DNA from: an uncultured bacterium
GTDB taxonomy: Bacteria; CSSED10-310; CAZUFC01
Reading direction: 5' to 3'
DNA length: 49,036 nt
NCBI GenBank assembly: GCA_964619725.1
Contig: CAZUFC010000062.1
Location: 1-49,036, forward strand
A program made the position numbers and the translations under genes. The notes under the pieces were generated by a model, which saw only the letters and a program-made list of their open reading frames with translations, was not told the origin of the DNA and did not search any database. Of the stretch, positions 1 to 49,036 are shown piece by piece (the first letter of the stretch is position 1; every line of letters starts with the position of its first letter).

Positions 1-12
1 TTTGCATGTTGA

Positions 13-77
13 CCCAGGGTTGCGCTACGCTGCGCTTCGCTTAACCCTGGGCTTTGCTGTTCGATCCCTTCAGGATC
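13..77. repeat. REP-like palindrome (copy 1 of 3)
   Basis: CCCAGGGTT-GCGCTACGCTGCGCTTCGCTT-AACCCTGGG hairpin, then CTTT and a small GATCC-CTTCA-GGATC hairpin; homologous to 10077-10172 and 21018-21111. Confidence 0.7.
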
Positions 78-346
78 AATGGAGAAGATCAAAAAATTGT
101 AAGCGGTTTTTTACTTCAAACTCCATAAGATTACAGGACATGAAACAAAATGAGCGCAAGCAATAAGGCAACAAAAGACAGTATCATTACTGATTACATG
201 AAACTGAAATTCACGTCAGTCAAAGATCAGCGGCCGGGATTCATCGCTGCCCTGTTAAAAGGGAGGGTATTGATAAAAATTAGGTCTTTAGAGATTACAA
301 CTCAGACAGTATGCAATTTGCAAAAGACCGGCAGATATCATGAATT

Positions 347-493
347 GGCATTGATCAAAAAAAGCATCTTTTGAGGTTACAATTCGACAGAACCTCCCAT
401 CATTTTGTTGCGATTGCGACCCCGATCCCGATACCGACCCCGATTGTGATACCGATATCGATACCGATTGCGATGCCGATCCCGATACCGATA
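347..493 (+). mobile_element. Partial MITE of the GGCATTGATCAAA/GGGACTGATCAAA family with internal (CGATNN)n tract
   Basis: Begins GGCATTGATCAAAAAAAGCATCTTTTGAGGTTACAATT, matching the reverse complement of the ends at 19679, 21521 and 46348; followed by about 14 degenerate CGATCC/CGATAC/CGATTG hexamers; a further degenerate end lies at about 267-302. Confidence 0.65.
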
Positions 494-879
494 AGGAGTA
501 TCATTTATGCGTTGACTGACCCAATTCGCAGCATTAGGGGAAGTTCGCGGTTCAAGGACAAAAACACGTTATGATTCCGATATATCGATCTTGCCGGTTC
601 GGCGCATATGATCTTTTCATTGTAGTTGAAATCAGCTCTGAATTTTCATAGAATTTTGTTTGAGAGAAATGTCATTCGATAAGAACCCAAAGGAGGTAAG
701 TTCATCGGCATTGGATCAGTTCCGTTATTAATTAAATATTCGATTTTCGAGGTTACAAGTTGTGAATTACGGAAACTTCAAGCGGCTGTGAAATCTGATA
801 AAGTCAATACGTGTATGTGTTTCATTAAGAAGAAAAACAAGCCCCGATACGCTAACGTCAAAAAACTGGAGGTTCTTGA

Positions 880-2379
880 ATGACCGCCGGCATGATTAAA
901 AGAAATAAAACAGTTTTTCTGGTAAAAGTCGACAATGCTGTTTACAGGAATGTTCCGCCTTTGGGGTTGCTTTATCTTGGCAGTTCTCTCAGGAAGGCCG
1001 GATTCGATCCGCGTATTTTTCATATTACCGGAAACGAGATTGATGAGGTCGGTCGGTTGGTCTCGGAGGAGAAACCGCTTTTCGTGGGTTTTTCGGTGGT
1101 AACGGGCTGGGGCATCAAACCGGCTGCCAAGTTATCGAGGCTGATAAAGCAGAAAACGGATGTGCCGGTGGTCTGGGGCAACGTTCACCCTTCCCAACTC
1201 CCTGAGCAATGCCTTAATGAGGATTATATAGATATCGTATGCATCGGTGAAGGCGAAGAAACCGTTACGGAATTAGCACAGGCGCTGGAATCCGGTTCTG
1301 ATTTGAATCATGTGCAGGGGATAGGATTCAAGGATTCGGAAGGCAATATCATAATAAATGAAAGAAGGCCGTTCATAGCTGATCTGGACAGGTATGAAAT
1401 CGACTGGGGGCTGGTCGACCTGGAGAGGTACGTCACGCCGGAATGGAAGGTCAAAAGAACTCTGAGGCTGACCGCTTCAAGAGGTTGTCCGTACCGGTGC
1501 ACCTTCTGTTATAACAAGTCCTTCAATAAAAGCCGCCACAGGAGGCATTCCGCTGATTACGTCATTTCTCACCTGAAGTATCTTAATGAAAAAAAGAACA
1601 TTGCCGGTTTTTATTTCAATGATGACAACTTTTTCGTTAATAAAGAATGGGCGTGGAGCATCCTGGAAAGCAGGAGATGTAATTATTACGTCAACTGCAG
1701 AACGGAATATATCGACAATGAATTCGCTTCCAGGCTGGCCGCTGCAGGTTGCCGGGAGATACTGCTGGGCTATGAATCCGGCTCGGACAGGGTTATGAAG
1801 AATCTGTTGAAAAAAGGAGCGATGCCCCGAAACAACATTGACGCGACTTACCTGCTGAGCCGTCATCCCCGGATAAGAATCATAGGCTCATTCATCGTGG
1901 GTCTGCCCGGAGAAACCGGGCATGACCGGCAGGACTCCTTGCGCATGATCGGCGATATATTGAAGATGCATCCCAATATTCAGTTGATTATTGCGTTCTT
2001 CAGGCCGTTTCCCGGCTGTGAATTATACGACGAAGCGGTAAAAAGGGACTTTCGACCGCCTGAAAAAACTGAAGACTGGTTCGCCTACGATTCGCTGTCA
2101 AACGTCCATTATCTGCCCTGGCTCGATAAAGAAGAAAGCCGGCATCTGGAAGCCCTGTGCCGCTCTGCAGACATTCTGGCGGCCCTGGATAGATTCAATA
2201 TCCCCATAGCCAGGCAGATTGTCCGAAAAATGATGATTGACGGCCGGTATGACAATAATTTTCTCCGTTTGCTCAACAAAATAAGAACCCGATACGCCTT
2301 CGACGAGTCAGACCGGACCGGCACGCTGGTCATAAGGAAAACATTCGACTGGCTGAAAAAAGTCAAGAATCTGAATTGA
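880..2379 (+). CDS. B12-binding domain radical SAM protein (class B methyltransferase-like)
   Basis: PPLGLLYL and VVWGNVHPS...GEGEET cobalamin-binding domain; ASRGCPYRCTFC CxxxCxxC motif; GYESGS; GGAGG RBS at about 868. Confidence 0.9.
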   Translation: MTAGMIKRNKTVFLVKVDNAVYRNVPPLGLLYLGSSLRKAGFDPRIFHITGNEIDEVGRLVSEEKPLFVGFSVVTGWGIKPAAKLSRLIKQKTDVPVVWGNVHPSQLPEQCLNEDYIDIVCIGEGEETVTELAQALESGSDLNHVQGIGFKDSEGNIIINERRPFIADLDRYEIDWGLVDLERYVTPEWKVKRTLRLTASRGCPYRCTFCYNKSFNKSRHRRHSADYVISHLKYLNEKKNIAGFYFNDDNFFVNKEWAWSILESRRCNYYVNCRTEYIDNEFASRLAAAGCREILLGYESGSDRVMKNLLKKGAMPRNNIDATYLLSRHPRIRIIGSFIVGLPGETGHDRQDSLRMIGDILKMHPNIQLIIAFFRPFPGCELYDEAVKRDFRPPEKTEDWFAYDSLSNVHYLPWLDKEESRHLEALCRSADILAALDRFNIPIARQIVRKMMIDGRYDNNFLRLLNKIRTRYAFDESDRTGTLVIRKTFDWLKKVKNLN

Positions 2380-2573
2380 AACAAACCGGAAATAGAGATG
2401 AGATAAAAGGGTTACGGTTATCGACGGTTCATCGCGATGTGTCGGCAATTCTCTCGTTGTTTCTATGCGCATTAGCTTTGTTTCATTATTTTTCAATATA
2501 TTGTTTGATAAATCGTTGTCGCGTTCGTTGCCGATGAAGCGGCAGTCGTTGCCGTAGTATCGTGCGAAATGAG

Positions 2574-2655
2574 TTAGCGCCTGTCCATAAACTCGAAACT
2601 CGATTCAAAATTTAATGCTGGACAGCCACTTGGTTTTTTGATCCATAAACGGGCG
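2574..2655. repeat. 82-bp dispersed repeat (GTCCATAAA-ended mini-element family)
   Basis: 77/82 identical to 23072-23153 by manual alignment. Confidence 0.85.
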
Positions 2656-2673
2656 CCGGGTAACTTGCTTCTC

Positions 2674-3582
2674 TTAATGCCGAAGTCCGCCGCGCTTGAG
2701 CCTCTTTACTTTTAAACCGTAAATCGTGCCCCTGATCAAGAAATAAGGGAAATGAATAAGGAAATAATAGGGAATAAAAACGATCAGGTGCCGTAACCGG
2801 GCATTCAGCAGCTCAAACAGAAACAGGTTCCTCAGCAGCAAATAGGCGCGGCGGAAAATGATCCTGTTGAACGAAGCGGCGCCGGCATGACGGACCTCTG
2901 AATTTTTGACGCAGACGACCCGGAATCCCTTATTCCTGACCCGGACATTAAAATCAGCCTCATCAAAGTAAGCGCGGTACATGACGCGGAACAATCCTGT
3001 TTTATGAAAAACTTCTGATTTAACCAGCGCGGCGCATCCCAGCACGGCGTCAATGTCCGCGCATACTTCTCCATCGTCGGTGAAAACGTCTCTTCCAGGT
3101 CTGAGTTTCTTGAATCGGCCTGTCCACAGGTTAATCCTGTACCCGGCTATGCCTTTCGTCTCCTGATTATCCATCGGGAGTATTACCGGCGAGAGGACGC
3201 CGATTTTTTCATCCGATTGAGCGGCTTCCAACAACCTGATGAGCGAATCTTTATCGACTGTAACGTCAGAATTCAAAAGCCATAAGAAATCCGCTCCCTG
3301 TTTCAGGCCATATTCGATCCCCTGGTTCAAAGCCTTAACGTAGCCGATGTTTTGCTTATTGCGAATAAGTTTAACTTCCGGAAACCTTTTCGAGACGGCC
3401 TCAGGAGAACCGTCGTCTGATGCGTTGTCGATGAGAAGGATTTGGAGAGCATGCTGCGGATAATTCAAATTTAAAAGGGATTCTATGCAATCCAGGACAA
3501 AATATTTGCCGTTCCAGTTTATGACGGTTATAAGGACGAATGGGCGGCGACTTTCTTTTGTTCTTTTTTCGTTTTTATTCAT
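2674..3582 (-). CDS. Glycosyltransferase family 2 (WbbL/rhamnosyltransferase-like)
   Basis: INWNG...DNASDDGS...NIGYVKALNQG...LLNSD...GCAALV...YFDEADF motifs. Confidence 0.9.
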   Translation of the reverse strand: MNKNEKRTKESRRPFVLITVINWNGKYFVLDCIESLLNLNYPQHALQILLIDNASDDGSPEAVSKRFPEVKLIRNKQNIGYVKALNQGIEYGLKQGADFLWLLNSDVTVDKDSLIRLLEAAQSDEKIGVLSPVILPMDNQETKGIAGYRINLWTGRFKKLRPGRDVFTDDGEVCADIDAVLGCAALVKSEVFHKTGLFRVMYRAYFDEADFNVRVRNKGFRVVCVKNSEVRHAGAASFNRIIFRRAYLLLRNLFLFELLNARLRHLIVFIPYYFLIHFPYFLIRGTIYGLKVKRLKRGGLRH

Positions 3583-5039
3583 AATGCCTGCTGTCGTGAG
3601 AGTTTAATTGTTCGCTGTAATAATAAGGGAATTCGTTTCGAAAAGTAAGTGACTGATAAATTGGCGGATACAATTACTGCGAGCTTTTTCTCATCTTTTC
3701 GGTGATGATCCGGGGTATCCGCTGTTGCCGCAGATTAAACAATATATTTCCCAATCCGTCTATTTTGAAGATCGCCAACAATCCTTTTCATTTTTTCCTT
3801 CATCGATAGCGCCTAAAACTTTTCGTCGCTATGAAGCGTTAACGAAACATCTTTCAGAATAATTCATCAGGCTCTCCAAAGCAATTTTTTGGTTCTGATC
3901 ATACCGGGGCTGCACTTTTTCATAAAATTATTGGATGATTGAAATCACCTGTTTTTTTCATCAAGGGCCGTTTGTTTCGGGGGGCGAGGTCGGTATTGGG
4001 GTCGCATCAAAATAATTACGAGGAAATATGTGTTGCGCTGTTCAATAACCATCTTTGCGGTCCTTGGGGTCACTTCGCGGATAAAAAATTTCTGCGAAAA
4101 GATTCGTCATCCTTCGGGGGCTGATCAAATGGGGGTTATGATTTTGCAGGATATACGCCGTCCCGGCAGTTTAGGTATGTCGTTTCTGTCGTCCGCGTCT
4201 TTCGGTATGGTCGATCCACCGTTCCAGCCTGACAATCAGCTTTTCGTTTCTTGAAGGTTTACGATGCGCAGATAGACTGGAAGCCTGCGCTCCCAGTAAT
4301 CATCGAGGGGTATTCATCGGATACTCTGCATTTGGATTAGCATCGAGCTGCACGAAATGCGGCGGGATGCTGCGTCTGCATTAAGAAAAACAATTTCTCC
4401 TGAAAATCTAATAAAAATCAGAGAAGTAAAAGTAGAAGCGGCATCCTGCCGCTTTCCCGGAGAGCGGTCTATAACCGATAACGAAAATATGGTTCTGTGA
4501 ATGTTAAGGAGTTGATTTTCCGGCATTGAACAAAAATGCGTTTTTCTAGCTTACGCTTCTGCAGAGTATTTAAACATATCTAATGGACCTTTAATAACTG
4601 AAGTGCGATCTGTGACTCATAAGAAAAACAACCCCCCGATCCGCTAATGCCGAGACTTCGACTATGGCTCGTTTCAGCATAAGCGTCTCGGTTCCCCTTT
4701 GCTAAGCCTGTCGATTTCATCGAAAATGGTTCACTGTCGCAACATCATGTAGCGGCATCAATCATGATGTCCCCACTATGTTGTATGCCGAAAACCGCTT
4801 TTTCGATTAAATGGACACCACGTGCTAAGGGGAATTTAATACGCCGATTTTTTTATTGACTCACTCAGTCAAACGTTTTGAAAAAATTGTGACCCCGGTT
4901 TGGTTTGGTCAGTTCCAGAATTTCGATGCCGATAGCGATCCCGATCCCGATTATGAAAAGAGCATTCAGACGACGGCGTTCAAAGACGGCCCCGGTTTGC
5001 CGTTTTCATCCAAACAGTTCCGGCTTTCCTTACCGTTCA

Positions 5040-5888
5040 TCAAATATCCCAATGTTCAAAATCATTACCGGTAAATTTCCTGAATTTTTCAACATCGTCT
5101 CTTAAGCGATCCTTGATTTTTTCCAGCGTCTCGTCATCTAGTGAGGGTTTTTCCATTTTCTTCGATAAGGGGTAGTATACGAGTTTTCCGATTTTACGCC
5201 GCCATTCCAGGGGAAACCGTTTGAAAAATTCTTTTTCCATATTTTCTTTTATCGACAACGCCAGGCCGGTTTTTCGTCGTTTTTCGGCAGAGGTGTTCAG
5301 TAAAATATTGAATTCAGAAGAATGGAAATTCTCGTCAACGCCGAGAAATTGAAATATTCTCTTCAAAGCGCCTGCCCTGTCGTTCAGCAGCTCACAAGAA
5401 TCAACAATAAAAATCGCAGACGCCGGATAATACTGCAGATATTCACTCAGTTGCATATAATATTTGCTGAAACCGATGTAAGAATTTTCTTTGTCCGGAT
5501 TCGACAAGGCTTCGGACAGGGGTCTTGTTTCGAGTCCTTCCGCAATGGTGTGCACATATTGGGAAATCATTCTTTCAATTGGATCGCGAACAACGTATAT
5601 CAGACGGGCAGCCGGCAATATACGGCGCATTCTTTCGGCAACCCCGGCATACAGCAGAAAATTGCTGTACTTGGGCGATGATTCCCCGCATATTTCCACA
5701 CTGCCGTCGAAGTTGCTCCTATACCATTCAATGCCCCTATTCCAGGAACCCTCGACGATAAAAAAATCCAGTTCCTTCTCCCGGGACATGAATATCTGCG
5801 GATGCAGGCCCAGATAATAATGCAGACTGGTCGTGGCTGATTTTGGAGCTCCGATTACGATCAGATCAGGTAATGTCGCTTTTTTCAT
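5040..5888 (-). CDS. PAPS-dependent sulfotransferase
   Basis: IGAPKSATTSL 5'-PSB loop, KELDFF, GESSPKY, RDPIERMISQY 3'-PB motif; overlaps the upstream GT2 (operon). Confidence 0.9.
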   Translation of the reverse strand: MKKATLPDLIVIGAPKSATTSLHYYLGLHPQIFMSREKELDFFIVEGSWNRGIEWYRSNFDGSVEICGESSPKYSNFLLYAGVAERMRRILPAARLIYVVRDPIERMISQYVHTIAEGLETRPLSEALSNPDKENSYIGFSKYYMQLSEYLQYYPASAIFIVDSCELLNDRAGALKRIFQFLGVDENFHSSEFNILLNTSAEKRRKTGLALSIKENMEKEFFKRFPLEWRRKIGKLVYYPLSKKMEKPSLDDETLEKIKDRLRDDVEKFRKFTGNDFEHWDI

Positions 5889-6903
5889 TCTTTCGGCTGT
5901 TCTCGAAATATCGGTGGAACGGGTAAAGTAAAAAACCTGTGACGACGCCGATTAAACTATACAAAAAATATAGCCACAGCATCACGGTCGCTTGAGGGAA
6001 CTTTTTAATCCCTAATTTTTTCCGTAAAAAACGGAGAAAAGGAATATGAGGGACTAACGAGACAAGAAGAAAAACGGGAACAAGCAGGAATAACTCCGGT
6101 CGCAAGATGCCGGCAAGAGCAGACAATACCGCTGAAACGACGCAGAAGGATGAAAAACGGTAATTCCATCCGAGATTCAGGTCCTTCCTGTTCCAGTCTT
6201 TGTATCTTAAAAGAATAAACGTCCACGGAACCGCCCGGTTGAATATGTCGCACTTGATTAAATGCCATAGCTTCCACCGCTTCAGATGAGTCGTCTGCAT
6301 CTCTTTCAGGAGTTTGATCTTTTTGCCGGCGCTCGTCAGACGATGACCGAATTCCACATCCTCCAGGTAAATGAAATTCTCATTGAATCCGCCGAATTCC
6401 AGAAAAAGGTCTCGGCGAACCGCTCCGCAGGCTGTCCAGAACGTATGAGCTTCCGTATTCGAGTTCTGATGCACGTAATGATGCATTAAGTTTTTGAATT
6501 GCGATACCAGTTCGCCGGCGCCGGGCGATGCGTCGTAGGAGCCGAAACAGGCTGCCAAGGATGGATCAGCATCGAGAGTTTCCACGGCTTTCGACAGGGT
6601 ATCCGGGTGCACCACGGCATCGGAATCGGAAAAGAATATGATCTCTCCCCGGGCCGCTTCCGCTCCCCGGTTTCGGGCATAGGCCGGTCCGTGAGGTCCA
6701 TCGTCAAGGCTGATCAATCTGAATCCCCGTTCCTCGGCCAGATGACCCGAACCGTCCGTGGATGAATCGTCTACAATGATTATCTCGTCAGGTTTAAACT
6801 CCGAATCAGAAATTCCGTCAAGACTGCGGGATAAGGTCTCGACTCCATTATACACCGGAATGATCACTGATAATTTCATGCTTGCTTTCCCCAGCAGCTT
6901 CAT
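5866..6903 (-). CDS. Glycosyltransferase family 2 with C-terminal transmembrane helices
   Basis: SVIIPVYNG, DDSSTDGS, GPAYARNRG, FSDSD (DxD), EDVEFG; hydrophobic C-terminus; start may be 6879. Confidence 0.9.
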   Translation of the reverse strand: MKLLGKASMKLSVIIPVYNGVETLSRSLDGISDSEFKPDEIIIVDDSSTDGSGHLAEERGFRLISLDDGPHGPAYARNRGAEAARGEIIFFSDSDAVVHPDTLSKAVETLDADPSLAACFGSYDASPGAGELVSQFKNLMHHYVHQNSNTEAHTFWTACGAVRRDLFLEFGGFNENFIYLEDVEFGHRLTSAGKKIKLLKEMQTTHLKRWKLWHLIKCDIFNRAVPWTFILLRYKDWNRKDLNLGWNYRFSSFCVVSAVLSALAGILRPELFLLVPVFLLVSLVPHIPFLRFLRKKLGIKKFPQATVMLWLYFLYSLIGVVTGFLLYPFHRYFENSRKNEKSDIT

Positions 6904-7171
6904 TTTATACCAACAACGGAAGCCGGTAAAGCAAAATAAACCAATGTGGCGATTCTGAAGTTCAGTCTTCCTTAAATATCCGAAAAATCGACTGGTACTT
7001 ATGGATATTCAAGACTGACGGCGCGGGGAGCGAATGTGAATGAGTTTGAAATATGAGGTATCGAGTTTATGGACGGAAGCGGGTTAGCCGGATGATCCGG
7101 TTTTCTTTTGCTTTTTGCATCTGTGAAATAATAAAATGATTCGACGCTGAAAGCGACAGGAGATCGAATTT

Positions 7172-7351
7172 AATTACTCCTGAGATTGATGAAAAATCAA
7201 TTTTGAATATTAAAACGAATCTGAATGAAAAAAATCCCCCCGCTTGCGGGGGATTCAGGGAGGCTGAAAATCACATATTGTTTAAGCCGAAACGTATTAC
7301 AAGTGAAGCAAATAAATTCAATTACTCATGTTGCTCTTGTCAAGAGTTCAG
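7172..7351. mobile_element. Degenerate 180-bp MITE (same end family as 22501-22685)
   Basis: Right end TGTCAAGAGTTCAG (7338-7351), eroded left end AATTACTCCTGAGA, flanked by AATTT on both sides (7167-7171, 7352-7356); internal AATCCCCC-GCTTGC-GGGGGATT hairpin. Confidence 0.5.
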
Positions 7352-7486
7352 AATTTGATTATGAGCCGGTCAGAATCTTCAAAGATTATCAGAGCGACAA
7401 ATGAGAGTTCGCAAAGGAATGACATCGATTCCGGCGCCTGGATAAATTTTCAGGTAGAAATCGAAGGCGGCTTTATGCCATAGATC

Positions 7487-9793
7487 ATGAAAGTTATTTA
7501 TTTATATGTAATTATGCTTAATTTGTCTTTTTTCGGTTTGTATCTGTGGACTTCCGGCGAGTGCAAATATGAGGTCAGGTTAGAGGTTGGTCCAGAGGTA
7601 ATAAAGGCTTTCCTTGACGGCGAGGAATTAGGCAGTCTGGATCGTCCGGGTATAAGAGGGGGGCGTATGGGACTGGAATTGTTTCCGCCGTCCAAACCGG
7701 TTCAATGGATTGCGGAATCCAACATCGAGCAGGGATGGGACAATGTCCGCGTTTACGATTATGAGACGGGTGATCTGCTTTTCGAAGAAAAATTTAATGA
7801 TGAGGATTCTTTGGCGGATTGGGTTGCTCTTTCAGGGAATCCTGCAATCGACAGGGGAAGGCTGACGGGCGAGGGGCGTACGGTGATGATTACCCGGTAT
7901 GATCGTTGGAAGCATTTTATCGTGGAAGCAGAATTAGTCCGGGGTATTGATGCCGGGATAAGGGTCTTATTATCCAACAGAGAGAATTATGTTCGGTTGC
8001 ATTTGCTTCCCTTTAAATACGATCTTACCATGCTGGAACATATCAGTAACGGCCGCCGGGTCGATTTTGCGGGGAAGAGCGCCGGTCCTGCGCCGTTATC
8101 CCGTGCGATTGTATTTATTCATAAGTTGTTAACGGTTTATTTCCTGGGAGCGATGCTGTTGTTTTTCACGGCGCTGACCGGAATAATCGTTTACTGGTCG
8201 CTTAAAAAATTTCCAGGGTTTTTCAGCGCAGTAAAAACCATTTCAGAACGCCGGTTCGTTAGACGTTCGAATCTGTGGCTGCCCCTGTTTGCTGCCGCAA
8301 GCGCCGTTTTCGCGGGTATTTACATTAATGTTTCCATGCTGGAAGGAATACCTCACGTGCAGGATTCGGTCGCCTATTATTTTCAGTCAAAAATTTACGC
8401 TTCGGGGAGATTATGGACAGAAGCGCCGGAGTTGCCGGAATTTTTCGAACAGCAATACATGATCGAGCATGAAGGAAGACTGTTCTCTCAATATCCTTAT
8501 GGGTTCCCCATCCTTCTGGCTGTTGGCCGTATATTGGGGATTCCGTATGTTGTAAATCCGGCGCTGGGCGGATTGTCGATTCTGCTGTTCGCTTTTCTGG
8601 CCCGAAAACTTTTTGACGGATCGACGGTCAATCTTAGCGTTCTGCTAATGACAGTTTCACCATTTTTCCTGATGATGAGCGGCACGTATATGTCTCATTC
8701 GGCCGGAATGTTCTACGCGCTAGCCGCTTTATACCTGACGATATCCAACAGGAAACGATTATCCCTTTTAAAAGGTCTCGGAGCAGGATTCAGCCTTACT
8801 CTGCTGGCCGCGACCAGGCCCTTGAACGCTTTGCCGACAGGAATGGTAATGTGTGTTTTCCTGGTCCACATGATTTTCCGTGACAGGAAAATACCTTATC
8901 GGCGAATAGCCGGTCTGATCGCCGGTCTGGGTTTAGGCGGCATTGTTTTTCTGTCGTTTAATTATGCAATGACCAACGATCCCTTTCGCACGACTTACAG
9001 CTTGTCCGTGGGAAGAGATATCATCGGCTCGCAGGTCGGATTCGGACCCAAAGTAAACCTGACAGGTTCAATCAATAATCTGGACGTGCTGTTCAGCAGC
9101 TTAATGGCAGCGCTCTTTCCCTGGCCCAATATTTTGACGACGGCTCCTCTTCTTTTCGGTCTGTTGTATCCAAGGAAATGCGCCGGTTACTATTCGGCCG
9201 CCGGCGGATTCCTGCTCACTGCCGCCGCCTATTTCTTTTTCGTCAGGGCCTCAGTCTGCTACGGACCACGTTATTATTACGAGGCGCTTCCGTTTATCAT
9301 CCTGTTGTCGGTGCGGGGATTGAAACTTCCCGTTAAGCTTGCGATGAGGATAGGCAACGGAATATACCGACATAACGGAGCGGAAGTCGGGCGATTATTC
9401 GAAAAATTCTTTACTGTTCTAATAACGATCGCCATCGTAGTCTTCGCGCTTGTCAATCCTTTGAAATACAGAGATGAATTCAAGGAACTCCGGGGATACA
9501 ACATATTAAATACAAAGGTAATTCGTAACGTCGAAAAGCAGGGAATAAAAGATGCCGTAGTTTTCATCCTGCCCCTGAAACAAAACGTTAAATGGGTCGC
9601 TTACGGATCGGTTTTTCCTCAGAACGACATCTTCTTTTCCGGCGACGTCATCTATGTCCGCTCATTGGGTATTGAAAAAGACCGTCTGCTCATGGAACTA
9701 TACCCGGACAGGGAATATTTCACGGCCTCTTATCGGACCGGGGAAATAAAACCATATGAGTTGCCGGCGTTGGAAGCGCATTCAGTAGAATAA
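7487..9793 (+). CDS. GT-C (ArnT/PMT-like) integral membrane glycosyltransferase with N-terminal beta-sandwich domain
   Basis: PHVQDSVAY acidic first loop, SQYPYGFP, many TM helices, GPRYYYEALP; N-terminal soluble beta-rich domain at about aa 25-200. Confidence 0.75.
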   Translation: MKVIYLYVIMLNLSFFGLYLWTSGECKYEVRLEVGPEVIKAFLDGEELGSLDRPGIRGGRMGLELFPPSKPVQWIAESNIEQGWDNVRVYDYETGDLLFEEKFNDEDSLADWVALSGNPAIDRGRLTGEGRTVMITRYDRWKHFIVEAELVRGIDAGIRVLLSNRENYVRLHLLPFKYDLTMLEHISNGRRVDFAGKSAGPAPLSRAIVFIHKLLTVYFLGAMLLFFTALTGIIVYWSLKKFPGFFSAVKTISERRFVRRSNLWLPLFAAASAVFAGIYINVSMLEGIPHVQDSVAYYFQSKIYASGRLWTEAPELPEFFEQQYMIEHEGRLFSQYPYGFPILLAVGRILGIPYVVNPALGGLSILLFAFLARKLFDGSTVNLSVLLMTVSPFFLMMSGTYMSHSAGMFYALAALYLTISNRKRLSLLKGLGAGFSLTLLAATRPLNALPTGMVMCVFLVHMIFRDRKIPYRRIAGLIAGLGLGGIVFLSFNYAMTNDPFRTTYSLSVGRDIIGSQVGFGPKVNLTGSINNLDVLFSSLMAALFPWPNILTTAPLLFGLLYPRKCAGYYSAAGGFLLTAAAYFFFVRASVCYGPRYYYEALPFIILLSVRGLKLPVKLAMRIGNGIYRHNGAEVGRLFEKFFTVLITIAIVVFALVNPLKYRDEFKELRGYNILNTKVIRNVEKQGIKDAVVFILPLKQNVKWVAYGSVFPQNDIFFSGDVIYVRSLGIEKDRLLMELYPDREYFTASYRTGEIKPYELPALEAHSVE

Positions 9794-9910
9794 TCCTCTG
9801 CGAAATTACGTGTATTCATACGAAAAGAGGGGGCTGATCAAATATCGATATTTTGAGGTTACAATTCAGCCGGCGCCCAATCTGCCAAAGATTAGGAGCT
9901 AAGAATATGA

Positions 9911-10066
9911 AATATTAAAAACCTGAAAGGGTTTCACAGGAAAAACCTGGTCGAATACATCATAAATCATGAAAAACGCCGCCGACAAAATTCATTTAAG
10001 GACGAATTAAGGAGTCTTTTGGAAAAACAGGGCGTTAATAATGATGAAAAATGCCTCCAGGGTTGA
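9911..10066 (+). pseudogene. C-terminal remnant of an IS200/IS605-type (Y1, RAYT-like) tyrosine transposase
   Basis: Manual translation VEYIINHEKRRRQNSFKDELRSLLEKQGVNNDEKCLQG* resembles the YI.NQ.EHH...SF.DE...LL...G...DE.YL tail of Y1 transposases; no start codon or HUH motif; REP-like palindrome follows. Confidence 0.65.
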
Positions 10067-10076
10067 GAATCTGTTC

Positions 10077-10172
10077 AAACCTTTCAGGGTTTTACAATTC
10101 ATGCATCATACCCAGGGTTGCGCTCGCAAGCTCGCTTAAACCCTGGCTTTGTTGTGGGACCCCTTCGCGGTC
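10077..10172. repeat. REP-like palindrome (copy 2)
   Basis: AAACCTTTCAGGGTTT, CCCAGGGTTGCGCTCGCAAGCTCGCTTAAACCCTGG, CTTT, GACCCCTTCGCGGTC. Confidence 0.7.
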
Positions 10173-10410
10173 AATATTATTGTCTCAAGCGTTTGTAATA
10201 GTCAGCTTTCCTAATGGGCATTTTGAACAGTCAATTTTTTTTTCCGGCAAAAACCGTTACCCCTGTTTGATCAGCGCCGGTTATCCGTTTCAGTTCATCT
10301 CAGAAAATTACAATCCCACTTTTATCAGCGCCATAACTTCATAAAGGTTATAATTCGACTTGCAGCCAACCCGCATGCCGTTAAGCATGAGGAATGACGT
10401 CCAATTCATT

Positions 10411-13400
10411 TCATATTCGCTTTGTTATTCTCCTTGAACAGGCGCTTAAGCCGAATGTTAAAAAGAGGAGCATAAGGACCAGGCCGGCATGAGTAATCGA
10501 AGGAATGGGAGCGGAAGTAGGCGATGCAGTGGGAGTGGGCGTTTCAGCGGGTGAGTTGGTCGGGCTTAGTGTCGGCGAGAGCGTCACGGTAGGGGATAGG
10601 GTCGGGGTTTCGGAGGGAGAAGAGGTCGGTGAGAGAGTTATCGTAGGCGAGATTGTGGGCGACGATGTAGGTGAAGTTGTGGGCGTATCGGTCGGGCTTG
10701 ATGTAGGCGAGAGCGTTATGGTGGGAGACATTGTCGGCGTCTCAGAGGGAGTATTTGTCGGAGAAGATGTGTAAGTCGGACTGAGGGTGGGTGATGCTGT
10801 CGGTGAGGACGTCGGCGAAGTTGTGGGGGAACAGGTCGGGGTATCCGTAGGAACAAGAGTGGGCGTTTGTGTTGGAGTCGCCGGCGGTTCGCCGGCATCA
10901 TTTTCATAGGCGCCTATATCGGGATCGGAGCCTGCAGGGTCGGGTCTGGGATTGCCTTCGATGTCGGTCGAGGGAGCGCCTGTCGTTGTTCCCGCTCCTA
11001 TGCAGGGGCTGTAATCGCCGAGGTGATAATCGTCCGTGGCCGGTGAAACGAAAAGCGGGTCTGAATTTATGCAGTTCGTGGGAGTGACCGTTCCTGATCC
11101 CGCAATATCGCCGGTTCCGTTTGAATAGCAACAATGATCCAGGCTAATTTCTCCGTTGAACATATGAATCTGATTTCCTTCCAGCAGAGCATTGTTTCCC
11201 CAGATGATTGTGTTTATCAAAGTCGGGGTCGAATTATACCAGCAACATACTCCGCCGCCAGTTCCGAACTCGCCTCCTGATGCTGTATTGTCGGCAATAG
11301 TTAGGCAATTCATGACGACGTTTGAATCGGCGCAATGAATGCCGCCGCCGTGGTCCAGGCATGAATTATCGACGATCAGAGCATTAGATACGTGAGCGGC
11401 GGAATCGTCGAAGTACATGCCGCCGCCCAGGCTGTGATTCCTGGCTGCGTTTTCCTTGACGATAACATCCGCGATTATCGGACTGGACGATGCACAGTAA
11501 ATACCTCCGCCGTAACTGCTGCCCATTTGATGATAAGCGGTGTTGTTCATTATCACCAGGTTGCTGATGTTGGGATTGGAATTATTGCTGCAGAATATGC
11601 CGCCGCCGGAGTCTGCATAGCCGTTCGTGAGGGTGAATCCCTGGAAGACGGTTGAAGAGTCTTCGCCGTTGGAGAATGTGACGACGCTGCCGCCGGCGTT
11701 GCCGTCAATGGTGCAGTTTGACGGGCCGTTTTCGCTGTGAACCGTGATGTTTTTGCCGGAAAAGTCCACATTTTCCACGTATGAACCGTCCGCGACCTGT
11801 ACCGTATCGCCGTTGATCGCTGCGTCGATGCCGTCCTGGATGGTTTGGTAGGGGTTCGACTGTGAACCGTCCCAGGGGCCTTCCACATTGTCGTCGTCTA
11901 CGTAAATGATTGAGGAGATGGGCATTTCGCGTGAGTTCTCAAACGCTCCGATATCGGGATCGGAACCCGGAGGATTGGGCCTGGTATTGCCTTCGAGATC
12001 AGATGCAGGAGCCCCGGTCGTTGTTCCGGCGCCTATGCAGGGACTGTAATCGCTAAGGTGATAATCATCCGTGGCCGGCGATACGAAAAGCGGGTCCATA
12101 GTAATGCAATCGGTCGGCGTAACGGTTGCCGAACCCCCGACATCGTCGGTTTCATTCCCGTAACAGCAGTATTCCAAACTCAGATTCGTTTCTCCCCAGT
12201 AAACATATATCTGCTTTCCCTGAAGCTTTGAACTGTTGCCCCATATGATCGTGTTCCTCAAAGTCGACATTGAATCATTACAGCATACTATGCCTCCGCC
12301 GTAGCCGAATTCGCTGCCTATCGCCGTGTTGTCCGCAATGGTTGCGCAATTCATCGTAATGTTTGAATTCCTGCAATGAACTCCCCCGCCGTACTCAATG
12401 CTTGAGTTCTTTATTATCAGAGCATTGGACACATGAGAATCGGAATCGTCAAAATATATTCCGCCGCCGTATCCCAGGTCCCTGGCTGAGTTTTCACTGA
12501 TCACGACGTCAGTGATTTCAGGACTCGATGAAGTGCAGCAAATGCCTCCGCCGAAGGCATAATAAGCCGTATTATTGTCTATGATCAGGTTGCTGATGTT
12601 GGGATTGGAGTTGTTGCTGCAGTATATGCCGCCGCCTGATTCGGCATAACCGTTCGTCAGGGTGAATCCTTCCAGAACGGTGGAAGAATTTTCACCGTTG
12701 GAGAATGTGACCACGCTGCCGCTTGCATTGCCGTCGATGGTGCAGTTCGAAGGACCGTTTTCGCTGTGAACCGTGATGTTTTTGCCGGAAAAGTCCACAT
12801 TTTCCACGTATGAACCGTCCGCGACCTGTACCGTATCCCCGTTGAACGCAGCATCGATGCCGTCCTGGATGGTTTGATAGGGGTTCGACTGCGAACCGTC
12901 CCAGGGGCCTTCGACATTGTCGTCGTCAACGTAAATGATTGAGGGAAGAGGATCGCCCAGTGAATTTTCATACGCTCCGATATCAGGATCGGAACCCGCC
13001 GGATCGGGTCGGGGATTGCCTTCGAGGTCAATGACCGGTGCGCCTGTGGTCGTGCCGGCGCCTATGCAGGGACTGGAATTGCTGAGATGATAATCGTCAG
13101 TCACCGGCGATACAAAACGCGGGTCAACATTGATGCTGTTTGTCGGGGTGATGTTTCCGTTGCCTCCGATATCCGAACTCCCGTTGCCGTAGCAGCAATA
13201 ATCCAGGCTTAAATTCGTCGTGCTCTGGACGACGTATATCTGGTTGCCTCCATACAGGGCCGTGTTGCCCCAGATGATCGTGTTGCGCAGGACCGGCGAA
13301 CAACTGCCCTCCCAACTCCAGCAGCATATCCCGCCTCCGTAGCCGAATTCGCTGCCCAGTGTCGTATTGTCGGCGATAGACACGCCGTTCATGGTTATAT

Positions 13401-15171
13401 CGGAATTCGTGCAATAAATGCCGCCTCCGTATTCGATGCTCGTATTCTTCGTTATCAGGGCATTAGTAATATTCGCATCGGATTCAGAAAAATACATCCC
13501 GCCGCCCAGTCCGTAATTTTGAGCCGCGTTTTCCTTGACGATTACGTCAGATATCTGAGGACTGGATGAGGCGCAACAAATTCCGCCTCCGAAATATGGA
13601 TAAGCGGTGTTGTTCACTATCACCGACTTTCTGATCTGAGGAGCAGCGCCGGCGCTGCAGTATATTCCGCCGCCGGATTCTTCATAACCGTTCGTCAGGG
13701 TGAATCCTTCGAGAACGGTCGAAGAATCCTCACCGCCTGAAAAAGTGACGACGCTGCCGCTTGCATTGCCGTCAATGGTGCAGTTTTCAGCGCCGTTCTC
13801 GCTTTGAACGATTATGCTTTTGTTTGAAAAGTCTATATTTTCCACGTAGGTACCATCAGCGACTTGTACCATATCACCGTTGAACGCCGCATCGATTCCG
13901 TCCTGGATATATTGGTAGGGATTCGATTGCGAACCATCCCAGGGACCTTCGGAATTATCGTCGTCGACATAAATGATTGAAGGAAGAGGTCCGTCTAATG
14001 AATTTTCATAGGCGCCCATATCGGGATCGGAACCCGGAGGATTCGGGCGCGGATTGCCCTCAATGTCCGTCGCCGGGGCTCCCGTGGTCGTGCCGGCCCC
14101 GATGCAGGGACTGAAATTGCTGATATGGTAATCATTCGTCACGGGTGAAACGAAATCCGGGTCCGTATTTATGCAGTTCGCCGGACTTACGGTTCCGCTT
14201 CCCGAAATATCGCCGGCTGCGTTTCCGTAGCATGAATGATCGATGCTTATGACCGATCCCGCATCATAAGTATGGAATTCATCCCCGCTTATGTCTCCCG
14301 TGTTGTTCCATATGATCGAGTTGACGAGAACGGGGTCCGAATTATAACAGCATATCCCGCCGCCGTAAAAATTGACTTCATTTTCAGTTATCGTAACGTT
14401 CGTCAATTCGGGAGCGGAATTATAACAAAAAACGCCGCCGCCGGCCCCGCTTTCAAAATAGGTCGCAACATTGCCGTAAATTAATACATTCTCGAAAACA
14501 GGAGAAGAATTCTTGCAATAAATTCCGCCGCCCCAGCCTTCTGCCGCAGAATTGCAGCATATCGTCATATTAACGGCTGTCGGATCGGAACCGTTGAAAC
14601 AGGCCAGTCCCGCGCCTTCAGCAAAAACGCCGGCCGAATTGCCGGTTATTAAGATGTTTTCCATCGAAGGATCGGAATTGTCCAGGTATATGCCGCCGCC
14701 GGCTCCGCTCATGTCAACGGAATTGCCGGTAACCGTAAGATTTTTCAATGTAGGACTGGAATCTTCACAGCGCAAACCGCCGCCCCAGGTTGAAAAGCCG
14801 CCCGAAATGGTGAAACCGTCCAGTACTGACCCGGAGCCTTCGCCGTCTTCGAAGTGAACGACCGTATCGAACTGAACGGAATCAATGGTGCAGGCATTAC
14901 GCCCGTTTTCGCTTTGCACCGTAACGGCTTTACCGTTAAAAAACAGGACCTCATAATAAGTTCCGTCAGCCACCATAACCGTATCGCCGTTTATCGCCGC
15001 ACTCACGCCGTCGTTGATGTGCTGATAGGGATGCGCCTGCGAACCGTCCCAGGGTCCGCCCGTGTTGTCGTCGTCAACATAAATGACTGAACGTCCCTTG
15101 CCGGACATTTCTGCGCCGTGCGTCAAACCAATTATCACGAATACTCCAATAACGGCTATCCATTTCTGCAT
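10411..15171 (-). CDS. Secreted surface protein with four tandem right-handed beta-helix (pectin-lyase-like, choice-of-anchor Q type) modules, P/T/S linker and IPTL-CTERM-like anchor
   Basis: Start moved to ATG 15171 (AAGGAGG RBS at 15179-15185; MQKWIAVIGVFV signal peptide); four YVDDDN..GPWDGSQ..PY / GGGIYC / DYHL...SPCIGAG...DIGAYE modules; (SPT)n linker; PIPSITHAG-TM-RRITKRI end. Confidence 0.85.
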   Translation of the reverse strand: MQKWIAVIGVFVIIGLTHGAEMSGKGRSVIYVDDDNTGGPWDGSQAHPYQHINDGVSAAINGDTVMVADGTYYEVLFFNGKAVTVQSENGRNACTIDSVQFDTVVHFEDGEGSGSVLDGFTISGGFSTWGGGLRCEDSSPTLKNLTVTGNSVDMSGAGGGIYLDNSDPSMENILITGNSAGVFAEGAGLACFNGSDPTAVNMTICCNSAAEGWGGGIYCKNSSPVFENVLIYGNVATYFESGAGGGVFCYNSAPELTNVTITENEVNFYGGGICCYNSDPVLVNSIIWNNTGDISGDEFHTYDAGSVISIDHSCYGNAAGDISGSGTVSPANCINTDPDFVSPVTNDYHISNFSPCIGAGTTTGAPATDIEGNPRPNPPGSDPDMGAYENSLDGPLPSIIYVDDDNSEGPWDGSQSNPYQYIQDGIDAAFNGDMVQVADGTYVENIDFSNKSIIVQSENGAENCTIDGNASGSVVTFSGGEDSSTVLEGFTLTNGYEESGGGIYCSAGAAPQIRKSVIVNNTAYPYFGGGICCASSSPQISDVIVKENAAQNYGLGGGMYFSESDANITNALITKNTSIEYGGGIYCTNSDITMNGVSIADNTTLGSEFGYGGGICCWSWEGSCSPVLRNTIIWGNTALYGGNQIYVVQSTTNLSLDYCCYGNGSSDIGGNGNITPTNSINVDPRFVSPVTDDYHLSNSSPCIGAGTTTGAPVIDLEGNPRPDPAGSDPDIGAYENSLGDPLPSIIYVDDDNVEGPWDGSQSNPYQTIQDGIDAAFNGDTVQVADGSYVENVDFSGKNITVHSENGPSNCTIDGNASGSVVTFSNGENSSTVLEGFTLTNGYAESGGGIYCSNNSNPNISNLIIDNNTAYYAFGGGICCTSSSPEITDVVISENSARDLGYGGGIYFDDSDSHVSNALIIKNSSIEYGGGVHCRNSNITMNCATIADNTAIGSEFGYGGGIVCCNDSMSTLRNTIIWGNSSKLQGKQIYVYWGETNLSLEYCCYGNETDDVGGSATVTPTDCITMDPLFVSPATDDYHLSDYSPCIGAGTTTGAPASDLEGNTRPNPPGSDPDIGAFENSREMPISSIIYVDDDNVEGPWDGSQSNPYQTIQDGIDAAINGDTVQVADGSYVENVDFSGKNITVHSENGPSNCTIDGNAGGSVVTFSNGEDSSTVFQGFTLTNGYADSGGGIFCSNNSNPNISNLVIMNNTAYHQMGSSYGGGIYCASSSPIIADVIVKENAARNHSLGGGMYFDDSAAHVSNALIVDNSCLDHGGGIHCADSNVVMNCLTIADNTASGGEFGTGGGVCCWYNSTPTLINTIIWGNNALLEGNQIHMFNGEISLDHCCYSNGTGDIAGSGTVTPTNCINSDPLFVSPATDDYHLGDYSPCIGAGTTTGAPSTDIEGNPRPDPAGSDPDIGAYENDAGEPPATPTQTPTLVPTDTPTCSPTTSPTSSPTASPTLSPTYTSSPTNTPSETPTMSPTITLSPTSSPTDTPTTSPTSSPTISPTITLSPTSSPSETPTLSPTVTLSPTLSPTNSPAETPTPTASPTSAPIPSITHAGLVLMLLFLTFGLSACSRRITKRI

Positions 15172-15936
15172 TGAAAAACCTCCTTGAAATGAAAGGGAAA
15201 AAAGCAAAAAAAATCAATGAATAAAACTTCAGTGATAGTGAAGTTTTATCAGCTCCCTTGCTTCATTCCGGTATACTTATATTGGATGCTGTAGTCAAAT
15301 CGCCGGCTGTTTTATCTTTACATGACGATAAAATTTCAGAACTGATCAAAAATGCCTCTTTTGCGGTTACAATTCTACAGAATATCTAATCACTTTGTTT
15401 CTATCCCGATTCCTGAACAAAATGACCTCAATGAAAAAACACCGTTGAGTTCGTCGCGCAGAAATTGTGTGACAGGAGAGGAATTTTGAAATGCCGGCAC
15501 ATTTTTTTTGCTTCTAAAAATGCAGCATTAAGAACACTTGCCGTCAAACTTTCGCTCAGACGAAACAACCGTTTTCGGGATGGTAATCTTTGGGAGCAAG
15601 GGTTTGCGAAGGGCTCTGACCCTCTCGCAAAGTATTGGAGCATCGAAATGTGCAACTATTGCTTCTGCTGAGCTCTGAGTGGGACGCTTTGAACGGTTCG
15701 GTTAATAAAGCGATATTGCCTTGTATGGGGCAGAAGCGTCAATGGCGGATATTTTTATCAAGGCTTTCATGCGGGTCGCTGAATCCGGCCAATTCTTCTG
15801 TTTAATTCTAAGACGTTCTGGACTTCCAGCCATATGCTCATCCGCCCATCCAATCATCTATTATTCCACCCGTTCATTCTTCCACGCCCCCATCTTTATA
15901 TTCTTCCCCGTCAACGCGCTTTAGGACGTGAATCTT

Positions 15937-16314
15937 CTATACCCGGGAATGTAGCCCTATCCGGTTTCCTTCCGTATCCTGGAATATTCCTATGAATCCG
16001 TGTTCTCCGATGCTTTTCTTGGGGATTAAAACTTTTCCGCCTTCTTTTTCCACGATGGATAACGTCGCTTCAATGTCCGGCGCCGTGAAATAAATCAGGA
16101 CGCCGCCGAGAGAAGGCGAGTAACCATCGCCTTTGATCAGCATGCCTGTTGCGCCTATCGCCCCCGGAAACATGGGAAACCACGCCGTCTGATACGCTCC
16201 CATCTCATTTAATTGAAGTTCCATTGCAAAAATGCTCTGGTAGAAAGCTTTCGCTCTCGTCATGTCCGTGACGGGAATTTCGAACCAGCCTACGGGATTG
16301 TGCGTAAACGGCAT
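15937..16314 (-). CDS. VOC/glyoxalase family protein
   Basis: NPVGWFEIPVTDMTRAKAFY...DTEGNRIGLHS; AAAGGAG RBS favours start 16314 over 16332. Confidence 0.9.
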   Translation of the reverse strand: MPFTHNPVGWFEIPVTDMTRAKAFYQSIFAMELQLNEMGAYQTAWFPMFPGAIGATGMLIKGDGYSPSLGGVLIYFTAPDIEATLSIVEKEGGKVLIPKKSIGEHGFIGIFQDTEGNRIGLHSRV

Positions 16315-16636
16315 TTTTTTTACTCCTTTCATGAAGAATCAGGATTGATTCTTATACGCAAAATGTTCGTGCAAAGCTTATACGATCCGCCGGAAGAGAA
16401 ACTATCGGATAATTTCAGTATTCACGATATTTCATGGAAATCGTCCTTATTCGCCTTTCCATTCGTCCTTTTCCAGGTATCAACGAACTCAGCATCAATT
16501 CTACAAAAAGGTGAAATTGCTTTCAAGGATAGTATTTTGTGATTTGATTTTAACTGCCGAGGGAATAAAATGAGCGACATTCAGCGAATGAGCGGGTTTT
16601 GCTGAAGAGACGATGCGCTGAAGGGGAGGGTGCCGA

Positions 16637-16801
16637 ATGAAATGGGACAAAGCTTTAAGGCCGTGCGAGGAAGCAGCCAGATCGGCAGGCATATTAATGA
16701 CTCCTGTTCTGGTAGTGAACGGCCGGATCGTCTATGAAGGCAGCATTCCCTGCCTGGACGAACTGCGAAAAATTTTAGATGCCGCAATGGTCGATCGTTA
16801 A
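16637..16801 (+). pseudogene. Small thioredoxin-family (MTH895/Thioredoxin_3-like) remnant, 54 aa
   Basis: Manual translation MKWDKALRPCEEAARSAGILMTPVLVVNGRIVYEGSIPCLDELRKILDAAMVDR*; G.LMTP.LVVNG....G..P...EL..IL signature present, CxxC and central segment absent. Confidence 0.55.
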
Positions 16802-17010
16802 CGGTAAAGACTCTCCACCTGCCTGCTCAACCAGTGTTCGTACATATCAGCCCATTCCCTGTAATCGCCGGTTTGCTTTTTTTCAGCGAATTCTTCGCCC
16901 GAAATGTACTTTGAGTAGAAAACTTCGGATTTGAGTCCGTACTTTTCCTCGTAGAACTCCAATTTTTTTTCTAATGCCTTCGGATCAAGTTCATCAACGT
17001 AATGAATCAT
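16798..17010 (-). CDS. Small protein, putative TumA-like antitoxin
   Basis: LEFYEEKYGLKSEVFYSKYISGE...DYREWADMYE pattern; AGGGG RBS-like sequence and good promoter upstream. Confidence 0.6.
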   Translation of the reverse strand: MIHYVDELDPKALEKKLEFYEEKYGLKSEVFYSKYISGEEFAEKKQTGDYREWADMYEHWLSRQVESLYR

Positions 17011-17048
17011 CTTTTATTCCCCCTAAGTTGCCGAACAGATTTTCGATC

Positions 17049-17077
17049 AGTCTACTCTGCTTATCCGGCCGGGTCAA
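17049..17077 (-). promoter_or_regulatory. sigma70-type promoter for the 70-aa gene
   Basis: TTGACC-N17-TAGACT on the minus strand, about 40 bp upstream of ATG 17010. Confidence 0.55.
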
Positions 17078-17331
17078 GTGGTATCGTCATAAGTATTCCG
17101 CAGGGGAATCATCCGGACATGTTTCTCGAACCTGACGGAGCATTGGGAGAAATTGAATCCGTTGACTTTATTCAGTTTTATTTATTATCCTCTTCACCGG
17201 CGTGCAGGAAGCCCGGAATGCTGTATTTATGCATTTCAAGAGAATCCGGTGCAGTCTGCAACGAATGATCATTCAAGCGTCAATACGTCGTTAAAACTGA
17301 AAAAATAAAGAATGCCTCTTCAGGAACAAAA

Positions 17332-19401
17332 ATGTACAAAAAGTCCTCTTCCATCGGCTTAATTGAAATATCGGCTGCGGTTATTGTTTTAGCGGTCATT
17401 TTTCTGCCCCAGTTAATGCTTGAAGCTTCGGAAACCGATAAGAGCTTCGCCGCCCGGCAGATGAGTAATCTCAAAAGGCTGCTTGAGGATGTTGTTGGAC
17501 TGCCTGACGTGTTCAGTTATCTGAATCTTTCAGGATATATCGTTATCGGTTTTATCATCATGATGCCTGCAGCGTTTGTTATAAGCCGGAAACGCTATGA
17601 ATCCCTGATGCCGGATATTCGATGCGAGGGGCATTTATTCGGGAAGGTGTTCGGCGCGTCCGAAAAGAGCAGCCGCGTGTTTTCTTTTATTTTAATCGGA
17701 AGCGGTTTCGCCCTGAGCATCGTCTGCATCATACTGAACCACGCAGGAAATTTTCGACCCTATCATGTTTTGCTATGGTCCGGCGGGATCATTTTCGTCT
17801 TGGCCGGAGTATTCCTTCTGGACCGCCGGCGGGGAATGGGTTCAGGAACCGGCATAAACAGGACTGATTTGATTATTCTATTAGTATTGATGATCGCTGG
17901 TCTGGTCTATTACACTTTTGATCTTCATAACTGGAAGTATTGGGATGTAGGCGACCAGCGCGCTTTTTACCGTTTCTCGAAGATACTTGGATTAGGCAGA
18001 GTCAAGGAGTTCTTTGATATAGACGGGGGCGCGTACAGTCGGCATCCCGCATTCGGCGGCATTATGCAGGGATTGGTCATGAGGATATTCGGGTATGAGT
18101 CGGGATTCATTCTTTCGACAGTGCTTACGGCTTTAGCAGCGGTCGGTGCGCTCTACCTGCTGATGAAAGAACTCTTCGACCGGCATATTGCAGCATTCGG
18201 CGCCGTCTGTCTGCTGGGATCTAATTTTTTCAGATTATTCGCGCATATGGGCATTAATTACAATTTTTCATCCTTTCCCATGCTCCTGGGGCTCTTTTTT
18301 CTGGTCAGAGGCATGAAAACAGGACGCCGCATGATGTTCGCCCTGAGCGGATTATGCGCCGGCCTGGGCCTGTATCTTCACCTGCCTACAGTCCTGCTGT
18401 TTCCCATACTATTCCTCTTCGCCATTTTCCGGCCCGTTAAAAAACGGAGAGATACCATTATCGCCGGCATCTTTTTTTCCATAGGCTTTTTAGCCATATG
18501 CACGCCCATGCTTCCGAAAATATTGGAAGTCAAAACAGCAGTGACCCACCACTCCGTATTCAGTTCCTTAAGACAGGATGAGCTGGAGAAGAGACACGGA
18601 GACGTATTGAAAGGCAGGATAAAGCAGGGGACCTGGAATTTTTTCATGGTAATGATTATGCCTTTCCAGACCAACAAATACTACCAGAACCGGAATCACG
18701 CCGGGGAAATAATGCAGGGCGCGGCCGGTTCTCTGTACCTGCTGGGACTGGCGACGCTGTTGTTCAACATAAGGAAAAATAAAACCTGTCTTTTTATCCT
18801 GGTATCGATGATATTTCTGTTCTTGAGCATAGGGTCCTTTCAACCCTACTTTCCCGTGTCCATTACAAGAGTAGTTATCCTGATGCCGTTTTATTATATT
18901 ATAGCCGGTGCAGGACTCGCCGCACTGGCGCGCATGCTGCGTTACAGGCTGGGTTTTAAATCGAAAATAACCGGCGCCCTGATAATTTTTTTAGCGGCCG
19001 TCGAGTTTGCTGCCGGAGCCTGGTATCTCAATGTCCGTATGCCTCAAATACATAAAAGTTACAGCTATATCCAGATGACGGCCAGGGCCTATCAGTCTTT
19101 GCCGAAGGATAAAACGGTATATTGGGCGAGTCCGCAGGACGGAAATCCTGAGTATGCAAAAATGAGTTTTAATCAGGATATCCACAAGGCGCATGATCGA
19201 ATGAAGAAACTGACGCTCGAATCGGTAAAAACGATGAAACTGGAAGAAGGGGCATTCATCGTAACGGACGGCAGCGAAAAACAGAAACAGATGCTGGAAA
19301 TAATGAAAAACAGGAACTATAAGGTTGAACTGATGCCGGAATTTGAATTCCCGGCCATCAATTATTTGAAAGTCTACTCGGTTCAGACGCCGGCGGAATA
19401 G
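17332..19401 (+). CDS. GT-C (ArnT/PMT-like) membrane glycosyltransferase
   Basis: About 14 hydrophobic segments; WDVGDQ acidic loop, HPAFG, LYLLMKELFDRHIAAFGA, GLCAGLGLYLH. Confidence 0.75.
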   Translation: MYKKSSSIGLIEISAAVIVLAVIFLPQLMLEASETDKSFAARQMSNLKRLLEDVVGLPDVFSYLNLSGYIVIGFIIMMPAAFVISRKRYESLMPDIRCEGHLFGKVFGASEKSSRVFSFILIGSGFALSIVCIILNHAGNFRPYHVLLWSGGIIFVLAGVFLLDRRRGMGSGTGINRTDLIILLVLMIAGLVYYTFDLHNWKYWDVGDQRAFYRFSKILGLGRVKEFFDIDGGAYSRHPAFGGIMQGLVMRIFGYESGFILSTVLTALAAVGALYLLMKELFDRHIAAFGAVCLLGSNFFRLFAHMGINYNFSSFPMLLGLFFLVRGMKTGRRMMFALSGLCAGLGLYLHLPTVLLFPILFLFAIFRPVKKRRDTIIAGIFFSIGFLAICTPMLPKILEVKTAVTHHSVFSSLRQDELEKRHGDVLKGRIKQGTWNFFMVMIMPFQTNKYYQNRNHAGEIMQGAAGSLYLLGLATLLFNIRKNKTCLFILVSMIFLFLSIGSFQPYFPVSITRVVILMPFYYIIAGAGLAALARMLRYRLGFKSKITGALIIFLAAVEFAAGAWYLNVRMPQIHKSYSYIQMTARAYQSLPKDKTVYWASPQDGNPEYAKMSFNQDIHKAHDRMKKLTLESVKTMKLEEGAFIVTDGSEKQKQMLEIMKNRNYKVELMPEFEFPAINYLKVYSVQTPAE

Positions 19402-19512
19402 AAGATTGGAAAACCGGATCGGTGGATAGTTGGGAGAAATGGTAGAATAGTGGAAGAGTGGATGAATCGGATGGTTTTACGGATGGTAGAAGGCATGGTA
19501 TGAATGGAGACC

Positions 19513-19679
19513 GGGACTGATCAAACCGGGGTTACGCTTCTTCCAAAACTTTTGACAGTTTGTTTCAGTAATCGGAATCGCGATCGGGATCGTGATCGCA
19601 ATCGGGATGGAAATCGAAACAAAACGATGGAAGGTTCTCTCGAATTGTAACCTCAGAAGTCGCTTTTGTGATCAATGCC
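19513..19679. mobile_element. 167-bp MITE, GGGACTGATCAAA...GTGATCAATGCC, with internal (ATCGNN)n
   Basis: Imperfect terminal inverted repeats; colinear with 21379-21521 and 46189-46348. Confidence 0.75.
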
Positions 19680-19985
19680 CAAACAACTTTAATACGTATT
19701 CGTTGTCGTGATCGTAATCGTTGTCGAATTTAGACATGACGCTCCTTCAGGCGAAATAAAATTTTAAAATCATTTCGCATGATACTCCGACAACGACAAC
19801 CGCTACGCTGAAACGACAATGATTCATCAGTTGACGAAAACAAGGGAATATTCCGACCTGACGACATGAAAAGTATAATTATTTCAATGGGTTAACAAGA
19901 ATTGGGAAAAGGCCATTGGGACATGCTCGAAAAGCCTTTAAAATCGATAGGTTCTACTTTCGGGAAACCCTGTGAGAAATCCGGG

Positions 19986-20651
19986 TTAGGAGAAACGTTC
20001 CCCCAACTGATTCAGGACATCCCCGCAGGTGGTGATACAGGCGCAGCCGAAAGCCATGTTCATCAGGCTTGCCAGTTGCAGCTCCTCATTAACCGTTCCT
20101 GTGCCGTCTGCCGGGACGAAAATCCTGTAGTCCCTGTAAAAGGCATCACGCGCAGTGGACTCACAGCACATATTAGTCATGACGCCGGATATCACCAGGT
20201 CTTCTACTTTAAGACAGCGGAGAACCGTTTCGAGATCGGTGTTGTAGAAGGCTGAATAACGGTGCTTGAATATTACTTTTTCCCCCGGCATCGGCGCTAT
20301 TTCAGGATGTATTAAACTTTCCGGACTGCCTTCCAGGCATCTGCCTTCCCACCACCATCCCATTATGCCGATGTCCAGTTCATCCGGATGATGCACATGC
20401 CGAGTAAAAATGACCGGCCTGTCTGCCTGACGGAAAGCCTCAATCAGACGTTTCAGGTTCGGTATAACGGCTGCGCCTCCGCAAGTGAACGTCGGCGATT
20501 CCGCATCAAGAAAAAACTGCTGCATATCGATCACAAGTAAAGCGCTTTTTCCCCGATTCAACTCCATTCTATGCCGATTGTAAGGGCTGATCCTCTCCAG
20601 CCATTCCGAAGATTTCGCCGCAATATTCTCAACCGTTACATAAGGTTCCAT
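19986..20651 (-). CDS. Isochorismatase-family cysteine hydrolase
   Basis: LLVIDMQ (Asp), KHRYSAF (Lys), TNMCCESTARDA (Cys) triad; AAGGAG RBS. Confidence 0.92.
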   Translation of the reverse strand: MEPYVTVENIAAKSSEWLERISPYNRHRMELNRGKSALLVIDMQQFFLDAESPTFTCGGAAVIPNLKRLIEAFRQADRPVIFTRHVHHPDELDIGIMGWWWEGRCLEGSPESLIHPEIAPMPGEKVIFKHRYSAFYNTDLETVLRCLKVEDLVISGVMTNMCCESTARDAFYRDYRIFVPADGTGTVNEELQLASLMNMAFGCACITTCGDVLNQLGERFS

Positions 20652-21017
20652 GATTGCTCCTTTCTCCTGTCAGTTCATTAAACTTCGCCATTCTAGCAGA
20701 ATCAACCAATTTTCTGAACCATTAGCGGAAAAGTCTTATTAATCGGCGACCGGCAGCTATGTTTTTTTGGGACTGATCAAAGAGGGGTTAAAAATTGTGA
20801 TCGAAATACTCAAAAAGAACTTTCGTGCTCAGCGGAGCGGCGCTCGTGCTCGTAATCGTAATTGATCGATTCAGATGATTACTCTAATTTACTTTCAAAC
20901 GACCGCAATGACGTCTGTTTTTCCGATTTCTATTGACGCATATGGATAAAACCCGACATCATCTGAAACGGATCAAAAATTTTGATTGTTTCACCGCTCG
21001 GACTGGGGCCTTATTTC

Positions 21018-21111
21018 GCTCTTTCAGAGCTCTCCATTCTGTCCATTCCACCTGGGGTTGCGCTCGCAGGCTCGCTTAACCCCAGGCTTTCACATTTCGC
21101 GCCTTCGGCGC
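21018..21111. repeat. REP-like palindrome (copy 3)
   Basis: GCTCTTTCAGAGC, CCTGGGGTTGCGCTCGCAGGCTCGCTTAACCCCAGG, CTTT, GCGCCTTCGGCGC. Confidence 0.7.
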
Positions 21112-21261
21112 TTAAGAAGGCGCTTTTTTACTGGATGCAAATCGTCATCATCCTCCGTCTTTGGATTGGCCCTTATCCAGTCAGGCCAACGTCAGCTAAA
21201 ATGTGAACTTTAAAAATCCGAAACATGTTATAATGTCGGACCGGGAGCTTTTTGATATTAC

Positions 21262-21521
21262 GGGACTGATCAAACCGGGGTTACACTTTTTTCAAAACGT
21301 TTGACGATTTGTTTCAGTAATCTGGCTCGGGGTCGGTATCGGGATCGGGGTCGCAATCGGGATCGCAATCGAAATCGGGGGACTGATCAACCCGGGGTTA
21401 GGCTTTATCGTTTGACATTTTTTTTCAGTAATCGGAGTCGGTATCGGGATCGAAATCGAAATAAAATGACGGCATATTCTGGAAAATTGTACCCCCAAAA
21501 AACACATTTTTGATCAATGCC
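21262..21521. mobile_element. 260-bp composite MITE with 8-bp target site duplication
   Basis: GGGACTGATCAAA ... TTTGATCAATGCC ends; GATATTAC at 21254-21261 and 21522-21529; internal second left end at 21379; two (ATCGNN)n tracts. Confidence 0.85.
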
Positions 21522-21663
21522 GATATTACTATGAGGCGGATATGGATGAAAGGCTAAAAACAAGCGCGGTCGACGATATCGGCAATCGGAGTCCGTTTAC
21601 TGAAATTGTCCCCGGCAACAGTACAGTTTATTTTCAATTACACATTTAATTGAGGAGAAAAAT

Positions 21664-23075
21664 ATGAAATCCATGTTTTTTATTGTCTTGGCATTAGAAT
21701 TTTCGTATGGACAAACCCTGAAAAGAATGACGCTGTGCGCATGAAGACGGTTCATCTGACGAACAGAGGGCTTTACTCCGTGGAACGACTGCACACGAGA
21801 ACATTTACGTCGGCGCTTACCTTGACGTTGATCTCGGTTTGTCGCAGGAACCTCCGGCCGACCCGTGGACATACTATCCTTCGGGAATTTTCGATAATGC
21901 CGTGACGGTTAAAGGCGGTGAAGAAACCGAAAATATAGACGTAATCATTAAAACTTCCATACCAGTTTACACGCCGACAGCATCCGGTTCAGAAACGCCG
22001 ACTTCGACGCCAGTTACGGAGACTCCGAAGCCGGATGTGATTCCTCCGCAGGTTTTCCCGAACACAAATGTAAAACCTGAGTTTACTATTGAGTGTTCTC
22101 TCAGCGATTCACATGAATCCAGCTTGCCGGTTTATAAGGTTATACATAAGAAGATAGACAAATCGTGGGTTCGAAATTTTGCTGCGAAACATTTTAATAT
22201 TTTTGGAGAGATCAAGACATTGGGTAGTCGAAATATTTATTATAAAATAAAAGGAGAAGAATATGAATTGGAGCTTGATGCGAACAACGGAACTATTTTT
22301 TTAAGAAGTAATGATTTTTATTATAGTAAAAATCAAAAATGGCGGAAAAACGGTGAGTTGCCGGATACAGTTGCTTGCATTGAGATAGCAAAAAATTATC
22401 TTGATACAATAAACATTTCGATAGAAGAAAAATACCTAAAAGGAATCACAGTTTATAATGGAGGGCGGGATCATGTATCAGTTTATTTCAAAAGGAAATT
22501 CTGAGCTCCTGACAATGTGCCTGAAAAGAATTGTGAATTTTTTTGATGAAAACGGATCACGGTTCAAATCATATCAATATTGCTTGTCGTGAAATCCAAA
22601 AATATTTCACAATAATTTTGCCGATTTAGTGAGAGTAAAAATCTATTAAAATCAATTGGTTGAATCGGGTATGTCAAGAGTTCTGAAATTAGGGAATTAT
22701 GAGGTTTTCGGCGCCGGGGCAAAACTTTTGGTGAGTATAGGAAGGGGTGGCCATATCGTTAGAGTCGTGAAGGCATGGGAAGATATTGTTTTGTGGGATC
22801 ATTATCCCATTATTTCTCAAAAAAGCGCTTATTCGGAATTAAAAAAGGGAAGAGCGGATTGTTCAGAGGGTGCTGCTGGTGAGATTTATGACGTTCAAAT
22901 TGTTTACTACGCACATCCAAACAAACAGGAATATCTTCAACCGTCTTACATGTTTAAGCGCCGCGACAGAAAAAATAAAGATGACCTATTCGAGGTATTT
23001 GTGCCTGCCATTAAGAAGAAATTTTACCTGAAGGACAAAATGGATCCTGAAATTCCCGGCAACGATGTTAATTAG
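21664..23075 (+). pseudogene. Disrupted secreted protein gene (beta-sandwich domain, P/T linker, conserved C-terminal domain)
   Basis: GAGGAG RBS and ATG 21664 (MKSMFFIVL); frame breaks near 21693 and 21803 (GLYSVERLHT/YVGAYLDVD); the MITE at 22501-22685 splits ORFs 21839-22504 and 22656-23075, and excision restores VSVYFKRKLGNYEVFGAGAKLLVSIG. Confidence 0.75.
22501..22685. mobile_element. 185-bp MITE inserted in a gene, 5-bp TSD AAATT
   Basis: Ends CTGAGCTCCTGACA / TGTCAAGAGTTCTG (11/14 inverted); AAATT at 22496-22500 and 22686-22690; IHF-consensus AATCAATTGGTTG near the right end. Confidence 0.85.
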
Positions 23076-23280
23076 CGCCTGTCCATAAACTCGAATCTAG
23101 ATTAAAAATTTAATGCTGGACAGCCACTAGGGTTTTTGATCCATAAACGGGCGAATTTTTCTTAAGACAAGGAAGGCAAGGATTTACGAGGTAGGGTTAT
23201 TGCTGATACGTTGATTGAGTAAATCCGCAGCCTGACGCAGTACTGGGGAAAATTCGCCGTTTATGGACAAAAACTTGCTA
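23072..23280. mobile_element. Tandem GTCCATAAA-ended miniature elements bounded by TAG/CTA
   Basis: First 82 bp match 2574-2655; internal inverted repeat CCATAAACGGGCGAATTTT / AAAATTCGCCGTTTATGG. Confidence 0.65.
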
Positions 23281-23292
23281 AGGACGGTCATA

Positions 23293-23377
23293 TCTCTTAA
23301 GTCTCTTAAGTCCCTTAAGTCCCTTAAGTCCCTTAGGTCCCTTAGGTCCCTTAGGTCCCTTAAGTCCCTTAGTCCTT
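23293..23377. repeat. 9-bp tandem repeat (TCYCTTARG) x about 9
   Basis: Eight full units plus partial units read directly. Confidence 0.95.
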
Positions 23378-23550
23378 TCGCTTATAGCCCCAAATAAAGT
23401 GATAAAAGCCCCTAACCCACCGTTCAATTTTGCAAAAATATCAGAAATGAACGTTACAAAAATATTTTCAGCGACCCCACCGATGCCGACCTTTAACAAA
23501 ATAATCATTTAAAAACAAAAACTTAAAAGATATTAGCATAGCCTTCAAAC

Positions 23551-23567
23551 TCGGCACGGCGTTTGCC
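23551..23567 (+). promoter_or_regulatory. sigma54 (-24/-12) promoter
   Basis: TCGGCACGGCGTTTGCC = GG-N10-GC, close to TGGCACG-N4-TTGC; AT-rich IHF-like AAACAAAAACTTA about 30 bp upstream; about 77 bp before the protease ATG. Confidence 0.55.
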
Positions 23568-23643
23568 CATGCATATACCGGGATTCGGCGACGGGGTCAG
23601 TTGCCGGAAATTATTAATCTTTTTTCTATGGAGGTTAGATGAA

Positions 23644-26600
23644 ATGAAAAAGTTGATGAGACTCAATCACATTCGGCAGTTCGTTATTGCGGGCGTTTTG
23701 GTTCTGTTGTCGGTATCCGCGGCGTTTTCGGGAACGGCAGAGCGTTTAATCGCGCCTGAATTCAGTGCGGATGAGCTTTCAGGGCGATTTCAGGCGATGG
23801 GTTTGAACCAGTCGATGGACGTGCGGACTTATCTGATACCCCGCCCGGTATTTCCTGCGCCGCGATTCGAGCGTATAACGGAAGATTTTGCAATGCATGT
23901 TCTGGTTTTGAAGTTTGATGAAGGCACGCGCGTGCGGTTACGAGACGGTTTTTTTGTTGTTGAGGAGCGGTCACGTGACGAGGAGGATGTCTTCCGGATG
24001 GACAGGCTGGGATTGCTGAGCGACGAAGTTATTAATACGGTTGAGGAGTTTAACGAGATCATGTTGCGGAGCGATGCGATCATCGAGGTGGAGCGCCATT
24101 TCGAGCGTTCGGGGGAGGAGCTTGATTTCAGCCGAATCAACGGACAGAATCGTGTGGGACGTGAGCTGGCGGACCTTAATTTGTATTATACCGTTTATTT
24201 GAATCCAGAATTGAGCGAAGAGGAAGTATTGATTGCGCTGGACCATTTCAATGCTTTACCTGCCGTGGAATCCTGCTATCCGGTACCGATTCCCCGTAAT
24301 GCCTCGCTTGATGCTGCGGACAGGTCTAAAGACGGTTCGAAGTCGACTCCGGACTTCACTTACGGTCAGCATTACAAGGAATCGGCGCCCAACGGGATAG
24401 ATGCTGATTTTGCGTCGCTTCATACGGGAGGCGAAGGTTCCGGAGTCGACGTCATCGATATTGAGGGCGGATGGAACCTCGATCATGAGGATTTGCCTTC
24501 CACATTTTACAAGAATGGAGTCAACTGGGGAGGCGATCACGGTACGGCTGTAATAGGAATCATCAGGGCGCGCGACAACAGTTACGGGATGACGGGGATA
24601 TTGCCGCACTGTCGCATCGGAGTTGGTTCGGTGTCGAACTGGCATGGTCCTTACGCTTTAGCGGCAGCCATCGACAATGCTGCCGACGAGTTGGAAGAAG
24701 GCGACGTCATTCTGATTGAGCAGCATTTGAAGGGACCCGACACGGGCGGCACGTGCACCTGCAATTGTTCTCAATACGAATACATTGCTGTTGAATACTG
24801 GAGCAACTACTACGATTCCATAGCTGCAGCAACGGCCAATGGAATCATTGTGGTGGAGGCTGCGGGCAACGGAAGCGTCAGCCTGGACGATTCGGCGTAC
24901 GACGACCGTTTTGACAGAACCGAGCGCGATTCGGGAGCGATCATCGTTGGGGCTCAGGATTTGAGCGGATTCACATTGAACGGACCGGCCTGCTGGACGA
25001 ATTACGGCAGCCGTGTTGATGTAAGCGGATGGGGCGACCAGGTATGGACCCTGGGATACGGCGATTTGCATTCGGGTTCCGGGAAGGATGAGTATTACAC
25101 CAGCGATTTCGGTGGAACGTCCAGCGCTTCTCCGATCGTCGTGGGGGCCGTCGGCGCGATCCAGGGCTACCTCTACCTGCACGACCGTGAAAGACTCGAT
25201 CCCATGACTATGCGAGCCTTGCTGACTCAGACCGGAACAGGGCAGGAGCCGAGTTCAAAACATATCGGTCCTCTTCCCAATATCCGCAACGCTATCCATG
25301 AGTTGTCCAGGATGAGTTCCGTGTCCGGCGACTTCAACGGCGACGGCCGACCCGATCTGGCCGTGGGGAATCCCTGGGCTGAGGTGGACGGCGATCCCGG
25401 CGCGGGCCTGGTCCGTGTCTATCAGTCAGACGGCGGCGCTCTTTCGCTTTATGACTACTATGAAATATCCCAGGGTTCGACCGACCTGGACGTCTGGGGA
25501 TCGCCAGAGGATAACGATTGCTTCGGGTTCGCCCTGGCGGCCGGGAATTTCGACGGCGATGCATACGACGACCTGGCGATAGGTGTTCCTTTCGAAGATT
25601 GGGAAGCGGAAAACGAAGGATTCGTCATTGTTCTTTACGGTTCGTCTTCCGGACTGAACGCTTCCGACTATGTACTGGTTCACCAGGATAACGGCATCAA
25701 CTTGAACAACTCTTCGGAAGACAATGACCTTCTCGGTTTTTCCATGTCAGCCGGCGACATTGACGGCGACGGGTACGATGATCTGGCTGTCGGATCGCCC
25801 GGCGAAGGTTACAACACCACCGCCAATACCGGCATGGTGCACGTGGCTTACGGCTCGTCCATCGGGATCAGTTCCTGCTGCGACAAGGAGTCTCGTTTCT
25901 ATACGTCCGCGCATGACAACTTCATGGGCCGGGCCGTAACGGTTGAAGACCTGGATGACGACGGTTACGCTGATTTGTGCATCGGCATCCCCGGATGGGA
26001 CGAAAGCGATGCCGAAGATGTGGGACATGTTATCGTTTACTGCGGCAGTTCCTCAGGCCTGGACGGAACGTTCGACCCGGTGGACGGCGATATCCTGCTG
26101 CTGAAATCAGATGATGCTATCGATATGTCATCCCTGAGGCATTCAAGAATGGGCGAAGCCCTGGCCGCTCATCCTGCCATAGGCGACGAAGGTCCCTCGC
26201 TGCTGTTCGTCGGATGCCCCGGATACAGGGATTATCTTAAGTGGGGCGCCGGCGCAGTGCTGGAAGTTTACAATATCGACTCGCCTGAATCGGGACTGCT
26301 GTTCTGCCAGCAGGACTCAGATTCCTTCGAAGATATGGATGACGGCGTTGATGAGTTCGACCTGGTGGGCAGCAGCCTGGCGGCAGGCGATTTCGATGCC
26401 GACGGTGTTTGCGACCTGGCTATCGGGCATCCGGGAGACGGTTCGGACGTCGATGCCGGCATGGTCACTATTCTCTACGGATGGGCATTCATGGGCGTCA
26501 TGGCTTACGATGAACAGAATTTTACTCAGGATGACTTCATGTTCGAAACATCCGAATTCGGTGAAATGTTCGGCGCTTCACTCACCGCAGTCGACAAAAA

Positions 26601-26739
26601 TTCCGACGGCGATTGCGACCTGTTCGTCCTCTCGCCCGGTGAAGATGCTTCCGGCGATCCCCCGGCTATAAAGGTGAATACTCTCTATGGAAGTTCTTCC
26701 GGTATGAAGACTATGGAGATGATACCCAGGACGTTCTAA
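23644..26739 (+). CDS. Secreted S8 subtilase with C-terminal FG-GAP (integrin-alpha-like) repeats
   Basis: GGAGG RBS then MKKLMRL signal peptide (start moved from 23563); VIDIEGG (Asp), DHGTAVIG (His), AAGNG, GTSSASP (Ser); repeated GDFNGDGRPDLAVG/GDIDGDGYDDLAVG. Confidence 0.9.
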   Translation: MKKLMRLNHIRQFVIAGVLVLLSVSAAFSGTAERLIAPEFSADELSGRFQAMGLNQSMDVRTYLIPRPVFPAPRFERITEDFAMHVLVLKFDEGTRVRLRDGFFVVEERSRDEEDVFRMDRLGLLSDEVINTVEEFNEIMLRSDAIIEVERHFERSGEELDFSRINGQNRVGRELADLNLYYTVYLNPELSEEEVLIALDHFNALPAVESCYPVPIPRNASLDAADRSKDGSKSTPDFTYGQHYKESAPNGIDADFASLHTGGEGSGVDVIDIEGGWNLDHEDLPSTFYKNGVNWGGDHGTAVIGIIRARDNSYGMTGILPHCRIGVGSVSNWHGPYALAAAIDNAADELEEGDVILIEQHLKGPDTGGTCTCNCSQYEYIAVEYWSNYYDSIAAATANGIIVVEAAGNGSVSLDDSAYDDRFDRTERDSGAIIVGAQDLSGFTLNGPACWTNYGSRVDVSGWGDQVWTLGYGDLHSGSGKDEYYTSDFGGTSSASPIVVGAVGAIQGYLYLHDRERLDPMTMRALLTQTGTGQEPSSKHIGPLPNIRNAIHELSRMSSVSGDFNGDGRPDLAVGNPWAEVDGDPGAGLVRVYQSDGGALSLYDYYEISQGSTDLDVWGSPEDNDCFGFALAAGNFDGDAYDDLAIGVPFEDWEAENEGFVIVLYGSSSGLNASDYVLVHQDNGINLNNSSEDNDLLGFSMSAGDIDGDGYDDLAVGSPGEGYNTTANTGMVHVAYGSSIGISSCCDKESRFYTSAHDNFMGRAVTVEDLDDDGYADLCIGIPGWDESDAEDVGHVIVYCGSSSGLDGTFDPVDGDILLLKSDDAIDMSSLRHSRMGEALAAHPAIGDEGPSLLFVGCPGYRDYLKWGAGAVLEVYNIDSPESGLLFCQQDSDSFEDMDDGVDEFDLVGSSLAAGDFDADGVCDLAIGHPGDGSDVDAGMVTILYGWAFMGVMAYDEQNFTQDDFMFETSEFGEMFGASLTAVDKNSDGDCDLFVLSPGEDASGDPPAIKVNTLYGSSSGMKTMEMIPRTF

Positions 26740-26770
26740 GGAAAATAACTGATTATAGTCAATTATCGCT

Positions 26771-26809
26771 GCGACGACCCATCCGGTTCGGGTGGGTCGT
26801 CGCGCTTTT
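26771..26809 (+). terminator. Intrinsic terminator
   Basis: GCGACGACCCATCCG-GTT-CGGGTGGGTCGTCGC stem followed by GCTTTT, 32 bp after the protease stop. Confidence 0.75.
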
Positions 26810-26904
26810 GCGGTTGGATGAGCCGGCGTCTGGAAAGGCTTATCAATTCAGAACTCTTTCGCATTATAACCTGTTGAATCCATTTTATACGCTTCAAAAA
26901 GGGC

Positions 26905-26985
26905 GGCGCTGATCAGATATCAGCGTTTCGAGATTCCATCAATTTTTTTGCAGGCAAAAACTGTTGCCCCTGTTTGATCAGTCCC
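26905..26985. mobile_element. 81-bp minimal MITE of the TGATCAAA-end family
   Basis: GGCGCTGATCAGA ... TTTGATCAGTCCC; its halves match 9830-9866 and about 10231-10278. Confidence 0.6.
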
Positions 26986-26997
26986 TGTATCTTTACT

Positions 26998-28113
26998 TCA
27001 GAGGACCGGTTTTTCTGAGTCAGGGCATACAAGGGAGGAAAGAATTTTATACAGGTATTCGGCGGTCGCTCGATGACCGGGCGGCGAGAGATGCCAGATG
27101 TCGTCGTTCAGAAAATATATTGAGGAAAGCGGGCCCTGAAGCGCCTCTCGCATATCCAGGCATAGAGTCTTTTTTTCCCGGCACGCCTGCATGATTGCAT
27201 CCTGCGGCTGAACGGCATCAGGAGGCTGCGTCATCTGATATGACAATGGAAATACGCACACTATGGGTTTGATGTTTCTCTTGTTCGCTTCGTCAATAAA
27301 GGAGTTCAATTTATCCCTGAACCATATCCACTGAGGCGAGTTTTTGTCGAGGTAAACGTCGATCTTTATGAAATCCTTACCGGTTAAATGCGCCGGGGGA
27401 TCGAGGCTTTTCCGCCAGGTATTCACTATTCGGAAATAACCCCAGCGGAACAAATGCGAGCGCGTCAGAAAATAAGCTTTAATAAGGTTCCAGCGATGAC
27501 GGGATGGATCGGGGACCGCTCCTGGAGGTATTCTGTCCGCTAAGCCGATCCAGTGAAGCGCCGGGGCCGCCACATCGTTCAGACAGATGCAAAGAATCGC
27601 TATTTTCGGCGAATAACGCACTCCTTCCTGTAAAAAATAGTGCAACTCATTATAAATCGTATACGCCGGCACGCTGCAGTTTATTATCTCAACATCTTTC
27701 GTTTTCTCGCAAATTCCCGAATTTCCAAATTTTTTCCGTAAATAATTCGTAAATAAAAACCTGTCAGGCAAACCCGATCCGAATGCCACTGAATCGCCTA
27801 AAAAAAGTATCCGAAAAGCATCCTCATCGGCTTCATAAGAATGTTCGATGTCCCTCAACCCCCGGCTGTTGGTTTTAAGCATGGGATAATCAATGGAAGC
27901 CTTCATTCGATACAAATAATCCCACTCGGCCGATCGAACCGTCAGTTCAGGAAGCAATGCCGTTAATGAAGACTCCTCGTCCGAAAACAGATGCTCATAA
28001 ACCCTAAAACCGAATTCAAGCGCTGCAAGGCATACGAACATTGATGCGCAAAAGACAAGCAACCCTCGTATTCTCAAGCTCTTTATTAACTTTTTCAAGC
28101 CCGGATTATTCAC
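26998..28113 (-). CDS. Membrane-anchored SGNH/GDSL hydrolase (O-acetyl esterase/transferase-like)
   Basis: N-terminal TM, TNSRGLRD, LFLGDSVAFG (block I), CLND (block III), DIWHLSPPGH (block V). Confidence 0.85.
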   Translation of the reverse strand: MNNPGLKKLIKSLRIRGLLVFCASMFVCLAALEFGFRVYEHLFSDEESSLTALLPELTVRSAEWDYLYRMKASIDYPMLKTNSRGLRDIEHSYEADEDAFRILFLGDSVAFGSGLPDRFLFTNYLRKKFGNSGICEKTKDVEIINCSVPAYTIYNELHYFLQEGVRYSPKIAILCICLNDVAAPALHWIGLADRIPPGAVPDPSRHRWNLIKAYFLTRSHLFRWGYFRIVNTWRKSLDPPAHLTGKDFIKIDVYLDKNSPQWIWFRDKLNSFIDEANKRNIKPIVCVFPLSYQMTQPPDAVQPQDAIMQACREKKTLCLDMREALQGPLSSIYFLNDDIWHLSPPGHRATAEYLYKILSSLVCPDSEKPVL

Positions 28114-28293
28114 GATGTCCCCCCCGCTCAGCTCAAAATATAACTTCAGCGCCTTTATCCCGTCAAATGCCGTAACATTTTCGTTTTTTTTTTCCTGGTT
28201 TAACAGCGGATCATTGGAAAAACATGGAACTTTATATTAAAACATTCGCGGAGGATCAGCAGGGCTGCCAAAGCAGCTTCACTTCTCCTGACA

Positions 28294-29179
28294 TTGGTGA
28301 TAAAAGATTGTGAAATTTCTGACGAAAAAACGACCACGATTAATATTCTCACGGGTCTTTCCAGGCCGGACGCGGGAACAATAAAAATTGCAGGACTGGA
28401 CTGTACCGGAAATCCGAAGGCAGCCCAGCATTTGATAGGTATTGTTCCGGACGAAAGCAACCTGTATCCCGAGTTATCCGGTTTTGATAATCTTTGTTTT
28501 TGCGCGTCGTTTATACGGCATTCGCAAAAAAGAAAGACGCGAACGAGCAGAAGAATTACTTCAAATTTTTGGACTGAGGGAAGCGGCAGACAGGAAATTC
28601 GGCGGTTATTCCAAGGGTATGAAAAGGAAATTGACCATTGCTGCAGGATTAATACACCGACCACGGATTCTTTTTCTTGATGAACCGACAACAGGAATAG
28701 ACGTCGCCTGCGCACGGCGAATCCGACAGCTTATTGCTGATCTCCACAAGACAGGCGCTGCCGTATTTCTAACGACTCACTATATTGAAGAGGCTGAAAG
28801 ACTCTGCAGCAGAATCGCTTTTATAGTAAGAGGAAAAATCGTCCGTATTGATTCGGTTGCGAACCTGATGAAACAGACCCAGGGGCAACATACGGCGCTT
28901 TTTACCTTTCAGAATTCGGCGGCAAAGGCATGTGAGCATATAATGTCGGAATTTCCCCGGCTGCATTGTAAAACAGTTTCAGAAGGCATTATTGTAGAAT
29001 CGCCTCAACCCGTCCGTGTGGGCCCGCTTGTACGTTTGCTTGAAGACAAAGGCATTGAGGTGACGGAGGCGAGAAAAATTCTTCCGACTCTTGAGGATGT
29101 TTTCGTGGAAATCACGGGTATTGAAGCAGGAATGATGAAGCAGGAAAAGGAAAAAATGAAGATGGGGGGCAATGCATGA
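28294..29179 (+). pseudogene. ABC-2 (DrrA-like) ATP-binding protein, damaged
   Basis: Walker A reduced to ISDEKTTT (GPNGAG missing); +1 frameshift at about 28510 (FCAS/LYGIRKKER); intact YSKGMKRKL and FLDEPTTG downstream. Confidence 0.8.
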
Positions 29180-29913
29180 AAACGTGGATCGCATTCTGGA
29201 ATATTCTGCTTAAGGATATTCGCTCATATTACCTGAAACCTCCCAACATCAGTTGGGGACTGTTGTTCCCGTTAGTCTGGATAATCATGTTTTTTGTTCG
29301 TTCAGGTATGGGAATTGAACAGTTGCCCGATTTGCTGCCGGGACTGGCAGCGCTCAGCATTCTATTCGGAACGACCAGCGTCCTTTCAGTCACGGTAACA
29401 TTTGAAAAAAAGGGCAGGTCTTTTGAACGTCTGCTGCTGGCTCCCATATCACTGGAGGTTCTCATGCTGGCTAAAACGTCGGGAGCGATCCTGTTCGGAG
29501 TTGTAAATGCTTTTGTGCCGGTATTCATAGCGATGTTTCTTACCGACCTGTCCGGTATGAACTGGTATGTTTTTGTTCCCGCAACAGCCCTCATCGCTGT
29601 AACCTCGACCTTCCTGGGCTTGTTTATCGCCGTTTCCGTCAAAGAAGTTTTCGAAGCGCAGACCTTTTCGAATTTCTTCCGTTTTCCCATGATCTTTCTC
29701 TGCGGGCTTTTTTTTCCGGTTGCCTCACTTCCCGTTTTTTTGCGTCCGTTGTCGTACATCCTGCCCCTTACATACGGCGTCGACATTTTACGCGGTTCAA
29801 TGACCGGATCGAACGTGATGCCCTTCTGGGTGAATTTCCTTGTCCTGTCGGCTTTTTGCACGGCATTGTTCTATATCAGTTTGAGGAATATAAACAAAAA
29901 ATGGATCACTTGA
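29176..29913 (+). CDS. ABC-2 type transporter permease
   Basis: Six TM helices, ERLLLAP, FLCGLFFPVASLP...PLTYGVD; ATGA overlap with the ATPase gene. Confidence 0.9.
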   Translation: MKTWIAFWNILLKDIRSYYLKPPNISWGLLFPLVWIIMFFVRSGMGIEQLPDLLPGLAALSILFGTTSVLSVTVTFEKKGRSFERLLLAPISLEVLMLAKTSGAILFGVVNAFVPVFIAMFLTDLSGMNWYVFVPATALIAVTSTFLGLFIAVSVKEVFEAQTFSNFFRFPMIFLCGLFFPVASLPVFLRPLSYILPLTYGVDILRGSMTGSNVMPFWVNFLVLSAFCTALFYISLRNINKKWIT

Positions 29914-30002
29914 GTTGCGGTTTTTGCAGCCTTGAATAATTGAGAGGCTTTGAAAATAGGATAAAGAGAAAAACATCTCTTTTTAATTATTTATTGCTGT
30001 TG

Positions 30003-30099
30003 CGATTGCGATTGCGTCCCCGATACCGATCCCGAATCCGATACCTATTCCGATTGCGTCCCCGATTGCGTCCCCTATTGCGACCCCGATTGCGATCCC
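30003..30099. repeat. Degenerate hexamer tract (CGATTG/CGATAC/CGTCCC)n, about 16 units
   Basis: Read directly; same unit type as at 410-493. Confidence 0.85.
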
Positions 30100-30291
30100 T
30101 GATGGAGAACAGACGGCTTTCGATGAAAAAACAGCGGTGAGTATGTCAAGCAGACAGTTTTGGGTCAGAGTCGGTTTTTTATGGTGATTTTAATCAATCA
30201 AATATTTTATTAAAAAATCATCACGGTTTAATGAGTCCGGAAAATATTGAAATTGCTGCACCCATCTTTTTTTAAAGACTTATCAATTTGA

Positions 30292-32418
30292 TTAACCGGA
30301 ATCTTCCGGTTTGAAAGCTGCTTCGATATTTGGATCGGTTACGGAAAAATTTTTCCCCTGGTACTGATAGCTGTGGGGTTCAAAGGTTGTTTTTATACCG
30401 TAATTCTTTTCGACGTATTTCAAGTACCGGCGGCAATTAGCTTTAAAATCTCCTCTTGATGTTTGATTGCGCAGGTCGCTTAGTCCGGGGTAGTTGAGGG
30501 ATATTTTTAGTTTGTTGCGCAGTCTTGCCGCCGGGCCGGCGGGGCCTTGTATGGATGTTATGCCTTCGCAGGAGAATATTTTTACGGTTTTTCCCTTTAT
30601 TTTGCCGCTTGAGAGCGACAGAAAGTCGTCCGGCATGGGGATGTACGGCTGCCAGGTCTGGAAATTATCGGAGTATCTTCTTTCTCCGGGGACTTCCGTT
30701 ATGCCGGTTTCGGCCAGGATGCGCGACGGCGCTCTGATGAGGCCGAACATACGCCTTCCTACTGAATGGAGATAGCCTTTTCTTTTATCAGGAGCCGGAT
30801 GTTTAATCTCGTGCCATATGCGCCATAACCTTTTGGTATAGAAATCACCCTTGTAGAATTTGTGTTTCCTGGTTCCCTTGGCCGCGTTCCATCCGAAATC
30901 ACGCATGCTGAAGTAAGCCAGGAAACGCCCCAGCAGAGTGTCAGAGGGCAGCATTTTAGAGGGTATTCTGATGATGCCGCCTTCATTCATGCTTTTCAGA
31001 TGCGGAGCGACATATTCATTAAAATCACGGAATCCCGGCAGGAAAGGAACGATAATGCGTTCACGGGTTTCCGCAGCCCAGGATTTTACTGAACTCGGCA
31101 TCTCTTGCCGGACGATCAATGCATCGATTGCGGACAGAATTTCCTGTTCGCTTTCACCGATTTCCCGGGATACTCCGGCGTTTCGTCTCAGTTCCGCCGC
31201 CTGCAGGACAGAATCGAGAGCAGCCCTGAGAACCAGGGGTTCCCGTTCGTTTCGGAGTATTCGTATCAGGAGATTCAGTATTTGTTTTTCCGATATATTC
31301 CTGAATTCGTTTTTCAGTATTTTTTCGACTATATTCGCTGATTCCAGCGCTGCTTTGGCCCTCACTTTGACGTTATTTTCAAAGGCAGTTCCGGCATCAG
31401 CCGTTTTTTCCAAAAGGGAAAGAGCCTGTTGAAGGTCGAATTTTGCGGCTGCTTTCATGCATGTCTGTCTGACCAGGTCGCTGGGGTCCGTTTCAGCCGT
31501 TTTTACGATCAATGCTGATGAACGATCCTTCTGACTGCATTCCATCAGGATTTCCAGAATGTCGTTCCTCAGGAACATATCGTCCGGACCGGCGTTCCTG
31601 GCGGCGTTTAGCAGGATATCTTCCGCATTCGAAAGAGCCCTGTCAATGTCTATAACGAAAAGGACTTTAAAGGCCGCCGCCCGCACCCATACGTTTTCGG
31701 CATCGTCCAGGGTCAGTTGTTTGATTAAATCCACGCTATCTGCAGTTAACAAGGAGAGTCCGTGTGATTTCGCCGCCGAATCTGCAATGACGAAAAAGCC
31801 CTGCAGGACGGCCAGCCTGTTCTGGAGCCGTTCCGTGAGAGCGAAATGATTTCTTAAAGTGTTTTCCAGGTCGATTTTATCGAGGAATGACTTACCTTCG
31901 GCGCTCTTTTGCACGTTCCGTATCAGAAGAGCGGCGGCTCCCCCTGCCAGAACAACCAGGAGTTCAATAAAGGCATCACGGCTGAAAAGCGCCTGTTTAC
32001 AGGATTCGGTTACGGTTTCCCAATCCGGCGTTTCCTTGAACTTCAAGCGAAAACGTTTTCCTTTAATCAGGCGCTGCTTCTGTTCGATGAAGTTAGCCGC
32101 TTCATTTTTCAATCTCCGGTCATTTTCGGTCTGAGCATATTTTTCTTTCAGGCTTTCAAATTTCTCAAGCAGTCTTTTCTTTTCGGCATCCTGCTGAGCG
32201 ATAAGCCTGCAGGTTGTTGAGGCTATGAACGCAAACTCATTACCGCTTCTGAATTCGGATTCGATCTTATTCTTTCCAGAAACAACATCCTGTTTCAGGA
32301 TTTTCAGGATGCGGTCAAGTTCTTTTTTGCGGATTATCTTTTGATGCCTTCGGAAGAATTCTTCGACTATTTTGGCGAAGGCTTGTTCGAGTTTATCTTT
32401 TTCAGGCGGAGATTTCAT
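30292..32418 (-). CDS. HEAT/ARM-like alpha-solenoid protein, last gene of the PgsC-containing operon
   Basis: ENVWVRAAAF, DPSDLVRQTCM, NNVKVRAKAAL, EPLVLRAAL HEAT-like motifs; C-terminal RLWRIWHEIKHPAPDKRKG...ETGITEVPGE...WQPYIP block; ATGA overlap with the upstream gene. Confidence 0.75.
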   Translation of the reverse strand: MKSPPEKDKLEQAFAKIVEEFFRRHQKIIRKKELDRILKILKQDVVSGKNKIESEFRSGNEFAFIASTTCRLIAQQDAEKKRLLEKFESLKEKYAQTENDRRLKNEAANFIEQKQRLIKGKRFRLKFKETPDWETVTESCKQALFSRDAFIELLVVLAGGAAALLIRNVQKSAEGKSFLDKIDLENTLRNHFALTERLQNRLAVLQGFFVIADSAAKSHGLSLLTADSVDLIKQLTLDDAENVWVRAAAFKVLFVIDIDRALSNAEDILLNAARNAGPDDMFLRNDILEILMECSQKDRSSALIVKTAETDPSDLVRQTCMKAAAKFDLQQALSLLEKTADAGTAFENNVKVRAKAALESANIVEKILKNEFRNISEKQILNLLIRILRNEREPLVLRAALDSVLQAAELRRNAGVSREIGESEQEILSAIDALIVRQEMPSSVKSWAAETRERIIVPFLPGFRDFNEYVAPHLKSMNEGGIIRIPSKMLPSDTLLGRFLAYFSMRDFGWNAAKGTRKHKFYKGDFYTKRLWRIWHEIKHPAPDKRKGYLHSVGRRMFGLIRAPSRILAETGITEVPGERRYSDNFQTWQPYIPMPDDFLSLSSGKIKGKTVKIFSCEGITSIQGPAGPAARLRNKLKISLNYPGLSDLRNQTSRGDFKANCRRYLKYVEKNYGIKTTFEPHSYQYQGKNFSVTDPNIEAAFKPEDSG

Positions 32419-35400
32419 TTTTCTTTTACTTGTGATGCGAGAATATTTTCGAAAAAGACAGAATAAGGATCATCGTCTCTGAACAGTCTCCCGGCGCTGA
32501 TCCGCCACGATATTCCGAACTGGAAAACGTTTGTTTTTGAGGAAAAATAATACCTGTTCTGAACATCGACTGCCAGGATATTTTTCAATTTAAGCCAGGG
32601 ATACCAGGTCAGCGACAGGGCGGCTCGTTTGGAATCTTTCTGTTTGAATCCGTCGTATTCCGAATAGCGCTGATGCTGATAATGAACGTCGGTGAAAAGA
32701 TTCCTGTATAACGCTCGCATTCCGGTCCTGTAACGGAAGGGCCCCAGTTTGCTCACTCCAGCGCGGGAACTTTGCCGCAATCCGGTCTCAAAATAGAAAT
32801 GAAGGTCGTTGAAGGGCATCCAGAGGAAGTCATGTTCGAGCAGTAATCCCTGTTTGTGAGTGTAGAATAATCTGCTGTAGAGTCTGGGATCGAGCGGTTC
32901 GGTAATTTCTTTCGCTTCTTCGGGCGACAATGAAGAGCGATTAAGGAATATGCCGGCGGTGGGGATCAGTCGAATCGCCGGAGAAGGTTCAAAAGAGCGT
33001 TTCGCCAGAGACTCGAAATAAACCGAGAACTGGTCGTCATCTTCGACTTTCTGCATGTGTCCTTTCAGGAATGCCTGAAAACGCAACCGGTAAAGATCGG
33101 AATTCAATGCGGCTCGATTGTACAAGCGAAACAGAGGCGAATAGTCTTCATTCATATTATAAGCGCCGAATTCGCTTTTGAGAAAGAAGCCTTTCCCCTC
33201 GAATCGTTTCAGGTATCGCGCTTCAATGCCCAATTGGGTCTGCTGATCGTCGCTGATGATGTCGAAGGAGTCCTCGTTCCAGGCCCTGTTGAGGAAGCTC
33301 ATGCCGATTTCCAGCGTTCCGCCTGCCTGATATTTCAACCCGGTATCGGCAGCATTCGGAAGCGCCGCAATGATTGAGGCATCGGATTTCGGAAGCGCTG
33401 CCGGCCTCTTTTCCTCATCCGTTGCCTCTCGCAAGACGTAGCTCTTCTGCCTGGTAATCCGTTTTTCCTCTTTTAATCCATATAATCGAACGCCCAGCGG
33501 AACATCTTCGTTTTCCGAAGTGATGCTGAGTTCATATATCTCTTCATAAGGCAACAGGATCAACGAGTTCCACGAATCGATGAAAGTCAGATTTCCCATA
33601 GCATCGAATCTGGTCCTGACGGGCAGCGAAAATTCCTTTTTGGTAACGTTGGATGTTTTTCTTCCTACAGCCTCAATGGTGAAGTTGTATTGGTGATTCT
33701 GAGGATTATGACCGGACATTTGCAGGTATTTTTCGTAGCTGTTGAAGGAGTCTTCATCGGCGCAGAACGGCATGCTTTCGATACGGAGCATTCCGGGTCC
33801 GAACACGACGGCTTTTATGGGTTTATCTTTTTTCGTAAGATGATACCGGAATTCACGATAGGGATAGAACGGGAACCACTGATCACCGCTTGCCGTCTGT
33901 TTTTCTGATTGAGGAGCGATTTGCCGATCCGTAAAAATGGAAATCCGAAGAGGCGCATCAGAATCTGTTTTATGAAGGAGGAGTTCCAGATCGTATTCTC
34001 CCCTGGAAAAAGGGGGCAGTTCATATTCGAGAAAGGCGCCGGGCGGGATTTCAACGGAAAAGCTTTTCTCATCGTTTACACGAATTTTCAGGACATAGGG
34101 TTGTTCGATATAAGCGACGGGTTCATGCCTGGACAGGGCGCTGAGCAGCAATTTCATGCGGAGGGTATCATCCGCGCCGAGTTTAAATTTAACGGGATTA
34201 TGGGGAAATAGGTAGATTGGTTTTCCATTGCTTGAGGGAATAAGCGCGTCGTCAAGGAGAAATGAAAGATAAATGGAGGGATCGTAGATGGTATTGATGT
34301 TTTCGAAACCTGGTTGAGAGGAGAGTCCGTTGATATGATGCCAGTCTGTCATGCCAATGGCGGCGCTTCTTCCGTCAAGAGCGTGACGGAGGTCCGGAAT
34401 ATTATCGAGTATGCGCTGGTATAGGGTTACTGAGCGAACAGCCCAATAATCCATGGTTTTCTGTTTGACGGTTTCCGCTTTAAAACGGCAGTATTCTGCG
34501 GCATCGAGGAATCGGGGAAGTCCGTCGAACCCCCTGATCTTTGAGGAGAAGACAAAAGAAACCGCCTCCCTGTTTTCGCTCAGTTCACTTAATATTTTGT
34601 AGTACAGGTTATCGCACCAGTCATTTTTGTGTTCATCCGGCAGATCGTCATAAATCGCCAGAATTCGCCTGGCTTCATCGGGTTGATTGAGAGACAGACT
34701 GCAATAAGCAGCGGTCAAAACGCTTTCAGAATATAATGCGTCGTTTGTTTCGAACAGCTCCGGGTTCAACGCCGGCGATTCGTCGGTTATTCTGCCGAAA
34801 CTCAAACGAGCCTGAGCCAGTCGCAGCGACCGCAAGGGACTCGCTTTCAAAGCGACAAAATGTTCTTCTGCCGCGGCATATAGTATGGAGGCGTCAATTC
34901 CACCCAGTAAAGGTTCGTGGTGAGAAGGCGACTGGATCATCGGCAGGACAGCGCCGTCGCCCATGAAAAACCTCATTTTTACCGTATGTGTTCCCGGTCC
35001 GATCGAATAATGAACCGTTTGACGCTCACCGGGTAAAATGCCTTCGATATCTTCATAATAAACTGTTAATGCAGGTTTAGAAACGGCTAAAGGTATTTCA
35101 CGGATGCGGGCCGGCGAATCAGCGGACTGATCGGTTATGATGAGTTTCGTGTATTTGATCAGCTCATTCGTTTCTTTCGGTCTGACGTGAGGTCTGACGT
35201 ATAATTTCAAGTCCGTGGGTCCCTGGAGGATCATTTCAAGGTTGTGCTGTTCATCGATGCTGTAATATTCGTAAGCGCCGGGATCATTTTTTACCCGTAA
35301 CTGAAGCGTCCCCCCGGAACATGATGCCTGATCGTCCGGTATTGAGGCATAGCGCGGATTCATGCTCTTGTAGAACCATTTTTCGTTAAAGCGGGCGGCC

Positions 35401-38400
35401 TGAAATAAAGTCTCTGCCGTAGCATAGGTAGGCGGGGAACTTATAAGTTCTTCAAAATTGAAATTACCTGTGCCGATTCTATCCAGGTCGTTTTTAAGAT
35501 ACAAAGCGCGCCGGACCGGCTCGATCTCTTCTGACGACTGCAGTTTTTCCAAAAGATCGGCGGCAGAATCGACCTTTCCCTGGCGGACCAGACAACAAGC
35601 CTTGTAATATCGCGAAAGATCGAAGAACTCAGAATGCGGCTCAATCGAATCAAGCCTTGCGAAAGCTTCTTTTTCATACCCAAGCCCCCATAAACATCGG
35701 CCCCTCTGATAATCAAAAAAATCGTCATTGGTGTGATCGAGTTTGCTCATCAGATTCAATGCATTTTCGTAACGCTTTGAATCTGTTAAATATGAAACCA
35801 TGTTCCGAATCGTGCGCCTGTCGCATATGCCCTGCTCCAGCAAACTCTGCGAAATTTCATAAAACGCGTCCTCGTTCCCGGAGCCGTATTCAGCTTCAGC
35901 TCTCGCCAGGCTGTGAAATCGATAAGCCAGACAATCCTTATCCCCAGGAGGCGTTATTGATTCTAAAATCTGGAGGGCCCGGTCGTGGAATCCAAGAATT
36001 GAAAAAATGAGTCCCCGGGTTGTTCTGATCAAGAGGGCTTCTGTTGAATCCAAATTGCCGGAGGATAAATGCTCCGTCGCTTTTCGCAACATTTGAACAT
36101 AATCTTCCGTTTGTTCGTTCAGAATCCACGGTTGATTCTTCCCAGGCGACGCTGATTCACGCAACTCCCATATACCGCTGATGAATTTTTCGATTTCATC
36201 AGAATGATCGAAATTAATGACGCTTTCTGCCGTTTTTGATTCAAAGCAATCGAAAAAAGGAAAAACCTCGTTTATTCTTTTAAGTCGATACTGCCCATGA
36301 ATGAAAGCAGTGCAGCCGTTGTTTTCATCGCTCCATATTCTTAACTTCCGGGCACTCTCCGGAATATTCAGCAGGAATCCGGACGATGTTTTAACCGGCG
36401 AATCGCACGGGTCGTTCAGAATATAAACGGCAGAAGGTTCCGCATCATCAAAAGCAAAGTTTATCCTCATTTTTTTAAGTGAATCATCATATTTGCCGGG
36501 TATCGGCAGCCAATGGAGCAGCCCCCGGAAAAGCAGACCGGAATTAAGATCGTTAATCCAATATTCCAGCGCCTCTTCACGATTTGCAGGCAGTTCAATA
36601 TATCGACGGATTTTGCGGAATGCCGGCGCTTCCTCCTGGCCGCCGGCATCTGTTTCAGCTTTAACCGGCAGATTAACGTAAATTCCAGCATCGGGCGAAG
36701 AGGGGGACAATTCGCAACGGAATACCGCAATTGAGTGCGGGAAGGAGGTTTCGATTTCAGCCGAACGGTTCATATCGACTGCGCTCATATCCAGGGGAAA
36801 TATTCTGTAGAGTCTGCCGTCCGTATAAATTTTCAGCTCGGTTTTTTCAGTATTTTCAGCAGAAACAAAAAATGATACGGGGACTGACCTGAAGTTTGAA
36901 GCGGGAATCATACCGGCCGGATCAACAGCATAGTCGACGCCGGGTACGATCCGGCGATAGAGAAATTCCGAGCGATAATTATCTATCAGTTCAGCGGTTT
37001 CGGCATCGTCGTCGTCATCGAAGACTGATTTGCCGAATTCATAAGGGTCTGCCGTCGTCAATGTTTTCAGGCGCGTTTTTCTTCCGGGCGACTCAGCGCT
37101 TGCCCAGTAGGCGTTATTTCGCCAGAATCTCATGTATCCCAGTCCAGCTTCCCTGTCGTAGGGATTTATACGGAGGACTTTACGATAGTAACTCAGCGCT
37201 TCACAGTTCCGTCCGTGCATAAAGCGGCTGTCTTCCAGCAGTCCGGCAAGCATCAGCAATGCCTCCGCATCGCCGGGAAAATGCATGAGGAGTTTTTTCA
37301 GCAAATTTTCAGCGGTCAGAAAAGCCTGTTGATCCATTTCCGATTGCGCCCATTCTTTTATTATGCGTTTGTAGAGGAAGAGGGACGGCGGACCTGTTGC
37401 ATCGATCTGCTCATTGCCGGAAAATAGCGTTTCCAGGTGTTCGGCGGCTTCCTCATAAAAACGATTCGATTCCGGCAAACGACCCGCTTTACGGCTGATG
37501 CGGGCTTCCTGACGCAATATCCACGCCCTGACGGTCTGAATGGTCGACTGGTCAAAATATTCTTTGAACGAATCGAATATATTCCTCACGTTATTAAAAA
37601 AATTCTGTGCGGCAGTGAAATCATCCCCGTATTCTGAAGCGGCGTAACCCTTGAGAATTTCAGCGACGGCAGCATCCCTGACGGTCAGATTCTCAGAATT
37701 CACGGCATCGATTGCAGCCAGAAAACGAGCCCGCTGTTTTTGTATCGGTATATCCTTTTCAGTGGCAAATTCCGGCGTGAATTCCAGTTCAACATTAACG
37801 AGCAATTCATGGTCCGATATAAGGGTGATGACATGTCGACCGGGACCGACCGGCAGGGAACGGGTCCTTTTGCGTCCGATCAGCCTGTCGTTTTCGTTCC
37901 TGAGCATTTCACAACAGTCATCCCTGCCCAGGAGACCTTTCGCAATCCTTTTGAGACTGAATTTCGGATAGCCGTAAAGCGAAACGGAAGAGGCTTCCTG
38001 CGTCAGTTTTTCCGGTATGGTTTCAAAACTTAAGCGTTCGCTAAAACCGCCGTTGACGAGAACGTCGAGGGTATATGACTGATGAATCGTTTCGGGCAGA
38101 TCGTCATAAAGAAGCCGGGTGTTGATGTTGAGGATGCCTGCCCGATCAAGGAAAAAAGTGGCGGTTCGGTTCATTCGACAGTAAGGGTCGTCATCATTTT
38201 GCACATGCGTCGATTCGGTCCCGGCATTCTCTTTTTTGCCGTCAATACTTTCCGGTTTAAGCAGATGTTCTTCCGTCATTCCGGACTTGCTTGTTTTCAG
38301 GAAGGAAAGTTCGGAAAAGTATATGAGTCGTCGATAGGCATCAGCGGCATGCTTCACGTCAGGATCAGTTATCAGGGATATATCGAAGGGAAGATATGAA

Positions 38401-39050
38401 AGTATCTTTTCCTGAAATTGTAGTATGGCCGGATCATGAACTGCCGGCAGGTCAGGAAAAGAAGCAGACTCGTTTTCATCAAACCATTCCCTGGCTTTTT
38501 TTTCGATCAATGGCCAACGATTTTCCCGGTTAAGTGTGACCTCTCGGCTTATCCGAACAGTAATCTCTTCTGATGGATCGCCCTCGAAACTCAGCGCCGC
38601 TTCAGCGTCAAATTCATACGGCGAACGGGCATACCAGGCGCCTGAATGTTCGATAAGAGGCAGAGGAACCAGGGCTCTTGAATAGGATGAAACGTCATCG
38701 CCGGCATCCATGTAAACCAGGTAGGCTTTTACTCGATTTGCCGCATCCGGCGCTATGTCGTTGGATTCCAGAATATCGATCCGCAGAAGAGTTCCTCTTT
38801 CCAGGTTGAAAAAAATGACGTCGGCGTCCGCAAGATCGAATACGCCCTCGCCGGACTGAAGACCGGTTTCTTCGAACGCTGCTTTTACAGGCGCCCATCG
38901 AAACCGGTGAAACTGACTCATGGACGACAACAGGAAAGATGCTTCGTCACCCGTATTGCCGAACGCAGTTGAAAAACATACGACATTGAATAGAATAGAA
39001 ATGCAGAAAAATAAAACGCTGCAGGCACAATGAACGGTGTGTTTATTCAT
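32415..39050 (-). CDS. 2211-aa exported TPR protein with predicted C-terminal outer-membrane beta-barrel
   Basis: Signal peptide; TPR-like helices (about aa 500-650 and 1000-1190); beta-rich domains; last about 290 aa show alternating amphipathic strands (QLGIEARY, LHFYFETGL, AALSLTWY, FQFGISWRI); 8-bp overlap with the upstream gene. Confidence 0.75.
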   Translation of the reverse strand: MNKHTVHCACSVLFFCISILFNVVCFSTAFGNTGDEASFLLSSMSQFHRFRWAPVKAAFEETGLQSGEGVFDLADADVIFFNLERGTLLRIDILESNDIAPDAANRVKAYLVYMDAGDDVSSYSRALVPLPLIEHSGAWYARSPYEFDAEAALSFEGDPSEEITVRISREVTLNRENRWPLIEKKAREWFDENESASFPDLPAVHDPAILQFQEKILSYLPFDISLITDPDVKHAADAYRRLIYFSELSFLKTSKSGMTEEHLLKPESIDGKKENAGTESTHVQNDDDPYCRMNRTATFFLDRAGILNINTRLLYDDLPETIHQSYTLDVLVNGGFSERLSFETIPEKLTQEASSVSLYGYPKFSLKRIAKGLLGRDDCCEMLRNENDRLIGRKRTRSLPVGPGRHVITLISDHELLVNVELEFTPEFATEKDIPIQKQRARFLAAIDAVNSENLTVRDAAVAEILKGYAASEYGDDFTAAQNFFNNVRNIFDSFKEYFDQSTIQTVRAWILRQEARISRKAGRLPESNRFYEEAAEHLETLFSGNEQIDATGPPSLFLYKRIIKEWAQSEMDQQAFLTAENLLKKLLMHFPGDAEALLMLAGLLEDSRFMHGRNCEALSYYRKVLRINPYDREAGLGYMRFWRNNAYWASAESPGRKTRLKTLTTADPYEFGKSVFDDDDDAETAELIDNYRSEFLYRRIVPGVDYAVDPAGMIPASNFRSVPVSFFVSAENTEKTELKIYTDGRLYRIFPLDMSAVDMNRSAEIETSFPHSIAVFRCELSPSSPDAGIYVNLPVKAETDAGGQEEAPAFRKIRRYIELPANREEALEYWINDLNSGLLFRGLLHWLPIPGKYDDSLKKMRINFAFDDAEPSAVYILNDPCDSPVKTSSGFLLNIPESARKLRIWSDENNGCTAFIHGQYRLKRINEVFPFFDCFESKTAESVINFDHSDEIEKFISGIWELRESASPGKNQPWILNEQTEDYVQMLRKATEHLSSGNLDSTEALLIRTTRGLIFSILGFHDRALQILESITPPGDKDCLAYRFHSLARAEAEYGSGNEDAFYEISQSLLEQGICDRRTIRNMVSYLTDSKRYENALNLMSKLDHTNDDFFDYQRGRCLWGLGYEKEAFARLDSIEPHSEFFDLSRYYKACCLVRQGKVDSAADLLEKLQSSEEIEPVRRALYLKNDLDRIGTGNFNFEELISSPPTYATAETLFQAARFNEKWFYKSMNPRYASIPDDQASCSGGTLQLRVKNDPGAYEYYSIDEQHNLEMILQGPTDLKLYVRPHVRPKETNELIKYTKLIITDQSADSPARIREIPLAVSKPALTVYYEDIEGILPGERQTVHYSIGPGTHTVKMRFFMGDGAVLPMIQSPSHHEPLLGGIDASILYAAAEEHFVALKASPLRSLRLAQARLSFGRITDESPALNPELFETNDALYSESVLTAAYCSLSLNQPDEARRILAIYDDLPDEHKNDWCDNLYYKILSELSENREAVSFVFSSKIRGFDGLPRFLDAAEYCRFKAETVKQKTMDYWAVRSVTLYQRILDNIPDLRHALDGRSAAIGMTDWHHINGLSSQPGFENINTIYDPSIYLSFLLDDALIPSSNGKPIYLFPHNPVKFKLGADDTLRMKLLLSALSRHEPVAYIEQPYVLKIRVNDEKSFSVEIPPGAFLEYELPPFSRGEYDLELLLHKTDSDAPLRISIFTDRQIAPQSEKQTASGDQWFPFYPYREFRYHLTKKDKPIKAVVFGPGMLRIESMPFCADEDSFNSYEKYLQMSGHNPQNHQYNFTIEAVGRKTSNVTKKEFSLPVRTRFDAMGNLTFIDSWNSLILLPYEEIYELSITSENEDVPLGVRLYGLKEEKRITRQKSYVLREATDEEKRPAALPKSDASIIAALPNAADTGLKYQAGGTLEIGMSFLNRAWNEDSFDIISDDQQTQLGIEARYLKRFEGKGFFLKSEFGAYNMNEDYSPLFRLYNRAALNSDLYRLRFQAFLKGHMQKVEDDDQFSVYFESLAKRSFEPSPAIRLIPTAGIFLNRSSLSPEEAKEITEPLDPRLYSRLFYTHKQGLLLEHDFLWMPFNDLHFYFETGLRQSSRAGVSKLGPFRYRTGMRALYRNLFTDVHYQHQRYSEYDGFKQKDSKRAALSLTWYPWLKLKNILAVDVQNRYYFSSKTNVFQFGISWRISAGRLFRDDDPYSVFFENILASQVKEK

Positions 39051-40098
39051 AAGTTAATTTATCGATAATATCTGAAAAAAGGTTATAGTGGGCGTCTGAT
39101 TCCATAGTTTTTCGACGAAATTCGTAGGACAGCTCCAGGTGAATGAAATGATGGTCGCTCACGGAATTGACGGCCTGTCCCTGAACGTTCGTCAATGCTC
39201 CTAAGAAATCTATGTTTTTGCCGTAAACAGCAACTCTTTTGGAACCGAAAGCATCAACAAAATAATTTTCGATCCGCTCCAGCAGTTCTTCGTTCTCCGC
39301 TTGCGTCATACCGAAGCTGATGATGACGTCTATTTTTTCAGGGCGATTCCTGGCCGGTCCTTTCTCAAAACCGTGAATTTGAACGAAAACAGATTCTCGA
39401 TAAATTTTCAGGCACTCTTCCGTGATAATCTGAAAGAAAGTATCCCTGTTGTGCGCCATGTCCGCAGGCGAGTCATAGTGATTATGGCTGCGGTTATGCT
39501 CTTCGCCTTCCGTTTCCTGTTCAGCCGCATCCCTGGGCAACGAATTCATGAAAAGTCCCGATAAGTCCAGGTTTTCATAAAGATTTCGGGCAATCCTTCC
39601 CGTATTCATGTCGGTGAAGGCATGAGGAGCCTGAAGGAATATGCGTTTTGCTTCTGAAGGAGACAAAGGAAAAACAAAAACGCCTTTTCCCTCGCTTTCG
39701 GGTGATTTTTCCAGGATAACGGCATGGCGGCGCCTGTTCCGGTCCAGGGCGATGACGACCTGCATGCCCAGGCGATTGAATTTGTCCAGAAGTCCTGGAG
39801 AAGGTTGAGAACCGTTGCGCCGTAATTCATAAAGGAGTCCGCGGACAGCGCTCCGGAAAAGCAGTAATTCCTGTTTCGAGGGTTGAAGGAAAACTTCAGC
39901 TTTGGAATATTCCAGAGCATCTTTCAACGATTTTTGCAGTGACGGCATGTGTTCTTTCCTCTTTTTCGCCCATGAAACGGAAAACAGACCAGCGTCCGGT
40001 ATAATAGAAAAGATACAAAGATAAAAGGCAACTATAAAAGTAATGCGTCCGGTAAGTCTTCGGCGTTTCTTTCCATTAATGTAACAGTTTGCTTTCAT
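39043..40098 (-). CDS. Exported Zn-dependent hydrolase, PghP/gamma-PGA-hydrolase-like
   Basis: N-terminal signal/TM; LQAPH159AFTD163MNTG, VQIH242GF, FIHLE322LSYEFRR mirror APHGGGIE..T, SxHG and QLELS..LR motifs. Confidence 0.65.
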   Translation of the reverse strand: MKANCYINGKKRRRLTGRITFIVAFYLCIFSIIPDAGLFSVSWAKKRKEHMPSLQKSLKDALEYSKAEVFLQPSKQELLLFRSAVRGLLYELRRNGSQPSPGLLDKFNRLGMQVVIALDRNRRRHAVILEKSPESEGKGVFVFPLSPSEAKRIFLQAPHAFTDMNTGRIARNLYENLDLSGLFMNSLPRDAAEQETEGEEHNRSHNHYDSPADMAHNRDTFFQIITEECLKIYRESVFVQIHGFEKGPARNRPEKIDVIISFGMTQAENEELLERIENYFVDAFGSKRVAVYGKNIDFLGALTNVQGQAVNSVSDHHFIHLELSYEFRRKTMESDAHYNLFSDIIDKLTYE

Positions 40099-40102
40099 GG
40101 AA

Positions 40103-42490
40103 TTAATAAAACATGAGAGTTTCTTCCCTGGGTTCCTCCTGAAGGGAGAAGAGGCGTAAGTAGACTTTTTCGCCTTTTTCCAGAGACAGTATGAATTTAA
40201 TTTCGCCGCAGGGCATATCTTCGAAGAGGGGAAAGATGCAATTGACCGGCTCCAGCCATTTTTCCGAAGAACCGTCTGAAAAATCGATAATATCAGACAG
40301 GGGCAACCGGCCGGTATATATCCGAAATGTTCTTACCAGGGATGTTTTTCGAGGATAAGGCTTACCCGGTTCCATGTTTCTTTCGTTCAGGCATTGGATT
40401 CTAATTACCGCAAAATCATCTGCTGCCTGGTCTCCGTTCGAACCTTCGGACGGGTTGGAATAGTTAGGACGCCGACCTTGACCTGAGTAACCGGTCGACC
40501 CTGTTGAAAAGTAAACCATGGCGTTTAAACTGACTACGCCGTCGTTCGATTTAATCATTTTCACCCGGGAAGCAACGGCGTCAGTCAATTCATACAGAGT
40601 CCTCATGCTCCATCTTTCCGGTTCGGTTTTCCTGACGGGTTCCTGATTAATGAAGAACCGGTCGGCCGGATTCCCTGATTCGATCAGAACTTTGTGTTCT
40701 CCGGCGTCAACGTTTTCCAGGCGCCTTCTGTCGATCAGAGACAGGGGCCGCATGCTCATTTGAGAATCATCCAGCCATATGGAAATATCCGGTTTCTGCG
40801 AGGTTTGATCGAGGATATACAGGAGTGAAACGTCCACAAACCTGCTGGAAGGGAACCTGGAATCGCAGAACGTGAATCTCTGGGGACTCCCGGGTGTTAA
40901 TTCATAGTAATCATAGACTTTCCATTTGAATTTCGGAGCCGATAGACCAGGGACCGCGCCTTTAAGCAACTCAGGCAGGGCAGGCTTGTTGGGTTCGAGA
41001 ATCAACCGTGCTGATTCGTAATTTTCCGGGATATGAACCGCGCTTTCCTGCGACTGGATACGCTTATACCACTGCTTTACGGTTTTATCGCTTAAATAGG
41101 GAATATCAAGCATCCCTTTCGGGAGTTTTATTTCCGTCAGTCTGTTCTGCCGGTTCAAGGCATCGTAATTGGCGGGTCGAAAATAAAACCAGGTCCGGCT
41201 GCTTTCATCCTTCATTTTCAATTCCGCCTGTTCCTGCTCCGGTTCCGGTAAAATTCGCTGAACCGCCGGCTTCTGTTCGGGAGATGCGTAAAAAGCCAGG
41301 TGTAACGGCTGTCCGGCCCAGAACCGGACCTCTTCCGCATCACGAGGCGCCTTTAAATGAAAAGATGAGGGAAGGCCGGCATATTCGCTGCCGTTCTCCG
41401 GTTCTCCGATGACGGCATAGGGAGAAAGCGACGTAACGCCTTGGTAGGTATAGACGTTTTGATCTGAAGAACCGGTAAATTCATAATGGAGCCGGTAACT
41501 TAATTCAGCCTCCTGGGGACGGGAACCTGCATCCGTTTCATTCTCAAAGGTCGGCCGGCATACTGTCTTGAATTCAAAAGCGCCGCCGCCGTAAATACGG
41601 GGAACTGCTATGACTATGGGTTCCTTTCCATCCTTCGGCGCTGTCCGATAATAAACCGTCCTGTCATATTCGACAGGCGCTGTTTCTTGCGAAGGCTTCT
41701 CTTCTTTCACCTCCGCCATGGAAATATCGTTCAGAAACAACGTCTGGGGAAAATAATCCTCGCCGGCATCCCCATAAGCCGGTATCTGCTCCCATGTATA
41801 ATCGCGCGACCGCTTTTTTTCCCTTTTCGTTACGAAATCCAGGCCGTAAAGGGTCGCTGATGAGACATCCTCCTTATCGATTATATGCGAGCCTATTTGA
41901 GGTTTAAACTGTCCGTATGTTCTCATGTTGACCCGGCTGAACGCGGTTACTGCAGCCGTATGATTTTCGGGCGAGTGAAGGGATATCGCCAGAAAACCGT
42001 CAAAATTATTCATATCCGATAAGGTTAACATGGAAACTCTGCCGTCTGCAGGGACTTTATCGCCGTTCAGGTAAAATACGCTTTCCAGGTAAACGTTTTT
42101 TTCAGGATCGTGTATCCTCGTCTTACGTGTTTTTTCCCATAAAGTCATCTCCCTGACAGGTTCCATATCTTTGTTTAAATATTGAACCTTTAAAGCATAT
42201 TTATACGTCTGTTCTTCGTCGGCGGTTTCGGACGGCAGGTTCAGGTAGGAAACGAGCTTTATTTTGGGGTCCTGGGGCGTTACGCGGAGAAGCAGTCTGT
42301 CCTCGCTGCCGACCAGGTAACCGATTCTGCGTTCTGATTTCTGCAGTTTGAGGGCTGTTTTACGCCATTGTTTATTGGTAACGATATATCCCATCCGATA
42401 GCTGAGGAGAAAAGCAAGAATCAGGAGGACCGCACCGAGGACTGCAGCGGTTATCAGCGGTTTAAGGGATCGTTTTCGTGAAAGCATCAT
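40103..42490 (-). CDS. Membrane-anchored periplasmic beta-rich protein of unknown function
   Basis: Basic N-terminus plus a single TM (aa about 12-31), long soluble remainder; 12-bp and 4-bp gaps to neighbours. Confidence 0.75.
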   Translation of the reverse strand: MMLSRKRSLKPLITAAVLGAVLLILAFLLSYRMGYIVTNKQWRKTALKLQKSERRIGYLVGSEDRLLLRVTPQDPKIKLVSYLNLPSETADEEQTYKYALKVQYLNKDMEPVREMTLWEKTRKTRIHDPEKNVYLESVFYLNGDKVPADGRVSMLTLSDMNNFDGFLAISLHSPENHTAAVTAFSRVNMRTYGQFKPQIGSHIIDKEDVSSATLYGLDFVTKREKKRSRDYTWEQIPAYGDAGEDYFPQTLFLNDISMAEVKEEKPSQETAPVEYDRTVYYRTAPKDGKEPIVIAVPRIYGGGAFEFKTVCRPTFENETDAGSRPQEAELSYRLHYEFTGSSDQNVYTYQGVTSLSPYAVIGEPENGSEYAGLPSSFHLKAPRDAEEVRFWAGQPLHLAFYASPEQKPAVQRILPEPEQEQAELKMKDESSRTWFYFRPANYDALNRQNRLTEIKLPKGMLDIPYLSDKTVKQWYKRIQSQESAVHIPENYESARLILEPNKPALPELLKGAVPGLSAPKFKWKVYDYYELTPGSPQRFTFCDSRFPSSRFVDVSLLYILDQTSQKPDISIWLDDSQMSMRPLSLIDRRRLENVDAGEHKVLIESGNPADRFFINQEPVRKTEPERWSMRTLYELTDAVASRVKMIKSNDGVVSLNAMVYFSTGSTGYSGQGRRPNYSNPSEGSNGDQAADDFAVIRIQCLNERNMEPGKPYPRKTSLVRTFRIYTGRLPLSDIIDFSDGSSEKWLEPVNCIFPLFEDMPCGEIKFILSLEKGEKVYLRLFSLQEEPREETLMFY

Positions 42491-42502
42491 ATATCCTTAG
42501 AT

Positions 42503-45500
42503 TTATCCGGCGACCAGGGCGGCAGCGCTGCCGGCGATGAATTCGGTTACAGTTTTTCTCCAGTCGTCAGAATCCGGCTGAACGAATAGAACATCATCGG
42601 CGGCGGGTTCAAGAGAAAACAAGTACAAAGGGGCTTCATTCCGGTTCGGCGCATACATTATGAGGTATTCGTTCACCGAATATCTGTCCAGAATGACTTC
42701 GATTTCATATTGCTCATCACGGGCGTATTGTATGACAGCGGCCTGATGAACGACGTTAGATGTTTTTCCATATTGCCGTAATTCACCAATAATGAAGTCG
42801 ACGTCAAGTTCCAGGGATTCAAGCGCTTCCTTGCGGGACAGGGAAGGGAGCTTCTGGCGTCTTTTGGTCGACATGAGTTTTTCATTGATTATATCATGGA
42901 GGAAGGCTTTGTTGTATTCAATATTCATGACGGACCAGGGCTTTTCCTCAATGGGCTGGAGCAGTGGATTGGAGAAGAGCCGTCTGAAATCCTTCGACAG
43001 CCAGATGACTATGAATTCGCCCATGTTGAAAGTTTCCGAGTAATGTTGTTGAGCGTTGCCCAGGCTGGTGAGTTCGACTGTCTGTTCGGAAGGCGTTGCG
43101 GTATCGGCTTCATAGCCGTATTCAGATAATGCCTTGCGGACGAAGGCGAGTTGGTTATCCGCATCGGTTTCCTCATAATCGTAGAGCGTGGTCAGCAGAA
43201 TATCCTGATGGTATTGTCTTTCTTCATCGGAGTATCCCCGTATTTGAACCGCGGTCACCGGTTTGAAATTAACGTATTCTCGTTGAACTGCCTGGTGAAC
43301 GAGTTGAAAAACCGTCTGCAGATTGGCGGGATCGATGACGTTGAAATCATCCGAGCCGGGACGTCGGCTGGTTCCTGAAACGCTTAAGGCGCATGCATCG
43401 AAAAGCCTGAACAGATGGATGCCTGTTTTTAAAGTATTCAATTCCGTGACGGGAGCGGGAATTTCAACCATTACCGGGTTTGCCTGGTCCAGGGTGAAAG
43501 CATATATGCCCCTGAATTTGACGGGAGTATCCTCAATCAGGATAAGGTATTTCTTCGTTGAGCCCGGATCGTAAATCACCTCTGTTCTATATCCGCAATG
43601 TTCCGCAAAAAATGATAGAACGTCCAGGAAGGAGGAGTCCGGAGCGACGTTCTGCTTTTGCTTTCTGATGAGCGGCTGCAGGACCGCGCTGTCGAGATGA
43701 AAAAGCTCTCCCAGGCTCGGAGGCTGGTAATTCAATGTTTCGATCCCGGAGGCGATGTGATCGTCCTGTGCCTTAAGGAGATATTCGGCCAGTGAGGCTT
43801 CCCTGAATGTCCAGGCAGGGATGCGGCCAGTTTCCATGGCGAGCCGGTTCAATATTTCAAAGGCATTGCGTATCTCCAGAGTATAGAAACCTTTATGGCT
43901 GTTTTTTCTGTAGAGATTGTACCTCGTTTTTTCAGTTTCGTTTACCTTCAGCGGATCGATAACCGTTTTTAAGAATTCGTCGTTTAGGAGGGAATTATCT
44001 TTTTCGATCCAGAGTCTGTTTCGACGCGCATCGCCATAGATTTGCACGACGTCGCATGTGCGGCTGAATTCCCTGTGTGCGAGATCGAAGGCGTTCTGTC
44101 TGTTCAACAGTATATCCGCAGGATCGGGACGGGAGATGTCTTCGGTTCCCGGAATGAGCAGCGCTGCGGCATCCAGGTTCATGAAGAGCGATAAGGCGAC
44201 TGCCAGGTAATGTTTGCCGCTTTCCGGGTTCATGAATTCCACGACGAGATTGTTTTCAGCCTGCGGATTGAACAGGTATAATCCCCACCCATGAAGGGCG
44301 CCCGGACGTTCGCCCGCTTCCCGCAGCAGATAAAAAGTATTGTCCGCAGCCGTATCACGTATCTGTAAAAACTGGTATTGAACATTCTCCAGTTGTTTCG
44401 GCAAATCGCTGAGTAATGCATACCGGTGACGGCCGGGGGCCTTCATTGCCTGATGAATGGCATGAAAAATCGAATGAAAACTGTCCTGCTCCGTTGCGAA
44501 AAGCCTGTCGGATTCCTGCCGGCCGACCATACCAGGCAAACGTATCGAATCGATCATAATGCGGCGATAAATGTCATCGGAAATTTCCCGATATTCGATT
44601 CGATCCGCATATCCGGCCGAACCGTAAGTCCAGCTCGCCGGCAGAACAGTCGATAGAACAAAGGATATCAAGGCTCCTAAAACCGCTGCGGCGAAGGAAG
44701 TATGCAATATGATCCGTGAAACCCTGACGAATGAATGAGAACGATGTATCTCAAGCGCGATCAACGTGGGCAGAATATAGGCGAACCCATATAAATCCGT
44801 GGCTTTGAAACCAGGATAATTGAAGGAAACGTAGAATCCCAGGATAAACTTTAATGCTGTCCCGATGGCGAAGAAAAAAAGAAGAAGCCGGGGACCTTCC
44901 ATGGTGACAGCGCGAAAAGGACGCGAATTCAATATTATTCGTCCGATGATATAGATGAGAGCGGCCTCGATTAACGTAGTCAATATTTTCAAGGGCGTAA
45001 ACCAGGCTATGCCCAGCAGGGCCGGAACAAGTATGCCCCGCGTCGTCCATCCGAATTCTTCTTTATAACGGTGAGCCAGAAAAGCGCCGATCAGTAACAC
45101 GATGTAATACCGGGCGCTCTCCGAAAAAGCCGTCGCCATGCTTTCGTAGAGCAGTTCAAATTTGCTGATGGTGAAATTCGTGTAAGGTATAAGGATATAA
45201 TTGACGAAAAGACAAGTTAAGGTAATGTTGATGGATATGGGAATCAGGCCGCGCCGGAGTCCCGAACGCCAGAACAGGTTCGCTGTCAGGGGAACGATAA
45301 CCAATCCGATGCTGTGCAGCTCGTTTCTGAAGTCGACAGCAACCGGCAGATGACGGCTCAAGACAGCGGAAAACAAAGGCAACAGCGGCCCTTCAAATAG
45401 AATCTTAACGCCGATGCTGAGCATTAGGATAGTCAAAAAAGCATCCTGGCCGAAAAAACGGCTCCATATTTTGAACCGGCTGAGTCCGTCGGAAAGAATG

Positions 45501-45724
45501 CGCATCAGAAAATAACTGATGAAAGCCTCCACGATGATGATGAATGCGCTTATGGGCTTAACCAGGATGATAGGCGCCAGGTATCCCGGCACGATAAGGC
45601 CGCCGAAAGCCCATCCCAGGGTCTCAGAAAAGAACACCGAAAAAAACAGGCCGATAAATACAGGCGGAATGACGGACGACGACAAGCCGCTGTCCGGAAA
45701 TATGTGCCATCCTATTTCTTTCAT
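42503..45724 (-). CDS. Tandem PgsC/CapC-domain membrane protein fused to degenerate hydrolase-like repeats
   Basis: GLFFSVFFSETLGWAFGGLIVPGYLA...SIGLVIVPLTANLFWRSG resembles PgsC (GVLLSLIFAEKTGIVPAGLVVPGYLG...GIGIIVPGLIANTIQKQG); second copy FGWTTRGILVPALLG...GFAYILPTLIA; soluble C-terminal two-thirds paralogous to the 351-aa protein. Confidence 0.8.
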   Translation of the reverse strand: MKEIGWHIFPDSGLSSSVIPPVFIGLFFSVFFSETLGWAFGGLIVPGYLAPIILVKPISAFIIIVEAFISYFLMRILSDGLSRFKIWSRFFGQDAFLTILMLSIGVKILFEGPLLPLFSAVLSRHLPVAVDFRNELHSIGLVIVPLTANLFWRSGLRRGLIPISINITLTCLFVNYILIPYTNFTISKFELLYESMATAFSESARYYIVLLIGAFLAHRYKEEFGWTTRGILVPALLGIAWFTPLKILTTLIEAALIYIIGRIILNSRPFRAVTMEGPRLLLFFFAIGTALKFILGFYVSFNYPGFKATDLYGFAYILPTLIALEIHRSHSFVRVSRIILHTSFAAAVLGALISFVLSTVLPASWTYGSAGYADRIEYREISDDIYRRIMIDSIRLPGMVGRQESDRLFATEQDSFHSIFHAIHQAMKAPGRHRYALLSDLPKQLENVQYQFLQIRDTAADNTFYLLREAGERPGALHGWGLYLFNPQAENNLVVEFMNPESGKHYLAVALSLFMNLDAAALLIPGTEDISRPDPADILLNRQNAFDLAHREFSRTCDVVQIYGDARRNRLWIEKDNSLLNDEFLKTVIDPLKVNETEKTRYNLYRKNSHKGFYTLEIRNAFEILNRLAMETGRIPAWTFREASLAEYLLKAQDDHIASGIETLNYQPPSLGELFHLDSAVLQPLIRKQKQNVAPDSSFLDVLSFFAEHCGYRTEVIYDPGSTKKYLILIEDTPVKFRGIYAFTLDQANPVMVEIPAPVTELNTLKTGIHLFRLFDACALSVSGTSRRPGSDDFNVIDPANLQTVFQLVHQAVQREYVNFKPVTAVQIRGYSDEERQYHQDILLTTLYDYEETDADNQLAFVRKALSEYGYEADTATPSEQTVELTSLGNAQQHYSETFNMGEFIVIWLSKDFRRLFSNPLLQPIEEKPWSVMNIEYNKAFLHDIINEKLMSTKRRQKLPSLSRKEALESLELDVDFIIGELRQYGKTSNVVHQAAVIQYARDEQYEIEVILDRYSVNEYLIMYAPNRNEAPLYLFSLEPAADDVLFVQPDSDDWRKTVTEFIAGSAAALVAG

Positions 45725-45977
45725 TAAATTCCGCCTTGTGCCGGAAAATCGATAACGTTAAAAGCCCGTTTATTTGTAGCCAACCTCAACCCTCAAGAAG
45801 TCGTTTCTGAAAAACCGGACCGGCCGACGAATTACTCAATCGACTCAACCCCAATATGTAAATATTTTATATAAGCCTCTCTGTCAACCCTGTTTCATGG
45901 TTCAACGGAGAACTGAGATGAAGCGGGACGGGAAAATCGTTCGGTGAGGTGAATGGAATGCGGGACTGGGATCATAG

Positions 45978-46154
45978 CCCGCATTTTTCATACAAAACCG
46001 GTTACGAGCGTCCATATCCCCGCACCTTCAAGCGCTGCTCCCTGCGGCCTTGCTCAACGTAGCGCTGCTATGTTTCCGCAGTCCTTCAGTCCGCCATGCT
46101 TGAATCTGCGGGAATCTGAACGCTCTCACTACGATTTTGTATGAGAAATCCGGG
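45978..46154. mobile_element. 177-bp fold-back MITE with 4-bp TSD ATAG
   Basis: CCCGCATTTTTCATACAAAA / TTTTGTATGAGAAATCCGGG (18/20 inverted); ATAG at 45974-45977 and 46155-46158; second internal inverted repeat. Confidence 0.85.
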
Positions 46155-46188
46155 ATAGGGCTTCGGCATTGGGATAATAGGAAAAGTT

Positions 46189-46348
46189 GAGACTGATCAA
46201 AGCGGGGCAACACTTCTTCAATACTTTCGACATTTTATTTCAATAATCGGGGTCGGGTTCGGTATCGGGATCGTAATCCAAATCGAAACAAAATGATGGG
46301 ATATTCTGAAGAATTGCAACCTCAAAAGACGCATTTTTGATCAATGCC
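46189..46348. mobile_element. 160-bp MITE of the TGATCAAA-end family
   Basis: GAGACTGATCAAA ... TTTGATCAATGCC; colinear with 19513-19679. Confidence 0.75.
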
Positions 46349-46349
46349 A

Positions 46350-46511
46350 TTATTTCGTATTGGTTTTGCTTGATTTCACGGGTTCAGCTTCAGCCAATTT
46401 CAAACATAACCGATTCAGCTCCGAGACGAGTTTCAATCGCCGCAATATGGCTTCTGGACTCATATCGGGTTTGTTTTCCCACCTTTCGAATTTCTGATCA
46501 GCGTTTTTCAT
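46350..46511 (-). CDS. 53-aa partner of the nucleotidyltransferase (not in ORF track)
   Basis: Manual translation MKNADQKFERWENKPDMSPEAILRRLKLVSELNRLCLKLAEAEPVKSSKTNTK*; overlaps the NTase stop by 14 bp; amphipathic DMSPEAI.RRL..VSEL..LC helix. Confidence 0.65.
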   Translation of the reverse strand: MKNADQKFERWENKPDMSPEAILRRLKLVSELNRLCLKLAEAEPVKSSKTNTK

Positions 46512-46971
46512 CTTCATTTCTCTGGTTCAGTTTTTCCAGGTCCGCCAGGTCCTGCAATCTGCCGGAGAGTTTTTTCATTTTTTTTAACCCCTCAACAGAA
46601 ACCGATGATAACTCGTAATCGCCTGCTATATAAGTCTCCCGTTTTTCCCAAACATCCTTTAGAACCGGGGAGAGAAGAACGAAATCGAGCGTAGAAATTT
46701 CCTCTCCGATTATTTTTGATACGCGATAGACACGGGTTTCCGATTTTTTGCCCTCATGGAATTTAATTATGCCGGCTCTTATCTTGAATCCTTGCGTATC
46801 CGCCAGGTTAAGAATGCGTTTCAGGTCTTTTTCCCGAATAAGAATGTCGATATCCTGCGTAGCCCTGGGACAGCCGTGAAGGGCAAGCGCCAGGTCGCCG
46901 CAGAGGGCATACGGAATCCTGTTATCGTTTAATATCGTCGCTATGGTCTGTAACTCTTCGTGAATTTTCAT
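46498..46971 (-). CDS. Minimal nucleotidyltransferase (pol-beta superfamily, DUF6036/AbiEii-like)
   Basis: YALCGDLALALHGCPRATQDIDIL (G-x...DxD) and KKLSGRLQDLADL (R..D..D) motifs. Confidence 0.8.
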   Translation of the reverse strand: MKIHEELQTIATILNDNRIPYALCGDLALALHGCPRATQDIDILIREKDLKRILNLADTQGFKIRAGIIKFHEGKKSETRVYRVSKIIGEEISTLDFVLLSPVLKDVWEKRETYIAGDYELSSVSVEGLKKMKKLSGRLQDLADLEKLNQRNEDEKR

Positions 46972-47272
46972 TGCCGCTAAAAAGAACTCCCGGGTGGCTC
47001 CCTGACATCATTTCGACATTTTAATTTTATACCGTCAGATCAGAAAGTCCAATCGAATGGTTTGCCCTTCTTCGGGGATGGAGTCTTTCCAGTAATTCAC
47101 GTGGTCGGTAATTCTTGCGATTGCATTTTCGAGGGCTCGGATTTCCCGGAGAGCGCTCCGTATACAGCTTCAATTTTGAAGCGCTGTTCGCCTAACCGGT
47201 TGACTTTGACGGCGTATCGTGAAAAAAAGAGGTGAGGTGTGAATTAACCGGCTGATACGTTCGATAAGACCA

Positions 47273-48772
47273 ATGGATAAATTTTTTTCATTTTCAACAT
47301 GCTTGGTTCTGATTGCACTCGCCGTCGGCGGCGCTTACGGTCCCAATATCGACGACTTTTTTCTGGCTGACGATTATGCTCACCTTATCATCGTCCGGGA
47401 TGCTTCTTTCCATGAATTCCTCAAGGTCCTGATGCCGCAACCGGGGCAGAACTTCATTCGTCCCCTGGGATTCATATTCTGGCGCGTTCTCTGGAACCTG
47501 TTCGGTTTTAATCCTGTCGGCCATCACCTGGGCAGTCTGTTTCTTCACGTGCTGAATTGCCTGTTGTTGATCAGGCTTTCTTTCAGGATTGCAGGATTCA
47601 ACAAAGAAACCGCGGTAATGACAGGGTTGTTTGCTGCTCTTTATCCTGCGGGAAACCAGGCCGTGGTCTGGGCCAGCTCCTATTACGATCTTCTCGCCGT
47701 TCTCTTCATGCTTGCGGCCTTGAATTTTTATGCGGAATTCCGGATACGTCATCGATTCAATCTGTTTACAGCGGTCCTGGTATCCTGGATGGCGGCCCTG
47801 GCATCCAAGGAGACTGCCTTGATTTTTCCTTTTTTGATTCTGCCGCTTGAATTCATTCGTTTCGGACTCTACGATCCAGTCCAGTCACGGAAAAGGCGGA
47901 CCATGCGGATAACCTCACTGCTTCTCATTCCCTTTTTTTACCTGGGTTTCCGGCTGTTTTTTCTTGAAGGAATGGGCGGTTATCCGACGAATGATATTTT
48001 CAGCTTGCACGGACTGACAGAGTTGATAACGAAAGCCGTTCCGCTCACTTTCGTCATGATGCTTCACCCGGTTAACCCGCGGCTGCCCGAATTCGGATCG
48101 CCCCTGATCGTCCTGACGTCCGTTTTAATCGGTGTTCTGATCGTATTCTCATTTCGAAGGCTAAAAACCGGGAACGCTCAAGCCCTTGCACTCGCAACGC
48201 TCTGGGCGGTCTTCGGCTCTGCGCCGCTCTGTTTCAACCTGTGGATAGGACTGAGATACGACCTGTCGCGCTTCGCCTATTTCCCGGCGTTCGGGCTGGC
48301 CTTATGGCTCGCCTGCGGATATTCGTCTGTTCCTTTTAAAAGGTTGTACAGAAGAATTTTTGCCTTAATCGTTATTGTCCTCTTTTTCTTTGCGCTGAGG
48401 ATCAACAACAGACCCTACGATATCGCTTCAAAAATCCCGGAAACAGTTCAGCGGGACATCAAAGAACAATACTTCCCAATGCCTCCGTCCCCGGTCATCC
48501 TGCTTATCGGTATCCCCGTGGGTTATTATGGAGCACCGGTGTGTTATCCTCATCCCGAATACAATTCCTGGCCCTTTATGCTGGCGCTTTCCTATGATCT
48601 GGAGTCCGCCCGGCCCCTGGATGAAGGGCTTTCCGTGGAAGCAGGCCAGGAATATATCGACGGGCTGCCTTTTAAACTGTTCACCATTTCAGAAAAAGAA
48701 GCGGAAATATACAGAAAACAGTTTGACCGCGAAAGAATCCTGGAATATAGATTCGATCCGGAAATTTTTTAA
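47273..48772 (+). CDS. GT-C membrane glycosyltransferase (TMTC/PMT-like)
   Basis: FLADDY, FIRPL, GFNPVGHHLGSLFLHVLN, AVVWASSYYDLLA, SKET, RFAYFP motifs; multiple TM helices. Confidence 0.8.
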   Translation: MDKFFSFSTCLVLIALAVGGAYGPNIDDFFLADDYAHLIIVRDASFHEFLKVLMPQPGQNFIRPLGFIFWRVLWNLFGFNPVGHHLGSLFLHVLNCLLLIRLSFRIAGFNKETAVMTGLFAALYPAGNQAVVWASSYYDLLAVLFMLAALNFYAEFRIRHRFNLFTAVLVSWMAALASKETALIFPFLILPLEFIRFGLYDPVQSRKRRTMRITSLLLIPFFYLGFRLFFLEGMGGYPTNDIFSLHGLTELITKAVPLTFVMMLHPVNPRLPEFGSPLIVLTSVLIGVLIVFSFRRLKTGNAQALALATLWAVFGSAPLCFNLWIGLRYDLSRFAYFPAFGLALWLACGYSSVPFKRLYRRIFALIVIVLFFFALRINNRPYDIASKIPETVQRDIKEQYFPMPPSPVILLIGIPVGYYGAPVCYPHPEYNSWPFMLALSYDLESARPLDEGLSVEAGQEYIDGLPFKLFTISEKEAEIYRKQFDRERILEYRFDPEIF

Positions 48773-49036
48773 CCTTGTCGTGTTTTCGTTAAACAGTTCA
48801 CAATTTTTACCAGTGAATGTCAAAAAATATGAAGGATGTGAATACTTCCCCAATCAGTGATAAAACAACCAGTTATAACCCACCGGCCATAAAACAACCC
48901 AATATGACTCGTAGTATACAGGTCAAAAGACTGGAGACCGCCCCGCCTGGAACCGACCAGCCATAAAATAACCCAATCAGACTCCCCCTCTCCATTCATG
49001 GCTAATCCTAGCACACACTTGACACCGCCACCCCCA

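Follow-up and report, generated by a model that had tools for sequence, protein, structure and literature searches.

A CapC-family membrane protein carrying predicted inactive copies of a hydrolase encoded in the same envelope operon

Gene organization and the CapC-like membrane module

The window analyzed here is a stretch of 49,036 nucleotides from an uncultured bacterium (contig CAZUFC010000062.1). Its minus strand carries a run of genes encoding proteins of 1073 (45724..42503), 795 (42490..40103), 351 (40098..39043) and 2211 residues (39050..32415), and the run ends with a gene for a 708-residue protein (30292..32418), whose first 4 nt also form the end of the gene before it, according to the list of open reading frames. 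The same list confirms the gene order given in an earlier note on this DNA, which placed a paralogous 351-residue protein two genes downstream of the 1073-residue one. The latter (P0001; 42503..45724, minus strand) is a fusion of a membrane part and a soluble region, and has homologues in 133 genome stretches.

The membrane part matches the CapC family PF14102 with an E-value of 1.8e-38 (132.1 bits, cut-off 27) in two stretches, each nearly full length, of which the best spans residues 24–158. When its halves were compared by hhalign, residues 22–173 (module 1, 45206..45661, minus strand) aligned with residues 210–348 (module 2, 44681..45097, minus strand, containing the second Pfam stretch) at 95.4% probability and E 1.9e-8. 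The membrane part consists of a CapC-family module present in two copies, with about 12 transmembrane segments in a manually built model. The name "PgsC" given to it in the earlier note is right as to family, but the score falls below the NCBIfam TIGR04011 cut-off for PgsC equivalogs (71.1 versus 96.45 bits). A paper on the "lipocone", considered as a lead on CapC, was dropped, as its subject is the "CapCone" families. Across 69 aligned fusion proteins, K/R-rich loops alternate with acidic loops; under the positive-inside rule and the manual 12-segment assignment, this alternation puts the last loop on the inner side of the membrane and the soluble region on the outer side, so that the latter probably faces the periplasm. 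No PgsB-type, Mur-ligase-type or ATP-grasp polymerase was recognized among the 21 window proteins scanned, and none of 47 neighbor proteins (25 from the loci and 22 that were mostly cluster representatives) gave a Mur-ligase-type match.

The 795-residue protein (40103..42490, minus strand), like the 351-residue protein, bears an N-terminal hydrophobic anchor, and it has no Pfam, NCBIfam or PDB sequence match. In BLAST-linked neighbor clusters, its relatives occur in 58 loci, and the fusion or the 351-residue type in 61. In three proteins (P0095, P0117 and P0134), a part resembling the 795-residue protein is naturally fused to the hydrolase domain described below. The 2211-residue protein (32415..39050, minus strand) has a signal-peptide-like N-terminus and TPR repeats (Pfam TPR_19, E 1.8e-9). 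Its C-terminal part shows similarity in six loci (L001, L051, L021, L010, L009 and L005), and a weak Atlas lead (0.88–0.90) points to outer-membrane barrels; a PDB sequence search with the C-terminal 452 residues gave no match. We regard this protein as a candidate outer-membrane component. The 708-residue protein (minus strand) shows a weak HEAT_2 match in Pfam, and tblastn found its relatives in 20 loci, downstream in 19 and upstream in the remaining one (L028).

In 47 of 80 loci, a homologue of the 351-residue protein is encoded downstream in the same orientation. At least 133 genomes at species level have homologues of the fusion protein, among them those of the culturable Marinobacter, Pseudoalteromonas, Zhongshania and Massilia, and the operon recurs across phyla, in bacteria with an outer membrane. 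These genes lie close together in an envelope operon that is conserved widely and encodes the fusion, an anchored protein of about 800 residues, the live hydrolase, a giant TPR protein and a protein of about 700 residues. At NCBI, the fusion is labeled only "PgsC/CapC" and its partners "hypothetical". Literature searches, to which subscription journals were mostly inaccessible, found no earlier description of the fusion or the operon.

The 351-residue hydrolase and its copies in the fusion protein

The 351-residue protein (P0002; 39043..40098, minus strand) begins with a signal or anchor sequence. Its AlphaFold2 model (pLDDT 89.6, pTM 0.84) matches poly-γ-glutamate (PGA) hydrolases best in Foldseek, with probability 1.0: the phage PM1 enzyme (21dc; E 3.9e-5, TM by target 0.54), followed by PghL with bound PGA (5onj, 0.56) and PghP (3a9l, 0.54), and then by M14 carboxypeptidases and CCP5. 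H159, R189, D213, H242, N304, E322 and R328 are present in all 133 relatives, and D163 in 131. The model and the invariant columns support a zinc-hydrolase fold of the PghP/M14 type, an open α/β sheet as in zinc carboxypeptidases, in which the putative His/Asp/His plus Glu site (H159, D163, H242 and E322) is intact, in agreement with the putative metal and catalytic residues that the earlier note had read in this protein.

An exhaustive HMM scan collected 2133 representatives of this family at E≤1e-3. The protein itself has no Pfam family at E≤1, while PF05908 matched 11 of the 133 relatives weakly (best E 0.0011), and one relative carries the UniRef label N-formylglutamate amidohydrolase. PDB sequence searches with P0002 and with the A3 profile returned no relevant match. 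As compared to the exhaustive HMM and genome scans, which show both families to be common, a word-indexed protein search badly under-reported the fusion and the 351-residue families (1 and 2 relatives, 7 with a profile).

The soluble region of the fusion protein repeats the domain of the 351-residue protein two times, and ends in a fragment of it, as the earlier note had read from motifs. By BLASTP against fusion residues 380–1073, the 351-residue protein aligns with repeat 2 across 277 columns at 22% identity (E 2e-7). In hhalign, an alignment of the 351-residue protein and P0003 (A1) matches one of three fusion proteins (A2) at 96.4% probability (E 1.3e-9, 250 columns). With sliced alignments, A1 matches repeat 1 at 95.3% (E 2.3e-8) and repeat 2 at 97.1% (E 5.8e-11), and the two repeats (residues 385–650 and 651–935) match each other at 98.8% (E 5.5e-17). 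The model of the soluble region (pLDDT 85.9, pTM 0.88) in turn matches 3a9l and 21dc in Foldseek with probability 1.0; its matches to M17 aminopeptidases were disregarded, with rmsd values above 22 Å.

Repeat 1 comprises residues ~402–650 (43775..44521, minus strand) and matches the HMM of the 351-residue family over residues 410–564 (iE 2.7e-8); its C-terminal half departs from the family. Repeat 2, residues 665–916 (42977..43732, minus strand), is full length and gives the stronger HMM match (iE 3.9e-18), with the Foldseek matches to 3a9l and 21dc on its side. The third, truncated copy, residues ~964–1073 (42506..42835, minus strand), is weaker in hhalign, with probabilities of 68% against repeat 1 (E 4.7e-5), 31% against repeat 2 and 0.4% against A1. 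In the model, the domain's first eight secondary-structure elements (H H E E E E H E) recur in it, after which the chain ends; it comprises the N-terminal subdomain and, of the hydrolase core, the first strand-helix-strand. In L001, the closest relative, there is one full repeat and a stub; elsewhere, two repeats and a stub are found.

Chance similarity is rejected by these E-values, by family-wide HMM matches (41 repeat-1 and 56 repeat-2 domains at iE≤0.01 in 69 fusion proteins) and by two independent models that match the same PDB folds. A recent local duplication is likewise ruled out by a tree built from 99 domains of 37 loci: a branch with support 100 separates the 37 standalone enzymes from the other domains. 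Judged from these sequences, the paralogy between the fused repeats and the 351-residue enzyme is ancient.

The family HMM puts N499, G503 and Y563 of repeat 1 in the window protein at the columns of H159, D163 and H242. In repeat 2, these columns hold A757, E761 and R829, W908 occupies the E322 column, and R914 is kept at that of R328. These assignments bear out the motif losses read in the earlier note. In a MAFFT alignment of the 69 fusions, the H159 column of repeat 2 contains Arg in 36 proteins, Ala in 26 and His in 3; the H242 column, Arg in 49, Gln in 13 and His in 2; and the D163 column, Glu in 58 and Gln in 11. The E322 column contains Trp in 56, Tyr in 11 and Glu in none, and the R328 column Arg in 61 and Lys in 5. 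The two zinc histidines occur together in no fused domain aligned by the HMM. Further cleft residues (Glu, Thr/Ser, Asp and Gln) are retained in the fused copies. Since most cleft residues are gone from repeat 1 of the window protein (G503, Y506), at most one repeat looks binder-like there.

The repeats are homologous to an enzyme, have lost its catalytic residues, are conserved in 69 proteins from several phyla and are predicted to fold (pLDDT 85.9). With this anatomy, they are very probably ancient, conserved pseudo-enzymes, predicted to be inactive, and the reading of the fused domains as catalytically dead extends from the window to the 69 homologues, none of which shows an intact zinc site.

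Proposed role and alternative explanations

The report on PghL describes His41, Glu46 and His102 as zinc ligands, Glu165 as the catalytic residue, and Arg171 as the anchor of a PGA carboxylate, with the Arg171Ser mutant losing cleavage of γ-LD-PGA (PMC6506827). By sequence position, R328 of the 351-residue protein and R914 of repeat 2 correspond to this Arg171. The kept Arg and the other kept cleft residues fit the proposal of the earlier note that the dead domains are "polymer-binding guides". In such a mechanism, the soluble region in the periplasm would bind, without cutting, the acidic γ-glutamyl-type substrate that the live enzyme cleaves, and would hold or pass along material on the CapC module's outer face, with the 351-residue paralogue trimming or releasing it. 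We put forward this binding role tentatively, and somewhat short of an even prospect. For the explanation as a whole, an inner-membrane CapC-type protein whose dead repeats may bind the substrate of the live enzyme, our confidence, which blends that in its parts, leans slightly to the favorable side. A complex prediction for the soluble region and the mature 351-residue protein (residues 50–351) scored 0.00 in a run made without controls, which weighs neither for nor against their association.

The nature of the substrate bears on any role of the repeats. Given that no PgsB/Mur-ligase-type or ATP-grasp polymerase was recognized in the window or the sampled neighbor families, PGA is only a candidate. 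Another γ-glutamyl or acidic amide, such as cell-wall stem peptides, or another polymer altogether, is a serious contender that could be combined with any of the roles weighed here, although we put it a little below an even chance. The lack of a recognized PgsB near the operon, a CapC module below the PgsC equivalog cut-off and a PghP substrate-recognition segment with no obvious counterpart would all suit such a substrate, as would the M14 and N-formylglutamate-amidohydrolase-like structures, which match nearly as well as PghP, and the one relative so labeled in UniRef. However, the best structural matches are three PGA hydrolases, the Arg equivalent to Arg171 of PghL is invariant, and PGA synthesis is the sole known context of CapC modules (PMC4497714).

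The dead domains might instead regulate or dock the live paralogue, by positioning, activating or restraining it, with no polymer bound. The enzyme and the pseudo-enzyme are co-inherited in one operon across phyla, and the natural fusions of the live domain to a 795-like partner make the enzyme appear tethered to the same assembly. Still, the former active site is occupied by conserved replacements (Arg, Arg and Trp, together with the kept Arg), which favors a ligand pocket over a protein interface, and we consider this regulatory role rather doubtful. Less probable again is a purely structural part, in which the repeats form a periplasmic stalk or platform joining the membrane module to the 795-residue and outer-membrane proteins, around a cleft without ligand. 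The variable repeat number, the strong degeneration of repeat 1 in the window and a stub that, in the model, is unable to form a cleft are consistent with it, but the columns of repeat 2 that once formed the active site rank with the best conserved (Glu/Gln in 69, Trp/Tyr in 67 and Arg/Lys in 66 of 69), as is not expected of a mere spacer. That the fused domains are still enzymes, by a different, metal-free chemistry, is very improbable: the replacement residues are conserved and a single zinc His persists in a few homologues (3/69 and 2/69), but the HMM-aligned domains never have both, the catalytic Glu is absent from all 69 in the MAFFT alignment, and we know of no precedent for metal-free chemistry in the PghP/M14-like fold.

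Returning to binding by the dead repeats, we also consider a broader and distinctly speculative reading, which we hold to be rather unlikely as a whole. The operon may encode a previously unrecognized envelope-spanning machine of outer-membrane bacteria that exports, anchors or remodels a γ-glutamyl-type polyamide without an adjacent PgsB. The CapC module would be the conduit; the dead repeats would clamp the chain as it emerges, without cutting it, and the live paralogue would set its length or release it. In most genomes, control would lie with a receiver protein and a CHASE2 sensor kinase.

Comparison with known systems

The role of PgsC/CapC is poorly understood, and most of what is known about the biology of PGA comes from Bacillus. 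Through both fusion and gene order, the operon connects a CapC module with a live hydrolase and with a domain of the substrate type. Proteins labeled only "PgsC/CapC" gain about 690 pseudo-enzyme residues that had no annotation, and more than 2000 cluster representatives are brought together in a hydrolase family for which Pfam has no model. The ligand of the dead domains and the substrate of the live one offer a route to what passes the CapC module. As compared to PgsC/CapC of the PgsBCA(E) systems, the fusion shares the PF14102 match, and its homologues bear the same name at NCBI, but its module is doubled in one chain and extended by the soluble residues. Unlike the genes of those systems, it has no adjoining PgsB or PgsA in the window and sampled neighbors, and is found instead in outer-membrane bacteria, in an operon with a TPR giant.

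The PghP/PghL enzymes of phages and Bacillus (YndL; PF05908), the best structural matches of the 351-residue protein (TM by target 0.54–0.56), share with its family an APH motif followed by an acidic residue, an HG, an LELS and an Arg six residues past the Glu; in PM1 PghP, the motifs APHAGGIE, SYHGY and QLELSTAQRK match those of the family. However, hhalign aligned only 27 columns between PM1 PghP and the family, at 11.6% probability, placing their kinship at the level of fold and motif. The acidic residue is a Glu at H+5 in PM1 PghP and an Asp at H+4 in the family, whose members are also longer, having a signal or anchor and an additional helix/hairpin subdomain at the N-terminus. The recognition segment of PghP (His78, Thr80 and Ser81; His-x-Thr-Ser) has no obvious counterpart in the family, where a conserved NTxHR is found, as judged from the family consensus and not from a residue-level structural alignment. 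The fused copies differ from PghP/PghL in lacking the zinc site altogether.

Among Gram-negative bacteria, synthase-dependent export of exopolymers is represented by the cellulose (Bcs), PNAG (Pga) and alginate (Alg) systems. Their gene logic is similar, with an inner-membrane module, periplasmic partners that include a polymer hydrolase, and a large TPR-bearing outer component. The operon described here differs in having no recognized polymerase; the TPR repeats are present, while the barrel is only a weak lead. Moreover, those systems belong to glycan families, whereas the membrane module and the hydrolase here belong to polyamide families, and the sequences showed no relation.

Dead hydrolase domains that bind and do not cut are known in the degenerate LytM factors EnvC and NlpD, which position, activate or restrain cell-wall amidases, and in the inactive M14-like proteins CPX and AEBP1. 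The fused repeats follow the same pattern, with the metal ligands lost, the fold and cleft kept, and a tie to a process that involves a live hydrolase. They belong to another fold family, and, as distinct from those proteins, stand in tandem, fused to a polytopic membrane module.

A five-gene run encoding the fusion

The fusion protein (P0001, 1073 residues) is encoded on the minus strand at 45724..42503, and 42503-44500 covers the 3' two-thirds of its ORF. Four further minus-strand ORFs follow, encoding a 795-residue protein (42490..40103), a 351-residue protein, P0002 (40098..39043), a 2211-residue protein (39050..32415) and a 708-residue protein (32418..30292). Because they are separated by gaps of 12 and 4 nt and then overlap by 8 and 4 nt, the five ORFs look like one operon. 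Upstream of the fusion lies a 157-residue nucleotidyltransferase-like ORF (46498-46971). The region 880-29913 encodes functions of the surface-polymer type, namely two GT2 glycosyltransferases, a sulfotransferase, a PMT_2-type membrane protein, a 1598-residue β-helix protein (10411-15207), an S8 peptidase with FG-GAP repeats (23563-26739), an ABC-2 exporter pair and a B12-radical SAM enzyme.

The Pfam scan matched residues 1 to ~370 of the fusion with two stretches of CapC (PF14102, E 1.8e-38), and found no family in its last ~700 residues or in the 795- and 351-residue proteins. The NCBIfam PgsC equivalog model scored 71.1 bits, below its cut-off of 96.45. By hhalign, the CapC part consists of two homologous halves (residues 22-173 against 210-348; 95.4%, E 1.9e-8). 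In the membrane part, where 12 hydrophobic segments were assigned by eye, the loops at 78-94, 153-159, 219-230, 267-279 and 326-336 are rich in K/R and poor in acidic residues among 69 aligned proteins, while the alternate loops show the reverse. By the positive-inside rule, this alternation would place the last loop in the cytoplasm and the soluble region in the periplasm. The 351- and 795-residue proteins have N-terminal anchors, which is consistent with such a location; the N-terminus of P0002 is basic and then hydrophobic, as expected of a signal peptide or a membrane anchor.

The earlier note had proposed that the soluble region repeats the fold of the 351-residue protein, and the alignments bore this out. 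BLASTP aligned P0002 with 277 columns of repeat 2 (E 2e-7), and a profile-profile comparison of the 351-residue protein and P0003 with three fusion proteins gave 96.4% (E 1.3e-9). When the alignments were sliced, repeat 1 matched repeat 2 at 98.8% (E 5.5e-17), and the 351 family matched the two repeats at 95.3% and 97.1%, respectively. For the additional C-terminal fragment, sequence support is weak, at 68% for repeat 1, 31% for repeat 2 and 0.4% for the 351 family. In the AlphaFold model, the domain's first eight secondary-structure elements recur in this fragment before the chain ends.

Residues at the zinc and catalytic positions

For the 351 family, we aligned 133 of the 150 listed representatives, leaving out 17 by eye for length or fusion. 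H159, R189, D213, H242, N304, E322 and R328 (P0002 numbering) are present in all 133 sequences and D163 in 131, and P0002 itself carries the full set. The family HMM detected 41 repeat-1 and 56 repeat-2 domains in 69 fusion proteins (iE<=0.01), and in none of these aligned domains do both histidines occur together. With the 69 soluble regions aligned by MAFFT, the repeat-2 column of H159 holds His in 3, Arg in 36 and Ala in 26; that of H242 holds His in 2, Arg in 49 and Gln in 13; and that of E322 never holds Glu, with Trp in 56 and Tyr in 11. The D163 column has Glu in 58 and Gln in 11, and the R328 column Arg in 61 and Lys in 5. In repeat 1, the first histidine is replaced by Ala, Pro or Arg, and the second by Arg in 43 of the 69.

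The window's fusion has N499, G503 and Y563 at the zinc positions of repeat 1, and A757, E761 and R829 at those of repeat 2, followed by W908 (E322 column) and R914. The putative metal and catalytic residues are thus lost, as the earlier note had read from the window. Since an intact zinc site, which it had named as evidence to the contrary, is absent from the fused domains both here and across the 69 fusions, the reading of the fused copies as predicted pseudo-enzymes stands. The AlphaFold model of the soluble region, built with 69 sequences (pLDDT 85.9, pTM 0.88), matched 3a9l and 21dc in Foldseek with probability 1.0. Conservation of the replacing residues, together with retention of the carboxylate-anchoring arginine, suggests a pocket that may still bind an acidic ligand.

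Distribution and gene neighbourhood

A word-indexed search returned a single P0002 relative and two fusion relatives, hiding how large the families are. An exhaustive HMM scan with P0002 and P0003 recovered 2133 cluster representatives at E<=1e-3, of which 1269 reached E<=1e-10, and scanning species-representative genomes with the fusion alignment gave 133 encoding stretches, 80 of them retained. The hosts include Gammaproteobacteria (Marinobacter, Pseudoalteromonas, Zhongshania and three Legionella species), Massilia, Planctomycetota, Desulfobacterota, Myxococcota and candidate division CSSED10-310. The closest relative, from a CSSED10-310 MAG (L001:142-2562, 35% identity), has 806 residues with one full dead repeat and the C-terminal stub; the repeat number therefore varies. 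In a FastTree phylogeny of 99 domains from 37 loci carrying both gene types, which has several long branches, a branch with support 100 has all 37 standalone enzymes on one side, and the two repeat types lie mostly apart. Enzyme and pseudo-enzyme had therefore split before the operon spread across phyla. The fused repeats are paralogous to the enzyme two genes downstream, as had been claimed, but as old paralogues, and the tree rules out a recent duplication as the source of the window's copies.

In 47 of the 80 loci, tblastn places a 351-type gene downstream of the fusion and on its strand. BLAST clustering of the ORFs grouped fusion and 351-type proteins together (61 loci) and yielded further clusters of 795-like proteins (58), ~850-900-residue proteins (56), ~1700-residue proteins (35) and small receiver proteins (20). 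The ~850-900-residue protein has a CHASE2 domain and a weak match to a kinase ATPase domain. Among L002-L080, this sensor gene and the receiver gene mostly lie directly upstream of the fusion, with the sensor gene on the opposite strand in 14 cases; the window, including 45725-46971, encodes neither protein. In ten high-GC Sorangium loci (L059, L063, L066, L067, L069, L071, L073, L075, L077 and L080), the longest-ORF caller gave giant overlapping ORFs, which makes both the gene limits and any call of a 351-type gene unreliable there.

Three relatives of ~1100-1200 residues join a 795-like N-terminal part, assigned by reading the sequences, to a live 351-type domain at the C-terminus (P0095, 983-1202; P0117, 895-1089; P0134, 946-1140). 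These putative natural fusions of two operon partners also agree with a periplasmic soluble region. Another relative, P0037 (1359 residues), has two intact hydrolase domains (QAPH and QLHGF motifs) among Cys-rich repeats and, by eye, appears to be secreted and to belong to another lineage; the live domain is therefore found outside this operon too. In Marinobacter similis (L028, 9974-15256), the fusion is split into ORFs of 472 and 598 residues and the 795-like gene into two of 296 and 403 residues, which may reflect frameshifts or operon decay. M20-family peptidases occur in seven of the 80 loci (L074:2641-3822, by Pfam, and six others), and a separate M20-type ORF upstream in Zhongshania (L043, 5576-7033) adjoins a TonB-dependent receptor; these neighbours may point to local catabolism of peptides or glutamate.

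In NCBI, the fusions are annotated as 'poly-gamma-glutamate biosynthesis protein PgsC/CapC' and both partners as 'hypothetical protein', and UniRef labels one enzyme relative 'N-formylglutamate amidohydrolase'. The fusion architecture is un-annotated and widespread, and we found no description of it in the literature searched.

Proposed role and comparison with known hydrolases

The observation in the earlier note is confirmed, and its interpretation, that pseudo-enzyme domains guide a polymer in the periplasm, is partly supported. On the best reading, the periplasmic face of the doubled CapC module would bear the hydrolase cleft in one or two non-cutting copies, and these would bind the acidic, gamma-glutamyl-type material cut by the live paralogue; the 795-residue protein and the TPR giant (2211 residues) would complete an envelope assembly. 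The dead repeats might alternatively regulate or dock the live enzyme, or form a plain structural stalk; the conserved replacements and retained arginine favour a ligand pocket over a protein interface. The substrate might also be something other than poly-γ-glutamate (PGA). The PGA reading is weakened above all because no PgsB was found near the operon, and no Mur-ligase-type or ATP-grasp enzyme was found in the scanned window proteins, in 25 proteins from six loci or in 22 further neighbours, mostly cluster representatives.

The structural model predicts the live enzyme, the 351-residue protein, to be a PghP/M14-like zinc hydrolase. The AlphaFold model of P0002, built with the 133-sequence alignment (pLDDT 89.6, pTM 0.84), first matched the phage PM1 poly-γ-glutamate hydrolase in the PDB (Foldseek; 21dc, E 3.9e-5, TM by target 0.54), with PghL with bound PGA (5onj, 0.56) and PghP (3a9l, 0.54) among further matches, alongside M14 carboxypeptidases, the N-formylglutamate-amidohydrolase-like Atu2144 and CCP5. 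The nearest named clusters in a language-model atlas, a weak lead (PF05908, 0.83; FGase, 0.82), and weak PF05908 matches in 11 of 133 P0002 relatives (best E 0.0011) point the same way. A two-helix and β-hairpin subdomain absent from PghP precedes the hydrolase domain (P0002 ~54-145) and makes up most of the fusion's C-terminal stub (~964-1073); pro-carboxypeptidase alignments in Foldseek cover 359-362 columns, and a pro-segment-like role is conceivable.

Sequence and profile comparisons gave no significant match between P0002 and PghP, but local alignments with PM1 PghP land exactly on the hallmark motifs: QAPHAFTD on VAPHAGGIE (first zinc motif), QIHGF on SYHGY (second zinc motif) and HLELSYEFR on QLELSTAQR (catalytic Glu and Arg). 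In PghL, according to PMC6506827, zinc is bound by His41, Glu46 and His102, and the catalytic residue is Glu165, which corresponds to Glu270 of carboxypeptidase A.
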